From Candidatus Uabimicrobium helgolandensis (GTDB lineage Bacteria > Planctomycetota > Uabimicrobiia > Uabimicrobiales > Uabimicrobiaceae): 64,000 nt of DNA. The position numbers were made by a program, and so were the translations under genes. The notes beneath the pieces were generated by a model. It did not search any database and was not told the origin of the DNA. It saw only the letters and a program-made list of their open reading frames with translations. Numbering within the stretch: position 1 is the first letter of the stretch; every line of letters begins with the position of its first letter. The stretch lies in the NCBI RefSeq assembly GCF_041508025.1, contig NZ_CP165719.1, positions 736,023 to 800,022 of the forward strand. The letters are read 5' to 3'. Shown here in pieces: positions 1-64,000 of the stretch.

Positions 1-312
1 TTGTTAAAAACTCTCGATATTTCTGAAACAAATATTGACAGCGAAGCGACAAGGTATATTTCGCAAATAACAACTCTAAAAAACCTGGATCTTTCTGATG
101 TAAAAATTAACAATCAAGCAATAAAATGGTTAGTCCAAGCAAAAGCATTAAGGAATTTAGATCTTTCTGAAATAAAAATAGATGATCATTGTGTCAACGA
201 TTTGATACGAATGACGCAACTCAAAAAATTAAATATAGGAAAAACGAATATAAGTAGGGATGGTATTGACAAAGTCAGAAAAGCTCTAAAAAGATGTCTG
301 GTAAAATATTAG
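1..312 (+). CDS. Leucine-rich repeat protein, C-terminal fragment (5' end outside window)
   Basis: The ORF is open at the window start. It carries repeated LxxLxLSxxxI units (NLDLSDVKINN, NLDLSEIKIDD, LNIGKTNIS) and ends at TAG 310-312. Confidence 0.6.
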   Translation: MLKTLDISETNIDSEATRYISQITTLKNLDLSDVKINNQAIKWLVQAKALRNLDLSEIKIDDHCVNDLIRMTQLKKLNIGKTNISRDGIDKVRKALKRCLVKY

Positions 313-324
313 GAGATAGTAAAC

Positions 325-2379
325 GTGCGTAAATTTTCGATTTTTAATATAGTTGCTACTTGTCTTTTGTTTGTAAGTGGTTGTTATACGAAGATTCATG
401 GAATACTTCCACCACCTAAAACATCTTCTAAACAAGAACAATTTGCTATAGGTGCTAGTAAAGTTGACATTACACCGCTACCAGGTATTGCAATGGGAGG
501 GTATTCTATTGTTGGCACAACTGGACGTGGTTATTGGACAAGACTGTATGCTAAAAGTTTATATTTTTGCGACTCAAAAGGGCAAAGTTTTGTTATGGTT
601 TCGTGTGATTTGTGGTCGGTAAGTGGAGGGCTCGCTGACCGTGTTGCTGAGCTGGTCGCATTGCAAGGCAAGCATTTGAGCCGCGAGCAAATTGTTCTTG
701 CTGCAACACATACACATCACAGCCCAGGAAATTTTTCTACTTCTCCAATGTACAACGAGTTTGCTTCCTACCGTAAAGGTTTTGATCAAAGCTTATTTGA
801 TTTTTTTGCCCAAAAAATAGCAGATTCTATTGTCTTAGCTATTGATAATAGCCAGCCTGCGACAGTGGAATTCTCAGTTAAAAAGGTAGCAAAAGTTGTG
901 CGCAATCGAAGCTTACAAGCTTTTTTATTAAATGTCGATAGTCATGAAATACTTCAAGAAAATGCAGAATTACCATTAGAAAAAGTACTTGATTTTGACG
1001 ATGATGCTTATCGTGCGGTCGACCCCAATCTCACAATGGTGCATTTTCGAAATGCTAAGACCAAAAATACTATCGCAGTATCGGGTTTTTTCGCAGTACA
1101 TCCAACGGTAATGGGAGCTAAAACCGAGGTATATCACGCAGATTTATACGGCGTGGCGACGACTCTTACAGAGCAATATTTACAAAAACAAGGTGTAAAA
1201 ACGCCCATTGTAGCTCTTTTTAATGGTGCTGAAGGTGACATCTCTCCTAACTGGAGTGCACGCGATCGTCGTAACACAATGTATTTAGGAAAAAAACTCG
1301 CAAAGGAAATGATTTCGGCCTTACAACAACCCCAACAACAAATGAAATATATTGAATTAAGTTACCGATTTGAAAATATAAATCTTGCGAAGCGTTGCTT
1401 CGAACTCAAAAATATTGAACGTTGCACAGCCGAAAGACCTAGTGTGGGAGTTGCAACAGTCGGAGGAGCTACTGATGGCCGTAGCCGCTTACATAGTTTT
1501 TTGTGGCGTGAGCAGGTAAAAGGAACGCGAAGTAGCGAACAAGGAACAAAACAACCACCAAATAATCCACTTCGTATGGAATTACCTTTTTTAGCGCGTT
1601 TTGTACTTGATTCTCTTATGGGGCAAATAGTTCCTCCCAAAAATTGTCCTCTTGGTATTTATCGCTTGGGAAGCTTGACTTTTGTAACAATGCCAGGAGA
1701 ATTTACTACTACCCTTGGACGCAGAATACGAAACGAAATTGCAAATATAATTCCAGGAGAGACGATCTCTATTGGTTTAGCCAACGAGTATATTTCGTAT
1801 TTCACCACTCCTGAGGAATATGAAATTCAGTTCTATGAAGGTGCATCAACTCTATACGGTCCATTTTCAGGGGCTTTCATTCGAAAAGAATTAGTAAATA
1901 TAGCGAAGAAAATGTCAATGGATAATGTACGTACAAAAAATAAACCATACTCTTATTATCCTGGGCCTAAACGCATTTTTTCATTGGAAGATATAGGCAG
2001 TGAACCTTATTTATTAGATGATGGTCTTTCAAATCTAGTACAAGATCTCGAAACTGGAAAACCAGTGCGCTCCTACCCTCATTTTGTATGGCACGATTCT
2101 ATTTCTCAATTAGATCCAAGTTTAGAGCATAATATTCCACATATAAGTTTACAAATTAAAAAGAACGATTCTTGGCAAAACTTTGAGTACCAAGGTGTTG
2201 CTGAAAATGACCGCGGATTGAATTTTGTAACAGTATTGCTCAGAGTTACAGATAACAAAAGTAAGTGGGGAACAATTTGGCTACAACCTTCCAAGATAGA
2301 AGAGGAATTAATATTGCGTTTTTGCATACAAAAATTAGGAAAAGAAGTTATTTATTCCCCCATTTTCAAGAGCAACTGA
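325..2379 (+). CDS. Neutral/alkaline ceramidase family lipoprotein
   Basis: GTG start at 325 with AGGAGA 9 nt upstream. The N-terminus has a lipobox (LLFVSGC). Motifs VDITPLPGIAMGGY and ATHTHHSPGN match neutral ceramidase N-domain hallmarks. Confidence 0.75.
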   Translation: MRKFSIFNIVATCLLFVSGCYTKIHGILPPPKTSSKQEQFAIGASKVDITPLPGIAMGGYSIVGTTGRGYWTRLYAKSLYFCDSKGQSFVMVSCDLWSVSGGLADRVAELVALQGKHLSREQIVLAATHTHHSPGNFSTSPMYNEFASYRKGFDQSLFDFFAQKIADSIVLAIDNSQPATVEFSVKKVAKVVRNRSLQAFLLNVDSHEILQENAELPLEKVLDFDDDAYRAVDPNLTMVHFRNAKTKNTIAVSGFFAVHPTVMGAKTEVYHADLYGVATTLTEQYLQKQGVKTPIVALFNGAEGDISPNWSARDRRNTMYLGKKLAKEMISALQQPQQQMKYIELSYRFENINLAKRCFELKNIERCTAERPSVGVATVGGATDGRSRLHSFLWREQVKGTRSSEQGTKQPPNNPLRMELPFLARFVLDSLMGQIVPPKNCPLGIYRLGSLTFVTMPGEFTTTLGRRIRNEIANIIPGETISIGLANEYISYFTTPEEYEIQFYEGASTLYGPFSGAFIRKELVNIAKKMSMDNVRTKNKPYSYYPGPKRIFSLEDIGSEPYLLDDGLSNLVQDLETGKPVRSYPHFVWHDSISQLDPSLEHNIPHISLQIKKNDSWQNFEYQGVAENDRGLNFVTVLLRVTDNKSKWGTIWLQPSKIEEELILRFCIQKLGKEVIYSPIFKSN

Positions 2380-2465
2380 TGCTTTTGACTTCGATACATT
2401 TGAGAAGAGCTACAAGTCACTAGTTAACAAAAACGAGAAGTAATCTGAATATTTCCGCTACTTAT

Positions 2466-3119
2466 TTAACGAAAAAGTCTTCTGGTTTCATGGCGTGCTT
2501 TGCGAAATGCAGTAACAACTTCTTGCGACATTTCTCTTGTATCTTGCGTGGTAAAACCTGGCTCAAACAAGGCTGAACCAATAGCAAAACCTGTAGCTCC
2601 TGCTTTCATCCACGATTTAATGTTTCCTGGATGAATACCACCTACTGCAAAGACAGACACATCAGAAGGTAAAACGACTCTTATTGACCGTAAGTATTTA
2701 GGTCCATAAAATTCTGCGGGAAATAGTTTAAGGTGCTTTGCGCCAGAGTTTATCGCATGAAAAGCTTCTGTTGGTGTTGTGAATCCTGGTATTGGAATAA
2801 TATTTTTTTCTAAAATATGCGAAATAATTTTAGGGCAAGTGTTAGGAGCCACGGCAATTTCAGCATTGATTTGTTTTATATTTTCTACATCTTTAGTGGT
2901 AACAACAGTCCCTGCACCACAAACTATGTGATGAGAAAAATTTTCTTGCAAAATTTTGATGCTTTTTAAAGCATCAGGGCAATTGAGTGGAATTTCAATA
3001 ATACGAATTCCTGCCAAAACAAGTTCAGTCGCAATATCGATCACCTGACTAGGTTCAATATTACGTAAAATAGCAATAATCGGCATGCTGTCAAAAATCT
3101 TTTTTTGTTTACTATTCAT
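2466..3119 (-). CDS. eda: KDPG/KHG aldolase family (Eda-like) 2-dehydro-3-deoxy-phosphogluconate aldolase
   Basis: 217 aa. The motifs GAGTVV..., PG..TPTE and LKLFPA typical of the Eda/DgoA family are present. Eda versus DgoA cannot be told apart from sequence alone. Confidence 0.7.
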   Translation of the reverse strand: MNSKQKKIFDSMPIIAILRNIEPSQVIDIATELVLAGIRIIEIPLNCPDALKSIKILQENFSHHIVCGAGTVVTTKDVENIKQINAEIAVAPNTCPKIISHILEKNIIPIPGFTTPTEAFHAINSGAKHLKLFPAEFYGPKYLRSIRVVLPSDVSVFAVGGIHPGNIKSWMKAGATGFAIGSALFEPGFTTQDTREMSQEVVTAFRKARHETRRLFR

Positions 3120-3273
3120 TTTTTTATAACGAGATTATCTCTTCTATCATTTATCAAAATAACCTCGAACCTCCTTTGCGACAGAAAATTTTACTTATAA
3201 CTCTACTTTAGGACAGAAAATAATTTATAAAATAGCAAATTATTTTCCGCCTTAGTTTGATTGTATGTGCTTA

Positions 3274-6200
3274 TCACTTGCCTAAACTAGGTAAGCGAAG
3301 ATTAGGGATGCTTTTGATAGCAAAGGTATCAGATACACGTGAATGATATAAATACTGTGTAATACGAAGAGGCTCGTTGTCCATTGCGTAATCTAATGCT
3401 CTTTCAGGAATACTATTTCGAAATAATAGCTCGTGAGACTTTCTTGGAATTTGTTCATCTTTTTGAGATACAATTTTCAAAATCCATTCGGGCGTTTTTA
3501 TCTGTCGATTGCTAACAGGCAGAGTTTGCCACAGACGAATTGTTTTGTCAAGAGATGCTGTTAACAAAACACCATTATAATGGTCTATACTCAAAACCGC
3601 TTTGCGATGTTGGGCAACAGTACTTACTTTTTTTGAAGTAATGAGGTCCCACCATACAACACTATTATCTTTGGAAGAAGAAAATAAAGCATGGTACTTA
3701 CTATCATAAATAAGCTGTGTGATTTGCGCGCGATGCCCTTCAAAAGTTTGGACTTCTTCACGTTTTTTCAAATCCCATACATGTATTACCCCGGCTTTTT
3801 TTGAAAAAATTAATTGATCTCCGCGTATATATACAAGTGTTTGAACTAAATGTTCTAATTCACATAACGTATATGAATAATCAGCAACTTTTAAATTCCA
3901 CAACTGTATGCTTTTAGAGCCAGTAACAAGCCAATTACCATCATAACTATAATCTAAAACACTTAATTTTTCTTTGTATTTAAGCTGGTAGGTTACCTGC
4001 CCACTTTTCAAATTTTGAATGATGATTTCATTTTTGTTTTTGTAAGCTAAATTGTCTTTGTATGTAGTAAAAACCTTTTCACCAGGAATACTGCGCACAA
4101 ATGAGTAGTCTTTGCTACTCCAAATATAAAGTTCGTTATTATTGCTAGCACCGACAATGTAATTCTTTATGTATTTTACACGTACAACCTTGTGATTATG
4201 CCCATCTAAATTAGCCACAACTTTTTTGTTACTCACATTCCAAACTTTGACCGTTTTATCATCTGAAGATGACACGAAATGTTGTGCATTTGGACTATAA
4301 CTAACCGAGTTTACTTTACTAGAATGGTCGCCAAAAAAAGCGACGTGTTTATTATGTGGAGCACGCCATAAACGCACAATACTGTTTGTGGCGCTTGCAA
4401 CAAATTTTCCATCTTTGCTGTAAGTAATTCCGCGCGTGCTTTTATTTTCTCTATCAATATAAGCAAGAGGAACCTCTGTACCTAAATTGAGCAATACTGC
4501 TGGTTTTGTTTTATAAGCAATGCCAATTGTGTTGCCATCAGGACTAAAACAAATATCATTTACCAAAGCTTGGTCTTCTTTAAAAGTACGTATTTCTTGG
4601 CCTGTCACAATATTCCATAAGCGAGTTGTTCTATCTTGTGATGCAGAAACAATACTGCGTCCTTGCGGATGAAACTTCACAAAGGTTACAGGTTCTTTAT
4701 GTCCAAAAAGTACGAAAATAGCTTTATTTTTTCCCATATTCCAAATACGAATAGTTTTGTCACTAGAGCCAGAAGCAATAAATTGACCTTGTGGACTTAT
4801 AGCAACTTTTAAAATAGAAGAGTTATGTCCAGCAAGAACAGTGACTACTTTCCTGGTTTTTAAACTCCACAGGCGAATAGTTTTATCATCTGAACCTGAG
4901 ATAAGCCACTTACCATCGTTACTAATTACTATGCTATTTACTGGAGAAGTATGTCCAGTATAATTGATGTAGCTAGGTTTTTGAGTTGTAGTGTTCCATG
5001 CAATTGTCTCTTTACGCGAAATAGAGACAATACTATTTTGGATTTGACGTACACTCAAGACTTGGTCGTTGTGCCCTTCTAAAGTAGCAACATTTCTTTT
5101 GGAACGAACGCTCCACAATTTAACCGTTTTATCTGAAGAAGAAGATATTAAATACTTATTGTCAGTACTAAAGGCAATGTCTTTTACCCATGATTTATGA
5201 CCAGTAAGTTGCGCTAGTTTTTGCCCGCTTTGCGCATCCCACAAGTATACATTTTTACCAGCAATTGAAGCAAGTAGAGTTTCATCTTTGGAAAAGGCCA
5301 TCGCTGTAACTTCTGTACTATGTTTGTCGAATGAGCGTACAAGTTTTCCTGAACGCAAATTCCACAATCGCAAAGAACGATCAGAAGAAATCGAGTAAAT
5401 ATAATCTTGCTTACGACTATAATGTATGTTGGTGATTTGTGCTGAGTGTTTTTTTAAAGTATATTTTGGCTGACTATTTGTTAAGGTCCAAACCAGAATT
5501 TTCTTATTTTTATCTCCTGAACAAATAAAATTACTTGTGCGATCAAAAGTTAAACAAGTGATGTCTTTTTTGTGTCCGTTGTATTTTCGTATAGGTTTGC
5601 CTGTTTTTGCATTCCATAGATACACTGATTTACGAGAACTCCCCGCTAATTTTTTACCGTCAGGACTACAGCTGAGTTTGTAGATAGACTCATTTGTTTT
5701 TAACGTTTGCTTCACGCGTCCTGTATTGGTGTCCCATATACGAATTGTGCGATCTTCTGCTGTTGAAATAATTCCTGAGGAGTCTGGCAAAAACGCAATA
5801 TCGTTAATTTCGGCACTGTGTCCTTTGAGAGATCGTATTAGTTCTCCCTTTGTGTCCCATAAACACACAGTATTATCTTTTGCCACAGTCGCATATAATT
5901 GCTGGTTAGGAGCTATTTGTAACATGGTGATTTCGCCATCATGCGCGACCATTTTTTGGGCTTTTTGTTTTCTTGTGTTCCATAAGAAAATACTATTGTC
6001 TTTGTTTGCAGTGGCGATAAAAGAGGAATTTGGATGATACGCTATATCGCGAATTTTGGATGCACTTTTCCATTCACCAATGTATTTGCCATGTTGATCT
6101 AGCAGTTGCAATAAGTTATCTGAAGAAATAGCAATTGTTTTCATGTCTGGTCCATAACGCAAACACTTGATATTTTTTGGGCGATGAAAAATCGCACGTT

Positions 6201-9200
6201 TTTGTTCTCTACTTTTGGAAAATGGATAAACATATACTTGATTATTTATGCCTACAATTGCTTGTAAATGATCATTATAATGCGCTTCATGTATCTGTGA
6301 AGTAAACGATTTTTTTGCTATCAGTTTTAACGAACTAGCCTCAAATAATGTTGCCTGTTTCGAAGAAAAAACGATTAAATTATTACCATCTGCAGAATAC
6401 GAAAGAGATAATGCTTTTGTAGGCAAATCGATGTTTTTTAAAGAACTAAAATCTTTAGTAGAAAGCATTTGTAGTTTATTTTTGGAGTCGATTACTGTTA
6501 TTTGTTGTTTATTCGGATGTAAAGTAATTGCTCTGTAGCTCTCTTTCGATAGATAAATTCTTTTTTTACTGGCTAAGTCCCAAACAATTATACGATTATT
6601 TGTGCTAAGATATACTAGTTTCGAATCTTCGAGGTGAACATCAAATGAGCTACGCGGAATTTCTTTACAAGCCATTGTCGAAATCAGTTCTTGTTTTTGG
6701 GTATTCCAAATGCGAATGGTTTTATCTTTACTTATAGAAACGAGCTTATAGCCTTCATCGAGGTAGATTGTTGCGACTATTTCTCGCTGATGGCCACGAA
6801 GTATTCTTTCGTCACTATTTTCATCTATAGACCAAATGTGTATACTATTATGATTTTGCGACACGGCAGCAATTTCTTTGTTATACGGATGAAAAACACA
6901 AAAAGTAAACTGCGCTGACAGTTGTTGAAAAATATTATTTAAGCGACCAGTACTCGTGTCCCACAAATGTACATTGCTATCTGTTGTTACACTTGCAAGC
7001 ATTTTGCCATCTTGACTGGAGGTAATATGAGAAACAGGAGTGCTGTAATGAGGAGTTGTTTCCCAAACTAAACCCTCTTTCATTAGTGCTAGCTTTACAA
7101 ATTTCTTGTTCTTATTGCGAATCTCATCCACTTCATCTGGTGGTAAATTTTTTGTGAGCTCTAAACTAGCACTTGAAAATAAAAGACTATCTTTCCATTG
7201 CTGATTATCAAACGCTTCGCTAGCCTTTTGTAATGAAATTTTAGCCAATGTTTTTTTTGCAGCTTTGGCTTCAGCAAAACGAATGCGCTCTTCGCGTTTT
7301 GCTTTCATCCTTTCAAATTCGGCTCGTCGTGCTGCTTCTTCAGCTATTTTTTTTTGCTTTTCAACTTTTTCAGTTTCGCGCTTAGCAATATCTCGTTGTT
7401 CCTGGGCTTCTTTCGAGTTAACTTTTGCAATGGCCTCTTGTTTTTTCGCTTGTGTGGCATTTTTTTCTGCAAGCAAATGTTCTTGGCGTATAAAATACAA
7501 ACTAACACTCAATACTAAAAACGTAAGAAGTACTGAACCCAATAACAATAATCGTACTCGTTGCGAAGACTTTTCTGCTTTTATTTTTTGTTGTTTTGCC
7601 TGTTGAATTTGTTGTCGTACTTGTTGAACTTGTGGATCATCGCGGTCTAATTCATCAATCTGAGCTTCACTTAAACCTAAATCATCGTTTCTTAAAGCTA
7701 TCGTTGAATAGGCAATACGTGCAGCATATCTTCCTTCTTTAGCAATTGTATTTCCTGTCCACAGTTTTAACGATTGCTCGAAACAACTAACTGCTTTCGA
7801 AAACTCAGCATAAAGGTGGTTTCTTTGTTTTCCTTTGAGTTTTTTATCTTGAGCTTGTTGGTTTTCTTCTAATATTTTTTGACCTTCTCCAGAGATAATT
7901 AAGCTCTCGCGGTGTTTTAAGAAATAGGCTATAGCTTTTTTGAAATCATCAACATCTTGGAAACGATCTTCTGGAAGTTTTGATAGGGATTTACTGCATA
8001 TATCTTTTAACTCATGTGGAATATGATCTTCAATGAATAAATCATCGCGTTTTTGATCAAAACTTGGCTTGTCAGAAGCAATGGCTTTCATTAATGATTT
8101 CCATATATTCTCATCGTAATGTGGTGGTTTGCCGGTGATAATTTCGTGCAGAATCGCTCCGAGAAGATATGTGTCTGTCCACGGACCTATTTCTTTTCCA
8201 CAGCCTTCAGCTAATTCAGGACTCATATAATGAGGTGTTCCCATTGGGCTTGTAACCATTGATTTATGAAGCGTACGTAACTCCGGTGAAATTTCATCTC
8301 TAGAAACTGCAAGTCCCCAGTCCATCACTAAAACTTCCCCAAATTCACCTATCATAATATTTTCTGGCTTTAAATCATTATGAACAATACCTTTGTTGTG
8401 CGCAAAAGCCATTGCATCACATACGTCGAGTAAAATGCGTAAATGTGCTTCTAAGTCGTACTGTTTAAAACGCTCGTTTTCTGCCGTTTTGTTTAATATC
8501 TTTTTCCATTCCACCCCTTTTACTAATTTCATTGTAAGGAATACATTGCCGTTTATATTTTGACCTAGCTCATAAACAGGAACAATATTTGGATGGTCAA
8601 GGTATGCAGTAACAAGAGCTTCAGAAATAAATTTTTGCTGACTCACATTGTTAATACTTCCAGGAATGATTCTCTTTATTGCAATTTCACGTTTAAGACT
8701 TTTTTGTTCACCTTTGTTGATAATTCCCATACCACCACGAGCTATTTCAGTTCCAATTACAAAATTTTCTGAGCGCGAGTCAAGTTTACTTTTAATGCCA
8801 TCATGTAGGGTATCTTTCATACTGTGAGTTGTTGTGGCTCTTAAAGGATTTTGTGGCGTTTTTTGTTGCGGTTGATCATCATCACAAATAGTTTTTGAAT
8901 CTTCTAGGCATTCATTTTGCACTGCGTCATTGTCTTGTGCGCCAATGATTGTATTTGCTGCACTCATGCTTTTTTCATCGATGATGTTATCAAAAAGAGT
9001 TTGTGCTCCTTTTTCTAAGTCAGATATTTCAGAAGGTAATTCTTCAGAGCTACCATCTAAAGTTTGATTGCCACTTGCACAATCGGGCAAACTTTTTATC
9101 AAATCATCTTTGCTATCAAAATTCGCATCCAAAGTTTGGTCACCTTGTAAGTCATTATTTACAGGGCTATTATCGTTATCTAAAATTTCAGTGGCTATCG

Positions 9201-9813
9201 TTTGGTCGTCTAAAGTTTGGTCACCCTGCAAGTCGTTGTTTACAGGGCTGTTATCGTTATCTAAGGTTTCAGTGGCTATCGTTTGATCGTCTAAAGTTTG
9301 GTCGCCCTGCAAGTCATTGTTTACAGGGCTGTTATCGTTATCTAAGGTTTCAGTGGCTATCGTTTGATCGTCTAAAGTTTGGTCGCCCTGCAAGTCATTG
9401 TTTACAGGGCTGTTATCGTTATCTAAAGTTTCAGTGGCTATCGTTTGATCGTCTAAAGTTTGGTCGCCCTGCAAGTCATTGTTTACAGAGCTGTTATCGT
9501 TATCTAAAGTTTGGTCACCTTGTAAACCATTATTTACAGGACTATTGTTATCAACAGCTGTTTCTTGAACTTGTACAGGAGTTCCAGTAGCTGTTTCATT
9601 AATTGTTTCGTCTCCCTCGGAGATCACTGATCCTTTTGGAGTAATTACTTCAATACTCGTATCGTTTTTGTTGAGCAAAGTCATGAGTGGTAAATATACA
9701 TTTTTGCTTGCAAGAGATTCAGCACCTTTATATGTAGTTCCACCACCACCACGCTCTAATTGCTCAGCTCCAATTGTTTTTGACCAAAGTTCGTGAATTG
9801 TTTTTTCATCCAT
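3274..9813 (-). CDS. Giant Ser/Thr protein kinase (Hanks-type) with N-terminal acidic tandem repeats, TM segment, coiled coil and about 20 or more C-terminal WD40 repeats
   Basis: 2179 aa. The kinase catalytic loop HNDLKPENIMI, the DWGLA (DFG-like) motif and SPE (APE) are present. A hydrophobic stretch (LLLLGSVLLTFLVLSVSLYF) and a K/E-rich coiled coil follow. Repeated WD40 signatures (e.g. GH...V..V.FSPDG, WD/WN dipeptides) run to the C-terminus. The RBS GAGGG lies 8 nt upstream of ATG 9813. Confidence 0.9.
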   Translation of the reverse strand: MDEKTIHELWSKTIGAEQLERGGGGTTYKGAESLASKNVYLPLMTLLNKNDTSIEVITPKGSVISEGDETINETATGTPVQVQETAVDNNSPVNNGLQGDQTLDNDNSSVNNDLQGDQTLDDQTIATETLDNDNSPVNNDLQGDQTLDDQTIATETLDNDNSPVNNDLQGDQTLDDQTIATETLDNDNSPVNNDLQGDQTLDDQTIATEILDNDNSPVNNDLQGDQTLDANFDSKDDLIKSLPDCASGNQTLDGSSEELPSEISDLEKGAQTLFDNIIDEKSMSAANTIIGAQDNDAVQNECLEDSKTICDDDQPQQKTPQNPLRATTTHSMKDTLHDGIKSKLDSRSENFVIGTEIARGGMGIINKGEQKSLKREIAIKRIIPGSINNVSQQKFISEALVTAYLDHPNIVPVYELGQNINGNVFLTMKLVKGVEWKKILNKTAENERFKQYDLEAHLRILLDVCDAMAFAHNKGIVHNDLKPENIMIGEFGEVLVMDWGLAVSRDEISPELRTLHKSMVTSPMGTPHYMSPELAEGCGKEIGPWTDTYLLGAILHEIITGKPPHYDENIWKSLMKAIASDKPSFDQKRDDLFIEDHIPHELKDICSKSLSKLPEDRFQDVDDFKKAIAYFLKHRESLIISGEGQKILEENQQAQDKKLKGKQRNHLYAEFSKAVSCFEQSLKLWTGNTIAKEGRYAARIAYSTIALRNDDLGLSEAQIDELDRDDPQVQQVRQQIQQAKQQKIKAEKSSQRVRLLLLGSVLLTFLVLSVSLYFIRQEHLLAEKNATQAKKQEAIAKVNSKEAQEQRDIAKRETEKVEKQKKIAEEAARRAEFERMKAKREERIRFAEAKAAKKTLAKISLQKASEAFDNQQWKDSLLFSSASLELTKNLPPDEVDEIRNKNKKFVKLALMKEGLVWETTPHYSTPVSHITSSQDGKMLASVTTDSNVHLWDTSTGRLNNIFQQLSAQFTFCVFHPYNKEIAAVSQNHNSIHIWSIDENSDERILRGHQREIVATIYLDEGYKLVSISKDKTIRIWNTQKQELISTMACKEIPRSSFDVHLEDSKLVYLSTNNRIIVWDLASKKRIYLSKESYRAITLHPNKQQITVIDSKNKLQMLSTKDFSSLKNIDLPTKALSLSYSADGNNLIVFSSKQATLFEASSLKLIAKKSFTSQIHEAHYNDHLQAIVGINNQVYVYPFSKSREQKRAIFHRPKNIKCLRYGPDMKTIAISSDNLLQLLDQHGKYIGEWKSASKIRDIAYHPNSSFIATANKDNSIFLWNTRKQKAQKMVAHDGEITMLQIAPNQQLYATVAKDNTVCLWDTKGELIRSLKGHSAEINDIAFLPDSSGIISTAEDRTIRIWDTNTGRVKQTLKTNESIYKLSCSPDGKKLAGSSRKSVYLWNAKTGKPIRKYNGHKKDITCLTFDRTSNFICSGDKNKKILVWTLTNSQPKYTLKKHSAQITNIHYSRKQDYIYSISSDRSLRLWNLRSGKLVRSFDKHSTEVTAMAFSKDETLLASIAGKNVYLWDAQSGQKLAQLTGHKSWVKDIAFSTDNKYLISSSSDKTVKLWSVRSKRNVATLEGHNDQVLSVRQIQNSIVSISRKETIAWNTTTQKPSYINYTGHTSPVNSIVISNDGKWLISGSDDKTIRLWSLKTRKVVTVLAGHNSSILKVAISPQGQFIASGSSDKTIRIWNMGKNKAIFVLFGHKEPVTFVKFHPQGRSIVSASQDRTTRLWNIVTGQEIRTFKEDQALVNDICFSPDGNTIGIAYKTKPAVLLNLGTEVPLAYIDRENKSTRGITYSKDGKFVASATNSIVRLWRAPHNKHVAFFGDHSSKVNSVSYSPNAQHFVSSSDDKTVKVWNVSNKKVVANLDGHNHKVVRVKYIKNYIVGASNNNELYIWSSKDYSFVRSIPGEKVFTTYKDNLAYKNKNEIIIQNLKSGQVTYQLKYKEKLSVLDYSYDGNWLVTGSKSIQLWNLKVADYSYTLCELEHLVQTLVYIRGDQLIFSKKAGVIHVWDLKKREEVQTFEGHRAQITQLIYDSKYHALFSSSKDNSVVWWDLITSKKVSTVAQHRKAVLSIDHYNGVLLTASLDKTIRLWQTLPVSNRQIKTPEWILKIVSQKDEQIPRKSHELLFRNSIPERALDYAMDNEPLRITQYLYHSRVSDTFAIKSIPNLRLPSLGK
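9123..9552 (-). repeat. In-frame 81-bp tandem repeat array (about 5 copies) inside the kinase N-terminus, encoding DNDNSPVNNDLQGDQTLDDQTIATETL
   Basis: Near-identical 81-nt units are visible directly in the DNA (…ggtcgccctgcaagtcattgtttacagggctgttatcgttatctaa…). The + strand shadow ORFs 9003..9590 and 9068..9286 are artefacts of this repeat. Confidence 0.85.
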
Positions 9814-9835
9814 GTATATTACCCTCTCATTTCAA

Positions 9836-10558
9836 CTATTTTTGTTGTAAGGCTGCATCAAGAAAATGTTGTGCTTCAATATTATCAGCATTGATTTTTA
9901 AAGCTTTACGTAAATATAGTTCTGCTCTTTTAGGGCGATCTTTTTTTAGGTAAGATCGTCCTAATAGTGTATATGCCTTATCATCACCACCTAATTTGAC
10001 AGCCTTTTTACACATTGCAATAGCTTTATCCACATCTCCACCTGCAATAGGAGGATTGTAGTAATACATTTTTGCTTTTGCAACATGCGCAAATGCGTTA
10101 CTTTTATCAGTACTCAGAGATTTATTGAGGTCGTTTAATGCTTGCGGACCTTTTGTCATCCCCGATAAAAAGCCAACGATTGCATGAGAAAGTAGTTCTC
10201 CGCGAATTCTGTACAAGTCTGCCCAATTCGGCCTACTTTTAAATAACGGGCTGAGGATTTTTATACCTTTTTCTGCTGCTTTCGCTGTTCCTGGGCGAGT
10301 AATATTTTTGCCTTCTGTATTGGGCAATTCTCGGCGAAAAAATCTTTCGACATTGCAATAAGCTAAACAAACTCTTGCAAACCAGTACCGAGCATTGTCA
10401 TTGTTTGAGTTTTGCGCAATCCAATTTTCTAAATCTTGTTGTATTTTTGATAGATTTTTTAACGAGTAGGTTTTTTCTACTTGTTCTGCTTGTTTTATAA
10501 GCTCAGGAGATGCAGTAACGCTTATTAAAAACAATAAAATAAAACATACTTTTTTCAT
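9836..10558 (-). CDS. TPR-repeat secreted/lipoprotein, co-oriented 22 bp upstream of the giant kinase
   Basis: It has a signal peptide (MKKVCFILLFLISVTAS) and TPR-like A/Y/L periodicity. A strong RBS AAGGAG lies 5 nt before the ATG. Confidence 0.7.
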   Translation of the reverse strand: MKKVCFILLFLISVTASPELIKQAEQVEKTYSLKNLSKIQQDLENWIAQNSNNDNARYWFARVCLAYCNVERFFRRELPNTEGKNITRPGTAKAAEKGIKILSPLFKSRPNWADLYRIRGELLSHAIVGFLSGMTKGPQALNDLNKSLSTDKSNAFAHVAKAKMYYYNPPIAGGDVDKAIAMCKKAVKLGGDDKAYTLLGRSYLKKDRPKRAELYLRKALKINADNIEAQHFLDAALQQK

Positions 10559-10973
10559 GATAAACTCCTTGGTTTTTGTTTGCAGTGGTATTGCAGAGAT
10601 TTATCTGCACCTCAATAGAAAAGGTACTTTTAGATAAAATTGTAACATAAAAAATATAGAAATTCACTCTTATTTACATTGCTTTAACAAAAGTAAGAAC
10701 ACAAAAAGCTACTTTCAATTTCAAGTGGGTTTTGTATAATTTTGTCGTAGTGGAAATAAGTATAATTTAGCAATTTAATGATCTCCAAAAGTATTCAACA
10801 GATAATTACTTTTGTTAGTCACTTAGCTACTCATTTCTTAGTGCTTTCTTACAGGTATAACATTGTTTGTTGTAAAATGTACTGACACATTCTAATTTTT
10901 TATAAGGGATGTGACAAAAAAAATGTAGTAAATTTTTTATCACATTCCCAGATCTAATTTAACGGAATAATAT

Positions 10974-11600
10974 ATGATATGGAATTTTTTTAAACGCGTC
11001 TTTGGTTTCAAAAAAACAGTTACTTTACCTAAAAATAAATATGATTTTGTCGCTATTGATTTTGAAACCGCAAATAATCGTAAAACAAGTATTTGCTCCT
11101 GCGGCATAATTACCATAAAAGATGGACAAATAATTGAAAAAAAACATTTCCTCATTCGTCCAAAGGTACTTGAGTTTTATAAACGCAACACTCAAATTCA
11201 CGGTATTACCAAAGATGATGTTAAAGACCAACCAACATTTGATAAAATTTGGCCCGAAATTAAAACTTATATAAATAACGAACTTGTAGTTGCTCATAAT
11301 GCTAGTTTTGATTTAGGGGTTCTTAAGGCTGTTCTTGACCAGTATCATTTAGACTATCCAAATATTGAGTACTTATGCACTGTTCAGCTAGCGAGAAAAA
11401 CAATAAAGGATAGTGATAATCATAAGCTAAATACTTTAGCAGAATATTTTGGTATTGATTTAAAACACCACGACGCCTTATCTGACGCCCAAGCATGTGC
11501 ACTTCTTGTTTGCAAAATTTGCGAAAAGCAAAATCAAACTATTCGCGAGGTTGTTTTGCAAAACCATATTAAATTTAAAAAATTAACGTCGAAATTATAA
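10974..11600 (+). CDS. DnaQ-like DEDDh 3'-5' exonuclease (Pol III epsilon-like, stand-alone)
   Basis: Exo I motif VAIDFETAN, Exo II HNASFDLGVL and Exo III HHDALSDAQA are all present. Confidence 0.8.
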   Translation: MIWNFFKRVFGFKKTVTLPKNKYDFVAIDFETANNRKTSICSCGIITIKDGQIIEKKHFLIRPKVLEFYKRNTQIHGITKDDVKDQPTFDKIWPEIKTYINNELVVAHNASFDLGVLKAVLDQYHLDYPNIEYLCTVQLARKTIKDSDNHKLNTLAEYFGIDLKHHDALSDAQACALLVCKICEKQNQTIREVVLQNHIKFKKLTSKL

Positions 11601-11822
11601 GTGTGCGAAAGCGCTCATTTTCTATGAGCAAAAGCGCGCAGTTATTGTGCTACTGTATTTGCTAATAAGCTAATCTGTTTATGTTACTTAGATTTTTATT
11701 GTGCTCTTTACCTTTAACTAAAAAGGAAAGGGCGTTTTCTTGGCAAAAAAAATACTACTCTGGCACGCACTTTGCTTTACTACAATAGCAAAAGAAACAA
11801 TAATCTTGTTAAGGAGTAGTGT

Positions 11823-12050
11823 ATGTGGCAGCAAAAAATATCGCATCTATTTAATATCCTAGGACAACTTTCTCCCTACTCTCAGGTGACAATCGAAAGT
11901 TTAGCAAAAGAATATAAAAAAGCCCCAAGAGCGATCAAAAAAGATTTAGAAATTTTAATGTCAGCAAATCTCGGCGTTTTTATCGAAGAGGATAAAATCC
12001 GTATCTCCAAACATGGATATAAACGTATTCGTAGTTGGGTTTTAAGCTAA
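11823..12050 (+). CDS. Small (75 aa) putative HTH DNA-binding protein
   Basis: A strong RBS AAGGAG lies 6 nt upstream of the ATG. The segment VTIESLAKEYKKAPRAIKKDLEIL resembles a DeoR/winged-HTH recognition helix. Confidence 0.5.
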   Translation: MWQQKISHLFNILGQLSPYSQVTIESLAKEYKKAPRAIKKDLEILMSANLGVFIEEDKIRISKHGYKRIRSWVLS

Positions 12051-12124
12051 ATTTAATGAGTCTCCCAAATGAGTTTTCGCAACCTGCAAGATAAAAATCC
12101 ACTTTGGCAAAAGATGTAGGACGC

Positions 12125-12144
12125 CCCTTGTGGGTGTCCAAGGG
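12125..12144. terminator. GC-rich hairpin (cccttg-N8-caaggg) between convergent genes; putative bidirectional terminator
   Basis: A 6-bp GC-rich stem with an 8-nt loop is seen in the sequence. A second hairpin agaac-N6-gttct follows. Confidence 0.35.
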
Positions 12145-12256
12145 AGTCGATAGAACAGAAACGTTCTATGCAAGTTTTATATTATAACCATACACGAAAT
12201 ACCAAATAATACCTACACATCCTAAGATCCTTCATTTTCTTAGAAATTTATAATGA

Positions 12257-14308
12257 TTACTCACAATCACAACGTTTAGTAATATCTTGTTCTGCACAAA
12301 GTTCATGAACCCATTTGCGTAATTGCTTTTCGTTGTATTGTGTTAAGTCTTTTAGCGTTTGCCAGTCATTTTCTTTTCCAGACAATTTCATTAAGCCTCG
12401 GTATATGCGCGATGCACTTTTATAATATGGGTCATCGCTGGGAAGACGTCCGTACCACGCCCAGTAAACCATTGTAAAAATTCCTTCGAAACTAGCGTCT
12501 AAACGTTCCATAACTTGAAACAAATAAAAATCGATATATTTTGTGTGCCGTACACCAAATAATTCCGCTACATGTTCAAATCGCGTTTGGATATTGTTAG
12601 GAGAGAATCCCTGTTTCCAGAGCAAGCCTAAGTGTCTACCAATATTGTTTTGAATTGGCATATAACAAGGTAGGTCATTTATATGACCTAATTCATGATT
12701 ATGAACAGTATCAAGGCGTCTTTCTAGAATTAAATTAAAAAAGGTATCCCACTTTTCATTTTCCGTTTTTGGTAATTTTTTTACTTGTTTTCTTAAAGCG
12801 CGTTTCAAGAAAATATCAGCTATAGATTTTGAGTAAGGCAAGTAATCTTTATCTGCCATGGAAAATTTTTCAGGAAATTTTACTGGTTGAGTAATGCGTT
12901 TGTATAAGTCTTGTAGAGTAACTATGTGAGGACGCAGAGTATCTACTGCAACATAAAATCCGTTATTTGATAAAAATGCACGCCCTGCTATGGTTGGAGC
13001 TCCGGAAAAATAACCACTGTAAGAATCGATAAATGTTTCATCACATGTTATTGCTTGGTAAGTTCTTGGTTTTCCCCATATTTCGCGTTGGTATGTACGG
13101 TGACACAAGCGGTTCATTAAACGTATTTCAATTTGCCCATAGTTATTACCCATATCGAAAAATTTATTGTAGCGAGCAAAATAAGAGCATAGAGTTTGTG
13201 CTTTAGGATTAAAGGGATTTGCTTCGCGAACAACCCAAAAATAATTTTGAAATTCACGACTGGGTGACGCCGGAAGATCAATACTAAACGTCGCGGCTAT
13301 ACGGCGAATGTCACTTAGCATGGTTACAATATCGCGGCGTGTAGTTTGGTAATATTTAGCCACATATTTCCGCAAAGCTTTTAAAAATTGTATGTGATTT
13401 TGTAATTTTTGTTTTTCTTCATCGAACCCTGTTACTTGATCATAAACAATAACCGCTTCTTCTTCCCACCCTACAAAAGTAAGTGAGCGAGCTAGCTCTA
13501 ATAAAGACTCATTATTATTTTCTTGGACGCTTTTTATCGCTTTTTGCAAACGAAGATAGCGCAAGCGAACTTTATTGTCCTCGTGGAAAACTAAACGCTG
13601 CGGAACAATTCTTAGCCAAATATTATAGGCGGTGGCATATTGCTTATTTTGTAGTAAAAATCTTCGGTACAGTTTAACAGTACGTAAAGAATATGGGTTT
13701 TCGATGATCGCCTTTTCCAATAGTAATTTCCCCGTTTGTATTGCGCCTTTTTCGAGAGAGAAATGGCCTTTCATTGTTAGCAAAAAATTTTGTCGAGGAA
13801 AATATTTTAGAGCCTCATCTAATAGTAAATCTCCACTTTCTGGTAGTTCTTTTTCGTAAAGAGTTAGCAATTCTCGCCAATAAGAAGTTAACAGTCCAAG
13901 ATTTTCATCATTGTTAAATTCATAATTCGGATGTAGTATTTTTACTTTGTGTATTTCTTTTGCAGCAGATAAAAATTGTCCGTATAGTAAATAATTCGCC
14001 GCTTCAAAAAAATAAGGTTTGATAAGAGAAGAATCTAATGAATGTGCTGTACGTGCCGCATCTAAAGCATCTTGCCATTTTAATTGACCAAGCAAAATAA
14101 ATGCGCGCAGCTCGTAAAAATTTGGCGCGCTTACGTCATGTTCAATTGCGGCATCAATAAGAATTAGTGCTTCATCAAGATTTTTCTCATCATATTTTTT
14201 TTGCGCTTGTGTAAACTCATTTTGCGCAGTACTTTTATCTACAGGATTCAATTCGAGAAAAGAACAACTACTTGTTATAGTTATCATAAAAATCAAAAAT
14301 ATTTTCAT
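12257..14308 (-). CDS. TPR-containing lipoprotein with HExxH zinc-metallopeptidase-like motif
   Basis: It has a signal/lipobox (ITITSSC). The N-terminal third is TPR-like. A central HNHELGHIND (HExxH) motif is present. Its start ATGA overlaps the thiolase stop. Confidence 0.6.
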   Translation of the reverse strand: MKIFLIFMITITSSCSFLELNPVDKSTAQNEFTQAQKKYDEKNLDEALILIDAAIEHDVSAPNFYELRAFILLGQLKWQDALDAARTAHSLDSSLIKPYFFEAANYLLYGQFLSAAKEIHKVKILHPNYEFNNDENLGLLTSYWRELLTLYEKELPESGDLLLDEALKYFPRQNFLLTMKGHFSLEKGAIQTGKLLLEKAIIENPYSLRTVKLYRRFLLQNKQYATAYNIWLRIVPQRLVFHEDNKVRLRYLRLQKAIKSVQENNNESLLELARSLTFVGWEEEAVIVYDQVTGFDEEKQKLQNHIQFLKALRKYVAKYYQTTRRDIVTMLSDIRRIAATFSIDLPASPSREFQNYFWVVREANPFNPKAQTLCSYFARYNKFFDMGNNYGQIEIRLMNRLCHRTYQREIWGKPRTYQAITCDETFIDSYSGYFSGAPTIAGRAFLSNNGFYVAVDTLRPHIVTLQDLYKRITQPVKFPEKFSMADKDYLPYSKSIADIFLKRALRKQVKKLPKTENEKWDTFFNLILERRLDTVHNHELGHINDLPCYMPIQNNIGRHLGLLWKQGFSPNNIQTRFEHVAELFGVRHTKYIDFYLFQVMERLDASFEGIFTMVYWAWYGRLPSDDPYYKSASRIYRGLMKLSGKENDWQTLKDLTQYNEKQLRKWVHELCAEQDITKRCDCE

Positions 14309-15591
14309 ATTTTTTCCACGACAAAACTAGCCCCTTGTCCACCACCAACGCATAAAGTTGCCAAACCAACTGATTTGTCTTGTCGTTCGAGTTCGTTGAC
14401 AAGGTTCATTACGATTCTTACAGCAGATGCTCCTACAGGATGGCCAAGAGCAATTGCTCCACCATTTACATTGACAATTGTTTCATCTAGTTCTCCTAAA
14501 GCTGGACGTTTCAAATATTTTTCACTTAGTTTATTGCAAGAAAAAATGCGGAGGTTAGCTAAAACTTGGACAGCAAATGCTTCATTGATTTCGACAAGGT
14601 CCACATCTTTCATTGTCATTTTGGCTTTATCAAGAGCGAGTGGCGTGGCGTAAGCTGGTCCAAGCCCCATGTAGGAAGGGTCGAGTCCGGCGAATGCAAA
14701 CGAGCGTATTCGCGCAACAGGTTTGTATCCCATTTTTTTGGCATGTTCTTCTTCCATAACTAGTAACATCGCAGCGCCATCGGTAATTTGACTAGCATTT
14801 CCCGCGGTAACAGTTCCACTTTCTTTTTTGAATACTGTTTTTAATTTTGCTAATTTGTCGGTGTTTTCAAGTTCGCGAACACCATTGTCTTGAGAAATAT
14901 AACTATCTTCATCATCTTCATCAACGAGATAGGGCATAATTTCCGAAGTAAATTTGCCATCGTCGATCGCTTTTTTTGCGCGTTGGTGACTACGTAAAGA
15001 AAAAAGGTCTTGTTCCTCGCGAGAAATCGAAAAATCATGAGCAAGTATTTCAGCAGTGTGTCCCATTTCTAGACCACATGAACGATCAGATAGTATCAAT
15101 TTTAAACCAATCACTGGGCGATAATAATTCATTTTAAACTTTGCTAGCATTCGATATTGTTGCCATTTTCCTCGACAACGCATAAATTTTTGTAGCCAAT
15201 TTCGTGCTCCGGCATTCCACATTAGAGGAATTTGTGACATATTTTCTGCCCCACCGACAATAAAGGTGTTACCCATATCGGCTTGAATTTTTTGGTAAGC
15301 ATAAGCAATGGCTTCCATACCGCTGGCGCAGTTTCTTTGCACTGTTACTGCAGGAATACGATGAGGTAAATCAGCAAGGAGTGCTATATGGCGCGCTAGA
15401 TTAGCCGCTTCTGGAGGTTGGGCCACATTGCCTATAATAACTTCGTCGATATTTTGTGTATCTAGCTCACTTCGTTTTACCAGTTCTTTTACAACTGTCG
15501 CCCCCAAGTCATATGCTGGGATATTCTTAAATTCACTATTTATTTTTAAAAACGGTGTACGCAAACTTCTGACAATTACAACATTTTTCAT
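14305..15591 (-). CDS. Acetyl-CoA C-acyltransferase (thiolase)
   Basis: The thiolase active-site regions NRNCASGMEAI, NVNGGAIALGHPVGASAVRIV and GLATLCVGGGQG are present. The start was chosen at ATG 15591 (MKNVVIV) with AGGAAA upstream, rather than the longer ORF start at 15666. Confidence 0.85.
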   Translation of the reverse strand: MKNVVIVRSLRTPFLKINSEFKNIPAYDLGATVVKELVKRSELDTQNIDEVIIGNVAQPPEAANLARHIALLADLPHRIPAVTVQRNCASGMEAIAYAYQKIQADMGNTFIVGGAENMSQIPLMWNAGARNWLQKFMRCRGKWQQYRMLAKFKMNYYRPVIGLKLILSDRSCGLEMGHTAEILAHDFSISREEQDLFSLRSHQRAKKAIDDGKFTSEIMPYLVDEDDEDSYISQDNGVRELENTDKLAKLKTVFKKESGTVTAGNASQITDGAAMLLVMEEEHAKKMGYKPVARIRSFAFAGLDPSYMGLGPAYATPLALDKAKMTMKDVDLVEINEAFAVQVLANLRIFSCNKLSEKYLKRPALGELDETIVNVNGGAIALGHPVGASAVRIVMNLVNELERQDKSVGLATLCVGGGQGASFVVEKI

Positions 15592-15773
15592 ATAAATTTT
15601 CCTAAAAACTACTTGCACATAACGATGATAACTTTTACGATGGGGGGAAATTTGCCTTGGGCGCATCGACTTTAAGTTTTCATATAATATTTGATATTAT
15701 ACAACGAAGACAAATGTCGACTCACCCTCTACGAATAAGCCCACGATTCTTTCTCATTTTAATGGATACTTTG

Positions 15774-16856
15774 ATGAAAAAAAAGCAATATTATTATCTA
15801 CTAATCACACTTTTGTGTTTAGGATGCAGTTCTTCTCAACCCCAAAAAAATGATAACCCTAAATACATTTACGATTTAAGTGGTTATGTAGAAGCAAATA
15901 AAGAGAAGTATAACATAGGTGAAGATATTGAAGTTAAATATGTTATTCAAAATAATCGTGGTAAATTACACCAAGAACCTGTGACTAATGGTAGTAAAAA
16001 AATAAGTGAAGCTTTTCAATCCTACGGATTTAATGCTGCTTCTAGTAAAGATCAGCTTGTTCATTTAGAAGTAAAAGACTTTGGAAAGCCGATTAATGGA
16101 GCTATCTCTTTAAAGCCCAAGGGTAAAAAAGTATTTGTAAAAAATATTTTTTCTAGTTCACAGCCAGGAAAATATCGATTGACATTTAATTTAAACTGGA
16201 AAGAAAATAAACAAATACTTTTTAAACCGATTGTCATTGAAGTTGTCGATAATCAAAAGCCTCAAGATAATTCCACTTCTGAAAGTATAGATCCACAAAT
16301 AAGAACTTCTGTTCGCAATTTAGTAGATCCAGAAACACGCGAAGAAGCGGAAAAGGAAATAGTAAGTTATGAAGCCAAAGGACTTATTGCTGTTGTTGAA
16401 GCAATGGGTGACAATAATAGTGAACTTCGCTCGGAAGCAATGTTCTTTTTGATACGAATAAAAGATGACTATGAAATAGATCCTATTCGCGCTTTAGAGT
16501 GGGGAGCTTTACACGAAAACCCAGAGATTCGAATGCGTTCTATCCATGTTGCAGGACAAATAGCACCCGATGAAATCATTCAAATTATCAAAGACCGATT
16601 GGTGAATGACCCAGATAAAAATGTTCGTCTGACATGTCTACGCACTGCAAAACCGCTAACAGACATTATTGCTGTTCAGTTAATGGTTTTTGCTCTTAAT
16701 GATCGCGAAGTTGAAATACGTCGAGAAGTAATTAAAGAATTAAAAGAACGTACAAATGAAAACTTTGGTTTTGATCCAGAAGCAAGTGAAGAAGAACGTA
16801 AATCTGCTTTACAAAAGTGGCGCGAATGGGCTGTTTCTAAATACCGCGGAAAATAA
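15774..16856 (+). CDS. HEAT-repeat lipoprotein
   Basis: With the start at MKKKQYYYLLITLLCLGC it has a lipoprotein signal; the alternative ATG at 15762 is possible. The C-terminal half carries repeated HEAT/PBS-lyase-like units (DNNSELRSEAMFFL, ENPEIRMRSIHVAG, DPDKNVRLTCL, NDREVEIRREVI). Confidence 0.6.
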   Translation: MKKKQYYYLLITLLCLGCSSSQPQKNDNPKYIYDLSGYVEANKEKYNIGEDIEVKYVIQNNRGKLHQEPVTNGSKKISEAFQSYGFNAASSKDQLVHLEVKDFGKPINGAISLKPKGKKVFVKNIFSSSQPGKYRLTFNLNWKENKQILFKPIVIEVVDNQKPQDNSTSESIDPQIRTSVRNLVDPETREEAEKEIVSYEAKGLIAVVEAMGDNNSELRSEAMFFLIRIKDDYEIDPIRALEWGALHENPEIRMRSIHVAGQIAPDEIIQIIKDRLVNDPDKNVRLTCLRTAKPLTDIIAVQLMVFALNDREVEIRREVIKELKERTNENFGFDPEASEEERKSALQKWREWAVSKYRGK

Positions 16857-16859
16857 TCC

Positions 16860-17411
16860 ATGCTAGAAGATAATGAACTTATAGAATTGTTCCAACAAGG
16901 TGAAATACAAGTGTTTGAAATACTTGTTGAACGCTATAGCTCGCGTATTATTAATTTTTTATATCGTCTTTGCTGGCATAGAGAGTTAGCAGAGGATCTA
17001 GCACAAGAATCGTTTATAAAACTATATCGTAGTTTGAATCGCTATGAAACAGAAGGTAATTTTAAGGCTTATATGTTTACTATTGCTAAAAACGTTTGGA
17101 TTGATTTTCTACGTAGTAAAAAAGGAAAAACAGAACTAAAAAAACAAGCAGGCGATAGTGAAATTATATTTGAAAATTTAAAATCTACAGAACCTTCTGT
17201 CGAAGACATGGTTTATTATAAAGAAAAATTAGAACTATTAGAAACGACAGTAAATCAGTTATCAGAAGAACAAAAAATGGTTTTTATGTTGTACCACGAT
17301 GATATGAAGTATGCTGAAATTGCAGAGATTCTATCCATTCCAGAAGGAACGGTGAAATCGCGATTGCACCATGCATTTAACAAGATCAAAAAAGTATTGT
17401 TTGAGGAATAG
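16860..17411 (+). CDS. ECF-type RNA polymerase sigma-70 factor
   Basis: It has the sigma70 region 2 (LAQESFIKLYRSL…YMFTIAKNVWIDFLR) and region 4 HTH (YAEIAEILSIPEGTVKSRLHHA). It starts 3 nt after the HEAT lipoprotein stop. Confidence 0.85.
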   Translation: MLEDNELIELFQQGEIQVFEILVERYSSRIINFLYRLCWHRELAEDLAQESFIKLYRSLNRYETEGNFKAYMFTIAKNVWIDFLRSKKGKTELKKQAGDSEIIFENLKSTEPSVEDMVYYKEKLELLETTVNQLSEEQKMVFMLYHDDMKYAEIAEILSIPEGTVKSRLHHAFNKIKKVLFEE

Positions 17412-17412
17412 A

Positions 17413-17970
17413 GTGTATAAAAAAGGAATATTATTAGATCGCGATGGAGTTATTATTGAAAATCGCGAAGATTATGTAAAAAATACAAGTGAAGTCAAAA
17501 TTCTTCCAGGAGTTAGGGAAGCAATTACTTCTTTGTGGATGGAAAATTACATAGTATGTATTATCACTAATCAATCTGGTGTTAGCAAAGGTTTGTACAG
17601 TGAAAAAGACGTGAAAGATATTCATCGATTTATTGAAAAGGAACTTTGTCACGAGATATCTGGTCCTATTTTTTGGTACTACTGTCCACACCAAGATAAA
17701 GATAAATGTACATGCCGAAAACCAAATTCGGGTTTACTTGAAAAAGCTATTAGTGATCACAATTTTTGCAGTGAAAATACGTGGATGGTTGGCGACAATA
17801 TTCGAGATATTGAGGCCGGTCGTAAAGCACAATGCCAAACATGCTTGGTACTTACTGGGCTTGGAAAAAGCTTTAACAAGCCTAAAATGAGTTTAGTTCC
17901 ACACAAGGTTTGCCACGATTTATACGAGTTTGTCGAACAAATTTTAACAGAAGAAGAGGAGAGTCTATAA
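17413..17970 (+). CDS. gmhB: D-glycero-D-manno-heptose-1,7-bisphosphate phosphatase-like HAD-IIIA hydrolase (GmhB family)
   Basis: The DxD motif ILLDRDGVI and the Zn-binding cluster CPHQDKDKCTCRKP are typical of GmhB/HisB-N. A GTG start at 17413 with GAGGAA 5 nt upstream was preferred over the ATG at 17371, which overlaps the sigma gene. Confidence 0.7.
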   Translation: MYKKGILLDRDGVIIENREDYVKNTSEVKILPGVREAITSLWMENYIVCIITNQSGVSKGLYSEKDVKDIHRFIEKELCHEISGPIFWYYCPHQDKDKCTCRKPNSGLLEKAISDHNFCSENTWMVGDNIRDIEAGRKAQCQTCLVLTGLGKSFNKPKMSLVPHKVCHDLYEFVEQILTEEEESL

Positions 17971-17995
17971 GAAACTCTTATAGCAATACTGAAAT

Positions 17996-19519
17996 ATGGC
18001 AAAGAAAATGCGAAATGCTATCGCTCCTACAAGAGTAGAGGATTACCCTGAATGGTATCAGCAAGTCATAAAAGCTGCTGATTTAGCTGAAAATTCAGAA
18101 GTTCGTGGTTGTATGGTGATTAAACCGTGGGGATATAGCCTTTGGGAGAATATTCAGCGCTGTTTAGATAAAATGTTTCGAGACACAGGACATCGCAATG
18201 CCTATTTTCCGCTATTTATTCCTTTGAGTTATATGGAAAAAGAAGCAGAACATGTTGAAGGGTTCGCCAAAGAATGCGCTGTCGTAACTCATCACCGCTT
18301 AGAACCAGGAGAAGACGGAGGTCTAGTTCCTGCAGGTAAACTAGAAGAACCTCTTGTTATACGTCCGACTTCAGAAACTATTATTGGTGCAGCATTTTCG
18401 CGTTGGGTACAATCGTATCGCGACTTACCACTTCTCATTAATCAGTGGGCAAACGTAGTACGTTGGGAATTGCGCACGCGGTTATTTTTACGTACTGCAG
18501 AATTTTTGTGGCAAGAAGGACATACCGTGCACGCCACAAAACAAGAAGCGGTAGATGAAACACTACAAATGCTAGATGTCTATGCTGACTTTTGTGAAAA
18601 CTTTATGGCAGTACCAGTAATAAAAGGATGTAAAACAGCTAGCGAAAGATTTCCTGGCGCAGTGGATACATATTGTATTGAAGCGATGATGCAGGACAAT
18701 AAAGCTTTACAAGCAGGAACATCGCATTTTCTAGGGCAAAATTTTTCACGCGCATCAAATATAAAATTTCAAGACAAGAATGGTGAAGAAAGTTTTGCAT
18801 GGACAACTTCTTGGGGAGTTTCAACGCGTTTGGTAGGTGCACTTATTATGGCTCATGGTGACGATGATGGATTAGTTATGCCTCCGCGTATCGCTGCAGC
18901 CCATGTTGTTATCGTACCAATGCTTAACAAAGCTGAAACTAGAGACCAAGTACTAGAATACTGCGACGACTTAGTACAGCAGTTGAAAAAAATCAACTAC
19001 TACGGAACAGAATTGCGTATTGAATATGATAAACGCGATATTGGCACTGGGCAAAAAACCTGGGAATGGATCAAAAAAGGTGTACCAATTCGCATAGAAG
19101 TAGGTGGCAGAGAACTACAAGAAGGAAATGTCTTTATGGGCAGAAGAGACAAAGGACCAAAAGAGAAAGAAGCAATGCCTAAAAGTGATTTTATTGCAAA
19201 AGTAACTGACATTCTAGACGATATTCACAATAATCTTTACACCCGCGCCGCAAAATTTCGCGACGAAGCGACGAAGAAGATAGATAGCAAAGAAGAGTTC
19301 TACGAATTCTTTACTCCAAAAAATAAAAAGAAACCTGAACTTCACGGTGGTTTTGCTCTATGCCACTGGAGCGGAGAAGCAGAAGTAGAAGAACAAGTAA
19401 AGAAAGATTTAAAAGTAACTATTCGCTGTATACCTCTAAATGGTGAAAAAGAAGAAGGTAAATGTATTATCAGCGGAAAACCAAGTAAACAGCGTGTTGT
19501 TTTTGGAAAAGCATACTAG
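17996..19519 (+). CDS. proS: Prolyl-tRNA synthetase, archaeal/eukaryotic-type class II
   Basis: 507 aa. The conserved blocks EVRGCMVIKPWGYSLWE, RPTSETIIG and RWELRTRLFLRTAEFLWQEGH are characteristic of ProRS type 3. Confidence 0.9.
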   Translation: MAKKMRNAIAPTRVEDYPEWYQQVIKAADLAENSEVRGCMVIKPWGYSLWENIQRCLDKMFRDTGHRNAYFPLFIPLSYMEKEAEHVEGFAKECAVVTHHRLEPGEDGGLVPAGKLEEPLVIRPTSETIIGAAFSRWVQSYRDLPLLINQWANVVRWELRTRLFLRTAEFLWQEGHTVHATKQEAVDETLQMLDVYADFCENFMAVPVIKGCKTASERFPGAVDTYCIEAMMQDNKALQAGTSHFLGQNFSRASNIKFQDKNGEESFAWTTSWGVSTRLVGALIMAHGDDDGLVMPPRIAAAHVVIVPMLNKAETRDQVLEYCDDLVQQLKKINYYGTELRIEYDKRDIGTGQKTWEWIKKGVPIRIEVGGRELQEGNVFMGRRDKGPKEKEAMPKSDFIAKVTDILDDIHNNLYTRAAKFRDEATKKIDSKEEFYEFFTPKNKKKPELHGGFALCHWSGEAEVEEQVKKDLKVTIRCIPLNGEKEEGKCIISGKPSKQRVVFGKAY

Positions 19520-19524
19520 AAATT

Positions 19525-19559
19525 AAAGTGTTAGAGCGCAATTTGCGCTCTAACACTTT
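19525..19559. terminator. Perfect 16-bp palindrome hairpin immediately after the proS stop
   Basis: aaagtgttagagcgcaa-t-ttgcgctctaacacttt. There is no strong U-tract, so this may be a processing or protein-binding site rather than a canonical terminator. Confidence 0.45.
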
Positions 19560-19630
19560 AATGATTAAGAAAACGTTTATCATCATCTGAATTGATTGAA
19601 AATTCATGAATAAAGCCAGCTTTACTTCGT

Positions 19631-20012
19631 GGATTCCTGGTCAAGCCAGGAATGACAGTGAAGTTGAGTTTAAGCGCTATATCGAAGGCTTGTACAAGAA
19701 GAGTTGTAAGTTTTTTAATTTTAGACTTTTCGAACACACCCAAATCAATCGTCTTCGCTCGACCATCATCTCAACCTTCCATTCCAAACTCGACCATAAT
19801 CCTCAACCTTCTCCGTCATTCCAAACTTGACCATAATCCTCAACCCCGTCATTCCAAACTCGACCATAATCCTCAACCTTCTCCGTCATTCCAAACTTGA
19901 CCATAATCCTCAACCCCGTCATTCCAAACTCGACCATAATCCTCAACCCCGTCATTCCAAACTTGACCATAATCCTCAACCCCGTCATTCCTGGCTTGAC
20001 CAGGAATTCACG
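19631..20012. repeat. Hairpin-bounded tandem repeat block: inverted 26-bp palindromic ends flanking six 33-37-bp direct repeats
   Basis: The ends are ggattcctggtcaagccaggaatgac (19631-56) and its reverse complement gtcattcctggcttgaccaggaat (19984-20007). Between them lie six units gtcattccaaac(t/c)(t/c)gaccataatcctcaacc(cc|ttctcc). Confidence 0.8.
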
Positions 20013-20028
20013 ATCACAAGAAAACCGT

Positions 20029-20310
20029 CTATAATAAAAAAAGATCATTCCAATCAGGATTATTTCGTTTAATAAGATCTATTTTCCATTGCCGCTTCCA
20101 TTTTTTCAGCTGTTTTTCACGATAAATAGCGTCATAGACTTCTGTAAACATTTCTATATACACAAGTTTATTAACACTATATTTTTGTGTAAACCCGCGC
20201 GTAAATTTCGACTTATGTTCATACATTCTTCTTTCTATATCATTGGTCACACCAACGTATAAAGTGCCATTTTTTCGGCTAGCAAGAATATACACAAAAT
20301 AATCTTTCAT
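20029..20310 (-). CDS. GIY-YIG nuclease superfamily protein (small, URI-domain)
   Basis: The motifs YFVYILASRKNGTLYVGVTNDIERRMYEHK (GIY…YVG) and the conserved R/E/N residues are present; 93 aa. Confidence 0.85.
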   Translation of the reverse strand: MKDYFVYILASRKNGTLYVGVTNDIERRMYEHKSKFTRGFTQKYSVNKLVYIEMFTEVYDAIYREKQLKKWKRQWKIDLIKRNNPDWNDLFLL

Positions 20311-20454
20311 AAAACTCCTCCGAAATAGTATTGTATAGATTTTATAATACCTTTAGTTGCGACAAGTTGGCTTTTCTCGCGAAGAATTGGCACAACTATT
20401 CATCTTAGATTTATAAACAAAACACTAGTACAATACTCTTTGGAGATTACAAAA

Positions 20455-21411
20455 ATGAAATTACAACAAATTGTTAAAACACCATACTTGGCATCGCGTA
20501 TTGCTTACGGATGTATGGGAATTGGTGGTTCTTGGGATCATAATTCTTTAAATATAAACGAACAGAGAAATGCCACCATAGCAATTGAAACAGCATTTGA
20601 AACTGGCATTAATATTTTTGATCACGCAGACATATACTGCTTCGGTAAATCGGAACATGCTTTTGCTCAGTTTATTATTGATAAACCCCACTTACGCGAC
20701 AAAATTATTTTACAGAGTAAGTGTGGCATTCGCATTGCAACAGATAATCATATAGGTCATTACGATTTTAGTTATGATCATATTATTAATTCTGTTGAGC
20801 AGAGTTTAAAACGTCTGCAGACTTCTTATTTGGATATTTTGCTTTTACATCGCCCAGATGTTCTTGTAGAAGGAGAAGAAGTTGCGAAAGCTTTTTCAGA
20901 GCTCCATCAAAGTGGTAAGGTACGTTTTTTTGGTGTCAGTAATCATACTGTTATGCAGATAATGTATTTACAAAAATACATACAACAACCTCTTGTTATT
21001 AATCAAGTGCAGCTCAACGTTATTGACAATGATTTGTTCAATTCTGGAATTGTTGGAGGTGGAGGAAATTCGTTAGATAGTGTTGGTTTAGTAGAATATT
21101 GTCGCATCAATGATATTACAATTCAAGCATGGGGACCATTAGCATCAGGAAAGATATTTGTGGAACAGCCTCAAAACCATCGAGTTGCTGCGGTACAGAA
21201 AGTACTTCATAAACTGGCAGAGAAGTATTGTACAAATACTATGGCTATTGCTCTAGCATGGATACTCCTTCATCCTGCCCAAATACAACCTGTCATTGGT
21301 AGTTCTAATCCTTCACGTATTCGCAATGCTTGTGAGGCCATTAATGTTGATCTTACGCGTTCAGAGTGGTATGAACTTTTCGTTGCGGGGCGAGGAGCAA
21401 ATTTACCCTAA
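20455..21411 (+). CDS. Aldo/keto reductase family oxidoreductase
   Basis: RIAYGCMGIGGSW, FDHADIYCFGKSE and LLHRPD motifs are present. The ATG at 20455 with GGAG 9 nt upstream was preferred over the TTG at 20440. Confidence 0.8.
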   Translation: MKLQQIVKTPYLASRIAYGCMGIGGSWDHNSLNINEQRNATIAIETAFETGINIFDHADIYCFGKSEHAFAQFIIDKPHLRDKIILQSKCGIRIATDNHIGHYDFSYDHIINSVEQSLKRLQTSYLDILLLHRPDVLVEGEEVAKAFSELHQSGKVRFFGVSNHTVMQIMYLQKYIQQPLVINQVQLNVIDNDLFNSGIVGGGGNSLDSVGLVEYCRINDITIQAWGPLASGKIFVEQPQNHRVAAVQKVLHKLAEKYCTNTMAIALAWILLHPAQIQPVIGSSNPSRIRNACEAINVDLTRSEWYELFVAGRGANLP

Positions 21412-22769
21412 TCAAATACCACTTCGCAATTTGGTAACCATTTGCGTATTTTGTCTTGCTCGGTTAGAGAAATGTTATTATCTATTAGATAAATTTGCGA
21501 AAGCTTCGGTAAATTTTTGATTGTTTGTGGAAGAAATTGTAGCTTGTTGTTATCTAAATGCAAAACTTTTAAAGACGATAGATTACCAAATTCTAGGGGA
21601 AGTACTTGTAGTTGGTTGCTACTTAAATCTAAAAACGCTAAATTGGTGAGAGAGCCAAATTCAGATGGTAAGCTTTTAAGCTCATTGCTTGATAGATTTA
21701 GTCTATACAGACTTTTTAATTGTCCAAACTCTAACGGTAAAGTGGTTAAATAGTTACTTGATAAATCTGCCTTATACAAGCTATGTAAATTCCCAAAATG
21801 TGATGGTAAAGTATACAATTTGTTTTTACATATTTCTAGTTTGCGTAAATTATGTAAGTTCCCAAAGTCTTTTGGTAACGACGTTAGGCTATTTTCTGTT
21901 AAATCCAAATCCGTCAATTTAGTCATGCCACTCAAATTTTTTGGCAAGGCGGTTAGTTCATTTCCTTGGAGATTAATACTTATAATATTTTGTAGCTGAC
22001 TTATGTTTATAGGTAGTTTTTGTAGTTGGTTATCTTTTATCGTCAATCTTTCTAAATTTGAGAGTTGCGAAAAACCCTCAGGTAAAAATTGTAAATTATT
22101 ATTAGTTAAAACCAAGCGCTCTAACTTTTCTAACTTTCCTAGATAATCAGGAAGAGCAACAAATAAATTGTTTTGCAAATTAAGGTATTGCAATTTTTTC
22201 TGAGTGTATAAACTTTGTGGTAGAGTTTGCAGTTTATTATATGAAAGGTCTAGTGTTTCTATATTCGATAAATAAAAATTTGGGCATAGTGAAGAAATTT
22301 GGTTGCCTGATAAATCGAGTGTTTGCAATTCTCGCAACTGATTTATTTGCTGAGGAACAGTTACAATTTTATTGTTAGATAAATCTAATACTGACAGCTT
22401 TTCTATACAACCAATTACCGTTGGAATTTGTGAAATATTGCGCCAGCGTAGAGAAATAATCGTATTTTTGGGAGCTTGATGAAAATAAGCTAGATCTTTC
22501 GTTGTTATTTGTGAAATCCTCCAATCACTTGCTCTCCAAACAGCTAGTTCGTAGCTTCCTCGTCCAATCACAATGTAAATAGAAAAGTAGTTTTGAAAAG
22601 AAAAAGAGCAGATTTTGTAGTTATTGCCATAAGCTTTTTGTAATTCACTTCGCGCTCTAAAGTATACTACCGTTAACGTTGCAATAGCTACATTGGATAG
22701 AATAAAAATGATGATCAAAGACTTGACAATCCAGCCTGTTTTTTTGTGTTTAGTATTTTTAGAATTCAT
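21408..22769 (-). CDS. Membrane-anchored leucine-rich repeat protein (about 15 LRRs)
   Basis: It has an N-terminal TM (IIFILSNVAIATLTVVYF) followed by consecutive 23-aa LxxLxLxxNxLxxLPxxxxxLxx units. Its 3' end overlaps the aldo/keto reductase gene convergently by 4 nt. Confidence 0.8.
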   Translation of the reverse strand: MNSKNTKHKKTGWIVKSLIIIFILSNVAIATLTVVYFRARSELQKAYGNNYKICSFSFQNYFSIYIVIGRGSYELAVWRASDWRISQITTKDLAYFHQAPKNTIISLRWRNISQIPTVIGCIEKLSVLDLSNNKIVTVPQQINQLRELQTLDLSGNQISSLCPNFYLSNIETLDLSYNKLQTLPQSLYTQKKLQYLNLQNNLFVALPDYLGKLEKLERLVLTNNNLQFLPEGFSQLSNLERLTIKDNQLQKLPINISQLQNIISINLQGNELTALPKNLSGMTKLTDLDLTENSLTSLPKDFGNLHNLRKLEICKNKLYTLPSHFGNLHSLYKADLSSNYLTTLPLEFGQLKSLYRLNLSSNELKSLPSEFGSLTNLAFLDLSSNQLQVLPLEFGNLSSLKVLHLDNNKLQFLPQTIKNLPKLSQIYLIDNNISLTEQDKIRKWLPNCEVVFD

Positions 22770-22968
22770 ACAAAAAAAGACCTTATAAATTTTCAAAATC
22801 AATAGAGGTATAGTGAGTTGGTGAAATAACACCGCTACCAACTTCTACGATATTATATTTTAAATAGTCTTACCATAAGCTGTTTTTTTCTGAATAAGCC
22901 AATTTTTATGTTCGAATTTACAAAAAAATAGATGCCAAAACTATTCTAAACCATTATAATTTAAGCAA

Positions 22969-23126
22969 GTCGCAAAAAGTTTTTAAGAGCACGCAGCTTG
23001 CCTTTGAGTATCATAGTGGCGTTGAGCCTTCGGTTACATAGTTACAGTTATGTGCCTCTCAGGCTTTCCTTCTTTGACACTCAAATTCTACGCTGACTTG
23101 AAACGTGCTCAAAAACTTTTTGCGAC
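22969..23126. repeat. Long-range inverted repeat (about 23 bp arms, about 110-bp spacer) in the hydrolase upstream region
   Basis: gtcgcaaaaagtttttaagagcacg at 22969-93 pairs with cgtgctcaaaaactttttgcgac at 23104-26. Confidence 0.6.
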
Positions 23127-23175
23127 TCACTTAAAAACGAGTGATTACTTTCAAGTCGAAAATATTGAGGGAAAT

Positions 23176-24036
23176 ATGATGAAGATAGTCATTTTTATAT
23201 GTATATTATTTGCAAGTTGTTCACATAAATTTTACAAACCATATGTAGGCCCATATGCCGAAAATCCAGAATTTGTAGAATCTGTAACATTCCAAACGGA
23301 AGATAATCACCAATTGAAAGGTTTTTTACTAAAATCTCAAAAACCATCCAAAGGTATTGTTATCCACTTTCATGGTAACACAGGAAATGCACAAACATAC
23401 TTTATTTTTGTTGAATGGCTAATTGCTAGAGGTTACGACGTTTTTACATTTGACTATCGTGGTTATGGAGAATCACAAGGATCTCCAAGTCGTTCAGGAT
23501 TAGTGAAGGACAGTCGCGCAGCCATTAAGTACATAACTGACCAAAGAAAATGGGATAATATCTATCTTTTTGGCCAAAGTTTGGGTGGAAACCAAGCTAT
23601 CGCCGTAGTCGATGATAGTAATCGTCACTTTATCGATGGCATGATTATAGATAGTACTTTTTATTCTTACGCTTCGGTTGCGAATTACCATGTAGGAGAT
23701 TCATCTCTTTTTTATCCTTTTACTTGGATGCTAGTAGGTGGTAACAGTTATAGCGCTGCTGATTATGTCAAATCTCTACATGTACCGATCATGTTTATAC
23801 ATGGTGATAAAGACGAAATGGTTCCGATTTCTCATAGTTATCAACTATTCCAAGAATCAAGTTTTCCTAAATCATTCATAGGTGCAGTAAATTGTGGGCA
23901 TGTTGAAGCTTTAGCACGAGAACCAATCAGAGATGCCATTGTACAATTTTTAGAATCAAATTCTTTAGAATTTCAGTACATTAGAGAATCAACTGATCCC
24001 GAATATAAAAAACCTCCGAGCGAAAATCAAAATTAA
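23176..24036 (+). CDS. Alpha/beta-fold hydrolase lipoprotein
   Basis: GAGGGA lies 4 nt before ATG 23176. The signal/lipobox is ILFASCS. HGNTGN and the nucleophile elbow GQSLGG (GxSxG) are present, with a downstream D…H. Confidence 0.75.
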   Translation: MMKIVIFICILFASCSHKFYKPYVGPYAENPEFVESVTFQTEDNHQLKGFLLKSQKPSKGIVIHFHGNTGNAQTYFIFVEWLIARGYDVFTFDYRGYGESQGSPSRSGLVKDSRAAIKYITDQRKWDNIYLFGQSLGGNQAIAVVDDSNRHFIDGMIIDSTFYSYASVANYHVGDSSLFYPFTWMLVGGNSYSAADYVKSLHVPIMFIHGDKDEMVPISHSYQLFQESSFPKSFIGAVNCGHVEALAREPIRDAIVQFLESNSLEFQYIRESTDPEYKKPPSENQN

Positions 24037-24042
24037 AAGAGG

Positions 24043-24960
24043 TTACAACGTACAACAAAAATGTTCTAAGTATTTTTTTTGTTGCTCTTGGGATAGAGTA
24101 TGCCAACAGTCGCTTAACCAACTCAACAAATATAAACATGCTATAGTAATAAATTCATTGAGCATACGATGTTCTTGTTTTGAAATAGGGGCGATTTTTT
24201 GATAGTTTTCAAGGTAATTTTTGGCTTTGTGTGGACATAAACAATGCATTTTCCAGCAACTGCAGAAATAAAAAATAGCAAGTGCAATGTCAAAGATACG
24301 ATAGGTGTAAAAAATCCAATCGAAATCTAAAATCGCTACCGCTTTTTGTTGGTGAAACATAATGTTTTCTAAGTGGTAGTCACCGTGAATCATTACTTTT
24401 GGTAAGTTTGTAATTTGGGGAATAAAAGCAATACTCTTGTTGATGTTTTTCTCGATACATTGGTTATAAGAACCAAAAATTTGCTGTTGGTTGTTTTTTG
24501 CACGCAAGTTTTCCAGAAATGCTTTTATTGATATATTTTTTTGATGTGGTGGTTGCCAAGAGAAGATTGCACGATGATATGAAGCTTGTAGTTGCGCTGC
24601 ACTTTGTAAATAAATGGTATCACAGTTTGCGTCCCAATCGCCTACTATTTCATAGTCTAAAAAACCAAAAAGTGCACCATAGCGTTCACTATAGTGCACA
24701 TATGTTTTTTTGGTTTTCGTGAAAAGTAACTGTGGTGAAGTTTTGAACCTCTGTTTTTGTAAATAGCAAAGCAAATCGTGCTCGATAAGGATATCTTGTT
24801 CGCAATTATTCTTATATAAACGAAAAAAGTAGCGGTTATTATTTATAGTTACAATGTAACTATCATTTACCATTCCACCTAAACAGACACTTATATTGTT
24901 GATTTTACCTAGCGAATAGTGGCCTTCGATAAGCTCGATAATTTTGCGTTTGTTAGTCAC
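24043..24960 (-). CDS. Phosphotransferase enzyme family (APH/ChoK-like small-molecule kinase)
   Basis: The catalytic loop MIHGDYHLENIMF (HGDxxxxN) and the ILDFDW (DFD) motif are present. Confidence 0.7.
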   Translation of the reverse strand: MTNKRKIIELIEGHYSLGKINNISVCLGGMVNDSYIVTINNNRYFFRLYKNNCEQDILIEHDLLCYLQKQRFKTSPQLLFTKTKKTYVHYSERYGALFGFLDYEIVGDWDANCDTIYLQSAAQLQASYHRAIFSWQPPHQKNISIKAFLENLRAKNNQQQIFGSYNQCIEKNINKSIAFIPQITNLPKVMIHGDYHLENIMFHQQKAVAILDFDWIFYTYRIFDIALAIFYFCSCWKMHCLCPHKAKNYLENYQKIAPISKQEHRMLNEFITIACLYLLSWLSDCWHTLSQEQQKKYLEHFCCTL

Positions 24961-24976
24961 TTATTAATTATTTGCC

Positions 24977-25354
24977 TTAAAATTGATCTAATGAATAGTC
25001 ATCGTCAATTGGATTTTCATCCAGATTATATTTACCAATTACGTTGAATTTTAGTTGCGGTACTTTGCGACGGTTGATCGAAGAAGCGATTTCCGACAAT
25101 AGTATATTCATATTAAGCTGTAAGCGTTCTAAAATTTCAGCGGATGATGATGGTAAAGAGTTTGGCATAACAGTTACTAATAAACGTGAACTATTTGGTG
25201 AAGGGATCACCGAGTCTACATATAAATCACGTAAAATATCATCATCACACTCTCCAGCAAGTGCATAATTGAGAGCTTTTGCTATTTGGCCACATAGGCG
25301 CAAATCCTTGTAACTTTTTCCTGTGCTGCGGCGCCTCGGTTTTTTACGACTCAT
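24977..25354 (-). CDS. Small basic protein, tentatively RbfA-like (ribosome-binding factor A family)
   Basis: 125 aa. By eye it aligns with RbfA blocks (DLYVDSVIPSPNSSRLLVTV ~ V.V…DL..AKVYV; RRKVPQLKFNV ~ R.R.VPEL.F). The call is weak. Confidence 0.35.
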   Translation of the reverse strand: MSRKKPRRRSTGKSYKDLRLCGQIAKALNYALAGECDDDILRDLYVDSVIPSPNSSRLLVTVMPNSLPSSSAEILERLQLNMNILLSEIASSINRRKVPQLKFNVIGKYNLDENPIDDDYSLDQF

Positions 25355-25438
25355 GTTTAATTTCCTTATTTAACGAATGCAGTATATTTCAACTACACTC
25401 CAAATAACCGACGCAAAGTTTCTCAAATTTTTGCTCGG

Positions 25439-26074
25439 TCACCTACTTAAATTATAATAATGAAGCATTATATCTCCTGCTTCCCTTGTTGATCTTCCAA
25501 AGCTAATAATGCCATCTTCGTGTCCTCCCATAGAAAATATTTTTAATTTAGCCACATCTGTACGATTAAATAATCTTTTTACTTCATTTGCCATAGCCAC
25601 TGTACCGTAAGGAATATCGGGGTTAGTAACTGGTATTCCTAAAGCTTTGGCATTTTTCCAGATCTCTGGACTATGAGTGTGAAAAACATAGCGAATATTG
25701 GTATCGGCATCGTAGATCGCTCCATGCGTGAGTGATTCAGATGATGGCTTTACAGGACCTTCTGCAACTATAAGGTTTTCTTTGATATTATATTCTAATA
25801 CGGTTGTGTAGTCATGTGTAGTTAATTGTCGTTTTAAACCTGTTTGTGTTCCGGTAATAAAAAAACTTCTTTTTCCACACGGCTGAAAAAAAGGCGGACA
25901 ACGTTTACTAACATTTCCAAAACCAGCACCATCATAACGCAGAGGATCTTGACCTATAATTTTATATGTATATAGTATATCGCGCCATTTGTCTAAACAC
26001 TCAATATTTTTTTGATGAACTGCTGGATAAGGAAAAAAGCGCAGTTGAAATTTTATGACACCCTCTTGTTCCAT
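25439..26074 (-). CDS. Class II aldolase/adducin family protein
   Basis: SSESLTHGAIY and HTHSPE (metal-binding His) are present. The ATG at 26074 with AAGGTGGA upstream was preferred over 26107. Confidence 0.7.
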   Translation of the reverse strand: MEQEGVIKFQLRFFPYPAVHQKNIECLDKWRDILYTYKIIGQDPLRYDGAGFGNVSKRCPPFFQPCGKRSFFITGTQTGLKRQLTTHDYTTVLEYNIKENLIVAEGPVKPSSESLTHGAIYDADTNIRYVFHTHSPEIWKNAKALGIPVTNPDIPYGTVAMANEVKRLFNRTDVAKLKIFSMGGHEDGIISFGRSTREAGDIMLHYYNLSR

Positions 26075-26078
26075 ATCT

Positions 26079-28262
26079 TTAATCCACCTTAAAATAATTA
26101 TGAACACCTTGTTGTAGTAGCTGCATATCGCCAGGAATCGTAAAGAAATAATACCCGTGTTTTTGTTTTTGTAAAGCCGTTTCTAGATTGGCCGCATAGC
26201 TTCCAAGAGGAATGTTGTATTTGCGCGCAGTGGTTTCTATTTTTTGTATAGCTGCTTTTAATTCAGGAGAGTCGATAACAACTCCCATTGAAACTGATAA
26301 ATCGAAAGGACCTACATGCCACAAGTCTACTCCAGGCACTTGCGCTATTTGCTCTAAATTTTCTACAGCTTCAGGTGTTTCGATCATTAGTATTGTTAGT
26401 ACAACATTATTTGCTTCAGCGAAATACTCTCTAAACTTACCTAAATAACGATTTCCTCTTTCAGCACCAACAGGCCTTTTCCCAATAGGAGGGTATTTTG
26501 TGGCATCGACAGCTTTTTTAGCATCGTCAGCGTTTTTTATACTAGGAATAATAATTCCTTTTGCTCCAGTGCCAATATATTTTTTTATGTGCGAAATATC
26601 ATTTGTCGGAATTCGTACAATGGGTACCGTTTTTTCATTTTCAGCTACACGCACGAGGTTTTGTACATCTTTTACGCTCATTTCAGTGTGCTCTGCTTCG
26701 ATCCAAAAGAAATCAAGTTGATTTCCCATTGCCATATTTTCAATTATTTTAGCGTCGGCAATAGTTACAAATCCACCAAACGTAGGTTTTTTTAACAGAC
26801 TAATTTTTTCTTTTACTTTATTGTTCATCGTTGTTGATTTTAGCTCTTTTACAATACAACGTGTGATACGTGGATATTGTTCTCCTGTTTCAACGATAAC
26901 AAAATTTTGCTCTGCTTTAAATTTCATTTCTTCATTATCTTTTGTGGTACCTTGCCATTCCAATTTTACTTGCACAACATAATTACCATCGCGATCAATT
27001 TCGACTTTTACACTTTCGATATTGTGCGTCGCTTTTTTTATTTGTGATGCTACTAGTGAGTGCCATTTTTGAAAATCAAACACTGAATACAAATTTACAT
27101 CTGGAAATTGCATGTATAAACTTGTTTGTGATAATAACGGTAGAAAGTTTTTTAAATCGGCGTTATTGTCTAATAGTGAAAACCAGTGATAAATAAAACT
27201 AATGATTTGATTTTTATTGCGTAGTTCTGGACTTATAGGTATTTTGAAAATTCGGTACGGATTTGTGGGACTGCTGCCTAAATGTATTTGTGCTGTAGTA
27301 AAATAAAGTTGTCCATTACTTATAGAAAAACTATCGGGCCAAGAGATACTTTCGTGTTGTACCAAGTATTGCACTCGTAAACCAGGTGTTAAGCGCAAAA
27401 TAGCGTTGTTTTCCAAGCTTGAAATATATAAATTACCATGAGGGTCGAAAATCAAACCATCAGCGGCACCCGTTTTTCCTAAGACTTGTACGTTTTTATG
27501 TATAGTTTCTTGTGCAATATTTTGGTCGCGTAAAACCTGTGTACGTATGCGGTATAGACTTTTTGCCGTTAAAGCTTGGTAATATAAATACTCATTGTTC
27601 GGACTTAGGGCAATGCCATCTGAGTGAACCTGTGGCGCTTTACCACCGCGCAGCCATTTCTTACCTTCGATTTCTAATACCACGTCTTCAGCATTTGTAG
27701 AAGCGTGGTTATCTAGTAATCTACGCGAAATTCCCGTTTTTAAATCGAGAACAACAATTGCACCATCACCCGAGTCTGTCATATAAGCAAATTGGTTAAT
27801 CGTGTCCACACGCACGTCATTTAAGTAGCTATTTTTTAAAACAATACTTTCGTTGAAAGTATATATTTTCAGTATTTCATTGCTACTCAGATCTATTTTG
27901 AGGAGCTTGGGTCCACCTTTTATTACACCAGAAAATTTTGGATTTGCAGGATCAAGTACCCACAAAAAATTCTGATTATCTATATACACACTTTGGACAC
28001 AGACAAAGCGATTTCGCGGAGATAAATCAAGAGTCCACCCATTCCAGTTTTTATTAGGAAAAGGTATGACACGTCCATTTTTTTGCAGTTCTCCAACAGA
28101 AATAGGTGTACGTGCTCCCCATCTTGGGTAATTAACAAATGTGCGACCACTTTGTGAAACAGCGATTCCCGTCCACTGTCTTTTGGAGTTAGCCACTTCT
28201 TCGAGAATTTTTTCTTGGGCAACACAAGCGATAAACAGTAATACAAATATAAATTTTTTCAT
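26079..28262 (-). CDS. Secreted three-domain fusion: six-bladed beta-propeller (MRJP/yellow- or SMP-30-like), a central NTF2/SnoaL-like segment, and a C-terminal HpcH/HpaI-family aldolase
   Basis: The signal peptide is MKKFIFVLLFIACVAQ. FLWVLDPANP is MRJP-like. The C-terminal 250 aa match HpcH/HpaI aldolase blocks (FFWIEAEHTE…, LTILMIETPEAVENL, DLWHVGPFDLS). The start was chosen at 28262 with AAGGAA upstream. Confidence 0.65.
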   Translation of the reverse strand: MKKFIFVLLFIACVAQEKILEEVANSKRQWTGIAVSQSGRTFVNYPRWGARTPISVGELQKNGRVIPFPNKNWNGWTLDLSPRNRFVCVQSVYIDNQNFLWVLDPANPKFSGVIKGGPKLLKIDLSSNEILKIYTFNESIVLKNSYLNDVRVDTINQFAYMTDSGDGAIVVLDLKTGISRRLLDNHASTNAEDVVLEIEGKKWLRGGKAPQVHSDGIALSPNNEYLYYQALTAKSLYRIRTQVLRDQNIAQETIHKNVQVLGKTGAADGLIFDPHGNLYISSLENNAILRLTPGLRVQYLVQHESISWPDSFSISNGQLYFTTAQIHLGSSPTNPYRIFKIPISPELRNKNQIISFIYHWFSLLDNNADLKNFLPLLSQTSLYMQFPDVNLYSVFDFQKWHSLVASQIKKATHNIESVKVEIDRDGNYVVQVKLEWQGTTKDNEEMKFKAEQNFVIVETGEQYPRITRCIVKELKSTTMNNKVKEKISLLKKPTFGGFVTIADAKIIENMAMGNQLDFFWIEAEHTEMSVKDVQNLVRVAENEKTVPIVRIPTNDISHIKKYIGTGAKGIIIPSIKNADDAKKAVDATKYPPIGKRPVGAERGNRYLGKFREYFAEANNVVLTILMIETPEAVENLEQIAQVPGVDLWHVGPFDLSVSMGVVIDSPELKAAIQKIETTARKYNIPLGSYAANLETALQKQKHGYYFFTIPGDMQLLQQGVHNYFKVD

Positions 28263-28272
28263 AGAGTATTCC

Positions 28273-29031
28273 TTAATTTTTACGAGCAATAAAAATCATT
28301 TTTTGACTAGTATGTTCGAATGGTCTTTCATCGTACCAACCAAAAACATTTTCCACTGTGAAATTTGCTTGCTCTAATAATAGCTCCATCTCATAGCGAT
28401 GCACATAACGCAATATTTCGGTATACGGATAACGTTTTACTTCGCCGTCACAGCAAAGTTCTATGATATTGTTAGCAATAAGAACTTGTCGTGCGCTATC
28501 ATAGCGTCCACTGCACCAATGGTTCAATGTTGTATTTTCTTTGTAGTTTTCAATACACATAAGCAAAGATAGTTGCCCTTGGCACTGGGGTTGTTTTAGC
28601 AAATAAAATGGATGGAATACATCAATAACAAGTTTTGCGCCGGAAGTAAGATGCTTTGATATGTTTTGCAAACATATTTTTTGATGGGTAATAGAGGGGA
28701 GTAGTAAAAAAGAATTTGCTGCAATAAAAACACCCGATATTTTTCGAGGCAAGTTAAATTTTGTCATGTCGTCTTTTTGCCATTGTATGTATTTTTGTAA
28801 ATTTAAAGGGCATTTCTCTTGTCCCTTATCCAACATTGCCTGACTGATATCTAGAGCAATCATATGATGTTTTTTGGCAGCAAGTTCAATCGCTAAACGT
28901 CCCGTACCAGTGGCAAGCTCCAATAATGGATCTTCACTAGGAGTAAATACCCTTTCGTACAGAGGGAGATCATGAAGAAAACTAACGCAGACATCGTAGA
29001 AATCAACTTCATTATGACTGGGAGCACCCAA
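28273..29031 (-). CDS. Class I SAM-dependent methyltransferase
   Basis: Motif I is LELATGTGRLAIELA and motif post-I is MIALDIS. The apparent start is TTG at 29031 with AAAGG upstream. Confidence 0.7.
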   Translation of the reverse strand: MGAPSHNEVDFYDVCVSFLHDLPLYERVFTPSEDPLLELATGTGRLAIELAAKKHHMIALDISQAMLDKGQEKCPLNLQKYIQWQKDDMTKFNLPRKISGVFIAANSFLLLPSITHQKICLQNISKHLTSGAKLVIDVFHPFYLLKQPQCQGQLSLLMCIENYKENTTLNHWCSGRYDSARQVLIANNIIELCCDGEVKRYPYTEILRYVHRYEMELLLEQANFTVENVFGWYDERPFEHTSQKMIFIARKN

Positions 29032-29109
29032 AATAGACCTTTCTTTATTCTGTTATGTTTCAATGGCGTAATCTTAAATTATGTAAAAAATATGATCTTT
29101 ATATTTGTA

Positions 29110-29358
29110 GGGCGTGTCATCATTCAAAATATTGTGTGTTTTTTCGAGCCCGAGCCCGTTTGCGAAACTTTCACTAACAATTTATCAAAGAAGCAAAGTT
29201 TCTTTTTCCATCGCAAAAAACTAGTATTGAACCAATAAATCACTTTCTGTCGCTCTCAAAAAGTTTTCGGACGCGGGCTCGCAAACGGGCTCAATACTAC
29301 TGGCGTATCATTAAATGAATCCGTTATATTTTTATCTGTATTGAATGATGACAGGCCC
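29110..29358 (-). mobile_element. MITE copy A (inverted orientation, about 249 bp, internal 12-bp deletion)
   Basis: Its terminal inverted repeats are gggcgtgtcatcattcaa…ttgaatgatgacaggccc. The interior is the reverse complement of copies B and C. Confidence 0.85.
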
Positions 29359-29445
29359 TAAATGTTTGCGATGTAACAAAATAACTTTTTTAGTTGGGGT
29401 AACCTCATAATTACACAATTATGAGATCGTACCCATTTAGATAAA

Positions 29446-30039
29446 CTACGCCATATAAATAGTAAGACCAATAGAAACAAATACAGAGCTAACTAAACCA
29501 ACAACTGCCATAACACTTGAAGAGTTTAATTTTCTTTGTGTGCTTCTCTCTAAGTTTTCGCATACTTGTGGAAGAATTTTGTAATTTTGATACAAAATAA
29601 TGGGGGATATCACAAAGGAAAGTCCGTAAACCAGAGACATATAGCCTAATTTGTAATTTTTTTCGGCTACCGCTTTAATAGAGTCATAGTCGCGCAGTAA
29701 ATCTTCGTCTTTTATTTGCTTGCCGTTACTTTCTTTTAAGAGATTAGTGTATCTTTTGTAAACAGAGCATTCTTTGCCTTCATACACTAATTGTAAACAA
29801 ATAGGACACTCTTTTTCTGTTATTTCTTGTTTTTCCAGCTCTATTGCTTCAAGCGAAGGATCAGCTTCTGGCAAAGGTAAAGCAGTTAGTTTCGTAGGCT
29901 GAGGAACTCCAAGAGTTAATGTAGCTAGGCACCTTGGACATTTGATTTTTTTCCCATAAAAATTATCAGGGACACTCTTTCTGTAAGAGCAGAATGGACA
30001 ATCAAAAGGAATAGACATTGCGATTACCTTTATATTCAT
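29446..30039 (-). CDS. Double zinc-ribbon membrane protein (hypothetical)
   Basis: CPFC…CPRC and CPIC…C pairs are present, with two C-terminal TM helices. Confidence 0.55.
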   Translation of the reverse strand: MNIKVIAMSIPFDCPFCSYRKSVPDNFYGKKIKCPRCLATLTLGVPQPTKLTALPLPEADPSLEAIELEKQEITEKECPICLQLVYEGKECSVYKRYTNLLKESNGKQIKDEDLLRDYDSIKAVAEKNYKLGYMSLVYGLSFVISPIILYQNYKILPQVCENLERSTQRKLNSSSVMAVVGLVSSVFVSIGLTIYMA

Positions 30040-30138
30040 TTAAATTTTTTATACATAAGGCATGCAAAAGAAATCTCTTTTTACATGCTTAAAACGATAA
30101 AAATAGAGTCTAGGCTCCATTGCGAATGTTATAAAATG

Positions 30139-30786
30139 CTAGGTAAACAGTTCATCTTGTTCGCCAGCTAATTTTCTTTTTACTGTCGACCAACTATGCC
30201 GAATATAATCAGGAAGAGGTGGTTTGCTTTGACATAGTTTTTGAATAAATTTTTGGGTTTTGGCGTCGGAAGGATAACCAGAACCAAAATCTCCAAATTT
30301 TTTGCGTAGTTTTTCTATTTCATCGTCTCTTTTTACTTTTGCGAGAATACTAGCTGCAGCAACAACAGGATAATTATCATCTGCATGATTTTCAGCAACA
30401 ATACATATTTGACGTTCGTTTAGTAATTTCTCAAGTTGTTCTTTAAATTTATGACCTCCTCTTCCAGGAGCATCAATGTAAACAACATCAGGATACCTTC
30501 TTTTTATAAGTTCTACAGCGACTTCTGCTTCTAAAACATTTAAACGTTTTTTTAAACAGTACTCATCTATTTTAGGAGGGGGAACTACGATAATTTCTGT
30601 TCCAAGTGCTATATCTTTAATTTCATCTACCAAAGCTTCGCGCTTTTTTTGAGTAAGCTTTTTGGAATCTTTGACACCGCATTTTAAAAGTTTATCCCAA
30701 CTTTTTTGTGTAACCATTACTGCGGCCAGTACCATGGGACCTATAACACACCCGCGGCCAGCTTCATCTATACCTAAAATTTTCAT
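30139..30786 (-). CDS. rnhB: Ribonuclease HII
   Basis: The N-terminal MKILGIDEAGRGCVIGPMV, including the catalytic DEAGRG motif, matches RNase HII. Confidence 0.9.
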   Translation of the reverse strand: MKILGIDEAGRGCVIGPMVLAAVMVTQKSWDKLLKCGVKDSKKLTQKKREALVDEIKDIALGTEIIVVPPPKIDEYCLKKRLNVLEAEVAVELIKRRYPDVVYIDAPGRGGHKFKEQLEKLLNERQICIVAENHADDNYPVVAAASILAKVKRDDEIEKLRKKFGDFGSGYPSDAKTQKFIQKLCQSKPPLPDYIRHSWSTVKRKLAGEQDELFT

Positions 30787-31108
30787 TGTAATATGGCGAG
30801 GATGTTCCCGAAGGGAATGCCAATATGTTCTTCATCGTAAATGTTTGCCCCGCACTTCCTTTCTGCATCTTAGAACTTTTGATTGACAAAACATCACTTT
30901 TTGCGTCGATACGTCCTAATAAGTATATAAAAAAGTTTCTTAGTATTCAACATGGTTTCCCACTGTTGCTCACAACTTCAGTATCACAGGCTTAAAACGA
31001 GAAACTAGATTTGTAATTATTTATCGTTTTATCGAAAATTAACTATCGTTCCGACGATTTTACTTTGTAATTTGTTACTAGACATACCGTTTTAGATCTT
31101 TTTCATAA

Positions 31109-32893
31109 TTATTCATCTTCAGAATTTCCGATGCGAATGCCGTAGCTTTGAAGCACAGATATAATACTCGCTATAATTCCTGGCAAAGAGGATCCATTTC
31201 CATCTCCGCTAATATTGACACTATGTTTTGGATGCGGAAGGGATTTGGCAATATCCGGCATCATTGCTATCGCTTGTGATTGAATTTGTTGTTGAGAAAG
31301 CATGTTCGCCGTTTTTTGCCTTTTTTCATCGAAATCGAGCTCTATATTCGTTTGTTTGTTATTTAAGTCATTTCTCTTCTGTTTACATTGCAATTCTGTT
31401 TCGAGTGCAAGGTCTTCGAAATGCGCTTCTAGTTCTTGCTTTCGCTTACGAAGTTTTGCGTCGCTTTCCATTTCAAGTTCTTGTATTTGACGCTTGGCTT
31501 TGATTTTATCTTCTTTTAGCTGATATGAATGAATTTCTAATTCCATATTTTGTTGGCGTTGAGCAAACTCTTTTTCCAATTCGATTGTTTTTATTTTGTG
31601 ATTCAATTGCAATTGTTTTTCGCGAATAACTTGTTGTGCATCTTGTTGTGTTTGTTCTTCTTCAAGCTCTCTTTTATTCACCGTTGATTGGTTTTCAATT
31701 TCTGCTAAGCGCGCGGCAGCCATTTGGCTTGAACGAAATGGTTTCTGTAAATTTTGCCATAAATTTGCCGATGATACGATGGCTTCTTTTATTTGCACTG
31801 TGATAATCTTAATTCCCAAACCACTGTCATCACCGAAACCTTCAGCCACTTCTTTCAAACGTTTTGTCAATTCTTTGATAATCGGTTGTTTGTCGGATAA
31901 AACTTCGTTAATCGACATAGTAGCGACTTTGTCTTTAATAGCCGCTTCTGCTTGCTCTCGTAACTGTAAGGTTACAACGCGCATCGGATCTTCAGCATCA
32001 GAAAAATCGAGACGACGATAGGCCGTTTCTACATCATCAATAATCCACTGAACATAGGCTTGAATTAAAATACCTTGTAATTCTTTGCAAATGGTATTTG
32101 CACTGATAAGAATTGTTTGCATTGAGCTAGGAACAACTAAAAAAGAATCGCTGCGCGGATTATAGCGAAACGACATTCCGAGACCTATGTGTAAAGGTTT
32201 TTCATGCCCTCTACGTGTATGAATAACGTACATGTTGGGAGGTACAACTACAGATTTAAACAATCGCCCTGTTACTTTTACTCCGAGAGAACTAACTATT
32301 TCTTTTTCTTCTTCTTCTATTATTTTGGTGTTGTTATCTTTGCGCGGAGCAGCGGGTTTCGATTTTTTGTGCTTGCGGTTTACACGTAATTGTTTCTCCA
32401 GATTATCTACCTCGGCTATAGCTTGCTGCATATAAATATTACCTTTGGCGTCCATAGATTCCTCCTGATTTTGTGGATTGTTTTCAAAATTTGTAATACG
32501 AACAGGTATAACATTACTTGGTTTATTTGTCATGTTTATTTCGTTTGAAAAATTCCCTCCAGATTCATCGTTTGAATCGTCAATATCACTGTCGCAATCG
32601 TTAATACCACTATCGGAATCGTTGACATCACTGTCGGAATCGTCAAAGCTGCTGTCAAAATCGTCGTCGTTTAAGTTGCTTGCGTTTTTCTTAACAATAA
32701 AACAATCTTGTTCCTCATCAAATATGCTGGCGCTAGGTAAATCGCTAAATATATCTTCTGCAGGCATATTACTTTGAGGTACAATGTCTAGAAAAGGGGC
32801 ATCTTGTTCTTGTTCTTCTTCGTCGCTAAATATGTCAGGCTCTTCATTTTCAAACAAATTTTGGGGCGACATACGTTGTTGTCTTCTTCTCAA
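31109..32893 (-). CDS. SPFH/flotillin-like protein with poly-acidic N-terminal extension and long C-terminal coiled coil
   Basis: The central SPFH-like region is NMYVIHTRRGH…IQAYVQWIIDD…ITVQIKEAIV. The N-terminal 150 aa are D/S/E-rich (DDSDSDVNDSDSGINDCDSDIDDSNDE), encoded by an about 21-nt DNA microsatellite at about 32560-32680. A K/E/Q-rich coiled coil follows. Confidence 0.6.
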   Translation of the reverse strand: MRRRQQRMSPQNLFENEEPDIFSDEEEQEQDAPFLDIVPQSNMPAEDIFSDLPSASIFDEEQDCFIVKKNASNLNDDDFDSSFDDSDSDVNDSDSGINDCDSDIDDSNDESGGNFSNEINMTNKPSNVIPVRITNFENNPQNQEESMDAKGNIYMQQAIAEVDNLEKQLRVNRKHKKSKPAAPRKDNNTKIIEEEEKEIVSSLGVKVTGRLFKSVVVPPNMYVIHTRRGHEKPLHIGLGMSFRYNPRSDSFLVVPSSMQTILISANTICKELQGILIQAYVQWIIDDVETAYRRLDFSDAEDPMRVVTLQLREQAEAAIKDKVATMSINEVLSDKQPIIKELTKRLKEVAEGFGDDSGLGIKIITVQIKEAIVSSANLWQNLQKPFRSSQMAAARLAEIENQSTVNKRELEEEQTQQDAQQVIREKQLQLNHKIKTIELEKEFAQRQQNMELEIHSYQLKEDKIKAKRQIQELEMESDAKLRKRKQELEAHFEDLALETELQCKQKRNDLNNKQTNIELDFDEKRQKTANMLSQQQIQSQAIAMMPDIAKSLPHPKHSVNISGDGNGSSLPGIIASIISVLQSYGIRIGNSEDE

Positions 32894-33004
32894 AACATGT
32901 CCTTTATCGTTTACGTTACTATATAGAGTATAGCACTACATTGATTCTTGCAGTACGGTTGACTTGGAATCGTCGGTGTTTTTTATTGCAAGATAATATA
33001 TATT

Positions 33005-34213
33005 ATGTTATGTTCACCAATTATGAAAACAAAAAAACAATACACTGTGTTATGTAAAATTATATGTGTAATTTCTTGTTATGCAATCGCATTTTTTATA
33101 ACCGATCCAACTCTTTCGAAGTGGAACAATCAACAAGTTATTACAACGACAAACCACGAAACAGAGCAACCCGCATTTTCTACGACATATATCGCTCCTG
33201 AATTTCCACATGAAAAAAATCATGTATCTTCTATTACTCCGTTAGATGAAAATCGCATAATGTGTGTGTGGTATGCAGGATCAAAAGAAGGAGCTCCTGA
33301 TGTTTCTATTTATGCGGCTATTCGTGAAAAAAACAAATGGTCTTCTCCACAACGCCTTGTCGATTTAAATATTAGTTCAAAAGAACTAAATCGTTACGTT
33401 CGCAAGGTAGGCAATGCAGTTGTTTTTAAAGACGCAGAAGATACTTTATGGCTTTTCTATTGTAGTGTTAGTCTTGGTGGTTGGGCAATGGCAAGAACTA
33501 ATTACCGTTACTCGCGCGATAACGGAAAAACTTGGAGTCGAAGTAAGGAACTCTTTTTAAATCCATTTTTGAGTTTAAGCAATAATGTAAAAAATAAGCC
33601 TCTTGTATTTAAAAACGGTAGCTTTTTATTACCTCTCTACCAAGAATTTATTAATAAATATGGCATTGCGTTATGGGGAAAATGGGAAGACAATGAACTC
33701 AAATACATAGTAAAGCGTATTGGAAATCATCAGCGAACTTTACAACCAACACTTGTTCGTAGTGAAGATGCTGGTCTAATAGCTTTTTTTCGTAATCGTG
33801 ATAAAGGTTCGATGTTGCAATCAAAAAGTATAAATTCTGGTATAAATTGGTCACCAGTAAAAAAGGCAAATTTACCCAATCCTAATTCTGGTTTTGATAT
33901 GTTGCATATTCGCGAAAAGGAATTTATTGGTGTTATTAACTATTCTCCTACAGAGCGCGATAATCTTGTGCTTGTTTATACCAATAATAGCGGTAAAAAA
34001 TGGCATATTTTACACTATCTGGAAACAGCTATCCCTGTCGAACAAGATGAGCGCTTTAAGCTTATCGGCAAAAAATCACATTACTATCAATATCCAAGCA
34101 TAATAAAACACAATGGAAACTATCATCTCTCTTATACTTGCTTCGAAAAAATAAAACATACTACGTTTAATGAGGTATGGTTACGTGAAAAAATAAAAAA
34201 GGTGAACAAATGA
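33005..34213 (+). CDS. BNR/Asp-box repeat protein (sialidase/exo-alpha-sialidase-like glycosyl hydrolase fold)
   Basis: Asp-box motifs SRDNGKTWS, SEDAGLIAF, NSGINWSP and NNSGKKWH are present, with an N-terminal hydrophobic signal. The start is uncertain (33005 or 33023). Confidence 0.65.
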   Translation: MLCSPIMKTKKQYTVLCKIICVISCYAIAFFITDPTLSKWNNQQVITTTNHETEQPAFSTTYIAPEFPHEKNHVSSITPLDENRIMCVWYAGSKEGAPDVSIYAAIREKNKWSSPQRLVDLNISSKELNRYVRKVGNAVVFKDAEDTLWLFYCSVSLGGWAMARTNYRYSRDNGKTWSRSKELFLNPFLSLSNNVKNKPLVFKNGSFLLPLYQEFINKYGIALWGKWEDNELKYIVKRIGNHQRTLQPTLVRSEDAGLIAFFRNRDKGSMLQSKSINSGINWSPVKKANLPNPNSGFDMLHIREKEFIGVINYSPTERDNLVLVYTNNSGKKWHILHYLETAIPVEQDERFKLIGKKSHYYQYPSIIKHNGNYHLSYTCFEKIKHTTFNEVWLREKIKKVNK

Positions 34214-34797
34214 TGCATGGATTAATAGAGTACGCAACTATCTTTCTATTTGTGTTGTGGATAAGTAATAAGATTTTTACAAATTTGTTTATTGCAATTT
34301 TAATTGGTGCTTGTAGCCTGTATATTCCCCTAGGAGAACTTACTCTAGCGCAATATATATTGTCATATCATCCAAGCTTTTCTTTTTCCAGCTGTGCACT
34401 ATGTGGCCTTTTAGTATATCACCAATCTTTGGATGAACTACTCCTTACAAAAAAAGATATGAAGTACTTTTTGTGGGGAAATGTTGTACTTGGAACAACT
34501 TTATATTTGAGTTCTTTTGCAATCATACCTTTTGATATTTATTTTTATGGGTTTTTCTTCTCTGAGTGGTTTGTCGTTTTTCTTGTTATAAATTTATTTT
34601 GCATTTTACTTAAATATAATACTATTTTTTACATTTTGTTGGGCTGTATATTCTCTTTTCTTATGCACTTTGGTTATTCTCCCAACTATTTTGACTATCT
34701 CATAGATCCTCTATTATTTTTGTGTTGTACAGGAATTTTAATAAAAAACAATGTTGTCGAGTGGTTTCGTAAAAAAAATCGATCCACTTCTAGTTAG
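34210..34797 (+). CDS. Polytopic membrane protein (hypothetical)
   Basis: About 6 hydrophobic helices. An ATGA overlap with the upstream BNR gene stop suggests translational coupling. Confidence 0.5.
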   Translation: MMHGLIEYATIFLFVLWISNKIFTNLFIAILIGACSLYIPLGELTLAQYILSYHPSFSFSSCALCGLLVYHQSLDELLLTKKDMKYFLWGNVVLGTTLYLSSFAIIPFDIYFYGFFFSEWFVVFLVINLFCILLKYNTIFYILLGCIFSFLMHFGYSPNYFDYLIDPLLFLCCTGILIKNNVVEWFRKKNRSTSS

Positions 34798-34808
34798 AAA
34801 GTTTAGTC

Positions 34809-35483
34809 ATGTTTCGCGAAAAAAACTCGTGGATTGAATACCTTGTAGTATTTACAGTATTTACATTCGTTATTATCGGAATTTTCTTATCTATTTATAA
34901 TTTAGATTACTACCGCAATTCTTACGCAGTAGAAGATGGACTCATTGAATGGCTTACAGTTGTTTCATTGTTATTTGCTAGCATGATTTGTGTAGTAAGA
35001 GCATTCAAAATCAGACTAAAGCGCGGTTCTCTTTTTCTTGCGTGTTTATGTTTCTCGAGTTTAGTATTTATTTTTGGTGCAGGAGAAGAAATTTCTTGGG
35101 GGCAAAGAATATTCGATATCCAAAGCTCTGAATTTTTTCAACAGCACAATGCACAAAAAGAAACAAATTTTCACAATTTAAAAATTGGCGGAGTTAAAAT
35201 TAATAAACTACTCTTTGGAACTATCCTATCTATTGTCGTTGTTATATACTTAACATTGTTCCCTATAGCTTATAGACGCACTGATTGGGGAAAGAAAATA
35301 ATAGATATGTTTGCTATTCCTCTTCCCAAACTACTCTATATAATGAGTTATGCAGCTTTGTTCTTGATACTTCTCACCATACCTACAAAAAACCGCGGTG
35401 AATTGTTAGAGTTTGGAGGAGCAACACTGTTTGCTTTTATTGTATTATTTCCAGCGAACAAAGAATTGTTTGAAAGTACCTAA
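34809..35483 (+). CDS. Polytopic membrane protein (hypothetical)
   Basis: About 5 hydrophobic helices, 11 nt after the previous gene. Confidence 0.5.
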   Translation: MFREKNSWIEYLVVFTVFTFVIIGIFLSIYNLDYYRNSYAVEDGLIEWLTVVSLLFASMICVVRAFKIRLKRGSLFLACLCFSSLVFIFGAGEEISWGQRIFDIQSSEFFQQHNAQKETNFHNLKIGGVKINKLLFGTILSIVVVIYLTLFPIAYRRTDWGKKIIDMFAIPLPKLLYIMSYAALFLILLTIPTKNRGELLEFGGATLFAFIVLFPANKELFEST

Positions 35484-35499
35484 TTAGTTTCGGAGTGTA

Positions 35500-35766
35500 G
35501 GGCGTGTCATCATTCAATACAGATAAAAATATAACGGATTCATTTAATGATACGCCAGTAGTATTGAGCCCGAGCCCGTTTGCGAGCCCGCGCCCGAAAA
35601 CTTTTTGAGAGCGACAGAAAGTGATTTATTGGTTCAATACTAGTTTTTTGCGATGGAAAAAGAAACTTTGCTTCTTTGATAAATTGTTAGTGAAAGTTTC
35701 GGAAACGGACTCACAAATGGGCTCGGGCTCGAAAAAACACACAATATTTTGAATGATGACACGCCC
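35500..35766 (+). mobile_element. MITE copy B (267 bp)
   Basis: The 19-bp TIR is gggcgtgtcatcattcaat/…attttgaatgatgacacgccc. Internal 25-bp inverted repeats gagcccgagcccgtttgcgagcccg / cgggctcgcaaatgggctcgggctc are present. It is about 98% identical to copy C. Confidence 0.9.
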
Positions 35767-36020
35767 TGGTTAAAAATAATTTACTGATTTTATCTGTCGC
35801 GACTATGTACGTCCAGATAACCAGTTCATTAGTAAAATTTCTATGTAAAATTTGGTGTATTGTTTTTCGCTACACTCTCAATACATACTCTATATAAAAT
35901 CTTTAACGTTCTAAGTGGTTACTTTTAACTTCTTTAAAATATTTTTCAAAAAAAATAGCGTTTTAAAATATTGATACAAAACGTCTTAGGTAAAACTTTC
36001 TTATTTTTTATTTTTTTGTA

Positions 36021-36048
36021 TTGATTTTTAAATTACTTCATCTATAAT
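36021..36048 (+). promoter_or_regulatory. Putative sigma70-type promoter for tRNA-Pro (TTGATT-16 nt-TATAAT)
   Basis: The -35 box is at 36021-26 and the -10 box at 36043-48, placing the predicted TSS about at the mature tRNA 5' end (36056). Confidence 0.5.
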
Positions 36049-36055
36049 TACGGGC

Positions 36056-36130
<75 letters not shown>

Positions 36131-36137
36131 TACTATA

Positions 36138-37616
36138 ATGAAACATTTCTATAAAAACACAAAAAACTTCCGCAAAAACACAGAAGCATTATCCTCATAC
36201 ATTATACATCAACGTTGGTATCGAGGGAAATCACAATCCAACCACAACATTTCTATCGATGATGTTATTGAAATTGCAAATGAACAATATATTTTTATTG
36301 TAACGGCAAACAATTCTATAAAACATAAATACATTCTTTTTCTAATTCTCTCTGAACAAAAACAACAAAATTCTATGTTTAATTTATATATAGATAATAA
36401 ACAATTATTTGTTTATGATGGATGTCAAAATGAGGAATATTGTAATAATCTGTGGAACATAATACAATTTCCAGATACATATCGTAATTTGAGTAGCTTT
36501 ATTATTCATCAAAATTTAGATCTCTCAATTAACAACTCAAAACTGCAAGATATTGAGCAGAGCAATACGAACATCATCTATGATGATCGCTTGTTACTCA
36601 AAATATTTAGGCAACCTCAACCTGGCACCAATCCTGATTTAGAAATAAATGTCTTTTTAAGCGAACAAGGTTTTTGTCACGTACCAAAAACAGTCGCTGC
36701 TATTCGTTATACATCAGACAGTGGTAAAATTTTCGATATTGCTATTGTCCAAGAATTAGTGAAAAACGCTAAAGATTGCTGGGAGCATACCGTCGATTTA
36801 GCAAGTAAGTTTTTAGTCCAAAATCGCGAAGAAAATTTAGCACAACGTTCGATTTTTAGCAGTTTAAAAACAATACCAAGCACAATGGAGTTATCCGCTA
36901 ATTTTGCCAAATTACTAGGGCAACGAACAGCCGAACTTCACCTAGCACTTACTAATACTAATGACAATGCTGATTTCACGCCATCAAAAATCGATAATCT
37001 TTATTTACTAAATCTATATAAAGGTTTTTGTGGTATATTGCAAGAGGTTGTCGATACATTAGAGAATAGTGATATGAGGACTAATCACAATGTCATTAAA
37101 TTTCTTGAGGCAAAGAATTATCTACAAACGCACTTTGAATCGTTGACAACGATAAAAACAGAGGGATTCCGTATTCGCTGCCATGGAGACTATCATCTTG
37201 GACAAATTTTAAAGTTAGAAACAGACATTGTTATTCTAGACTTTGAAGGCGAACCACTTCGTCCCATAGAAGAAAGGCGCCAAAAACAATCTCCTTTTAA
37301 AGATGTAGCAGGAATGATTCGTTCTTTTAACTATGCTGGATTTAAAGCCGCCATGGATTTAGGAACTACAGATATCTCTCGTGCAAACTATTGGGGGAAT
37401 ATTGTTTCCACAACATTTTTAAGTGAATACCTGAAAGTCGCTGAAAGTGGAAAGTTTTTATCGCAGAATAAACAACAACAAAGAGTTCTACTACAATTAT
37501 TCTTGTTTGATAAAGCTCTTTATGAATTGAAATATGAATTGAACAATCGCCCTGACTGGGTTCATATACCACTATCTGGTATAATCTCATTATTAAATGA
37601 TGTCATCGAAAAATAA
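36138..37616 (+). CDS. Maltokinase-like (Mak/Pep2 family) APH-fold kinase
   Basis: The C-terminal catalytic motifs RCHGDYHLGQIL and ILDFEGEP match maltokinase. The ATG lies 7 nt after the tRNA 3' end, so the longer ORF start at 36072 overlaps the tRNA and was rejected. Confidence 0.65.
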   Translation: MKHFYKNTKNFRKNTEALSSYIIHQRWYRGKSQSNHNISIDDVIEIANEQYIFIVTANNSIKHKYILFLILSEQKQQNSMFNLYIDNKQLFVYDGCQNEEYCNNLWNIIQFPDTYRNLSSFIIHQNLDLSINNSKLQDIEQSNTNIIYDDRLLLKIFRQPQPGTNPDLEINVFLSEQGFCHVPKTVAAIRYTSDSGKIFDIAIVQELVKNAKDCWEHTVDLASKFLVQNREENLAQRSIFSSLKTIPSTMELSANFAKLLGQRTAELHLALTNTNDNADFTPSKIDNLYLLNLYKGFCGILQEVVDTLENSDMRTNHNVIKFLEAKNYLQTHFESLTTIKTEGFRIRCHGDYHLGQILKLETDIVILDFEGEPLRPIEERRQKQSPFKDVAGMIRSFNYAGFKAAMDLGTTDISRANYWGNIVSTTFLSEYLKVAESGKFLSQNKQQQRVLLQLFLFDKALYELKYELNNRPDWVHIPLSGIISLLNDVIEK

Positions 37617-37748
37617 TTAGTTTTACCTAGCTCAACAAACAATTGAGTTCTCAGAAGCTTTACTTCAAGTATTCGTATATTAAAGACCTCGACTTCAGTA
37701 CCTAAATACATTCAGTGGTACAATTTTTGGTTGAATGCCCTTAAATTA

Positions 37749-38013
37749 GGGCGTGTCATCATTCAATACAGATAAAAATATAACGGATTCATTTAATGAT
37801 ACGCCAGTAGTATTGAGCCCGAGCCCGTTTGCGAGCCCGCGCCCGAAAACTTTTTGAGAGCGACAGAAAGTGATTTATTGGTTCAATACTAGTTTTTTGC
37901 GATGGAAAAAGAAACTTTGCTTCTTTGATAAATTGTTAGTGAAAGTTTCGGAAACGGGCTCGCAAATGGGCTCGGGCTCGAAAACACACAATATTTTGAA
38001 TGATGACACGCCC
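37749..38013 (+). mobile_element. MITE copy C (265 bp)
   Basis: It has the same TIRs and interior as copy B and lies in direct orientation relative to B. Confidence 0.9.
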
Positions 38014-38450
38014 TAAGTAAAATTGACAAATTGCATAAAACTTTTACTACTCGCTTCCGTGATAGAGCTTTACTATAGTCTATTGCAAAGGTTACATTCA
38101 TTATTTGAACGGCTGAATGCATTCTACTTCTCTCCTCTAAAATTGTACAAAAGAATTTTAGTTCTTTTAAAGGCATTATCTTTGGAATCTTTCCAGTATT
38201 ATAAAGGATGAATGTCTTTACTTCTTTGGATTTTTTAGTTTGAAAGAGTGGTGAATTCGCACTATTTTCCTATGTAAGTTATCAATAAACTTGACGACTA
38301 ATAACAAAAATTGATTTACTTACAATGTTTTGTCAAATAAAGTACGCATTTTCCTTTTCTTATTATTCAATTTTATGAGTACGTTTTGAGAAAGCGCTGC
38401 TTACAAAGATCCAAGTAAAACTCCTGAAATCATTCAGAAAGGATTTTCTT

Positions 38451-40604
38451 ATGAAGATACTATGGTTGTGCATTATCTTACTACTACCGTGCTTACAAGC
38501 GCAATTTGATATGCCAGATCCTGTAGATGCAGAACTTATTTCGCAACAACAAACCGTTGAGCCTGGCTCCTCGTTTTGGGTTGCTGTTAATTTGAAAATA
38601 GAAGACCACTGGCATACCTACTGGCGAAATCCTGGGTCTTCAGGTTTGCCTACAACTATTAAGTGGACACTACCAAAAGGAGTGACAGCGAGTGATATTC
38701 ATTGGGCAACACCACAGTGGATAAAATCAAGTGGTTTAGTCTCTCTTGCTTACGAACACGAAGTAGCGCATCTTGTCAAGATATCAGTGGCAAAAAACTT
38801 TGCCGAGAAAACCCTTAAACTTAGTGCGGCAGTAGATTGGTTAGTTTGTTCAGATGTCGGCAAACTTGCTGGTTGTTATCCTGGCGATGCTAAATTGACA
38901 ACATCTGTTGCAATAGGTAAGTCGCAAGAAAGCGATAAAAACAAAAAGTTTTTTAGTAAAGCCCATGCGCAATTACCAAAAACAAATGACAAGTGGCAAG
39001 TTTTAGCTAGTCGTGACAATAAGACTGTACGAATATTTCTTGTTGATGGTAGCAGTGCACAACAAAAATATGAAAATATGACGTTTTTTCCTCACCAAGA
39101 GTTCTTTAAACTAGAATCACCACAAAAATTTTCTTATGAAAATGGGGTGTATGTTATTGAAACTGAACTTGCAAGTACTGCTCCCAAAAAACTAAAAGAG
39201 GCTTTTGGAGAGATAAAGCTTGCAAATGGAAATTTACTGATATCAGTGGGAGTTATCAACCAAAAACTAGATTCGCAACAAGTAAAAGACTTAGTGAAAA
39301 ACGGTGGTATTGACAATCTTTCAACTACAGAGAGCTCTGATATTCTCGCAATATTATTTAATGTGTTTTTCGCATTTTTAGGCGGAATTATACTTAATGC
39401 AATGCCTTGTGTCCTTCCGGTAATCTCATTGAAGATTTTTGGATTCATTGAAGATGCCGGAGGAGACAAAAGTAAAATTTGGAAAAGTGGTCTTGCTTTT
39501 ACAGCAGGTGTTTTGGTGTCTTTTTGGATATTAGTTGGACTTTTATTTGCAATACGTGATTTTGGTCTTTTTGGTATAGAAGGTGCTGGATGGGGATATC
39601 AATTACAATCTCCTACTTTTGTTATTGCTTTAGTTATGGGCATAGTTTTGTTTTCATTGAACTTATTCGGCGTATTTGAAATTGGAACTTCACTAACAAG
39701 TGTTGGAAGCCAAACTAAGAAATCAGGGCTACTTTCATCGTTTTTGACAGGTGTGTTTACTACTATTATTGCGACACCATGTAGTGCTCCATTTATGGCA
39801 GCAGCGGTTGGTTTTGCAATGGCTCAAACTACAATAATTGGATTTTCTATTTTTACATCTCTTGCTTTAGGATTGGCATTCCCTTATCTAATGTTGTCTT
39901 TTTTTCCAAGTTGGTTAAGTGTACTACCGAAACCTGGGCGCTGGATGGAATCTCTTAAGAAATCTTTAGCGTTTCCTTTATTGGGAGCAGCAGTATGGCT
40001 ATTTTCTATTTTTGTGGTACTGATGGCCGAAAACGTTGCACAAGCAGAATATGTTGTATTCTACGGCTTAGCAGGTGCCTTTTTTCTAACACTTGCCGCT
40101 TGGATTTATGGTCGTTGGGGAATGGTCGGTAGCAAAAAACGTCCTCAAGGAATTGCTTACACTTTGATATGTGCTGCCGTAACAATTTATTGTTGTTATG
40201 CTTCTTTAAATCCACCATTTGAAACTTGGGTAAAGTTTTCACCGCAAAAAGTTGAACAACTGTTAGAAGAAGATAAACCAGTGTTTATTGACTTTACAGC
40301 TTCGTGGTGCATTACTTGCCAAGCAAATAAAAAAAATGCCTTACGTACAGATAAAGTAACTGAGCAATTTGCAAAATATGGCGTGGTAACAGTGACAGCT
40401 GACTGGACAAAGCGCGATAAAGTGATTGGCGATTACTTGCAAAAATTTGGAAGAAACAGTGTTCCTTTATATCTGCTTTATCATGGCAAGAGCGGTGAAT
40501 ATACAATATTACCACAATTACTTACCACAAGTATTGTTATTGAGGCTCTTGAGAAAAATCTAATTTTGCCACAAAAAGAAAAGCCAGAGGAGTTGAAAAA
40601 ATAA
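38451..40604 (+). CDS. dsbD: Thiol:disulfide interchange protein DsbD (N-terminal periplasmic domain, 8-TM core, C-terminal thioredoxin domain)
   Basis: It has a signal peptide. The TM-core Cys motifs are CVLPVISLKI and ATPCSAPF. The C-terminal thioredoxin CxxC is FTASWCITCQ. Confidence 0.85.
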   Translation: MKILWLCIILLLPCLQAQFDMPDPVDAELISQQQTVEPGSSFWVAVNLKIEDHWHTYWRNPGSSGLPTTIKWTLPKGVTASDIHWATPQWIKSSGLVSLAYEHEVAHLVKISVAKNFAEKTLKLSAAVDWLVCSDVGKLAGCYPGDAKLTTSVAIGKSQESDKNKKFFSKAHAQLPKTNDKWQVLASRDNKTVRIFLVDGSSAQQKYENMTFFPHQEFFKLESPQKFSYENGVYVIETELASTAPKKLKEAFGEIKLANGNLLISVGVINQKLDSQQVKDLVKNGGIDNLSTTESSDILAILFNVFFAFLGGIILNAMPCVLPVISLKIFGFIEDAGGDKSKIWKSGLAFTAGVLVSFWILVGLLFAIRDFGLFGIEGAGWGYQLQSPTFVIALVMGIVLFSLNLFGVFEIGTSLTSVGSQTKKSGLLSSFLTGVFTTIIATPCSAPFMAAAVGFAMAQTTIIGFSIFTSLALGLAFPYLMLSFFPSWLSVLPKPGRWMESLKKSLAFPLLGAAVWLFSIFVVLMAENVAQAEYVVFYGLAGAFFLTLAAWIYGRWGMVGSKKRPQGIAYTLICAAVTIYCCYASLNPPFETWVKFSPQKVEQLLEEDKPVFIDFTASWCITCQANKKNALRTDKVTEQFAKYGVVTVTADWTKRDKVIGDYLQKFGRNSVPLYLLYHGKSGEYTILPQLLTTSIVIEALEKNLILPQKEKPEELKK

Positions 40605-40606
40605 AA

Positions 40607-41704
40607 ATGAGCATTGAACAAAATTCCTACACAGTACCAGGAAGATATTGGACAATGCTAGACAACGGCAAAGTTCGCTGCGATCTTTGCCCACGTTATT
40701 GTAAATTACAAGAAAACCAGCGCGGACTATGTTTTGTCCGCGCTCGCAAGAACGATCAAGTGGTCTTGACGACATATGGTCGTTCAAGTGGTTTTTGCGT
40801 TGACCCTATTGAAAAAAAGCCACTCAATCATTTTCTTCCTGGCACTCCTATTCTTTCATTTGGTACAGCAGGTTGCAATCTCACATGTAAATTTTGCCAA
40901 AATTGGGATATTAGTAAATCGCGACAAATAGATACTCTTGCTGATAGCGCTTCGCCACAGCTCATTGCTAAAGCAGCACAGGAACTGGGATGTTCAAGTG
41001 TTGCTTTTACTTATAATGACCCTGTTATCTTTTTAGAATACGCGGTAGATGTCGCCAAAGAATGTCGTAAATTGGGTATCAAAACTGTTGCGGTAACCGC
41101 AGGAGAGATATGCGAAGAACCCCGCCGTGAATTCTTTGATCACATTGATGCTGCTAATGTTGATTTAAAAGCTTTTACACAAAAATTTTACAAGGAAATT
41201 TGTACAGGAGATTTGCAAACAGTTCTTGATACACTAGTTTATTTAAAGCATAATACCAATGTATGGTTTGAAACAACAACCTTGCTAATTCCAGGAGAAA
41301 ATGATTCTTCGCAAGAAATCGACGCTATGACATCTTGGGTCGTTGATAATCTCGGTCCTGAAATTCCCATGCATTTTACTGCTTTTCATCCTGATTGGAA
41401 AATGTTAGATAAACCGCGTACACCTCCAGAAACACTATCTATGGCTCGCGAAATTGCCATAAAAAATGGCGTTCGTTATGCTTACACTGGTAATGTTCAT
41501 GATAAGAAAGGTGGTAGTACGATTTGTCACCATTGTGGGGAATCACTTATTGTCCGAGATTGGTATGTGCTCCACAAGTGGAATTTGCAGCAAGATGGGC
41601 TTTGTAAAAACTGTAAAGTGAAGTGTGCAGGTGTTTTTGAAGAAAAACCTGGGAACTGGGGAACTAAGCGTTTACCTGTACGTCTAAAAGATTTTGTTGT
41701 CTAA
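40607..41704 (+). CDS. AmmeMemoRadiSam-system-type radical SAM enzyme (PFL-activase-like)
   Basis: The N-terminal Cys cluster is CDLCPRYC…C, the radical SAM CxxxCxxC is CNLTCKFCQNW and the C-terminal cluster is CHHCG…CKNCKVKC. The ATG lies 2 nt after the dsbD stop. Confidence 0.75.
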   Translation: MSIEQNSYTVPGRYWTMLDNGKVRCDLCPRYCKLQENQRGLCFVRARKNDQVVLTTYGRSSGFCVDPIEKKPLNHFLPGTPILSFGTAGCNLTCKFCQNWDISKSRQIDTLADSASPQLIAKAAQELGCSSVAFTYNDPVIFLEYAVDVAKECRKLGIKTVAVTAGEICEEPRREFFDHIDAANVDLKAFTQKFYKEICTGDLQTVLDTLVYLKHNTNVWFETTTLLIPGENDSSQEIDAMTSWVVDNLGPEIPMHFTAFHPDWKMLDKPRTPPETLSMAREIAIKNGVRYAYTGNVHDKKGGSTICHHCGESLIVRDWYVLHKWNLQQDGLCKNCKVKCAGVFEEKPGNWGTKRLPVRLKDFVV

Positions 41705-41774
41705 AATCTTAGAAATATTATGTTGAAAAAGATTACCATTTTTACTGTTCCTTAGCCCGAACAAGGAGAAGTGT

Positions 41775-43826
41775 ATGTCCACAAATCAAAATCGACACAA
41801 GGAAAAGCAAAAAAGTCAAACAGTAGAAACGTTATTTACTACTTCACAAAACCTTGTAGATTCAGAAGAAAATCAAGAATTAGCAACACAACATACGATG
41901 ATTGATAATTCTCAATTGCACACGCCACCAGCGAAAACAGAGCATACGATTGTTGAAAATAAGACAGCGCAAACGCAGCAAACAGTTCTATTCAATTCTC
42001 AGGAACGAATTGATTGCGAAGAACGAACGCGACAAACAATAGTTCAAAAAGATTCACTACAAACAAAATTGCCTGCTGTTTTTGCAGAAAAATACGAAGT
42101 ATTAGGTATTTTAGGTTCTGGAGCAATGGGAAAAGTATTTAAAGCTCTAGATAAAACTTCTAATCAACAAGTGGCCATTAAAGTAATCCACAAAAGTCAG
42201 GAAGATTCTCAGGATATAGTGAAGCGGTTTTATCGCGAATCAAAATTACTAGAGAAGTTAAATCATCCTCATATTATTAAGATTTATGAACAAGGAGAAT
42301 ATGAAGGACAACCTTATTTTGTCATGGACCTTGTACAGGGAACAACTTTAACAGCTGTATTGAAACAAAAAAATTATCCACTAAGACGCAAATTATCTTT
42401 ATTAATCCAAGTGCTTGAGGCAGTTGATTGTGCTCATAACGAAGGTGTCATTCACCGTGATTTAAAACCAGACAACATAATGGTGACTCCAAAAGCAAAA
42501 GCCCTTGTTATGGATTTTGGTATCGCACGCGATCAAGATGATCAAAACGCAACTAAATTAACAAAAACTGGCATGTTAGTAGGAACACCTCTTTATATGT
42601 CTCCAGAACAAATTAACGGAGAGAAAGTAACAGATGCCAGCGATATTTATACCTTGGGTGTTATTATGTATGAAATCATTACTGGAAAAGTCCCTTTTTG
42701 CGGAAATCTTAGCAAGATTATGTGGCAAGTAGCTCACAGTGATCCTACCCATCCTCGCGAAGTGTCCAACAATATAGCTAAAGATTTATCAAAAATATGT
42801 TTGAAAGCTATGGCAAAAGAACAAGAGGAACGTTATACAACAGCAAAGGCTATGGCAGACGATATCAGGTGTTATTTAAAGGGGCAAAAAATATCTGCTA
42901 AATCTTCTTTTGGTGTAAAAAAATGGGTCTCTAAAAATCGTAATTCTTTACTGTTACCATGTGTGGTTTTGATTGTAGGACTTATATTTTTAAGTCAAAA
43001 CAAAGACAAAATAACAGGCGAAAATAATGTGGTAGAAAATGATGGGCAAAATTTAGAAAACTCTGTAACAAAACGAAATGATACTGTTAACGATAAGCAT
43101 CCAAAAGATAAGTTTGGTAGACCACACGACGACGGACCACATGGTCAAAATAAACACCCACACAACGACAGACCACACCACGACAGACCACACGATAACG
43201 GACCACATGATAAAAATAAACATCCACACGACGACAGACTACATGATCAAGAGCCAAATGACGAAGACAAACATTCAGAAGATGGGAGACTGCATAAAGA
43301 ACCGCACCATAAAAATAAACGCCCAGGTAGATCACATGACAAAGAACTACACGACGAAGATAAACAGCCCAGAAATAATTTTGGCAGACATCATGGCAAA
43401 AATAAACGCTCAGAAAATAGTAGATTGCATGATAGAGATAAACGCCGTAATAAACTTGACAAGCCAATAGATGAAGAGTTTTTCGATGAAGAACTCGAAG
43501 ATAATTTTGGCGAAGATAGACCACGTCGCCGTAGATTTGAAGATATAGAAGAGCGTGTAGATAAAAGATTTGAACGCGGTAATCGAAATGTAGATAAAAG
43601 ATTCGAAAACGGTGAACACCCAAATCGACGTAATAGGCTTGGATCAATAGATAGAAAAAAAATATCTCGCAGCGAAATGCATAAATTAAATAAGCACTTT
43701 CGTTTTTGTAAAGAGTGTCACCATCTTTTGCGTAAAAACCGTATCAAACCAAGTCGTCCTCCGCGGTTAGCAAAATTACCAAAAGAAATCTTCTTAAAAA
43801 TTAAAGCGCATGCTGAAAAAGAGTAA
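41775..43826 (+). CDS. Membrane Ser/Thr protein kinase with C-terminal His/Asp/Pro-rich repeat region and Arg-rich tail
   Basis: The kinase motifs GSGAMGKV, AIK, HRDLKPDNIMV, DFGIA and SPE are present. A TM helix (LLLPCVVLIVGLIFLS) follows. The tail has repeats of the form [KN]KHPH[DN]DRPH, then R/E-rich segments and a CKECHH motif. The RBS AAGGAG lies 6 nt upstream. Confidence 0.85.
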   Translation: MSTNQNRHKEKQKSQTVETLFTTSQNLVDSEENQELATQHTMIDNSQLHTPPAKTEHTIVENKTAQTQQTVLFNSQERIDCEERTRQTIVQKDSLQTKLPAVFAEKYEVLGILGSGAMGKVFKALDKTSNQQVAIKVIHKSQEDSQDIVKRFYRESKLLEKLNHPHIIKIYEQGEYEGQPYFVMDLVQGTTLTAVLKQKNYPLRRKLSLLIQVLEAVDCAHNEGVIHRDLKPDNIMVTPKAKALVMDFGIARDQDDQNATKLTKTGMLVGTPLYMSPEQINGEKVTDASDIYTLGVIMYEIITGKVPFCGNLSKIMWQVAHSDPTHPREVSNNIAKDLSKICLKAMAKEQEERYTTAKAMADDIRCYLKGQKISAKSSFGVKKWVSKNRNSLLLPCVVLIVGLIFLSQNKDKITGENNVVENDGQNLENSVTKRNDTVNDKHPKDKFGRPHDDGPHGQNKHPHNDRPHHDRPHDNGPHDKNKHPHDDRLHDQEPNDEDKHSEDGRLHKEPHHKNKRPGRSHDKELHDEDKQPRNNFGRHHGKNKRSENSRLHDRDKRRNKLDKPIDEEFFDEELEDNFGEDRPRRRRFEDIEERVDKRFERGNRNVDKRFENGEHPNRRNRLGSIDRKKISRSEMHKLNKHFRFCKECHHLLRKNRIKPSRPPRLAKLPKEIFLKIKAHAEKE

Positions 43827-43886
43827 GATGCTACATGAAAATTGAAATAGCGATGTTTTTTACATTTGATAATGGAATTAAGAGAC

Positions 43887-43928
43887 TTAGCTTTCCTTTC
43901 CCACTGGAGCTACGGAAAGGAAAGCTAA
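43887..43928. terminator. Bidirectional terminator hairpin (15-bp stem, 12-nt loop) between convergent genes
   Basis: ttagctttcctttcc-cactggagctac-ggaaaggaaagctaa. Confidence 0.6.
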
Positions 43929-44003
43929 ATCTTTTATCAAAAAATAATTGTGAGTTACGAATTTAGCGAGAATACATCGTTTTTTACGATGTTCTCTTCA
44001 CAA

Positions 44004-45683
44004 TTAATGACGTATGTAGTAAAAATAATCTACTTGCGGCATAAAACTTTCTCCTGCCTTAATTGTTTTTTTCCATTTCACAGTGGTGCTATTGTTTACG
44101 GCAGAACTACCACGGTAATTATTCCAATCTCTACTATTGTAAGCGTGTAGAGTTACGTTGCCATCATCTGAAGCTTGTGTTGCTTTACCACCAAAAGCAA
44201 AAATAATTTCAATATCAATTGCTCCACGTTTATTATTGCAAACATCTAATTTTGCTTGGTTGTTTACTTTTACATAGTGATATCCATCCCACTTCAAATC
44301 ACGTGGTTGGCGTTTAGTTTCTTTTTCGTTAACAGTCCCCTGAATATCCACAGCGATAGTTACTGGTACGCGAACTTTACTTCCAGAAGATGTATATGTA
44401 AGAAGTTCTTGGGCTAGAGGTTGTTGACCTTGCATAATCATTGCTGCTCCGGTTGTCCACGGAAGTTCCGTATTGTTTAGCAATTCAATTTCATGCCAAA
44501 TTTTATTCTCTGAAAACTCTAACTGCGTTCTATTTTTACTAGAGTAACTTAAATTATGCTTGATAGCAGCTTTCCACGTGTAAATATCGCGGTACTTAAC
44601 CTTCGCGGTAAAGATATGAACTGCTGCACGTCCACCTTTTCGAATAGTGAGTTTCGGTAATTTGTAAACAAATAAATCCTGCGAACCTTTTGCTGTAAGT
44701 TCTGAAGGCAAAGTAACATTTCCACTTTGTTGCGAACGTTGAGGAGCGCTATATGCATTTATTTGTTGCAAACTAACTGCAGCATTGGAAAAAGAGTTTG
44801 TTCGATTTTGACGTTGAGAATTGCGTAATACATTGCGTAAAGTATTTTCTAAACTCAGAGGACTTACCGTATCGCGAAAACGAAAATTGGGAACACCTAC
44901 CACTATATCCATTGGAACATCTAATAAATCTTCATTTTCATTGATAATTTCCGCTTGTAGTGAAATTGCGGCGATATTTTTGGGTTGCAAGTCAATGCGG
45001 TAAGAAGGAATCCAACGCATTCCAGGAGTAAAATACATTAGAGTAATGTTGTGTTTTTTATTTGCTTGTGCAAAATGAAAAGTCAGTTGTTTACGGCGCT
45101 CTTTGGTTTCGATCTTACGTTTTATTGTCGTTATCATATTGCGAACAAATAAACTACGAATTTGCGATACTGGTAGTAGCATGTCTCCTGTTTCGGTACG
45201 CAACACAAAATAAGAGCCTGAAATGCTTGAAATGGTTGCTTGTGAATTTTGCGTATTAAATACATTCTGTGACAAATTACTCACTGACTTACTTAGTAAA
45301 ACACGATGAATTCTTCCTTCGTATTTTGTTTTATCATTCATGACTATTTTGCATTTTTTGCCTTTGTTTACTTCTAGAATTTCAACATACTCAGTACAAG
45401 TAAAATCTTTTTCTTCGGTTTTTGTAACTTCGCGCCACTCAGCATTTAAACTGGTAATATCGGCCTCTTTTGCTGTTGCCCATAGCGAACCAAGAACAGC
45501 TGATTGCGGGACGTCATAGCTTATGATTTCACCTTTATCATTAGAAGTTGCACTTCCTTTTTTCACAACGAGACAATAACCATCTTTAAAAACAATGACC
45601 CTTTGTGTTTTAAATTTAATATCAACTGCGCCAACAAAAATAAACGAGAATGAAACAACTGCAAGCAATGTATATTTATACAT
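44004..45683 (-). CDS. Secreted beta-rich hypothetical protein (possibly DUF4139-like)
   Basis: The signal peptide is MYKYTLLAVVSFSFIFVGA, and the RBS TAAGGA lies upstream. No catalytic motif was recognised. Confidence 0.55.
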   Translation of the reverse strand: MYKYTLLAVVSFSFIFVGAVDIKFKTQRVIVFKDGYCLVVKKGSATSNDKGEIISYDVPQSAVLGSLWATAKEADITSLNAEWREVTKTEEKDFTCTEYVEILEVNKGKKCKIVMNDKTKYEGRIHRVLLSKSVSNLSQNVFNTQNSQATISSISGSYFVLRTETGDMLLPVSQIRSLFVRNMITTIKRKIETKERRKQLTFHFAQANKKHNITLMYFTPGMRWIPSYRIDLQPKNIAAISLQAEIINENEDLLDVPMDIVVGVPNFRFRDTVSPLSLENTLRNVLRNSQRQNRTNSFSNAAVSLQQINAYSAPQRSQQSGNVTLPSELTAKGSQDLFVYKLPKLTIRKGGRAAVHIFTAKVKYRDIYTWKAAIKHNLSYSSKNRTQLEFSENKIWHEIELLNNTELPWTTGAAMIMQGQQPLAQELLTYTSSGSKVRVPVTIAVDIQGTVNEKETKRQPRDLKWDGYHYVKVNNQAKLDVCNNKRGAIDIEIIFAFGGKATQASDDGNVTLHAYNSRDWNNYRGSSAVNNSTTVKWKKTIKAGESFMPQVDYFYYIRH

Positions 45684-45807
45684 AATAGCGTCCTTAAGTA
45701 ATCTTGTTGTAAGAAAAGTAACATCACGTACAATATACCATAGTATCAGAGTTTCTTTTGTAACAGGTTTGTAAAAGAAGATGTTAGTTTATGTGAGTTA
45801 AAGAAAT

Positions 45808-45840
45808 CACAAGTGCATGACATAAAACGATGCACTTGTG
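45808..45840. terminator. Perfect 11-bp inverted repeat (cacaagtgcat-N11-atgcacttgtg) just downstream of the ABC operon and in the upstream region of gene 44004-45683
   Basis: Seen directly in the sequence. It could be the terminator of the permease operon or an operator. Confidence 0.5.
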
Positions 45841-45849
45841 GATACTACT

Positions 45850-47493
45850 TTATTTCATATTGAGAATTTCTTGTTCTTCTTCTTCTAATTTTTTCCATCG
45901 TTGTAGGGAAGATCTTCTATTTTGAAAATGAAAAATGACCCCAATAAACAAGTATATAAAAATGTGATAGTAGTGGAGAGGAATTTCATAGATCAAATAA
46001 TTATAGTAAGTAGTTTTCAAATCCGCAACAGGAGCTAGGCTTAGTCCAAAACATAAGCTAGGTGATAAATATTGAAGATTAGCTAGGTTTGCACCAAAAT
46101 AATTTTCTGCCTCCATGTAGAACAAAGCATAAAGAGGTAAAAGCACAACTAAAAATAATGAGATACAAAAAAGAATGGCGCGGCGAAAACCTGCTTGTTT
46201 AATTCGAAAAGATAAGAATGTTGAAAGCATACAAAAAAAGTAGGTAAAGCTAAAAACGACTAATCCTGAAATGGCTAGTTGCTCGATATAGCTATGAGTA
46301 TATTTTTTAAAAAAACGATTATTTTTTATACCAAGTGATTCCACTAAAAACATAGTACCTACTAAGAAGATTAGCATCCACAAGATACTCATTGTACAGA
46401 CAAAACGCCCTCCTCGGTAAGATCCGGGTCCTAAAAGGGTGATGAATAATTTCCAATTAAATATTTTCCGTATACGACCAGCTTTCAAATACTCCGATAA
46501 ACGCTTCATAACAAATTTTTCTGGTACGGCATTTTCTCCTGCAAAGCCAATTGCCCCAATTAAGGAAAGTAGGCCTACTACCCCAAAGCAAAAACCACTG
46601 CTGACAATAATCATCTCATAATCTAGTTTTTGCCCTACAGAGAATATCGTGTTTATATAGTAGGTAAGAAAAATAGCAAGCAAACTTGTTCCGAATATTA
46701 CAAAGTACGCCCTAAGAGCTGTGGAACGATTGTTTGCATAGGTACGTAGAGAATTTTTTGCAACTAGATAAGGAGCAAAGATGAGCGAAAAAAATAGAAA
46801 AGGTGGCATAATATAAATTGTAAGAAAAACGTTTAGGCTTCCATAACCACCAATACTGATAAAAAAGCGGCTAATTTCGGAGAAATACAAATAATCTACA
46901 AGTAAATAAAATAATACTGGTGAGACAAAACTGTTTAATACAATAATAACAACATAACTTGCAATAATAGCACGCGTTATAGTCTTATATATACTTGAAA
47001 TAGCAAGACATAACATCACAATAAGAGCAGAATATGCAAACAAAACACCATATGTTATTGCAAGAAGATCAGGGGTTATTCCACCAAAAAGAAAAGCCAT
47101 CATCACTACAGGCAGTGAAGAAATTAAAAACATTGCGCAGTGAGTAAATGCTGAAAGAAATTTTCCCCAAACGATATCAGAGGGAGATAAATTTGCTGTA
47201 ACTAACAAATCGTATGTTTTGCCTTCTTTTTCCGAAATAATAGCGGTGCAACTAAAAGCTGGAAATACTAGACTAACAACAATGTATTGCATAATACTAA
47301 AAATCATAAATAAACTTTTACCTATACTTGCTGTTGCCATGCGTTCCATTGACATAAAGAAAAATCCCAGTAGCATAGCGCCGATCATAAGTAATATTGT
47401 AAGATTAAAAGTATAAAGAAAGCGTTTCGTGCGTAAGTGGGACCGCAACCCAAGTAAATGAATAGGGTTTATATATTTATCAAAGAATTCCAT
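45850..47493 (-). CDS. ABC transporter permease (ABC-2 type, about 12 TM)
   Basis: 547 aa, highly hydrophobic with repeated TM helices. Its start overlaps the ATPase stop (TAATG). Confidence 0.7.
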   Translation of the reverse strand: MEFFDKYINPIHLLGLRSHLRTKRFLYTFNLTILLMIGAMLLGFFFMSMERMATASIGKSLFMIFSIMQYIVVSLVFPAFSCTAIISEKEGKTYDLLVTANLSPSDIVWGKFLSAFTHCAMFLISSLPVVMMAFLFGGITPDLLAITYGVLFAYSALIVMLCLAISSIYKTITRAIIASYVVIIVLNSFVSPVLFYLLVDYLYFSEISRFFISIGGYGSLNVFLTIYIMPPFLFFSLIFAPYLVAKNSLRTYANNRSTALRAYFVIFGTSLLAIFLTYYINTIFSVGQKLDYEMIIVSSGFCFGVVGLLSLIGAIGFAGENAVPEKFVMKRLSEYLKAGRIRKIFNWKLFITLLGPGSYRGGRFVCTMSILWMLIFLVGTMFLVESLGIKNNRFFKKYTHSYIEQLAISGLVVFSFTYFFCMLSTFLSFRIKQAGFRRAILFCISLFLVVLLPLYALFYMEAENYFGANLANLQYLSPSLCFGLSLAPVADLKTTYYNYLIYEIPLHYYHIFIYLFIGVIFHFQNRRSSLQRWKKLEEEEQEILNMK

Positions 47494-48428
47494 TAGCTAA
47501 CCTCTCCTTGGGTTACCCTCATAAAAATATCTTCTAAATTACTTTGTGAAGATGTCACCTCTGTAATAGGAATATCGGCATTAACCAAGTTTTTTATTAC
47601 TAAATACAAGTTTTCTGTTTGTCCAGAATATTCAATTAAAATAGAATCATTTTCGTTGTGAACATTTATAATTTCATCGGTATTTTCTAATACGTTAAGC
47701 GCTGTTTCTATTTTCTCTTTGCTATGAATTTTGATGCGTACTTCTGTGTGATTTTTGCTAGAGAGTTGTGAAATCGTTTGTAGATTTCCACTTACAACTA
47801 AACCTCCTTTTTCAACAATTGCAACTGAATCAACAATATCCGAAAGTTCTGTTAGTATGTGACTTGAGATAAAGACAGTTTTGTTCATATTGCGTAGTTC
47901 TCTAAGAAGTGAGCGAAATTCAATACGAGCTCGCGGATCTAAACCAGCAGCAGGTTCGTCTAATATCAAAACATTTGGGTTGTGTAATAAAGTCTTTGCA
48001 AGACAAAGTCTTTGCTTCATTCCTTTTGATAGAGAAGAAACAAGCTTTGATTCTAGTTTTTGCAAGTCTGTCAATTCCATACAACCTTTTATTGTACCTG
48101 TACGGTTTTTTGGTGGAATACGATAGGAACGAGCAAAAAAATCTAGAAATTCAAAAATAGTTACATTATCGTATGTACCAAAATAGTCTGGCATGTATCC
48201 CATCGCCATACGAACTTTTTCTGGATCAGTATAGACACAGTGTCCATCAATCCAAGCGTTACCGCTATCTGGCTGCAATAAAGTAGCCAACATTTTTATG
48301 GTAGTTGTTTTTCCAGCACCGTTGGGACCGATAAATCCAAATATCTCGCCAGAAGGTACTTCAAATGACAAATTGTCCACGGCTAAAAAATTACCAAAAA
48401 TTTTTGTTAGGTTCTTCAACAAAATCAT
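47493..48428 (-). CDS. ABC transporter ATP-binding protein
   Basis: Walker A GPNGAGKTT, the signature LSKGMKQRL, Walker B LILDEPAAGLD and the H-loop SSH are present. Confidence 0.9.
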   Translation of the reverse strand: MILLKNLTKIFGNFLAVDNLSFEVPSGEIFGFIGPNGAGKTTTIKMLATLLQPDSGNAWIDGHCVYTDPEKVRMAMGYMPDYFGTYDNVTIFEFLDFFARSYRIPPKNRTGTIKGCMELTDLQKLESKLVSSLSKGMKQRLCLAKTLLHNPNVLILDEPAAGLDPRARIEFRSLLRELRNMNKTVFISSHILTELSDIVDSVAIVEKGGLVVSGNLQTISQLSSKNHTEVRIKIHSKEKIETALNVLENTDEIINVHNENDSILIEYSGQTENLYLVIKNLVNADIPITEVTSSQSNLEDIFMRVTQGEVS

Positions 48429-48429
48429 C

Positions 48430-50295
48430 TTAATTTTTCCTAGGTATGGGCATAAATAAAGCGCTTATTTTTTCAGTTATATTTATGCTTGGTTCTGTTT
48501 TTATGGGAGTCCAGTTTTCACGAAAAAGTAATATCACAAAATCGCGATTGTCACACTTTAAATAGTTTGTTATCTCTGTGTTGATAACTTTTGCCAAATG
48601 CGAAGAAATATTATCATCTAAAAGGTCTGTATTGTATCCATAATTGTTGAGCGTACGTAGTTTTTTATTGTAATGAAAAGTGGTTTTATTTGTACTGTTA
48701 TTAGACAAATTATAGATTTCTCTAGTTTTGTATTTAACATAAAAACTCTTGATAATTTCAATATTGTTCTCACCTTTATCAATTACAATATCATTGCCTT
48801 GTTTGTTGAGAACAATAGCACTGCTATTGAACACTGTGTCTATACGAAAAAACTTTGTCTCCCATAAGTTAATAGGATAATTGTGTATAAAGAGTCCTTT
48901 ATCTTGTTTATACTTAAGATTTTCGCTTCCTTCACTAAATATTTTAGTAACAATAGATTTTTCTTTCCCTTGAATTCGATAGAGGTTTTTAGCTCCTGAT
49001 GAAATAGCTAAGAATTCTTTACTATAATATTTATTATTTTCTAATGGATAATAAATTGAAATTTGCTTCCCTATATTGGAAACACCTTTGGAAAAAAAAC
49101 CATAAAATAACACAACAGCGCAAAATACTAAAGCAATTGCAGGTATGCTAAAAATCAGATACAAGGTTTTGTTTCTTTTTCTTAGAAATGTAAAGTTAAT
49201 AGGACCGATGAATAAAAAATATAAAATCATCATTATGATAATTAAACTAAGTATAGGTGCACGTTCTTTTGTAAACATTGCTTGATCAATATAACTGTTT
49301 TCACTCCCCAGTTTAAAAATTTTTTCATGCACTGAAGGTGTTTTTTGTTTAGGTAAACATTGCAACCAAAAATTACTGGTAGACTCTGAACGAGCGTAGG
49401 TTTTTAGATCAACTCCAACATATGTTATTGAGCCATAATTGTAGTCTAATTTCCAAAACAAGTCTTTGATAATCGCTCGTTGTTGCGGATGAGCAAAACG
49501 ATATTGGGTTTTGGAAAAAACTAAATTTTCAAACGCCTTAGAAGTATGTGATTCAGTTGTAATTTCGTCCAGTTGAAAAAGGTGTTGCATAAATTTATTC
49601 TTTGATAGCCACAAATTACTGGCGCAACTGACGACTAAATGACCACCCATTTTTAACCAATTGAGTAGTGCTTGAGCCTTGTCGTTATTTACATCACCGA
49701 ACTCTAAAAAAGGACGATCGCTATTTATAATAATGACATCAATATTCGAGTATTCTAACCAGTGCGATGGCAAGTCTTGTACCCCTATTTGTTCTATTTC
49801 TACAGTACGATACTGCTTTAAATCGCGACGCATCATCGGAGCAAGAAAGGAGGCATCGAAATGCTTTGGAGGGCAGATATACAAAATCCTTAGCGCATTG
49901 TAACCCGAACGAGGTTGAACACTTGAGCGTATGATTTTTCGACTATTAGCAAATACAAAAAATTTAATTTCATAAGTATTGGAACTAACCTCGCCATACA
50001 ATCGAAAATAACGTCTACTACTTGGTAAAATTTCAATATCTTTGTCGATCGTTGTTTTTTTTCTCCAACTAGTAGAATGAGCTTGTAGAGAAATTGTTTG
50101 TTTTTTCCATGAACTGTTAGTTACTAATACACCAGATATGGTTATATATCCTCTTTCTGATGACGAGAAATTGGTTATGGCTTTGAGGTTTTCAATCTTT
50201 AAATTGTTTTTTGAAGATGTCAAATTTTCATACGACATGCTTTGGCTACAACAAAAAGAAAGAAATAAGTAATTTAATAATAATATTGTTCTCAT
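48430..50295 (-). CDS. Membrane-anchored accessory protein of the ABC operon (GldG-like architecture, hypothetical)
   Basis: 621 aa. It has an N-terminal signal/lipobox-like FLSFCCS, two central TM helices (LSLIIIMMILYFLFIG…, LYLIFSIPAIALVFCAVVLFYGFF) and large extracytoplasmic domains. Its stop lies 1 nt before the ATPase start. Confidence 0.55.
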   Translation of the reverse strand: MRTILLLNYLFLSFCCSQSMSYENLTSSKNNLKIENLKAITNFSSSERGYITISGVLVTNSSWKKQTISLQAHSTSWRKKTTIDKDIEILPSSRRYFRLYGEVSSNTYEIKFFVFANSRKIIRSSVQPRSGYNALRILYICPPKHFDASFLAPMMRRDLKQYRTVEIEQIGVQDLPSHWLEYSNIDVIIINSDRPFLEFGDVNNDKAQALLNWLKMGGHLVVSCASNLWLSKNKFMQHLFQLDEITTESHTSKAFENLVFSKTQYRFAHPQQRAIIKDLFWKLDYNYGSITYVGVDLKTYARSESTSNFWLQCLPKQKTPSVHEKIFKLGSENSYIDQAMFTKERAPILSLIIIMMILYFLFIGPINFTFLRKRNKTLYLIFSIPAIALVFCAVVLFYGFFSKGVSNIGKQISIYYPLENNKYYSKEFLAISSGAKNLYRIQGKEKSIVTKIFSEGSENLKYKQDKGLFIHNYPINLWETKFFRIDTVFNSSAIVLNKQGNDIVIDKGENNIEIIKSFYVKYKTREIYNLSNNSTNKTTFHYNKKLRTLNNYGYNTDLLDDNISSHLAKVINTEITNYLKCDNRDFVILLFRENWTPIKTEPSINITEKISALFMPIPRKN

Positions 50296-50543
50296 TAGAA
50301 CTTTCCCAAAAATATTACGTTTGAGTTATAAGGGACGCTCCCATAGAATGGAGACACCATTGTTTTATTCAAGTAAAACTACATTTCATTTTGTAATGTA
50401 GTTTCAGAGAACTGTACTCCTTAAACAAAGTATTCATATTTCGAAATAAAAAATAACAGTACAAAAGAATATTGCATTCTAAACAGCTAGAAATTATAAT
50501 CAAAAATCCACCGACTGCTAACTTTATTTTAGAAAGGCAACAG

Positions 50544-53500
50544 ATGATTCGAAAATTTATTGTATGTGTTTTTGCCATTTGCAGCTTAAACATTTACGCG
50601 AACGATGGGGTTATAAATGGTCGCGACGATGTTGAATTCGCAAAGGCCTTAGCTCGTAGTGGATATTATGATTTAGCAGAAGATATCCGCCAGCTTATCC
50701 AACAAAAAGGTTCTAGGCAACAACGTAAAGAAACAGAATTACTGAGATGTTTATTTATTAAAGAAAAAGCTCAGCGTGAACCTGACCCACAAAAAAAGAA
50801 AAACACATATAGCGAAGCTATACAATGTTACGAAAGTCGCCTCGGATCTGTTGGCGGAATTGAAAATGCAAAGTTAAAATTAGAGCTTGCCGATTTAATG
50901 GTAACACAAGCACAAGAAATTATTGAAGAAAGTCGTCAAAAAAACGAACAGATCTCAGGAGTAAATGAAATACTTGCTGGTGCAGGAAAACGTTTTCGCG
51001 AAGTTAAAAGTGAATATGACGATGCAGGAACAAATCTCGAAGCAAAATCAGCAACTGTTCGCGACAAAGCAAACCTTCGTTATCATTCGTGGTATGGTTT
51101 GTGCCGCGTTTACTATTTTCAAGGACTAGCCGGTGGCCAAGGCAAGCTAGATATGTGTAGCAGTGAACTAGAAAACTACATGGGTGATTATGAAGGGCTT
51201 ATTGGTTCTTACTACGCAATGCTACTTAACGGACTCGTTTTGCACGAGAAAGGTTCTTACGGTGACGCTATTATATTCTACGATGGAGTTTTACGCCCTC
51301 TTATGAATGTTGATCACCCCAAAGCTATAGAACTAAGTATTCAATCGTGCTACTATCAAATACAAACTTACAATAAATGGAAAAGATTTTCTAAATCTGC
51401 ACAACTTGCCGGTGACTTTGAAAAACATATGAATGACAAGTTGGCAGTGAAGTTGGAACGCGAAAGCTATGGACAAGCACTCTTATTAGAATTAGGTAGA
51501 GCTTATGTTGGTCAAGGTGAATATGGAAAAGCTCTTAAAATAGCCGAAAAAATAGCTGGTCTGCAAACTTACTGGTCAATAGTTGCTAAAAGATTACTAC
51601 TTGAGTGGGGAAAGTTAAGTCCGACGGCCTTACAAAATGCTAAAAATGCTCATTTAGTGGCGAGTGGACTTGCCAGTAAAGAAGAATATCACGAAGCTAT
51701 TCTTGCTTATCTTAAGGTGATTAAGTATTCTAAGAAAAAGTCTGACATTGCTAAGTATGCTATTGATTCTTGGGAAAAGATGGGGCAACTTTATTGGCAC
51801 CTTGGTTTATATCAAGAATCGGCAATGTGTTATGAAACATGTGCTACAAGTAAAAAATATCGCCTTAAAAAAGTAGTGGAAAAAAAGATAAATGGTAAAA
51901 TTGTTGAACAAAAAATTAGTATTACCGCAAAATCCGCTTACTGGGCGTATCGCGGCTTCAAAGAAGCCTACAAGCAAACCAAAGATGGCTACTTAAAAAA
52001 TAAATCAGATAAAATGCGTAATTATCTGGTTAAAAAATATAGTAATTCTCCTTATGCGAAAAACCTTTCCTATAGTGCGGCAGACGACAAAGAACGCATT
52101 GCTCGCTCCACAAAGAATTATGTTGCTTCTGCTAAGGCATACGAAAAAGCTGCTAATGCTTATCGTAGTGTTTCACCACAAGCAGATGCTTACGAACGTT
52201 CACTTGTGAATATTGGTAAGTGCTACTACAATGCAGCGAAGAAATATGAGCAAAAAAGTAAAACCTCAACAAAGAAGCCTGGCTCATTTCGTATGAATAA
52301 TAAATCCGAAAGCCTATACAAACGCGCAGTTTCGGAACTTAAAAATTATCATACCTACACAAAACAAAATCGTTTATCTGATTTAGAACTTGATAAAAAA
52401 TCTCGCCGTAAAGAAGCAATGGCAGAGTCCTTTTATTTCTTGGGACGTTCTTATTTAAGATTAAAAGATGTTGCTAGAGGAAGTAAGTATTTAGAGACAC
52501 TATGTGAAAGATATCCAGAACAGTCTGACATGTTAGCACAAGCAACTTATCTACTTGTTAAATCAAACCTCAATGCTAATAATTTAAAAAAAGCAGAGAG
52601 CTTTATTAAACGTACAGAAAAAATATATGGCGCAAAAGGTGGTTCTTCCGCAAGCGCTATCTATCGCAGTGCTGCTTACAACCTGGCTGGAAGAAAATAT
52701 TATTCTCTTGCTGCAAATGCTGACGAAAAATATGACGCTCTAAAAAAGAAAGACACTCTAGATCAAAAAGAACTAAAAAAAGCTTTGGATCTCAGAGTTG
52801 ATTATTACACAAAAAGCGCTGATTATTTGAATAAATGGTATTTGTATCGCAGCAGCTTAAAAGTAAATTCATTGGACTGGATTGCTAGTACACAAGTGAT
52901 CACTGCTAAATTGCTTAAAGAAACTGGACAAACACAAAAAGCAAATACAATGTTCAGTAGTGCACTTAAAGTATTTCGCAAGTGCCTTTCTCGTAATAAA
53001 GACCCTAAAAAAGAAAAAGAACTCCAAGAAAAAACAGCAGAATGTGCAATAGAAACAGGAAATTGGGAACAAGCAATTTATGTTTTTTATCCTATTTTTG
53101 CTCAAGACCGTATAGAACGCAAAGAGAAAAATGATTCTCAAACAGAAGATGCACTATACCTTGATTATTTATCGCGTATACTAGCAGGATTAGCGCAACA
53201 AGTGTCCTACAAAGACGCAGATAAACTACACAGTTTTTTGCAGACTTACCTCAGCAAGGAATTAGTAAGCGATATAAGTAAACATATTCCAACAAAAGTA
53301 TCAGAAACAGTATTTTATAACGAATACATTCGCGCACAAATTATTATTGCCAAAGTAAATGACTCGGCTCTAAGTGATGGTGAGCGTAAAGAATTGTCTG
53401 ATGAATTTAATAAGCAAAAAGATGAACTAAATCAAATCACAGAGGAAGAACGTCTTGATCGAGGTATTAAAACACTACAAGTGACATATCGCGACAAAGC

Positions 53501-53834
53501 TCTTAATCTCATTGAGGAAAAATTACCACAAAATTCAAAAGAAGCGCATGGAGATGCTGGACAACGTATCAAAAATATGTGTCTTTACTTATCATATGAC
53601 TACACATCTAAGCTTCTCGATCGCCTATCTCCATATCAAAATCCACAAGTTCGCTTTGGAAATTACGATAACCCACAGTGGTGGGAAACAAAATATCGTC
53701 AGTTTCTCATTTTGCAGTTACGTGGAGAAGGAGCAAGAGTCAAAGGGCTTATTAAAGCACTACGCCTCAATCAACGCAAAATGGGTGGACCTGTTTATCA
53801 AAGGAAATTTCAAGAACTGTCAGAACGTTCTTAG
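50544..53834 (+). CDS. Large (about 1100 aa) TPR-repeat protein with signal peptide (GltD/AgmU-like architecture)
   Basis: The start at MIRKFIVCVFAICSLNIYAN has AAAGG upstream. TPR-like repeats run throughout (many A/Y/L-periodic helices). Confidence 0.7.
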   Translation: MIRKFIVCVFAICSLNIYANDGVINGRDDVEFAKALARSGYYDLAEDIRQLIQQKGSRQQRKETELLRCLFIKEKAQREPDPQKKKNTYSEAIQCYESRLGSVGGIENAKLKLELADLMVTQAQEIIEESRQKNEQISGVNEILAGAGKRFREVKSEYDDAGTNLEAKSATVRDKANLRYHSWYGLCRVYYFQGLAGGQGKLDMCSSELENYMGDYEGLIGSYYAMLLNGLVLHEKGSYGDAIIFYDGVLRPLMNVDHPKAIELSIQSCYYQIQTYNKWKRFSKSAQLAGDFEKHMNDKLAVKLERESYGQALLLELGRAYVGQGEYGKALKIAEKIAGLQTYWSIVAKRLLLEWGKLSPTALQNAKNAHLVASGLASKEEYHEAILAYLKVIKYSKKKSDIAKYAIDSWEKMGQLYWHLGLYQESAMCYETCATSKKYRLKKVVEKKINGKIVEQKISITAKSAYWAYRGFKEAYKQTKDGYLKNKSDKMRNYLVKKYSNSPYAKNLSYSAADDKERIARSTKNYVASAKAYEKAANAYRSVSPQADAYERSLVNIGKCYYNAAKKYEQKSKTSTKKPGSFRMNNKSESLYKRAVSELKNYHTYTKQNRLSDLELDKKSRRKEAMAESFYFLGRSYLRLKDVARGSKYLETLCERYPEQSDMLAQATYLLVKSNLNANNLKKAESFIKRTEKIYGAKGGSSASAIYRSAAYNLAGRKYYSLAANADEKYDALKKKDTLDQKELKKALDLRVDYYTKSADYLNKWYLYRSSLKVNSLDWIASTQVITAKLLKETGQTQKANTMFSSALKVFRKCLSRNKDPKKEKELQEKTAECAIETGNWEQAIYVFYPIFAQDRIERKEKNDSQTEDALYLDYLSRILAGLAQQVSYKDADKLHSFLQTYLSKELVSDISKHIPTKVSETVFYNEYIRAQIIIAKVNDSALSDGERKELSDEFNKQKDELNQITEEERLDRGIKTLQVTYRDKALNLIEEKLPQNSKEAHGDAGQRIKNMCLYLSYDYTSKLLDRLSPYQNPQVRFGNYDNPQWWETKYRQFLILQLRGEGARVKGLIKALRLNQRKMGGPVYQRKFQELSERS

Positions 53835-53857
53835 ACAAAGAAAAGGAGGCTACATAA

Positions 53858-54976
53858 GTGGTAACTCTCAGGATAAATATGACAAGATTAGTTCAATGTC
53901 TGATCTTTATGTTAATTGCGATCCATATTGTATCGGCAGATACAATATATTTCAAAAATGGTACGTCGCGTACAGACGTAAAGATCATCAAGGATAGCTA
54001 CGCAAAAATTGCTTACGAATTGCGAAAGCGTACTGTGTCTGTGCAAACAGAAAGAGTAGATTGGATAGAATATTCCGATAGTCCTCAAGAACTTATCGCA
54101 GGTAGAGGAGCTTTAAACAAGGGTGATTACGAAGGAGCTGTTTCATTGATAAATAGCGCTGCAGAAGCTGCTAGTTTACCGCCGGCTGCAGGACCTTGGT
54201 TTTTTGTTTATAGTAACTATCTTTTAGGTAAAGCGTATCAAGGTTGGGCAGATAGTGATCCTCAACAATCTGATTTGTATAAAACTGCTATTAAGCATTA
54301 CCAAGACGCTGCATCTAAACCCGAAAGTCGTTACCTACATGAAAGTTATTTTGGTATTGCACAGTGTTACATTAATTTAAAAGAGTATAGCAAAGCTAGT
54401 CAATCTCTAAGTAAACTAGAAGCTGATGCTGGAAGAAATAGTTCTGACTACTGGAAAATACAAGCAACATTATGGCAAGGCCACAAATCTCTTGCCCAAA
54501 AAAGTTTTACTTCTGCCGTTAGCAAATATCAACGTGCGCAATCCTTAGCAAGTAAAAAAGAGTTGACCAAATTGGAACGCGAAGCAGCAATTGCCATTGG
54601 TAATTGTTACATCCAAGATAAAAAGTTTTCTCGCGCCAAAAGCCATTTTGAAAGCTTAAAAGACGCAGCAGAAAAAAATGATTACGAGCTTCTTGCTGCC
54701 GTTGAAAACGGCCTTGCTATGAGCCTTCTAGAAGAAGGAAAAATAACTTCGGCAAGGCGAAAAGCACTTAATGTTATTCTTGACTATTTTGAGGCAGAAG
54801 AAGAGCGCCCGCAAGCTCTGTTTATTGCTGGTTTGTGTAATGAAAAAGCTACAAAAGAGAAGAATCACTTAAAAAGAGCACAAGCATGCTACCGATTTCT
54901 AACCCAAGGTTATCCAGGTAATCCTTGGACAACAAAAGCACTGCGCCGGTTACAAAAAATTACGCAACAAGAATAA
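53858..54976 (+). CDS. TPR-repeat secreted protein
   Basis: The GTG start has a strong AAGGAGG 8 nt upstream. It has a signal peptide and TPR motifs (LGKAYQGWAD, AIGNCYIQDKKFSRAKSHFE). Confidence 0.7.
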   Translation: MVTLRINMTRLVQCLIFMLIAIHIVSADTIYFKNGTSRTDVKIIKDSYAKIAYELRKRTVSVQTERVDWIEYSDSPQELIAGRGALNKGDYEGAVSLINSAAEAASLPPAAGPWFFVYSNYLLGKAYQGWADSDPQQSDLYKTAIKHYQDAASKPESRYLHESYFGIAQCYINLKEYSKASQSLSKLEADAGRNSSDYWKIQATLWQGHKSLAQKSFTSAVSKYQRAQSLASKKELTKLEREAAIAIGNCYIQDKKFSRAKSHFESLKDAAEKNDYELLAAVENGLAMSLLEEGKITSARRKALNVILDYFEAEEERPQALFIAGLCNEKATKEKNHLKRAQACYRFLTQGYPGNPWTTKALRRLQKITQQE

Positions 54977-55196
54977 AATCATTGCAGTGTTATTGTCGTA
55001 CTGATACAATAGAAAAACATGTACTTTTTTGGTCGCTGCCCAAAAAATAAGTGACTTAATAAAAAAATTATGTAGGGATATCTCTCTTGTACAATAGATA
55101 CTTTTTTAAGTCACTTAATACTTTTGCTAGGTAGTTTTATCAGGTAATTCTGTAAAGAAATTTTTACAGAAAGTTCATTTATATAGAAAGGCAGTC

Positions 55197-55928
55197 ATGA
55201 GTAGCAAAAAACTGCTGTGGACAACATTATTATTGATAATGTCTCTATTTTGTGCAACCACTTTTTTAGGTGCACAAGACGACGCGGGTCTCGGAGAAGA
55301 ATTCCAAGACGATTATACTCTATGGGGTCTTATAAAAGTTTCAGGTCCTATTGGATGGTTAATTATTCTTCTATCTGTTGCGACCTTAGCACTTGCAATT
55401 GAGCACTTAGTATCTCTACGCCGCGATAAGCTCATTCCTCCTGATCTTTTGCAAGAAATTGAAGATCTATTTGAAGAAGAGGCTTATGAAGAAGTCATGG
55501 AGACATGTGCTGCTGAACCAGGCTATTTCACAAATGTAATCGGTGCAGCATTACCACGAGTTAACTCTGGTTATGATTCTATGATGGAAGCTGTACAGAG
55601 CATAAGTGAAGAAGAGTCTGTAAAATTACAGCAGAAAATCTCGTGGATGCAATTGATTTCAGCTGTAGCTCCGATGCTTGGACTACTTGGTACTGTAACT
55701 GGTATGATTGGGGCTTTTAGCCAAATCGCAACCATGTCTGGTGCACCGAAACCAAAAGACCTTGCGAAAGGTATTTACCAAGCGTTAGTTACTACATGTC
55801 TTGGACTCATCGTAGCGATTCCTGCTATTGCCTGTTATTTTTATTTCCGTAATAAAGTAGTTCGTATTAGTATGGAAATTAATGGTATATCTGAAGAATT
55901 GCTAGAACGTTTTAGACAAGATGCTTAA
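55197..55928 (+). CDS. MotA/TolQ/ExbB-family proton channel
   Basis: 243 aa with 3 TM helices and the conserved C-terminal channel helix region (GLLGTVTGMIGAFSQIA…TTCLGLIVAIPA). Confidence 0.85.
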   Translation: MSSKKLLWTTLLLIMSLFCATTFLGAQDDAGLGEEFQDDYTLWGLIKVSGPIGWLIILLSVATLALAIEHLVSLRRDKLIPPDLLQEIEDLFEEEAYEEVMETCAAEPGYFTNVIGAALPRVNSGYDSMMEAVQSISEEESVKLQQKISWMQLISAVAPMLGLLGTVTGMIGAFSQIATMSGAPKPKDLAKGIYQALVTTCLGLIVAIPAIACYFYFRNKVVRISMEINGISEELLERFRQDA

Positions 55929-55947
55929 AATGAAAAGGTAAAAAAAT

Positions 55948-56400
55948 ATGAAACGTCGCAAGTCTAAAGATATGGAAGATATCGAAATGGACATGACTCC
56001 CATGATCGACGTCGTCTTTAACTTAATCATATTTTTCATGTTAGTAACACAAATGGTAACTATTGAACGTGCAGAGTTAGAGTTACCAAGAGCAAGTAAC
56101 GCAGAAGAAGAGGAAGTCGAAGACAAAAATCAATTTATTGTTAATATCCATCAAAAACCAGATGAAGAAGGTCGTTGGATTGAAACAAGTCTTGGTAAAC
56201 ACTCGTGGGCAGAATTGTCTCAACTTCTTTACGAAGAAGCGCAAGCCAAATTTAATGAAAACGAAAATATCTCAGATCGCCAGGTATTAATACGTGCAGA
56301 CATTTTTACACCTTATCGTATGGTTCAACGTGTCATGATTGAGTGCTCAAAACAAAAAATTTACAAAGTTTCCTTTGCAACCAAAATACAATCTGAGTGA
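55948..56400 (+). CDS. ExbD/TolR-family biopolymer transport protein (paralog 1)
   Basis: It has the N-terminal DMTPMIDVVFNLIIFFM signature and TM helix. Confidence 0.85.
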   Translation: MKRRKSKDMEDIEMDMTPMIDVVFNLIIFFMLVTQMVTIERAELELPRASNAEEEEVEDKNQFIVNIHQKPDEEGRWIETSLGKHSWAELSQLLYEEAQAKFNENENISDRQVLIRADIFTPYRMVQRVMIECSKQKIYKVSFATKIQSE

Positions 56401-56416
56401 TTAAGGAGTTTTTCAC

Positions 56417-56917
56417 ATGGCTGTTTCTCGATCTTTAGAAAAAATAGCAAACGAAAAAGCAGATATGGACATGACACCAATGATTGATGTCACGTTCTTA
56501 CTGTTAATTTTCTTTATGTGTACTTTGCATTTTAAAGTTCTAGAAGGAATACTGCAAGCGCATTTACCCAAAGATCAAGGAATGCAGAACACATCAGCAG
56601 AAAAAGATCCTGAAGAACCTATCACCGTAAAAATATTAACATCTTCTAGAGATGTTACGGTTGTATGGGTTGGGAGCGAGCAATTTGAAGGTCAAAGAAA
56701 ATTTACGCGTTTGTTTAACAAAATACGTAGCATTGTACAAGCAAGTCCCAATTCTAATCCACCAGTCGTTATTGATCCCGACATTGATGTTCCTTTTCAA
56801 GATATAATTTCAACGCTGAATGCCTGTCGTAGAGTAGATGAGACCCGAGAAGGGAAAAAACCTCTACAAGTTAAATTTGCGGCTAAAGCGCTCGATGACT
56901 TGGAAGATGAAAATTAA
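56417..56917 (+). CDS. ExbD/TolR-family biopolymer transport protein (paralog 2)
   Basis: The signature is DMDMTPMIDVTFLLLIFFM. The RBS AAGGAG lies 9 nt upstream. Confidence 0.85.
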   Translation: MAVSRSLEKIANEKADMDMTPMIDVTFLLLIFFMCTLHFKVLEGILQAHLPKDQGMQNTSAEKDPEEPITVKILTSSRDVTVVWVGSEQFEGQRKFTRLFNKIRSIVQASPNSNPPVVIDPDIDVPFQDIISTLNACRRVDETREGKKPLQVKFAAKALDDLEDEN

Positions 56918-56933
56918 GAACTTTATATACAAA

Positions 56934-56967
56934 GTAGGGTGTCTCTGTTAAGGCGTGTGACACGCCC
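56934..56967. mobile_element. Degenerate mini-copy or footprint of the MITE (joined terminal repeats)
   Basis: tagggtgtctctgttaaggcgtgtgacacgccctgg. The left part resembles the TIR start tagggcgtgtc. The right part, gacacgccctgg, is identical to the right end of copy B. It also contains the palindrome ggcgtgtgacacgcc. Confidence 0.4.
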
Positions 56968-57354
56968 TGGTATTTGATATATGTTTATTATATATCAGTG
57001 CAACCAGGGACTCCTAATTTGGTAAAGTATTGTGTTTAGTCATTTTGATCTAACAATACTTTAAAATGTGTAATTGACAAAAGGAATAATGATTAGAGAA
57101 GTTTTAAATGAGTGGAAAAAATAGGACATGCTCTGGAAAGTCTTAAAATTATCAAATTTGGAAAAAGCAACTGTGTTGATTATTCTTTTCCGCTCATCTA
57201 CTCAATTTTCCTAAAAATTTTCAGGCCACTTTAAATCGAATTTCCAGGAACAGTTTGCAAATGTATTTTACATTGACCTACTGTTTTTGCTTTGTGGTCG
57301 CAAACCTAAATCCCACCAAAATAACAAGTATTCCAATAACAATGAGGAAAATTT

Positions 57355-58281
57355 ATGTCGCAAAATAAAACATCTATTGCATCGCGAAAAGAGTGGGTTT
57401 CCTTAGGCATTCTTTTCTTTATGGCCTGTGCGATAGGTACTTATATTGTATCTAATATCGAAAATGATATTAAAAAAATAAAAGACAGTTCTTCAAACGA
57501 CTACGAAGACTTTGAGTTAGAATATGACAAAGAGAAACAACAACAAATAAAGCCAACAAAATTTGTGGAAAAAAAGTTTACAGAAGAAAATATTCTAGAC
57601 TCAAAATATATAACGACTGAAGCCTATTATTATTTTGTTCACAAGCTTCTTTTTACGACTAATAAACAAATTGAAGAACAAACAGATCCTAATCTTGGAT
57701 GGCGCAATTTAATAAAAATTAAAGAACGCGATCAATTGCGTGGAAAATTTATGCGCATTAAGGGAGAGCTAGTAAAACTAGACAAAGAAGTCTTAAAAGG
57801 AAAATACGCAGACAAGCGAAATATTAAAGGCCTAGTGGTGTGGCGCGGCGTTATTTTCTCTTCCGATGGTCGCCTGTATTTATTTACTATTACTGATCCG
57901 CCAGAAGGTATCAAGAAAGGACAAGCTGTTGAACTGTACGCGATGTTTTTCAAAATATGGATTTATGAAACAACGTCCGGTGGTGAAGCAAAAAACCCAT
58001 ACTTTTTGGGAAAAAATGTTAAATTAATACCACAAGTTCAAACACATCAACAAAAGAAAATAACTGTAGTTTTTCTCCTCATATTTGCAATTACTTGTAT
58101 TTTACTAGGGTATGGAATTGTTGTAGAACGACAACAAGCGAAAAAATTTAGCAATGCTTATGCTGAACGAAAATTAAAGCGTCTGAAAGAAAAGCGCGAA
58201 AAGCGTGAGAAAAAAGTTGGTGAGAAAGACGAAAACGAGAAAGACGAAAACGAGAAAGATGAAGATAAAGATATCTCGTAG
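57355..58281 (+). CDS. Bitopic membrane protein with C-terminal KDENE repeats (hypothetical)
   Basis: It has an N-terminal TM and a second TM near residue 240. The C-terminus is EKDENEKDENEKDEDKD. The RBS GAGGA lies upstream. Confidence 0.5.
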   Translation: MSQNKTSIASRKEWVSLGILFFMACAIGTYIVSNIENDIKKIKDSSSNDYEDFELEYDKEKQQQIKPTKFVEKKFTEENILDSKYITTEAYYYFVHKLLFTTNKQIEEQTDPNLGWRNLIKIKERDQLRGKFMRIKGELVKLDKEVLKGKYADKRNIKGLVVWRGVIFSSDGRLYLFTITDPPEGIKKGQAVELYAMFFKIWIYETTSGGEAKNPYFLGKNVKLIPQVQTHQQKKITVVFLLIFAITCILLGYGIVVERQQAKKFSNAYAERKLKRLKEKREKREKKVGEKDENEKDENEKDEDKDIS

Positions 58282-58334
58282 AATTCTCTTTAACAGCCGT
58301 GTATAGGGCTACTGTTAAGAAATATAGGACTCAT

Positions 58335-58352
58335 TCCCTGCTCTCGCAGGGA
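58335..58352. terminator. Hairpin tccctgc-tctc-gcaggga between convergent genes
   Basis: A 7-bp stem and 4-nt loop, positioned after gene 57355-58281 (+) and after the SRPBCC gene (-). Confidence 0.5.
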
Positions 58353-58360
58353 GTAATATG

Positions 58361-58798
58361 TTATTGTAAGTTCTCAGCGCGTTTTTTCAAAGCGTTCATT
58401 GAATCGACTAAGCTGACGTTCTTTAATGTGTTCATTATTTTTTTAGGAACCCATAGCCCTAACTCTATTTCGAAATTACAAGTTGCTGATGTTGTTTGGT
58501 CGTTTACTTTAGCAAAGACGTAACTACCTTCAATGTTTTTGAGATCACCACCAACATAGCCCCAAGTTAGAGTGTGTTTTTCTTCGTCGTACTCGTAGCG
58601 CAGGGTATAGTTTAATTTTTTTACAAGTATTTTTACATCGTACTCTACAATAATAGGACGATTTTTTGTATCTCTTTCTAAAACAGATATGTTTTTGATT
58701 GTGTCTTGCCACTGTGGGTATGTTTCAAAATCGCAGATAGTTTTGTAGCATTTTTCGATATCTGTATTTATCATTATTGTTTTTTGTTGTTTTTCCAT
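58361..58798 (-). CDS. SRPBCC (polyketide cyclase/dehydrase-like, RatA-like) family protein
   Basis: 145 aa. INTDIEKCYKTICDFETYPQW is a typical SRPBCC N-terminal beta-strand/helix. The RBS GAGGA lies upstream. Confidence 0.6.
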   Translation of the reverse strand: MEKQQKTIMINTDIEKCYKTICDFETYPQWQDTIKNISVLERDTKNRPIIVEYDVKILVKKLNYTLRYEYDEEKHTLTWGYVGGDLKNIEGSYVFAKVNDQTTSATCNFEIELGLWVPKKIMNTLKNVSLVDSMNALKKRAENLQ

Positions 58799-58818
58799 CT
58801 TTTCCTCAGGAGTTACCT

Positions 58819-59835
58819 ATGAAATGGCTATATTGTGTTTTTCTTATTTGCGTGCCAATATTTAGTCAGCAGCAAAGATCGGATACTATTGTAGCTATTG
58901 TAAACAAAGATATAATAACATATGGAGATGTACTCAAAAAAGTAAAAAGTATCATTCAGAGTATTGAAGCTTCCGGCTTGCCAAGAAAGCAAAAAGAATT
59001 ACGTAAAGCAGCAAGTATGCAAGCAAAATTACGTGATATGGTCGATACACTACTTATGCAGCAAGAAGCTAAAAAATATAAGCTAGAGCTGCCTAATCGC
59101 GAAAATATTAAGAAGCAAGTTGAAAAACAGCTAAAGAAACAAAAAGAAACACGTGGGCTAGATGAATTTGCTCTAGAAGACGTTTTTTATTCGCGAGAAT
59201 TATTACGCAACTTGCTACAAGCTCGTTCTGCATACTCTCAAGGGGGTGAACGGCGTGCTGATATTGATACTTTTGTACAACCCGCTGAAATTTGCCAGTA
59301 CTATAAAGATAACCTTGGTAAATATACCAAACCTCCTAAGATAAAAACGCGTATTATAACTTTGTTTTACAGTAAAAATGATGGCCGTGAACAAACACGC
59401 GCCAAAGCAGAATCAATTGTTCGCGAACTTCGTAACGAAGCTGATTTTGCAGAAATAGCAAAACTATACTCTAATGACCCTTATGCTGAAAGCGGTGGAG
59501 ATTGGCCGCGAAAATTAAAAGATAATAAAGAAGTATGGGATTTTATCGGTAAAGGGGAATTGCCAAAAGAAGTAGATGATATTGCTTTTAGTATGAGCAA
59601 AGGAGAAATAAGCGAACCTATCATGCTCGATGGTGAATCCTACTGTCAAATTGTGAAAATAGAAGATATGGTAGAAGGAGGAGCCGTTCCTTTTACAGAA
59701 GTACAGCCTGAAATACGCCGTCGATTGCAAAATGAAAAAATAGTAAGCGCTTTGAAAGGTATGCTTACTCAACTTCGTCGTCGATCTTTTTTATGGCCAG
59801 AGAACATTTTTCGTAATCCAAACGAATTAGAGTAA
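58819..59835 (+). CDS. SurA-like periplasmic chaperone / parvulin-type peptidyl-prolyl isomerase
   Basis: The signal peptide is MKWLYCVFLICVPIFSQ. A SurA-N-like helical region is followed by a PpiC/parvulin domain (FAEIAKLYSNDPYAESGGDW…GEISEPI). GGAG lies 6 nt upstream of ATG 58819. Confidence 0.7.
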   Translation: MKWLYCVFLICVPIFSQQQRSDTIVAIVNKDIITYGDVLKKVKSIIQSIEASGLPRKQKELRKAASMQAKLRDMVDTLLMQQEAKKYKLELPNRENIKKQVEKQLKKQKETRGLDEFALEDVFYSRELLRNLLQARSAYSQGGERRADIDTFVQPAEICQYYKDNLGKYTKPPKIKTRIITLFYSKNDGREQTRAKAESIVRELRNEADFAEIAKLYSNDPYAESGGDWPRKLKDNKEVWDFIGKGELPKEVDDIAFSMSKGEISEPIMLDGESYCQIVKIEDMVEGGAVPFTEVQPEIRRRLQNEKIVSALKGMLTQLRRRSFLWPENIFRNPNELE

Positions 59836-59846
59836 GAGGTATAGTG

Positions 59847-61640
59847 ATGAAATGGTTATGTGTGGTAATGAGTTTGACCTTTACTTTTGCACAAATACAA
59901 AATGAAGAAGTATTACAATTACTAGGTGAACAAAACAGTGAACAATTTCACAAGCCTTATCCACTTGCCATACTATATCAACTTGTTGATATGCCTTATC
60001 ACCAGGTTTATGAAAGAGTACTTCGCGCTCAATTTGAAGATAGATTATCAAATAACTATGAAAATTTTTACAATGCAAAATATTACCACACTGCATTAAC
60101 AAAAAGAATTATTGAAGCTTCTTCAGTGAAAGATATACCGAAAAAAATGTTAAGTACTCTCAAACAAGAGCATTTTTTAGCTATTGAAATTCATGGATAC
60201 GATCGTTATTTTGTTATGAGAGCTTTTTGCCCAAAAACCAGAACATTTAGTCCTATAGTGCGTCGTTCTTTTAACTCAAATGAAACCCTTGCCAAAGATA
60301 TTTGTAGTATTATTCCACAGATATTTGGTATTGAAGGTATTGTTGTAAAAAAAGAAGAAGAACACTATTTGTTTTTGCGCGGGAATAACACGACTATGCG
60401 TAGTATACTAAAGAGTGGAGGACATACTTTTTATTTGTATCGACAAAACGCACGTATTGTCAATACCTATGCTCAAATAGGTGAGTTGCTTTCAGTTGGT
60501 ACTTTTGTGTATAGTAAGATTGATGTACTAGGCGATTACAAATTGCGTGGTTTTGAAACAGCTCAGAAAATTTATTTTACAGGTGGTTTTCAAAAAATAA
60601 AATTAATAAATCACGAAGAGCAGTCGCAAGAAGCCTTTTCTATCTTTACCAGTTACGAGGGGTTTTCTGATAATTCCAAGAACTATCGCGGAACTACAGA
60701 CATTTCAGGCAGTTTTAAAATCGAAGATACTGAAAAAGCGCCTATATTTTTGATGATCATGAAAAATATGAATAATGTTAATTTTCCTATTGTACGTAGG
60801 CATATTATTGTCGAAAACAATAGTGCTACTCTCAAACTCGTAGCGCAAACGTTAGAAGAAGTAGAAGCAATTTCAAAACGAAAGCTTTCACAAAGACAAC
60901 TCTTACAAATAAAAAACGAAGTGGTTCAGAGAATACTACAAGCGAAGAATTATATGAAGTTGAACGACTTTGAGAAAGCAATTATTTCTTTGGAATATGC
61001 AAAAAAATTAACCCAAAAAATGAATAAAGAACCCTCATTGCAGAACGCTCTTACAAAATTAGAAAACGTCTATCAGCAAGCTTTGAAACAAAAGAAAATG
61101 AATCGCAACAAGAAAGAAGCGATTGCGCTTTTGAAAAAAACAGACAAAAAAGTAAGTAATTTTTTCTATAAAGAAGCTTTAGAACTTGCAAAAAAAGCAC
61201 AACGCCTCTGGCCGTTTGCCAACGATGAAAACAAAGGGTACCAAGAAATTCTTAAACGATTAAAAAAAATTGAGATTTTGCTTCTTCAAGAAAACACTAG
61301 TTTCGGTGAAGCACGACTACTACTATCAAAAACTCTATTTTCTTTTAATTCAGACAACATAACCATTAGAAATATCGAAACAATTCACGGTGCTGTTAAG
61401 ATATTAAATACTCCACAAAAACACCAAGAAATTTATAATGACCGCTATATTTTAACAGCAGCAAGATCTTTTTTAGACAAGCTCGCAAGTGATCTTATCA
61501 CAATTGCAAACTTTCATTTGGAAAAATACAAAAATAATGAAAACACCAATGAAAGGCGTGAAGCTTATAAGAATTATGAAAAATATTACAACAGTAGTAA
61601 GAAGATTGACGTGATTTTAAGTGAACTCCAAAAAATATAA
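59847..61640 (+). CDS. Secreted hypothetical protein with C-terminal helical/TPR-like region
   Basis: The signal peptide is MKWLCVVMSLTFTFAQ. The RBS AAGAGG lies upstream. Confidence 0.5.
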   Translation: MKWLCVVMSLTFTFAQIQNEEVLQLLGEQNSEQFHKPYPLAILYQLVDMPYHQVYERVLRAQFEDRLSNNYENFYNAKYYHTALTKRIIEASSVKDIPKKMLSTLKQEHFLAIEIHGYDRYFVMRAFCPKTRTFSPIVRRSFNSNETLAKDICSIIPQIFGIEGIVVKKEEEHYLFLRGNNTTMRSILKSGGHTFYLYRQNARIVNTYAQIGELLSVGTFVYSKIDVLGDYKLRGFETAQKIYFTGGFQKIKLINHEEQSQEAFSIFTSYEGFSDNSKNYRGTTDISGSFKIEDTEKAPIFLMIMKNMNNVNFPIVRRHIIVENNSATLKLVAQTLEEVEAISKRKLSQRQLLQIKNEVVQRILQAKNYMKLNDFEKAIISLEYAKKLTQKMNKEPSLQNALTKLENVYQQALKQKKMNRNKKEAIALLKKTDKKVSNFFYKEALELAKKAQRLWPFANDENKGYQEILKRLKKIEILLLQENTSFGEARLLLSKTLFSFNSDNITIRNIETIHGAVKILNTPQKHQEIYNDRYILTAARSFLDKLASDLITIANFHLEKYKNNENTNERREAYKNYEKYYNSSKKIDVILSELQKI

Positions 61641-61767
61641 AATCGCTGTTGAAATATTATAGAATATAGAATACAATCATGAAAATAATTTTGAGCATGC
61701 TCCTAAAACAGCTGCTCCATAGTATCATAAACAAACCTCGTGTAAAATTTGAGAAAGGCTCAGTCAA

Positions 61768-62829
61768 ATGCAAGACCAAGATCCTAAAGAGTTATTAGTA
61801 CAATACGGGCACATCCTTGCTTTTGTTGTTTGCATCGCATTCAACGGTTTTTGGTATATGGGAGCAGGGGATGCAAGAGCGGACGCTTTGATCACCAAAG
61901 TAGAAAGATCGCAAAAAAAGATCGCAAAGATGAAAAGAGCAAGTAAAACACCACCTGACGAGAATATGGACTATAGCAAGACAGTAGAGGCTAACTGGAA
62001 CAACACCACGGCTTTGTCACCTTCTCCAGGATTCAAATCTATTTACCCTTCGGCAAACATCACATTTGAACGCGAAGTTCCTCCTGAAGATCAGTGGATT
62101 AGTAAGCCTACAGGACTTCAGGTTAGTGTTGGTAAAGAAAAACTTTCTTTGCAGTGGCGTGCTCCGTTTCCATTAAGAGACAAAACTGGCAAACAACGAC
62201 AAATGACAAAAGTAGCCGGCTACGAATTAGTAAAACTTTGGAGAAATCCTAAAGGCAAATCCAAGAGAAAGCGCTATACTTTTGGTAGTGGTACTACTAG
62301 CTTTGTCGATGAAAAAGTAGAAACCAAAACTCTATATTCTTATAAAGTACGTGCCTATAGCTTTAACACCGCAGCAAAAGGTGGTGGCGAAGGCGAAGTA
62401 AAGGGAAAGAAAGCTGTATTAAGTGATTTTAGCGGCACCAAAAAAGGTAAAATTAAATCTTTGTATGAGATTGAGCTTTTAGGTGTAGCGGGAGAAAGTG
62501 CTTTTATTAAATTACGTCGTTACTACAAAGGGCAAAATCGCGAAACCACCTGCACCATAAAAAAAGGTGCGGACATTGAAGCCAAAAACGTTAAGGTTTC
62601 TGGTTTAGATAAGCGTATGGATTTTGTTCCTGGTTGGAAGCTTCTTCACTTAACTACTCGTGCAGAACGCACAAGAAAAATCACAAAAAAGGTTTTTGTT
62701 CGTATCAACCCTGATACAGGTAAGGGCGAATACAAAGATGTAACTACTGAGCAAAAATATGAAACCGCTGCGATTATTTTTAAAGATGAGAAAAATAAAC
62801 AAGTAAAGAGATTTAAAACAAAAAAGTAA
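61768..62829 (+). CDS. Membrane-anchored fibronectin type III domain protein
   Basis: It has an N-terminal TM (ILAFVVCIAFNGFWYMGAG). The FN3 hallmarks are PTGLQVSV…LSLQWRAP…GYELVKLW…YSYKVRAYS. Confidence 0.55.
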   Translation: MQDQDPKELLVQYGHILAFVVCIAFNGFWYMGAGDARADALITKVERSQKKIAKMKRASKTPPDENMDYSKTVEANWNNTTALSPSPGFKSIYPSANITFEREVPPEDQWISKPTGLQVSVGKEKLSLQWRAPFPLRDKTGKQRQMTKVAGYELVKLWRNPKGKSKRKRYTFGSGTTSFVDEKVETKTLYSYKVRAYSFNTAAKGGGEGEVKGKKAVLSDFSGTKKGKIKSLYEIELLGVAGESAFIKLRRYYKGQNRETTCTIKKGADIEAKNVKVSGLDKRMDFVPGWKLLHLTTRAERTRKITKKVFVRINPDTGKGEYKDVTTEQKYETAAIIFKDEKNKQVKRFKTKK

Positions 62830-62897
62830 CCCACTTGCACCAAAAGAGTAAGTATAGATTGGAAAAGATCCCCTCCACGATTAGAAGGTGAATTTCG

Positions 62898-64000
62898 ATG
62901 GTACAAACAAATTTCTTCCAAAAAGAAATCAGCTTAAAATTTATTTATTATGGTCGAGACAGTGTAGGTAAAAAAACTACGCTTCATAGCCTACATAAGC
63001 ATCTTGAGTCAAAACAAAAAACTAAAATACAAGATGAAAATTTTGATGATGTGATTGTCCATCATTTTATCCACATTCCGAGAAAAGCACTTGCTGGAAT
63101 GAAAATTAAATGTGGAATATACTGCATACCAGAGGAAGGACTTCACTCTAAAAAAGTACTGTCTTTACTCGAAAGCGTTGATGGGATCATTTTTGCTGCT
63201 GACCTAAATTCTACTACAGAAGAAGCTGCAGAAAGTTATAAAAAACTGGAAGCGGCTTTCAAAAAAATAGACGAAAAACTGATGTTTCGTTCTATGGTTA
63301 TGCAGTATACCAAAAAAGATCTTGTTGATAACGTTGATGAAAAAGTAGAAGCTTTCAACACTTCTTTTAACAAGCTAAAGAAAAAACATTTTGCTAGCGG
63401 AGAAGGTTCAGCTCAAGAAATTCTTGATACATGGGAATGTGTATATTCCCAAGTAATGATCGAAGTTAGAGCAAAACTTGACTCAACGACAAAGAGCATG
63501 CCTAAAACAAAATTGAAGTTTAATTTTAACCGCAAAAAAGAGGTAGAAGAAACGGAAGAAGACGACAAAGGTTTAAAAATACCCAAAAAATTTGCTAAAA
63601 AAGATGAAGAACCCGACGAATATAACGACACTAGAATTGATTTGCATGTTTCAGAAGATGAAAGTAAGAAAGCTAGCGAAATAGAAGTAATCGCAAATGA
63701 AGATAATAAAACCAGCGAAACGGAAGTAATCGCGGATGAACGCAAGAAAGCTAGCGAAACCGAAACAATCGCAGAACATAATCAACATCTTATAAAAAAG
63801 CAAATGCCTATAGACAGTTTCTTCGAAGAAAGTTCTGAAGAAGGGTTAACCAGCGCAAAAACGGAATCTTTTTCTGTTGATGAAAAAGAAATGGATTCTA
63901 TTAACAGACTAAAAGTGACAAACCAACTACTTTCAGAATTAGATACCTCTTTACGTGAACAACGCGCGCCTGAAACTCTATTTTTTGAATCTACCTCCGA
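62898..64000 (+). CDS. MglA-like Ras-superfamily small GTPase with long acidic repetitive C-terminal extension (3' end outside window)
   Basis: The N-terminal 150 aa align with MglA: KFIYYGRDSVGKKTTL matches the MglA P-loop KIVYYGPGLCGKTTNL, VDGIIFAADLNS matches VDGVVFVADSQ, and QYTKKDL matches QYNKRDL. The G3/catalytic region reads IPEEG instead of VPGQ. The tail carries KKASE(I/T)E(V/T)IA repeats. Confidence 0.7.
   Translation, partial: MVQTNFFQKEISLKFIYYGRDSVGKKTTLHSLHKHLESKQKTKIQDENFDDVIVHHFIHIPRKALAGMKIKCGIYCIPEEGLHSKKVLSLLESVDGIIFAADLNSTTEEAAESYKKLEAAFKKIDEKLMFRSMVMQYTKKDLVDNVDEKVEAFNTSFNKLKKKHFASGEGSAQEILDTWECVYSQVMIEVRAKLDSTTKSMPKTKLKFNFNRKKEVEETEEDDKGLKIPKKFAKKDEEPDEYNDTRIDLHVSEDESKKASEIEVIANEDNKTSETEVIADERKKASETETIAEHNQHLIKKQMPIDSFFEESSEEGLTSAKTESFSVDEKEMDSINRLKVTNQLLSELDTSLREQRAPETLFFESTS

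Follow-up and report, generated by a model that had tools for sequence, protein, structure and literature searches.

The locus examined here raises the question of what kind of protein combines an acidic repeat-bearing tail, a kinase, a membrane helix and a very large set of WD40 propellers in one chain, on which side of the membrane its propellers lie, and what the repeats in its tail contribute. It is located in a window of 64,000 nucleotides from the genome of Candidatus Uabimicrobium helgolandensis HlEnr_7, and the two genes in question lie on the minus strand. The open reading frame at 3274..9813 encodes a 2179-aa protein that is 100% identical to the NCBI entry "protein kinase [Candidatus Uabimicrobium sp. 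HlEnr_7]", and the one at 9836..10558 encodes a 240-aa tetratricopeptide repeat (TPR) protein. Both had been proposed in a sequence-only reading and are present where that reading placed them, and the domain order it gave for the larger protein (acidic repeats, kinase, transmembrane (TM) helix, helical part and WD40) is borne out by Pfam, hydropathy and AlphaFold2. The most probable reading, which we hold with considerable confidence, is that of a single-pass, receptor-type Ser/Thr kinase from a planctomycete-wide family, whose members run from the kinase through a helical domain, TM helix and stalk to the WD40 part, working by the mechanism, and with the role of the array, proposed below. No bacterial genus other than Candidatus Uabimicrobium is known so far to engulf prey, and the Ser/Thr kinases of U. 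amorphum, at about 8% of its proteome, represent the highest fraction known in a bacterium. The gene provides a clean and complete example of the dominant receptor class of this genus, for which three orthologues can be compared, together with a fourth sequence that a second assembly of the same strain supplies, and it is a convenient model for asking whether very large WD40 platforms function in the bacterial periplasm and what role cytoplasmic tails play.

The architecture itself has already been published for the sister species. Odelgard et al. 2024 (Genome Biol Evol; PMC11032199) describe 525 Ser/Thr kinases for U. amorphum. WD40 or TPR arrays are borne by about 30% of them, most being single-pass, with the same order of an N-terminal Pkinase domain, a single TM helix and a C-terminal WD40 array. 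DeepTMHMM predictions given there place the kinase in the cytoplasm and the WD40 region in the periplasm, and the authors argue that the order kinase-TM-WD40 arose independently of eukaryotes and suggest that similar architectures arose repeatedly. In contrast to the view of repeated origins, the whole collinear architecture is common to 105 of 110 homologues, drawn from several orders of planctomycetes, which also share invariant residues beyond the kinase domain and a fixed position of the TM helix. The additions made here are modest, comprising an independent test of topology, the definition of a collinear family, the correction of a lipoprotein assignment, and the recognition that a threonine motif found across the family is multiplied by the tandem repeats. 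Of these only the last is fresh, namely that a repeat in the cytoplasmic tail evolves fast and adds copies of this short motif; in PMC11032199 the term "tandem repeat" has 0 occurrences, and the sections consulted do not mention an N-terminal tail with a threonine motif.

The Hanks-type Ser/Thr kinase domain (aa 351-632; 7918..8763) was recognized by its Pkinase profile and its likeness to PknB. Pkinase (Pfam PF00069) matches aa 353-618 with 128 bits against a cut-off of 31.7, and the best solved relative is PknB of M. tuberculosis (E = 1e-26). The catalytic set is complete, comprising K380 (IAIK), E398, D480 and N485 (HNDLKPEN), and D498 (DWG), of which the last four are invariant in both family alignments (56 and 110 sequences), while K380 is invariant in the smaller and nearly invariant in the larger. 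The arginine of HRD is replaced by asparagine (HND), so that the kinase is of the non-RD type, a trait of 15 sequences, all those from Uabimicrobium among them. The domain is 85-89% identical among orthologues, and its activation loop bears an RTLH, invariant in the orthologues, that matches the threonine motif of the tail. This is a catalytically complete, PknB-like kinase, whose activity is predicted from sequence. The term "eukaryote-like scaffold", applied in the sequence-only reading, is misleading, since the kinase is closest to a bacterial one, PknB, and the kinase-TM-WD40 order is widespread in planctomycetal bacteria.

The tail that precedes the kinase (aa 1-350) is acidic, with a net charge of -56 over aa 1-357, up to the glycine loop, is predicted to be disordered (AlphaFold2 pLDDT < 50 over aa 32-334), and is only 25-30% identical between orthologues. 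Its N-terminal head (aa 1-87; 9553..9813) carries the conserved helix motif MDEKxIxxLWSKTIGA...TYK, reaches 67-69% identity among orthologues, is modelled as helical at aa 3-21 with pLDDT 68-85, and has counterparts in the paralogues P0004, P0009 and P0011. It is followed by an in-frame tandem array of 81-bp (27-aa) units (aa 88-228; 9130..9552, in unit register), for which Tandem Repeats Finder reports period 81, 4.7 copies, 96% matches and a score of 680 at 9131-9512, and then by an acidic disordered linker (aa 229-350; 8764..9129) with more G-x-Q-T-L motifs (GNQTLD, GAQTLF). The array is composed of four full 27-aa units (aa 104-211; 9181-9504), a fifth, partial unit of 17 aa (aa 212-228) and a diverged 16-aa upstream copy (aa 88-103). 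Units 2 and 3 are identical across all 81 nt, the outer units are 2-7 substitutions apart, mostly synonymous, and QTLD, QTIA and ETLD are present in every 81-bp unit. Five near-perfect 81-bp repeats had been proposed at 9123-9552; the location holds (9130-9552), and the count is slightly generous because four units are full, one is partial and one is degenerate.

Three orthologues carry arrays at this same site, all between the conserved anchors QETAVD and EISDLEKGAQTLF, and the arrays differ in unit length and copy number (81 bp x 4.7 here, 159 bp x 2.8 and 165 bp x 1.8). The direct orthologue in U. amorphum, WP_368239115.1 (P0123; 2202 aa), with an identity of 57-60% over the whole chain and 85% within the kinase domain, has the 159-bp array in place of the 81-bp one. 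The evolutionary lability that had been expected of the repeats is thus evident from three different arrays in three orthologues at one site. All three independently amplified units contain G-x-Q-T-[LIM]-D, and the count of G-x-Q-T-[LIM] is nearly constant in the three orthologues (8, 9 and 9). The 81-bp array is best explained as a recent amplification, in frame and specific to this lineage, that multiplies G-x-Q-T-[LIM]-D, a motif of which we know of no prior description.

The pattern around threonine extends beyond the array. Of the 38 threonines in the disordered tail, 22 precede L or I; outside the array, the enrichment of Thr before a hydrophobic residue in the 2179-aa protein is weak, involving 9 of the 21 threonines there (p = 0.02). 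Among 107 non-orthologous homologues, Thr in the tail precedes L, I, M, V or F in 52% of cases, compared with 19% expected from composition and 23% in the rest of the proteins, the median number of such sites per tail is 11, and position -1 is enriched in Q (3.1x) and K (2.4x); these figures are not independent observations, because they are drawn from related sequences. Serine showed no such flanking pattern in the same 107 tails. An unrelated kinase in the window also displays the [Q/K/R]-T-hydrophobic bias, although its tail taken alone is not significantly enriched (p = 0.10).

Two readings of this pattern compete. It is quite possible, if somewhat improbable, that the acidic tail is a neutral low-complexity spacer or "entropic bristle" and that the threonine pattern is a by-product of amplifying an arbitrary unit, as the predicted disorder, the lack of a Pfam family, the low identity between orthologues and the weak enrichment beyond the array would suggest. 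Against it stand the sharing of G-x-Q-T-[LIM]-D by three independently amplified units, the recurrence of the bias in distant homologue tails around Thr and not Ser, and its presence in the unrelated kinase, short of significance though it is in that tail by itself. We advance only tentatively, as a rather doubtful proposal, that [Q/K/R]-T-hydrophobic is a previously undescribed short linear motif in the disordered tails of planctomycetal receptor kinases, where its copies would together serve for autophosphorylation and as multivalent docking sites for phospho-Thr readers. In Uabimicrobium its valency would be reset repeatedly by tandem duplication (units of 81, 159 and 165 bp) yet held at 8-9. 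If true, such tails would be the bacterial counterpart of the phospho-tails with many sites on eukaryotic receptors, and would wire a network of several hundred kinases (525 in U. amorphum) in a prey-engulfing bacterium.

Another interpretation, the one stressed in the sequence-only reading, treats the array as a hypervariable contingency locus, with frequent copy-number change in populations producing phenotypic variants. The near-identity of the units, with two central copies indistinguishable, and the variation of unit length and copy number among the three orthologues are in its favour, but we consider it unlikely. Changes by whole units of 27 codons stay in frame, so slippage is unable to switch the gene off, and the steady number of G-x-Q-T-[LIM] across species looks like constraint and not free variation. 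The array of U. amorphum, moreover, is identical in two independent assemblies, the 2019 genome and a re-sequenced assembly reported in 2024, and is therefore neither an artefact there nor visibly unstable in the laboratory. Searches of genome and metagenome contigs yielded no second HlEnr_7 genome or metagenomic fragment. With the full 2179-aa protein, only the known U. amorphum locus was matched among genome contigs; among metagenome contigs, searched with the three-orthologue alignment and with patterns within the kinase domain, no further orthologue and no second array allele appeared, and all 80 loci were at most 40% identical, hence paralogue-like.

That the 81-bp array is itself an assembly artefact, or has the wrong copy number, is very unlikely. 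The HlEnr_7 genome was built from Nanopore reads of whole-genome-amplified DNA (PMC11481906), and because units 2 and 3 are identical, the collapse or expansion of a copy would go unseen within the array; yet the array is only 423 bp, so that single long reads span it, it is in frame inside an intact 6.5-kb reading frame, its outer units diverge mostly by synonymous substitutions, and both orthologues also carry arrays at this site, that of U. amorphum in the same form in two assemblies. A lineage-specific amplification is the preferred account of the array.

The topology of the protein is set by the segment that follows the kinase. A conserved cytoplasmic helical juxtamembrane domain (aa 633-752; 7558..7917), whose end before the TM helix is rich in Q and in K/R, is modelled as a four-helix domain, with helices over aa 621-720 at pLDDT 96-98 (AlphaFold2), and its residues W685, A691, A706 and D711 do not vary among 110 homologues. 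The single TM helix (aa 753-775; 7489..7557) was assigned by hydropathy and the positive-inside rule. Its core, LLLLGSVLLTFLVLSVSLYFI (aa 755-775), comprises 21 uncharged residues and is the sole hydrophobic segment in 2179 aa, with a Kyte-Doolittle mean of 2.36, an Eisenberg <H> of 0.79 and a hydrophobic moment of 0.03; since the moment is so low, the segment is not amphipathic, and the alternative to a true TM helix that had been raised with the earlier proposal is disfavoured. Exactly one TM segment, 240-280 aa past the catalytic loop, is present in 105 of 110 homologues, and the helix here lies about 275 aa past it. Around this segment in the 105 single-TM homologues, K+R number 5.8 on the kinase side versus 3.1 on the WD40 side (Wilcoxon p ~1e-18), the kinase side having the higher count in 92% of homologues and the positive-inside bias holding in 92-95%. 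These observations support a predicted topology with the kinase in the cytoplasm and the WD40 region in the periplasm, as the extracytoplasmic placement of the propellers in the sequence-only reading had it, and the DeepTMHMM predictions for the sister species in PMC11032199 agree.

That the WD40 region is cytoplasmic, as in PkwA, and the hydrophobic segment merely a peripheral membrane anchor is highly improbable, for although eukaryotic WD40 propellers are typically cytosolic and the WD40 part has a net charge of +67, a kinase needs cytoplasmic ATP, one uncharged hydrophobic segment of low moment means that the membrane separates the kinase end from the WD40 end, the family shows a consistent positive-inside bias, and DeepTMHMM gives this topology for the family as well.

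Beyond the membrane, the receptor would continue into a periplasmic helical stalk rich in E, K, R and A (aa 776 to about 887) and a helical cap (aa 888-921), together spanning 7051..7488 and delimited by AlphaFold2 and by periodicity. The stalk, about 110 aa long, is modelled as one helix over aa 796-887, in an AlphaFold2 monomer model that cannot show dimerization. An alanine stripe recurs every 7 residues along it (period-7 power 48.7, versus 8.3 at 3.5 and 21.9 at 3.6), and the family consensus over the stalk is AxxxxxxA. A canonical coiled coil was considered and rejected, the 3.5-residue hydrophobic periodicity being not significant (p = 0.42) and the alanine stripe not following an a/d pattern; the label "helical stalk" is used because only the period-7 stripe is present.

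The WD40 region (aa 922-2096; 3526..7050), predicted to be periplasmic, was identified by Pfam, an HMM of our own, AlphaFold2 and Foldseek. The Pfam WD40 score is 431 bits, and the number of blades is 24 by our own HMM and about 27-28 from the 109 strands of the AlphaFold2 model, which is all-beta with a mean pLDDT of 77.9. The top Foldseek match is 2ymu (E = 9e-46, 30% identity, target-normalized TM-score 0.62). The model suggests about four roughly seven-bladed propellers, a division that is drawn from low-confidence linkers and is not directly visible. The chain ends in an 83-aa tail (aa 2097-2179; 3277..3525) that is specific to the Uabimicrobium clade and, at 80% identity to P0002, better conserved than the propellers. 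A Pfam scan of the N-terminal tail, the juxtamembrane-stalk segment and the C-terminal tail separately returned no credible family.

The upstream gene (9836..10558) encodes a secreted or periplasmic protein, as judged from TPR profiles and a signal peptide. Its TPR matches fall at aa 172-233, with TPR_19 at 35.7 bits (cut-off 25), TPR_1 at 34.8 (27.8) and TPR_8 at 34.1 (25.7). The N-terminus, MKKVCFILLFLISVTASPE, contains a signal of the signal-peptidase-I type, MKKVCFILLFLISVTA, which ends before SPE, and a cut between VTA and S fits a signal peptidase I site. The protein had been taken for a lipoprotein, an assignment that fails, as no lipobox of the form [LVI][ASTVI][GAS]C occurs at the end of the hydrophobic core, because the only Cys is residue 5, before that core; the orthologue has a like pattern (MKRLCLLCLFIVSIVA, again before SPE). 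The protein is 69% identical to its U. amorphum neighbour, signal peptide included. Between the two genes lies a 22-nt spacer (9814..9835) in which a Shine-Dalgarno-like GAGGG precedes the ATG by 8 nt; no terminator-like site is present on the minus strand, and the TPR and kinase genes are probably co-transcribed, to judge from this arrangement. The operon proposed earlier is plausible here and in U. amorphum, where the gap is 52 nt, but the two genes do not always go together, since the third orthologous locus, L002, lacks the TPR gene, with just 246 bp between the exonuclease and kinase genes, and no such gene is adjacent to the more distant kinase homologues of Planctopirus and Schlesneria.

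A mechanism may be proposed on this basis. The N-terminal 752 aa are predicted to lie on the K/R-rich, cytoplasmic side of the TM helix and the C-terminal 1400 aa, comprising stalk, about four propellers and the 83-aa tail, on the opposite side. The propeller platform, kept off the inner membrane by the stalk, would bind a periplasmic protein or ligand, possibly derived from the envelope or from prey; the secreted, putatively co-transcribed TPR protein is a candidate partner, an idea weakened because its gene is lost in L002. Binding, relayed by the stalk and TM helix as a change of oligomeric state or geometry, would activate the cytoplasmic kinase, which would phosphorylate threonines of its own disordered tail. 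The array would plausibly tune the number of phospho-acceptor or docking sites, and not turn the gene on or off.

Among known systems, PknB and PknD of M. tuberculosis are similar in having a cytoplasmic Hanks kinase (compared here through the PknB structures 1mru and 1o6y), one TM helix and an extracytoplasmic sensor, which in PknD is a single six-bladed NHL beta-propeller and in PknB consists of PASTA domains. Unlike them, the present protein has about 28 WD40 blades, a long helical stalk, HND in place of HRD, and a 350-aa acidic tail before the kinase. The highly repetitive WD40 protein of Nostoc punctiforme (2ymu) likewise has bacterial tandem seven-bladed propellers, but it is a soluble double propeller without a kinase or TM helix. 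The PkwA-type kinase-WD40 proteins of actinobacteria or cyanobacteria share such bacterial propellers, but they are not known to have a TM helix and are cytoplasmic. In mycobacteria, the FHA proteins GarA and FhaA dock on phospho-threonines of PknB, and the disordered cytoplasmic segments described here also hold several potentially autophosphorylated threonines; in contrast to the mycobacterial case, phosphorylation is predicted, no FHA gene is adjacent, and the +3 position after the motif Thr is not consistently FHA-like (D, N, T, A or G). FHA is among the abundant accessory domains of species-specific U. amorphum kinase clades, according to PMC11032199.

The surroundings of the locus were surveyed through the open reading frames of at least 150 aa at positions 325-24960, among which no FHA or PP2C gene was found. 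A reading as a defence system was rejected, the only match being a weak one to MADS6 at the level of the kinase domain (85 bits against a cut-off of 460). The flanking genes encode a ceramidase, an aldolase, an exonuclease, a TPR-like protein, a thiolase, a HEAT protein, an ECF sigma factor, a HAD hydrolase, ProRS and others, and those around the U. amorphum orthologue match in the succession of exonuclease, TPR protein, kinase and aldolase.

The uninterrupted kinase ORF at 3274-9813 on the minus strand encodes a protein of 2179 aa, whose sequence matches that of 'protein kinase [Candidatus Uabimicrobium sp. HlEnr_7]' (WP_372368674.1, from a 9.32-Mb contig) at 100% identity. The ORF lies between a preceding TPR ORF of 240 aa (9836-10558, minus strand) and an aldolase gene (2466-3119). 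Within the prey-engulfing planctomycete genus Candidatus Uabimicrobium, HlEnr_7 is the second member to have been cultured, and its genome was obtained from whole-genome-amplified DNA by Nanopore sequencing (PMC11481906). Residues 353-618 match the Pfam family Pkinase with 128 bits, and the closest solved structures are the kinase domains of Mycobacterium tuberculosis PknB (E = 1e-26). The catalytic residues K380, E398, D480, N485, and D498 are all present and are invariant or nearly invariant in family alignments, and Asn takes the place of the arginine of the HRD motif (HND), a replacement found in 15 of the 110 homologues, including all Uabimicrobium sequences. An AlphaFold2 model of aa 1-904, based on a 56-sequence alignment, comprises a short helical head (aa 3-21, pLDDT 68-85), a region containing the repeat array (aa 32-334, pLDDT below 50), the kinase together with a four-helix domain (aa 345-720, pLDDT mostly above 90), a single continuous helix that includes the TM segment (aa 727-790), and a further helix of 92 residues (aa 796-887).

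The TM segment, LLLLGSVLLTFLVLSVSLYFI, is the sole such hydrophobic segment in the 2179-aa protein. Because none of its 21 residues is charged or strongly polar (N, Q, H), and its Eisenberg mean hydrophobicity of 0.79 is accompanied by a hydrophobic moment of only 0.03, the sequence identifies it as a genuine TM helix, and the amphipathic helix that the sequence-only reading had itself named as grounds for refutation is ruled out. Exactly one strongly hydrophobic segment was found in 105 of the 110 best homologues, always 240-280 aa past the catalytic loop. In the 15 residues flanking this segment on each side, the mean number of K and R is 5.8 on the kinase side versus 3.1 on the WD40 side (Wilcoxon p ~1e-18), and the kinase flank is the richer one in 92% of homologues. 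From this bias, together with the requirement of the kinase for ATP, an N-in, C-out orientation is predicted, placing the kinase in the cytoplasm and the WD40 propellers in the periplasm.

The extracytoplasmic propellers proposed earlier thus agree with the charge bias of the family and with DeepTMHMM predictions for the sister species, for which PMC11032199 describes Pkinase domains as always cytoplasmic and, among single-pass proteins, WD40/TPR arrays as mostly periplasmic; the WD40-bearing kinases there number 49, with arrays reaching 19 Pfam WD40 hits. Since this conclusion has already been published for the sister species, the central claim is correct, yet it is known as a class: the protein is a member of the planctomycetal class consisting of a kinase, a TM helix, and a periplasmic WD40 array described in that paper, and is predicted to function in the manner of bacterial Hanks kinases of the receptor type, PknD and PknB among them.

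The segment past the TM helix, 44% of which is E, R, or K, forms a helical stalk, either dimeric or single. Ala (or V, I, R) occupies each seventh position with a period-7 power of 48.7, and this stripe extends over about 12 heptads (aa 776-860; 7234-7488, minus strand); the resulting AxxxxxxA pattern is also found in the family consensus. Neither a 3.5-residue periodicity nor a second hydrophobic stripe beside the Ala stripe was detected in the stalk, which may pair tightly with a second helix in the manner of an Alacoil or may stand as one stable helix by itself. Short tandem repeats of 21 bp (7 codons) occur at 7587-7633, in a Q-rich segment directly before the TM helix, and, at an orthologous locus on an ENA metagenome contig (L002, 12401-12469), as AEQSAKE units within the stalk. 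Helix length in the family is apparently adjusted by heptad-sized indels.

A custom repeat HMM identified 24 WD40 blades across aa 922-2096, the spacing of which fits 28. The AlphaFold2 model of aa 905-2104 is all-beta, with 109 strands and a mean pLDDT of 77.9, and its low-confidence linkers at aa 1170-1211, 1768-1809, and 1976-2006 suggest approximately four propellers of roughly seven blades each. The best structural match to this region is 2ymu, a Nostoc double seven-bladed WD40 protein (30% identity). Beyond the last blade lies a C-terminal tail of 83 aa (aa 2097-2179; 3277-3525, minus strand), which shares 80% identity with the closest orthologue, compared with 48-66% for the propellers. 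No Pfam family matched this tail, and the paralogues P0004 and P0012 carry tails related to it.

The same collinear architecture, with a fixed TM position, is common to several planctomycetal orders, and residues W685, A691, A706, and D711 of the juxtamembrane domain are invariant across the family. Because these features are shared in their entirety across orders, the sequences favour a shared ancestry over repeated assembly, a nuance relative to PMC11032199. In contrast to most family members, the kinase lacks the N-terminal CxxC...CxxC element present in 74 of 110 homologues, carries HND instead of HRD, and possesses a head, array, and C-terminal tail specific to its clade.

In the assembled sequence, Tandem Repeats Finder reported a period of 81 bp at 9131-9512, with 4.7 copies, 96% matches, and a score of 680. 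The array consists of four full 27-aa units (aa 104-211, DNDNSPVNNDLQGDQTLDDQTIATETL), a partial fifth unit of 17 aa (aa 212-228), and, upstream of the full units, a diverged partial unit of 16 aa (aa 88-103); its total extent with partial units, 423 bp at 9130-9552, matches the 9123-9552 reported previously. Units 2 and 3 are identical at 81 of 81 nucleotides, and the outer units carry 2-7 substitutions, mostly synonymous. Judging from the nucleotide sequence, this is the usual picture of recent amplification or homogenisation, far beyond chance. A 195-aa antisense ORF overlapping the array (9003-9590, plus strand) is most likely not a gene, being a by-product of a repeat without stop codons on the opposite strand.

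Three orthologous loci were compared, namely the present one, that of U. amorphum (L001 and L003), and L002, whose protein P0002 is 63% identical to the kinase; all three have the gene order exonuclease (opposite strand), kinase, and aldolase. Each orthologue contains a tandem array at the same site, flanked by the conserved anchors QETAVD and EISDLEKGAQTLF. The arrays themselves differ, with 4.7 copies of an 81-bp unit here, 2.8 copies of a 159-bp unit in U. amorphum, and 1.8 copies of a 165-bp unit in L002. Identity between orthologues is 25-30% in the array region versus 85-89% in the kinase domain. The original U. amorphum genome AP019860 and a re-sequencing reported in 2024 (P0123, 2202 aa) agree at 100% of positions over 1464 aa, array included, and because two independent assemblies coincide in this way, such arrays appear, judging from U. 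amorphum, to come out alike on re-assembly and to remain unchanged over laboratory time. By analogy, this argues against an assembly artefact and lends no support to rapid copy-number switching in culture. The annotation of AP019860 splits the U. amorphum orthologue into genes of 1488 and 736 aa at a site (L001, 14370-14440) where a poly-A run (GACAAAAAATATGG) contains six As and seven would restore DKKIWVW. Since the re-sequenced assembly encodes the intact 2202-aa protein (WP_368239115.1) with no split, the interruption is most likely a homopolymer sequencing error with one A missing, and domain counts published for this orthologue may be affected.

Despite the low identity of the array region, G-x-Q-T-[LIM]-D is conserved, with 8, 9, and 9 occurrences in the pre-kinase tails of the three orthologues. 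Across 107 non-orthologous homologues, 52% of the Thr residues in the pre-kinase tail directly precede L, I, M, V, or F, compared with 19% expected from composition and 23% in the rest of the same proteins, and position -1 is enriched in Q (3.1x), K (2.4x), and R (1.8x), although these statistics overstate independence, as the homologous sequences are related. No comparable pattern was observed for Ser in these tails. The median number of Thr-hydrophobic sites per tail is 11, with at least five in 93 of 110 tails; in the kinase outside its array, the enrichment amounts to only 9 of 21 Thr (p = 0.02). Same-genus paralogues P0004-P0006 amplify related units, such as G-T-L-S-G-Q-T-[LIF], and the activation loop contains RTLH, invariant among orthologues.

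The Thr-hydrophobic sites would serve as preferred autophosphorylation sites or as phospho-Thr docking sites, the number of which could be tuned by the tandem repeats; this function of the array is put forward, from sequence patterns, as a hypothesis. PMC11032199 counts FHA domains among the accessory domains that abound in the species-specific kinase clades of U. amorphum. Against this hypothesis, no FHA or phosphatase gene was found among the genes flanking the kinase locus, and the +3 residue from Thr is not consistently FHA-like. The Thr-motif array is the sole element for which no description was found in the consulted sections of PMC11032199. The plus-strand ORF at 41775-43826 encodes a second, unrelated Ser/Thr kinase, which is 683 aa long, belongs to the HRD type, and scores 191 bits against Pkinase. 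Six [Q/H/E]-T-[VMIL] sites lie within the 105 aa of its N-terminal tail, which taken alone is non-significant (p = 0.10), and the protein contains, past a hydrophobic segment, a long His/Asp/Pro/Lys-rich low-complexity region (…HPHNDRPHHDRPHDNGPHDKNKHPHDD…).

The upstream 240-aa protein matches TPR_1, TPR_8, and TPR_19, all above cut-offs, and is 69% identical to its U. amorphum counterpart. Its N-terminus (MKKVCFILLFLISVTA|SPE) combines an n-region rich in Lys with a hydrophobic core and the cleavage motif V-T-A, by which it is predicted to be secreted or periplasmic. No lipobox was found there, since the sole Cys is at position 5, so that its earlier designation as a lipoprotein was not borne out. 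Co-transcription with the kinase, also proposed in the sequence-only reading, is likely because the 22-nt spacer contains a GAGGG site 8 nt ahead of the ATG and no terminator-like site was found between the two genes. The pairing itself appears lineage-specific and dispensable: L002 lacks the TPR gene, its exonuclease-kinase gap being only 246 bp, and no TPR gene adjoins the Planctopirus or Schlesneria homologues.

In Planctopirus hydrillae and Schlesneria paludicola, the gene immediately upstream of the kinase-WD40 homologue is a giant gene in the same orientation (L084, 1-3817; L085, 1-3855), the product of which is 7050 aa in one case and at least 1730 aa with PATR repeats in the other; a conserved pairing with a giant surface-protein gene may exist. 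A weakly TPR-like protein of 683 aa at 12257-14308 (minus strand) is syntenic in all three genomes (cf. L001, 3679-7760); in U. amorphum and L002 the gene preceding it encodes a Trypsin_2 and Sel1 protein of 673 aa, the position of which is occupied here by a thiolase (14305-15666). Within 13 kb of the kinase are an ECF sigma factor gene (16860-17411, plus strand) and a leucine-rich-repeat protein of 477 aa (21408-22841, minus strand). An unusual 736-aa fusion ORF at 26079-28289 (minus strand) joins an MRJP (major royal jelly protein / Yellow-like) beta-propeller to an HpcH/HpaI aldolase domain.

Follow-up and report, generated by a model that had tools for sequence, protein, structure and literature searches.

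The repeat locus described here lies within a window of 64,000 nucleotides, which is the whole stretch of DNA that was analysed, from the genome (CP165719) of 'Ca. Uabimicrobium helgolandensis' HlEnr_7, a phagocytosis-like planctomycete (PMC11481906). Downstream of proS, which ends at 19519, there is a gene for a small GIY-YIG nuclease, here called ssn, and next to it are two inverted hairpins and an array of short tandem repeats (Table 1). The neighbours of ssn are proS, an aldo/keto reductase gene and a gene for a leucine-rich-repeat (LRR) protein of 477 aa, the last being found two genes from ssn at 21408-22841.

Table 1. Features of the ssn repeat locus, in coordinates of the window
Feature	Position	Strand	Sequence, basis or remark
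Perfect hairpin with 20-bp stem, just past proS	19522..19562		Inverted repeat I4, 100% complementary, 1-nt loop
Left SRM hairpin, 30 nt	19627..19656	minus	GTCATTCCTGGCTTGACCAGGAATCCACGA on the minus strand; canonical C straight after the palindrome
Single-copy spacer, left hairpin to array	19657..19749		No significant similarity to the fetched loci or the rest of the window; no Ssn remnant with the HMM
Decayed seventh unit, distal end of the array	about 19750-19777	plus	GTCTTCGCTCGACCATCATCTCAACCTTC; repeat family D3
Six head-to-tail units, 37/33 nt	19778..19983	plus	GTCATTCCAAACT(C/T)GACCATAATCCTCAACC(TTCTCC/CC)
Right SRM hairpin, 30 nt	19984..20013	plus	GTCATTCCTGGCTTGACCAGGAATTCACGA; T after the palindrome
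ssn, 93-aa single-domain GIY-YIG nuclease of the Ssn family	20029..20310	minus	Pfam and homology to SsnA
Conserved block 5' of ssn	20342..20368	minus	AACTTGTCGCAACT...TATTATAA (minus strand); alignment with L001-L004

The two arms of the inverted repeat are 30 nt each, 97% complementary and separated by 327 nt, and the stop codon of ssn is 15 nt beyond the right arm. The 26-mer GGATTCCTGGTCAAGCCAGGAATGAC is present at 19631-19656 on the plus strand and its reverse complement, with one mismatch, at 19984-20009, for which the expectation by chance is 0; the octamer GTCATTCC is found seven times in the 64 kb against an expected 0.94, with every one of these occurrences in this locus. Each arm is itself palindromic, having an 8-bp stem, ATTCCTGG/CCAGGAAT, and a 5-nt loop, and when folded as single-stranded DNA the left hairpin gives -7.3 kcal/mol (z = -3.1 relative to shuffles) and the right -9.0 kcal/mol (z = -4.5).

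The array makes up the right-hand 206 bp of the interior between the hairpins. Its unit, GTCATTCCAAACTYGACCATAATCCTCAACC, has six copies at 19778-19981, five of them exact and the leftmost with 2 mismatches, where 0 would be expected by chance; TRF reports a period of 33 with 6.5 copies together with a perfect 70-nt higher-order repeat, and units of 37 and 33 nt alternate in the order A B A B A' B. The repeat family D3 also includes CTCGACCATCATC at 19758-19770, which falls within the decayed seventh unit. All units are oriented like the right hairpin and lie on its 5' (GTCAT) side. They have kept the GTCATTCC, the loop, CT(C/T)GA, and the AATCC of the hairpin, with AAA replacing TGG in the 5' arm and T replacing GG in the 3' arm, and in single-stranded form they have no stable fold (0 to -0.8 kcal/mol). 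The label "de-palindromised" which the earlier note on this DNA had given them is therefore correct. The same note had described the inverted hairpins with their interior, the six units and the 93-aa GIY-YIG gene beside the repeats, and had held that this was not a CRISPR; all of this stands, the units abutting without spacers.

Two further candidates at the locus were rejected. Open reading frames of 81 aa run through the array on both strands but are mere translated repeats, and the remnant of a second ssn gene to the left of the left hairpin, hinted at because 14-15 nt there match the ELIE-coding region in homologues, was dropped when a search of the six-frame translation with the family HMM found nothing. 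Two other tandem repeats are present elsewhere in the window: an 81-nt unit at 9131-9512 (4.7 copies, 96% matches), which may be coding because its period is a multiple of three, and a set of nested 15/51/66-nt repeats rich in CCACAC/GACAGA at 43119-43274.

The hairpin just past proS probably terminates the transcripts of both proS and ssn, which converge there, and as such is context lying outside the repeat system; an equivalent GC-rich hairpin follows proS in a relative (L124). A simple terminator scan did not call this hairpin and called none at the Ssn hairpins either, and a promoter scan at the locus gave nothing above background. Of the sequence upstream of ssn, only the block at 20342-20368 is conserved when the window is compared with the homologue loci L001-L004, and from this conservation it may be the ssn promoter. 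A search of the window against Rfam, with the gathering scores and also with E <= 1 as the cut-off, returned only a tRNA-Pro elsewhere and sub-threshold noise on the proS terminator.

The ssn product matches Pfam PF01541 over residues 4-77 (E 7e-18); the other Pfam match, to T5orf172 (PF10544), is weak (E 8.6e-4) and overlaps the same stretch, and the only match in NCBIfam is a sub-threshold one to a group I intron endonuclease. A search of the PDB found only distant structures of UPF0213 and no Ssn structure. Proteins of the UPF0213/YhbQ type (PDB 1zg2, 1ywl) are likewise small, stand-alone GIY-YIG domain proteins, and are regarded as a different subfamily because their similarity to the window protein is weak (E 8.5e-5 and 1.5e-3). 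We know of no hairpin partner for proteins of this type.

It has recently been reported that Neisseria encode SsnA, a 94-aa single-domain GIY-YIG protein (cd10448) that acts as a site-specific nuclease on single-stranded DNA (Chenal et al. 2025, Nat Commun, PMC11893778). For comparison with it, two N. gonorrhoeae chromosomes which are filed as plasmids in PLSDB served as the gonococcal reference. With tblastn the window protein finds a gonococcal match at E 6e-24, well within the E < 1e-10 used by Chenal et al. as their criterion, and the 94-aa ORF extracted there has Y6, Y17 and E64 and is surrounded by nine exact NTS motifs. In blastp the window protein and this SsnA are 52% identical over 86 aa (E 2e-34); Y7, Y18 and E65 of the window protein align with Y6, Y17 and E64, the residues that were mutated by Chenal et al. 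Furthermore, in an alignment of 78 family members all of the family-invariant columns are kept in the window protein, and its 93 aa compare with a family median of 95 aa. By homology, therefore, the window protein is a member of the Ssn family and a homologue of Neisseria SsnA.

SsnA binds the directional hairpin repeat NTS, CGTCATTCCCGCGMAVGCGGGAATCYRG, as single-stranded DNA only, and cuts a few nucleotides upstream of the hairpin (PMC11893778). Its cutting is governed by the three bases which precede the palindrome and the top base for its binding is the C that directly follows it; loss of the palindrome lowers binding, and SsnA cuts even when the two halves of the NTS are on separate oligonucleotides (PMC11893778). 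Homologues of Ssn number in the thousands across phyla and are flanked by related hairpins, the SRMs, and in meningococci the Ssn/NTS system reduces transformation by DNA that contains the NTS (PMC11893778). From the homology we would anticipate nuclease activity and specificity of this kind in the window protein, including the cutting of single-stranded DNA only, 5' of the hairpin. The 93-aa protein would bind the hairpin GTC-ATTCCTGG-CTTGA-CCAGGAAT-C when the strand that carries it becomes single-stranded, be this in replication, in repair or in DNA uptake, and the cut would fall a few nucleotides 5' of GTCAT, which would place it on the minus strand for the left hairpin and on the plus strand for the right. 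The right hairpin may bind poorly, because a T stands at the position that is most critical for the binding of SsnA.

The hairpins of the window are not found with the published patterns. The NTS consensus has no match in the window, and the published degenerate SRM search pattern has no exact match there, the left hairpin being one substitution away from it and the right two; with one substitution allowed, the SRM pattern finds the left hairpin and three unrelated sites in the window. The hairpin and the NTS have their outer parts in common, CGTCATTCC...GGAATC (with the edges C/T-GTCATTCC ... GGAATC), whereas in the window the inner stem reads TGG...CCA around a loop of 5 nt and in the NTS CGCG...GCG around one of 4 nt, and it is because of these differences in inner stem and loop that the NTS and SRM patterns miss it. 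Judged as a directional hairpin (GTC, an 8-bp stem and a C after the palindrome) the left copy is complete and the right has T for C, a position that is C in 178 of the 186 hairpins at homologue loci. The right hairpin is in the canonical place and orientation downstream of ssn. The left hairpin is found past the array with its GTCAT end inward, and the canonical upstream hairpin of ssn is absent from the window.

That such hairpins belong with ssn is seen from other genomes. A set of 80 metagenome loci that encode Ssn homologues, with 56-78% identity to the window protein, was examined for GTC-hairpins up to 400 nt upstream or up to 600 nt downstream of the gene; hairpins are near ssn in 67 of these loci and on both sides of it in 44, the 186 hairpins counted comparing with 3.2 in shuffles. 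The canonical layout is hairpin-ssn-hairpin with the GTCAT ends facing outward. In six unrelated loci (L151, L152, L167, L171, L174 and L195), the proteins of which are only 58-62% identical to that of the window, ssn is flanked by the identical 24-nt core GTCATTCCTGGCTTGACCAGGAATC, and in the closest homologues (77-79% identity; L001-L004 and L128) loop variants of the hairpin stand 22 nt past the stop codon, placed as in the window. By this association the window hairpins are, in all probability, the partners of Ssn, despite their mismatch to the published patterns.

The stem is also widespread beyond these loci. There are two copies of the hairpin within the 64-kb window, and a scan of species-representative genomes found this stem variant in no fewer than 119 blocks, spread over many phyla; at least two loci are in the sister species U. 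amorphum, where the blocks listed include two intergenic mosaics. Five of the 119 listed blocks have a tblastn match to ssn, four of which are full length and directly adjoin a hairpin, with the fifth, L033, having fragments only; most of the hairpin copies among the listed blocks are far from ssn, which is expected of dispersed repeats. As this widespread ATTCCTGG/CCAGGAAT stem subtype escapes the SRM search pattern, the published SRM counts are probably underestimates.

The earlier note had accordingly been right to compare the palindromes with extragenic hairpins of the REP/BIME type, and its speculation that the GIY-YIG protein is their trans-acting partner was correct, although already published in 2025, since the protein belongs to the Ssn family, for which Chenal et al. 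had demonstrated this relationship (PMC11893778). It had also proposed that further copies of both repeats be looked for, along with their co-localisation with other GIY-YIG genes; this has been borne out for the palindrome, both in its spread and in the homologue loci that have it near ssn, and has failed for the 33-nt unit in the material searched. A 25-nt stretch of the unit has 0 matches in the JGI metagenomes, and neither the 207 fetched loci nor the remainder of the window yielded a homologue of the array or of the ~120-nt spacer.

The same note had raised the idea of a small non-autonomous element with hairpin ends. On this view the 383 bp running from one hairpin to the other would be MITE-like, with the hairpins as terminal inverted repeats, and the GIY-YIG protein or some other enzyme would mobilise the element in trans. 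Inverted repeats of such length and complementarity are what would be looked for in a MITE, hairpin-ssn-hairpin modules elsewhere do act as discrete units in that homology stops at their outer GTCAT ends, and there are hairpin pairs without ssn in the relatives L124, L106 and L059. Nevertheless this explanation would seem highly improbable and, as a hairpin-capped element, it fails because the GTCAT end of the second hairpin faces inward, opposite to the arrangement in all of those modules, the right hairpin being simply the canonical 3' hairpin of ssn. Furthermore there are no flanking direct repeats that would indicate a target-site duplication, neither the interior nor the unit has a further copy in what was searched (the window and the fetched loci, and for the unit also the JGI metagenomes), and the proS locus of the relative L124 has a different arrangement of hairpins.

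In two contigs from relatives, L124 and L126, in which ProS is 89% and 84% identical, the gene order upstream is kept and that downstream of proS differs, with ssn, the aldo/keto reductase gene and the LRR gene all absent from this position and the break in synteny falling straight after proS. In L124 the proS terminator is directly followed by two paired hairpins of two further variants, with no ssn beside them. Because other hairpins are present there and the downstream content differs, the site past proS is a hotspot for hairpins as well as a break in synteny.

Arrays are not confined to the window. When TRF was run on all of the fetched loci to find arrays beside intact hairpins, head-to-tail hairpin arrays were found in ten (L065, L090, L091, L142, L146, L148, L171, L177, L189 and L206). 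Some are built of half hairpins with periods of 16-24 nt, as in L189 where five copies of GTCATTCCTGCGAAGTCTGT are followed by a complete hairpin, and others of whole hairpins with periods of 33-35 nt (L148, L142 and L091); in the latter most of the 5' units have imperfect stems, and the 3'-terminal unit is perfect in L142 and in one array of L148. The units of L091, GTCATTACAAACGAATACCACTAATCC, have decayed much as those of the window, with TGG becoming AAA and GAATCC becoming TAATCC. Of 15 short-period arrays that touch an intact hairpin, counting that of the window and representing about 10 independent loci, 13 are on its GTCAT side, and one of the remaining two is a poly-T tract. It is common for ssn loci to carry tandem arrays that are polar in this way, whether composed of half, whole or decayed hairpins, and the array-bearing side is that on which SsnA cuts. 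A further example is formed by L090 (2560-3840) and L033 (390-970), both from contig_30 of the MAG CBDBHR01, where 16 hairpins with the same stem are found within 1.3 kb, in blocks of alternating orientation and with partial duplications of 16 nt (TCATCGAGTTGTCATT) and 23 nt (CAGGAATGACACGCTTGT...) that are always on the GTCAT side; in L033 the hairpins have ssn gene fragments near them.

Very probably, then, the locus consists of an Ssn nuclease gene and its cognate SRM hairpins together with an array of decayed hairpin copies that has no function of its own. The units of the array would be head-to-tail duplicates of a unit made up of hairpin plus tail, in which both halves of the stem were lost first (TGG to AAA and GG to T), amplification as a 70-nt dimer having followed. 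The array is most likely a by-product of slippage or of break-repair at the hairpin, and a link between it and nicking by Ssn is plausible but unproven. A stronger form of that link is a tentative and rather doubtful proposition, namely that hairpin arrays, including that of the window, are the footprints of Ssn action in vivo, with a nick 5' of GTCAT being followed by re-copying or by the insertion of hairpin units where the cut was made. Units would then be added only on the GTCAT side because the nick sits just 5' of GTCAT, nicking by Ssn and copying would account for the discrete hairpin-ssn-hairpin modules in which homology ends at GTCAT, and the recurrent de-palindromisation would arise because array units survive only once the stem is lost. 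If this were true Ssn would itself drive the multiplication of its hairpins, in the role that RAYTs are believed to have for REPs.

It could also be supposed that the array is functional, the stem-less units serving to titrate Ssn or to guide it, as decoys or half-sites, or else being binding sites for another protein. What the units retain fits with this, as only the pairing bases have been lost and the GTC and the C after AAT, which are the most important for cutting and binding by SsnA, are kept; the same decay is found in the unrelated array of L091, and SsnA can cut NTS halves on separate oligonucleotides (PMC11893778). We consider it improbable, given that a search of the JGI metagenomes found the unit nowhere, that the array has the gradient of decay and the higher-order duplication typical of neutral minisatellites, that loss of the palindrome lowers SsnA binding (PMC11893778), and that no conservation of the array was found in relatives. 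Extremely improbable is a third possibility, that the array or its copy number is an artefact of assembly. The enrichment DNA had indeed been whole-genome amplified and sequenced by Nanopore (PMC11481906), and tandem repeats adjacent to hairpins are prone to error in both amplification (here multiple displacement) and assembly. Regular units of two consistent variant types within a perfect 70-nt higher-order repeat are, however, unlike random read error, and comparable arrays by the same type of hairpin are present in many independent short-read assemblies. The exact copy number of the array is not guaranteed, because the assembly is of Nanopore reads from amplified DNA.

The system of Chenal et al. 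and that of the window share a single-domain GIY-YIG protein of ~94 aa with its invariant residues, and directional hairpins with 5' GTCATTCC and 3' GGAATC edges adjoining the gene. The window differs in its planctomycete host and in having only one canonical flanking hairpin, and adds a head-to-tail array of stem-less units; tandem arrays have no mention in the main text of the Ssn paper, in which the word "tandem" does not occur (PMC11893778). There is also some likeness to the REP/BIME-RAYT systems, in which extragenic hairpins likewise form mosaic clusters and flank the gene for a small protein, by which they are recognised in single-stranded form. The RAYT is a HUH/Y1 transposase like those of IS200/IS605 whereas the partner in the window is a hydrolytic GIY-YIG nuclease; no RAYT/Y1 transposase gene was found at the locus, the adjacent gene being GIY-YIG, and a strand-transfer mechanism is not expected.

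In Neisseria the NIMEs consist of dRS3 inverted repeats, ATTCCCN8GGGAAT, that flank RS elements of ~50-150 bp, measured at 19-214 bp (Bentley et al. 2007, PMC1797815). They are like the window locus in having two inverted palindromes of ~20 nt, of the ATTCC...GGAAT type, that enclose non-coding repeat DNA beside a gene, and in that such arrays are dynamic. The palindrome of the window, ATTCCTGG-N5-CCAGGAAT, does not however fit the dRS3 consensus, and its interior is 327 bp, is built of decayed hairpin copies and does not form a long alternating array; the resemblance is one of analogous architecture only.

The locus is another example of a known system and not a new kind of element, and the basic picture of the Ssn family is unchanged by it. 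It is nonetheless an independent rediscovery, from raw sequence, of the pairing between a GIY-YIG nuclease and directional hairpins, and extends this pairing to a phagocytosis-like planctomycete. With a canonical hairpin, a hairpin in which the critical C is replaced by T, and stem-less units, it also provides a natural test set for Ssn specificity, and the polar arrays are a possible handle on how Ssn hairpins multiply.

A number of observations concern the mobility of ssn and its hairpins elsewhere. When ssn loci in differing contexts are compared, it is precisely at the outer GTCAT ends that homology breaks off (L172/L164 compared with L184/L201, and L134 with L207), and L183 has the upstream context of one of the groups in the first comparison and the downstream context of the other; because homology stops at these ends, the hairpin-ssn-hairpin module of ~370 bp moves or recombines as a discrete, exchangeable unit. 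Chenal et al. noted this architecture merely as IS-like (PMC11893778). In L001 (2040-3420) and L002 (300-1680) a pair of IS5-like transposase genes (DUF4096 and DDE_Tnp_1) lies between the upstream hairpin and the putative ssn promoter, the cassette being bounded by compound inverted repeats of ~70 nt that consist of an outer GTCATCAATTAAAG segment and a hairpin. As the flanks differ among L001, L002 and L003, ssn may travel as the passenger of a DDE element.

Within the window there are three copies of a MITE-like element of ~255 bp, at 29108-29361, 35498-35767 and 37746-38015, which are 98-99% identical with one of them inverted. The element has terminal inverted repeats, TAGGGCGTGTCATCATTCAA, and internal subterminal repeats of the GAGCCCGAGCCCGTTTGCGA type, and all but one of the copies are flanked by TA on both sides. 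Its termini resemble the outer ends, TAGGGGCTGTCATCAATTAAAAG, of the cassette of ssn and IS5-like transposase in L001/L002, and also those of a unit without ssn in U. amorphum (L059). In the same species (AP019860; L106, 2740-3080) an insertion of ~240 bp splits the loop of the hairpin variant GTCATTCCTGCGAAAGCAGGAATCCAC and is accompanied by an apparent duplication of 10 bp, TGCGAAAGCA; the ends of the inserted DNA are inverted, ACTTGTCAAGCTAAGA / TCTTAGCTTGACAG, and two more hairpins lie inside it. It looks like a nested insertion into a hairpin, reminiscent by analogy of the insertion of phage and of IS110-type elements into dRS3 in Neisseria. Finally, a perfect 34-bp palindrome, GACGTGTCATCAATTAATTGATGACACG, is found between a HAD phosphatase gene and proS in the closest relative, in L124 (5952-5985) and L125 (785-808), and is absent from that position in the window; it is made up of two back-to-back termini of the MITE, and could be either a minimal element or the footprint of an excision.

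Follow-up and report, generated by a model that had tools for sequence, protein, structure and literature searches.

Gene string and surrounding elements

The window analysed here is a 64-kb stretch of the genome of Candidatus Uabimicrobium helgolandensis HlEnr_7. This phagocytosis-like planctomycete belongs to a genus that engulfs bacteria. The window includes the following five open reading frames and two noncoding elements:

29108-29360, no strand assigned: MITE-like element between the zinc-ribbon gene and the methyltransferase gene
28273-29031, minus strand: methyltransferase gene (252 aa, TTG start)
26079-28262, minus strand: fusion gene (727 aa, ATG start)
25439-26074, minus strand: class II aldolase gene (211 aa, ATG start)
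25375-25445, minus strand: two stable hairpins in the spacer between the aldolase gene and rbfA, the first overlapping the aldolase stop codon
24977-25354, minus strand: RbfA-like gene (125 aa)
24043-24960, minus strand: kinase gene (305 aa, GTG start)

The starts of all five genes are consistent with the NCBI annotation, and NCBI entries identical to four of the five proteins as read here exist, the fusion corresponding to P0001. The genes are separated by 10, 4, 84 and 16 bp, so that the positions, common strand and spacers described in the earlier note were all reproduced. No convincing terminator-like or above-background promoter-like sites were found between any of the five genes, and all five may therefore be co-transcribed. 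The same-strand run extends upstream through the zinc-ribbon gene, the RNase HII gene and the Band-7 gene; short spacers and co-directionality are thus nothing special at this locus. The spacers of 10 and 4 bp on either side of the fusion gene, which in U. amorphum measure 10 and 1 bp, are of the kind typically seen between genes with coupled translation and related functions.

The hairpins in the 84-bp spacer have an RNA folding energy of −27.1 kcal/mol (z = −3.83), and none of 200 shuffled sequences folded as well. Conservation of the element does not extend to U. amorphum or to the third genome, L001, and Rfam gave no match; it is possibly a species-specific processing or attenuating element. 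The MITE reported upstream of the cluster is real. It is bounded by 20-nt terminal inverted repeats (29108-29127 and 29341-29360) and is present in three copies in the window, but it is missing from the orthologous sites of L001 and L002 (U. amorphum), where the spacers measure 32 and 91 bp, respectively.

A three-domain aldolase fusion predicted to be exported

The 727-aa protein is composed of the following parts, all encoded on the minus strand:

28224..28262, minus strand: N-terminal signal peptide with a lipobox-like end (MKKFIFVLLFIAC, Cys13), recognized by sequence pattern
27228..28205, minus strand: MRJP/yellow-type six-bladed beta-propeller (residues ~20-345)
26823..27227, minus strand: NTF2-like middle domain of SnoaL/scytalone-dehydratase-like fold (residues ~346-480)
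26079..26819, stop codon included, minus strand: HpcH/HpaI-type class II (metal-dependent) pyruvate aldolase domain (residues ~482-727)

The earlier note described a secreted propeller-HpcH aldolase fusion. Both domains are present (Pfam MRJP, 101.9 bits; HpcH_HpaI, 83.8 bits), but the NTF2-like domain between them had been overlooked. Export is predicted from a short signal with Cys at position 13, a pattern judged by eye: the lipobox-like N-terminus MKKF..LLF[IV][AS]C keeps its Cys and hydrophobic core in three orthologues, and signal-like segments also begin other MRJP homologues. The protein would thus be exported, probably as a lipoprotein.

The propeller matches the structure of Anabaena Ava_4197 (2qe8) with E = 2e-32, and its AF2 model has pLDDT above 90 across the domain. 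Foldseek retrieved the same six-bladed propeller of 2qe8 (TMt 0.83), the Aedes dopachrome conversion enzyme and MRJP1, with the SMP-30-type lactonases more distant. The identity to the insect yellow/MRJP/dopachrome conversion enzymes is only about 20%. Bacterial members of the family are annotated as ‘L-dopachrome tautomerase-related protein’, and we know of no demonstrated function for any of them. Many of these, like the Uabimicrobium protein, appear to start with a signal, and a C-terminal add-on domain is likewise common in the family, but among the matches only Uabimicrobium combines an NTF2-like with an HpcH domain in this add-on. The middle domain is marginal in Pfam (NTF2, E = 0.049) and better seen in the AF2 model (pLDDT 81.7), which aligns with 3b8l, 3ef8, NTF2 and SnoaL-like cyclases at TM 0.75-0.81; homologous modules adjoin MRJP propellers in P0010 and P0004. 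The propeller may be a lactonase-like or substrate-binding module, and the NTF2-like domain an accessory binding or catalytic pocket.

The C-terminal domain is a full-length HpcH/HpaI domain similar to E. coli HpaI (4b5s, E = 3e-29), the 4-hydroxy-2-oxoheptanedioate aldolase; its closest known counterparts are the class II pyruvate aldolases HpaI, GarL and YfaU/RhmA. Its AF2 model is poor because of a shallow alignment. The four catalytic residues of HpaI (His45, Arg70, Glu149 and Asp175) are kept as H525, R550, E628 and D654, so that His and Arg for catalysis and both carboxylates for metal binding are present. The domain is thus expected to release pyruvate in a retro-aldol reaction that depends on a divalent metal. 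It falls far under every NCBIfam equivalog cutoff (127 vs 369 for HpaI, 119 vs 393 for GarL and 93 vs 441 for rhamnonate aldolase). The known HpcH/HpaI aldolases are free-standing cytoplasmic proteins which assemble as hexamers, whereas the Uabimicrobium domain stands at the C-terminus of a lipoprotein-like protein predicted to be exported, behind the propeller and the NTF2-like domain, and the customary pathway partners are missing at the locus. The complete propeller-NTF2-HpcH architecture was found solely in P0001 and P0002, both from Uabimicrobium, among 5.8 billion proteins, while MRJP propellers elsewhere are fused to many unrelated domains. This three-domain aldolase fusion, with an architecture found only in Uabimicrobium, is the unusual item of the locus.

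A pairing of the two protein families occurs on the Klebsiella plasmid NZ_CP092401, where genes for an IlvD/EDD dehydratase, an aldehyde dehydrogenase, an HpcH aldolase, an MRJP protein, a sugar transporter and a Gfo/Idh/MocA oxidoreductase lie side by side. The arrangement is that of a non-phosphorylative sugar-oxidation cluster (Weimberg/Dahms-type or L-rhamnose LRA), with the MRJP gene at the position expected for the lactonase, beside the sugar dehydrogenase, the dehydratase, the aldehyde dehydrogenase and transporters. In Klebsiella, however, MRJP and HpcH are separate genes, whereas in Uabimicrobium they are fused and predicted to be exported, and the Uabimicrobium locus has no dehydrogenase, no IlvD/EDD or enolase-type dehydratase and no transporter. 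The plasmid is a single example, with proteins 32-35% identical to the domains of the fusion. 2-Keto-3-deoxy acids are plausible substrates of the HpcH domain, an assignment that, like our other substrate assignments, is based on family membership and this one plasmid neighbourhood.

The four accompanying proteins

The domains that the earlier note assigned to the five proteins were all recognisable in Pfam, the RbfA assignment being below the gathering score and rescued at the family level. The 211-aa protein (Aldolase_II, 45.2 bits; no signal peptide) belongs to a widespread family. It has at least 788 homologues, which share about 55% identity between phyla, with invariant N54, S56, E113, H132, H134, Y156 and H185. 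It shares the GNxS, SSE, HxH and distal His motifs and the conserved Tyr with ketose-1-phosphate aldolases of the FucA/RhaD type. The phosphate-binding and zinc sites are retained, which indicates that a phosphorylated substrate is needed. Its PDB profile matches include 2irp and AraD, and the best one among solved structures is Aquifex aq_1979, presumably an MtnB-type protein. FGGY kinase genes adjoin its orthologues in 11 Chloroflexi loci. The family differs from FucA/RhaD in an extra conserved N-terminal segment (EGVIKF...WR) and is near no NCBIfam equivalog; our searches found no characterised member. The protein is probably a FucA-like ketose-1-phosphate aldolase of a widespread uncharacterised subfamily.

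The 125-aa protein scored 25.2 bits with Pfam RBFA (gathering score 34.7). An exhaustive search recovered 1170 cluster representatives; 57 of the 58 aligned members match RBFA, all significant PDB matches of the family profile (E up to 1.4e-4) are RbfA structures, and P0246, 54% identical to the protein, has a recorded RBFA hit. Alignment to the Pfam and NCBIfam models spans the whole KH-like domain, although the scores are below the curated cutoffs and the gene is not in a nusA-infB-rbfA context. By these family-level criteria the protein is a divergent but genuine member of the RbfA (ribosome maturation) family, and the name ‘RbfA-like’ is an improvement on the NCBI name ‘hypothetical protein’. 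It probably represents a divergent, planctomycete-type subfamily, as judged from two named members among ten looked up.

The methyltransferase (Methyltransf_25, 42.8 bits; identical to WP_372368697.1) has SAM motif I, LELATGTG, at residue 37, and its orthologues in L001 and L002 are 70% identical. Its best NCBIfam match is a daptide-type methyltransferase (71 bits vs cutoff 175) and the nearest solved structures are 9sot and CcbJ; this class I SAM-dependent enzyme is probably a cytoplasmic small-molecule (N-)methyltransferase. The kinase (APH, 61.8 bits) is closest to type II homoserine kinase (100 bits vs cutoff 271), and its catalytic motifs H192-G-D194-x4-N199 and D212-F-D214 are intact.

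Gene order and interpretation of the locus

Positions 24977-37616 of the window are collinear with U. amorphum L002 5-11100, a block of at least 11 genes that takes in the methyltransferase, fusion, aldolase, RbfA, RNase HII and Band-7 genes as well as a BNR/sialidase-like gene. Only as part of this block do the first four of these genes stay together in the genus. The collinearity stops exactly between rbfA and the kinase gene, and in L001 the four genes also recur without the kinase. The sole kinase homologue found (P0244, 46% identical) is encoded about 27 kb off in U. amorphum, in a different gene context behind two Ser/Thr kinase (Pkinase) genes. The APH-fold small-molecule kinase is a species-specific neighbour outside the conserved block. 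In both relatives the block borders directly on genes of the PvcA, TauD and FAD-monooxygenase types; none of the U. amorphum genes past the synteny break occurs in the 64-kb window. Since the block is known from three closely related genomes only, one cannot tell from its collinearity whether selection or common descent has kept the genes in this order. Outside the genus, 82 loci with an aldolase orthologue (±10 kb; 1.04 Mb; tblastn and phmmer) contained no homologue of the methyltransferase, MRJP, NTF2, HpcH, RbfA or kinase, so that the neighbourhood with any of the other four proteins was conserved in none of them. A 69%-identical relative of the aldolase has other neighbours, and both the methyltransferase and the fusion are missing there.

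The earlier note took the five genes for one operon that may encode an uncharacterised pathway for a sugar or a 2-keto-3-deoxy acid. Spelled out as a catabolic or salvage route, this would mean that a sugar is phosphorylated by the kinase and then cleaved or dehydrated by the class II aldolase-fold enzyme in an MtnK/MtnB- or DHAP-shunt-like manner, and that the HpcH aldolase and the methyltransferase work on related intermediates. The tight spacers without internal terminator-like sites, the intact kinase motifs, the phosphate-binding and zinc site of the aldolase and its match to aq_1979 are in agreement with this, and an MtnA-type (IF-2B family) isomerase neighbours the aldolase orthologue in 4 of the 82 loci. 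The presence on one strand of a kinase with the APH fold and an enzyme with the class II aldolase fold does recall MtnK/MtnA/MtnB methionine salvage and the DHAP shunt, but the analogy failed at the equivalog level (MtnB 23.7 bits vs cutoff 137; MtnK 17.1 vs 275). The cluster has no MtnA-type gene, rbfA stands between aldolase and kinase, neither relative has the kinase at this position, no APH-type kinase lies in the vicinity of any of the 82 aldolase orthologues, and the predicted export of the HpcH enzyme would set it apart from the remaining, cytoplasmic enzymes. Co-transcription apart, the lack of synteny outside the genus and the housekeeping nature of RbfA are largely the outcome that the earlier note had named as contrary to its own one-pathway reading. 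A new sugar pathway is only weakly supported, and we regard an operon dedicated to it as improbable. A smaller module of methyltransferase, exported fusion and class II aldolase, with RbfA and the kinase as bystanders, is conceivable but still unlikely. In such a module, 2-keto-3-deoxy acids originating from prey or polysaccharides would be split by the exported enzyme into pyruvate and an aldose (e.g. D-arabinose in the case of KDO). The aldose would then be taken up, isomerised and phosphorylated to a ketose-1-phosphate, which the FucA-like aldolase would cleave in the cytoplasm. The active sites of both aldolases are intact, the two short spacers are kept in three genomes, and the two aldolase families serve alternative routes for the same deoxy-sugars, YfaU the non-phosphorylative and RhaD/FucA the phosphorylative one. 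The BNR/sialidase-like gene in the block and the FGGY kinases beside the Chloroflexi orthologues also fit. However, the three families never occur together in the 82 loci outside the genus, the 69%-identical aldolase does without both partners, the string has no isomerase, FGGY kinase or transporter, the scheme has no place for the methyltransferase, and conservation of the three genes is indistinguishable from collinearity of the whole block.

The isonitrile synthase cluster adjacent to the block in U. amorphum and L001 may hint at yet another role, the tailoring of its product, an aromatic tyrosine-derived secondary metabolite, by a dopachrome-conversion-like propeller, the SnoaL-like NTF2 domain, the methyltransferase and the aldolase-fold enzymes. 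An insect dopachrome conversion enzyme is indeed among the propeller relatives, polyketide cyclases are among the NTF2-like matches, and the methyltransferase resembles natural-product N-methyltransferases. The isonitrile genes are nevertheless convergent and past the synteny break, they are nowhere in the U. helgolandensis window though the four genes are retained, RbfA sits between them and the others, and the range of domains fused to MRJP propellers further weakens the argument; this role is very hard to credit.

The five genes are, in our opinion, rather the distal end of a long, apparently genus-specific, co-directional gene string of mixed function than a dedicated five-step pathway, a reading that we hold to be reasonably probable. 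RbfA would act in 30S ribosome maturation, and the methyltransferase and the kinase would be small-molecule enzymes with no demonstrated tie to the aldolases. The 211-aa protein would have a separate role of its own, as a zinc-dependent, FucA-like aldolase that works on a phosphorylated ketose in the cytoplasm. For the 727-aa fusion, we propose the function of an extracytoplasmic pyruvate aldolase, the HpcH domain of which would be active with a divalent metal and would cleave or make 4-hydroxy-2-oxo acids outside the cytoplasm, the candidate substrates including 2-keto-3-deoxy sugar acids.

Gene models and conservation of the locus within Uabimicrobium

Ca. U. helgolandensis HlEnr_7 is a planctomycete that engulfs prey bacteria in a phagocytosis-like manner; its genome comprises 9.3 Mb (CP165719) and has 4,319 genes in common with that of Ca. 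U. amorphum (PMC11481906). The G+C content is approximately 35% throughout the window and does not shift at the five-gene cluster. Reading the sequence and computing the distances confirmed the five open reading frames on the minus strand with spacers of 10, 4, 84 and 16 bp, as described in the earlier note; ATG starts were used for the fusion gene (727 aa) and the aldolase gene (211 aa). The Pfam assignments Methyltransf_25, MRJP plus HpcH_HpaI, Aldolase_II and APH held as well. The genes and the elements in their spacers are as follows, listed along the minus strand.

29108-29360: MITE-like element, approximately 250-270 bp like its two further copies in the window, 35498-35768 and 37747-38015
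28273-29031, minus strand: SAM-dependent methyltransferase
26079-28262, minus strand: 727-aa fusion protein
25439-26074, minus strand: 211-aa class II aldolase (Pfam PF00596, 45.2 bits against a gathering threshold of 22.2)
25375-25445, minus strand: two stable hairpins in the 84-bp aldolase-rbfA spacer, the first overlapping the aldolase stop codon
24977-25354, minus strand: RbfA-like protein
24043-24960, minus strand: kinase (Pfam APH, PF01636, 61.8 bits against 23.2) with the catalytic HxDxxxxN loop HGDYHLEN from residue 192 and the metal motif DFD at 212

The sequence of the fusion protein agrees at 100% identity with a database protein of Candidatus Uabimicrobium sp. HlEnr_7. NCBI also has sequences identical to the other four products, which are named class I SAM-dependent methyltransferase, class II aldolase/adducin family protein, hypothetical protein and phosphotransferase. 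No NCBIfam equivalog cutoff was reached by any of the five proteins, the nearest models being a daptide-type methyltransferase, HpaI/GarL, AraD/MtnB, RbfA and type II homoserine kinase.

Only within the genus do four of the five genes stay together, and there they belong to a block of no fewer than 11 collinear genes. The segment 24977-37616 of the window is collinear with positions 5-11100 of the Ca. U. amorphum locus (L002) over 11 genes with 52-89% protein identity, and the collinearity breaks exactly between rbfA and the kinase gene. Both in L002 and in a third related genome (L001), the order is Band-7, RNase HII, a 190-aa zinc-ribbon protein, methyltransferase (252 aa), fusion protein (727 aa), aldolase (210 aa) and RbfA-like protein, and all seven genes are co-directional. 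The set of five genes is thus an arbitrary piece of a longer, mixed co-directional string, and the kinase lies outside the conserved unit. In the window, the zinc-ribbon gene (29446-30039, minus strand) encodes a protein of 197 aa with CxxC motifs and a hydrophobic C-terminus, which is 86% identical between the Uabimicrobium species and matches no Pfam family above threshold.

In L001 and L002, the RbfA-like gene is followed by a convergent gene cluster just beyond the break.

L002 (AP019860), 11676-15015, and L001, 5650-7598, both convergent: isonitrile-synthase-type cluster (DIT1_PvcA, TauD, FAD monooxygenase)

None of these genes of U. amorphum was found in the 64-kb window, and a link of the locus to an isonitrile cluster was rejected since these neighbours are missing there.

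The MITE noticed previously upstream of the five genes is real. Its 20-nt terminal inverted repeats, TAGGGCGTGTCATCATTCAA, lie at 29108-29127 and 29341-29360. The copy is missing at the orthologous site in both Ca. U. amorphum and L001, and its insertion explains why the gap between the upstream gene and the methyltransferase gene is 414 bp here vs 32 or 91 bp in the relatives. A weak promoter-like match (ATGACA-17-GATCAT) is found at the MITE end, oriented towards the methyltransferase gene.

Domain architecture and distribution of the fusion protein

The N-terminus of the fusion protein, MKKFIFVLLFIAC, fits a lipoprotein-type signal whose Cys is kept in two orthologues, and other MRJP homologues likewise begin with signal-like segments. 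This N-terminal pattern suggests that the protein is exported. It consists of three domains, the middle one of which had been missed in the earlier note.

Residues approximately 20-345: six-bladed propeller (Pfam MRJP, PF03022, 101.9 bits against a gathering threshold of 19.8; AF2 pLDDT above 90)
Residues approximately 346-480: middle NTF2-like domain with an alpha+beta cone fold (modelled alone by AF2, pLDDT 81.7)
Residues approximately 482-727: HpcH domain (Pfam HpcH_HpaI, PF03328, 83.8 bits against a gathering threshold of 25)

In Foldseek comparisons, the closest structures to the propeller were Anabaena Ava_4197 (2qe8, TMt 0.83), the Aedes dopachrome conversion enzyme and MRJP1, with SMP-30/Drp35-type lactonases being more distant. 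The best Pfam match of the middle domain, NTF2 (E 0.049, 14.5 bits), remained below the threshold of 21. The model of this domain reached a TM score of 0.75-0.81 to 3b8l and 3ef8, with a putative scytalone dehydratase and SnoaL-like cyclases among the matches, and TMt values of 0.75 to NTF2 (1oun) and 0.71 to the SnoaL-like XimE. Homologous modules accompany MRJP propellers elsewhere, following the propeller in the MRJP homologue P0010 and preceding it in the homologue P0004.

The HpcH domain aligned to E. coli HpaI (4b5s) with an E value of 3e-29 and keeps H525, R550, E628 and D654, which correspond to His45, Arg70, Glu149 and Asp175 of that enzyme and stand in the shared pairs EH, VR, E(T) and D(L). 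In HpaI, His45 and Arg70 are the catalytic residues and Glu149 and Asp175 the metal ligands. Scores against the equivalogs of characterised enzymes were 127.1 vs 368.8 for HpaI, 119.3 vs 393 for GarL and 92.7 vs 441 for RhmA. In the AF2 model of the whole fusion protein, the HpcH domain was poor (pLDDT 30-77) because just two sequences cover this region, and its assignment is therefore based on sequence.

The combination of MRJP and HpcH domains occurs among 5.8 billion proteins only in the cluster of the fusion protein itself and in one 80%-identical cluster. In the other homologues (P0003-P0120), the MRJP propeller is fused with DJ-1/PfpI, glyoxalase/VOC, peroxiredoxin, ankyrin repeats, SnoaL, heavy-metal-associated domains, alpha/beta hydrolases, peptidase C69 or T9SS sorting domains. 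Several of these domains are of the detoxification type. With such varied additions, the propeller is a promiscuous, apparently exported scaffold, and the added HpcH domain is a genus-specific variant. Neither a methyltransferase nor an aldolase was found in the genomic neighbourhoods of the closest MRJP homologues, P0004 and P0010, and no demonstrated activity of bacterial MRJP/yellow members was found in the literature.

A free-standing MRJP gene adjoins an HpcH aldolase gene on the Klebsiella pneumoniae plasmid NZ_CP092401 (66971-85052), their products being 35% and 32% identical to the respective domains of the fusion protein. The pair is surrounded by genes for an IlvD/EDD-type dehydratase, a frameshifted aldehyde dehydrogenase, a Gfo/Idh/MocA oxidoreductase and two sugar transporters, including a GRP sugar transporter, with IS elements interspersed. 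Together these genes make up the set of a non-phosphorylative route of sugar oxidation, in which the MRJP protein stands where a lactonase would be expected. Although a single example, the cluster links the MRJP and HpcH domains to sugar-acid chemistry. It may also give a clue to what bacterial MRJP proteins do.

The class II aldolase, RbfA-like protein, kinase and methyltransferase

A comparison of 20 diverse homologues showed no or almost no variation at H132, H134, H185, E113, N54, S56 and the TGTQTG motif of the 211-aa aldolase. They represent the zinc-binding His triad, the catalytic acidic residue of the SS(E/D) motif and the phosphate-binding N/S/G motifs, and align to AraD and aq_1979. 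The equivalogs of AraD, MtnB, FucA-type and ribulose-1-P aldolases gave scores of 16-28 bits vs cutoffs of 137-489. The search found 788 homologues (E ≤1e-5), typically with 50-57% and overall with around 55% identity; they come from Gammaproteobacteria, Chloroflexi, Rhodothermales and further groups, DPANN archaeal bins among them, and the subfamily shares the conserved N-terminal segment EGVIKF...WR. Its recurrent gene neighbours are lineage-specific only: CDGSH zinc-finger, YkuD and EpmC genes in Gammaproteobacteria; two FGGY sugar kinases, 2-hydroxyacid dehydrogenase, Fe-ADH_2 and a sugar ABC transporter in Chloroflexi, where the aldolase gene is located between the two FGGY kinase genes and the Fe-ADH_2 gene. 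A gene for an MtnA-type isomerase adjoins it in four loci. The SSE, HxH and distal His motifs, a conserved Tyr and the FGGY neighbours suggest that the enzyme acts as a FucA-like ketose-1-phosphate aldolase.

The RbfA-like protein itself scores below the cutoffs (Pfam PF02033, 25.2 vs 34.7; TIGR00082, 18.1 vs 51.15), but the homology to RbfA holds at the level of the family profile. An exhaustive HMMER search defined a family of 1170 cluster representatives; the Pfam RBFA match was found in 57 of the 58 aligned members, and the significant matches of the profile to PDB (E up to 1.4e-4) were without exception RbfA chains, with alignments spanning the entire domain. JGI lists one member as ribosome-binding factor A, and a second originates from a Planctomycetaceae bin. 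A 54%-identical homologue with a recorded RBFA match (P0246) sits among unrelated genes. By these sequence comparisons the protein is a divergent RbfA, probably of a planctomycete type, a label taken from the two that bear a name among ten members examined. A presumed housekeeping gene thus stands between the aldolase and kinase genes. The aldolase-rbfA spacer folds with −27.1 kcal/mol (z −3.83), and neither related genome, U. amorphum or L001, has kept its hairpins. The idea that the spacers contain a riboswitch or a leader RNA was rejected, since an Rfam search of 23500-30200 yielded nothing up to an E value of 1.

The kinase scored 100.2 vs 271 with the model of type II homoserine kinase and 17.1 vs 275 with that of MtnK. 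The likeness to an MtnK/MtnB pair proposed in the earlier note was not borne out, MtnB being among the models that scored far below their cutoffs with the aldolase. A word-indexed search of 5.8 billion proteins detected one homologue of the kinase, P0244 of Ca. U. amorphum (46% identity). Its gene is located approximately 27 kb from the conserved block, directly behind two large Ser/Thr protein kinase genes (17-bp spacer) and before a SASA-family gene. Judged from this comparison, the kinase looks like a fast-evolving, genus-restricted protein. The methyltransferase and the kinase would act independently of the aldolases. An anti-phage defence role was rejected as PADLOC returned only a generic methyltransferase-domain match (mad2, 33 bits) and no match for the other proteins.

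Pathway, operon or neighbours

The five genes had been taken for a single operon encoding a possibly new sugar or 2-keto-3-deoxy acid pathway, with conservation of the neighbourhood named as a check. The genes are on the same strand with short spacers and no internal terminators, so far as a consensus scan with counts not above the shuffle background can tell (promoters 28 vs 23.5; terminators 3 vs 4.0), and the only intergenic-spacer site among them is the weak match at the MITE end; these scans thus carry no weight for or against an operon. All five genes may be co-transcribed. Outside the genus, the neighbourhood was found in none of the loci examined. We fetched 80 aldolase loci with flanks of at most 10 kb and, with two more, analysed 82 loci (1.04 Mb). 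Neither tblastn (E ≤1e-3) nor phmmer on six-frame translations (E ≤0.01) detected a homologue of the methyltransferase, MRJP, NTF2-like, HpcH, RbfA-like or kinase partners in them. The gene of a 69%-identical aldolase relative is located behind an AllG-family gene without any partner gene. The gene and domain calls stood. The one-pathway unit was supported only in part, the findings being largely those which the note had said would speak against it. The locus is a new domain architecture inside the promiscuous MRJP family, beside ordinary genes.

The fusion protein would have aldolase activity on 4-hydroxy-2-oxo acids, and its MRJP propeller may play a lactonase-like or binding role. The Klebsiella cluster was the basis for the proposal that its substrates might be 2-keto-3-deoxy sugar acids handled outside the cytoplasm. 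A further reading goes beyond this. In it, the 727-aa lipoprotein of the bacterium-engulfing host would perform extracytoplasmic catabolism on its own: its propeller (lactonase-like), its NTF2-fold domain (dehydratase-like) and its HpcH aldolase would carry out consecutive steps from lactone to acid, to 2-keto-3-deoxy acid and to pyruvate plus aldehyde. Alternatively, it would split 2-keto-3-deoxy sugars derived from prey, for example KDO, either in the periplasm or within the prey-containing compartment. The sugar product would then be taken up and used by the cytoplasmic FucA-like aldolase, whose gene would be co-transcribed. As a whole, we consider this further reading very improbable. A mixed string of ordinary genes with one new domain architecture is the explanation that we prefer.

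If this explanation is true, the locus is a cautionary case: where the genes of a genome run in long co-directional strings, close spacing cannot by itself define a pathway. The aldolase subfamily is large, highly conserved and present in several bacterial phyla, and its biochemical assignment would be worthwhile. Together with the Klebsiella cluster, the fusion protein is among the few cases tying a bacterial MRJP/yellow propeller to an enzyme of known chemistry, and an HpcH-type aldolase outside the cytoplasm would be unusual, if the export is true. To our knowledge, phagocytosis-like feeding has been described for only two bacteria, one of which is the host; since it feeds in this way, its extracytoplasmic enzymes bear on the digestion of prey.
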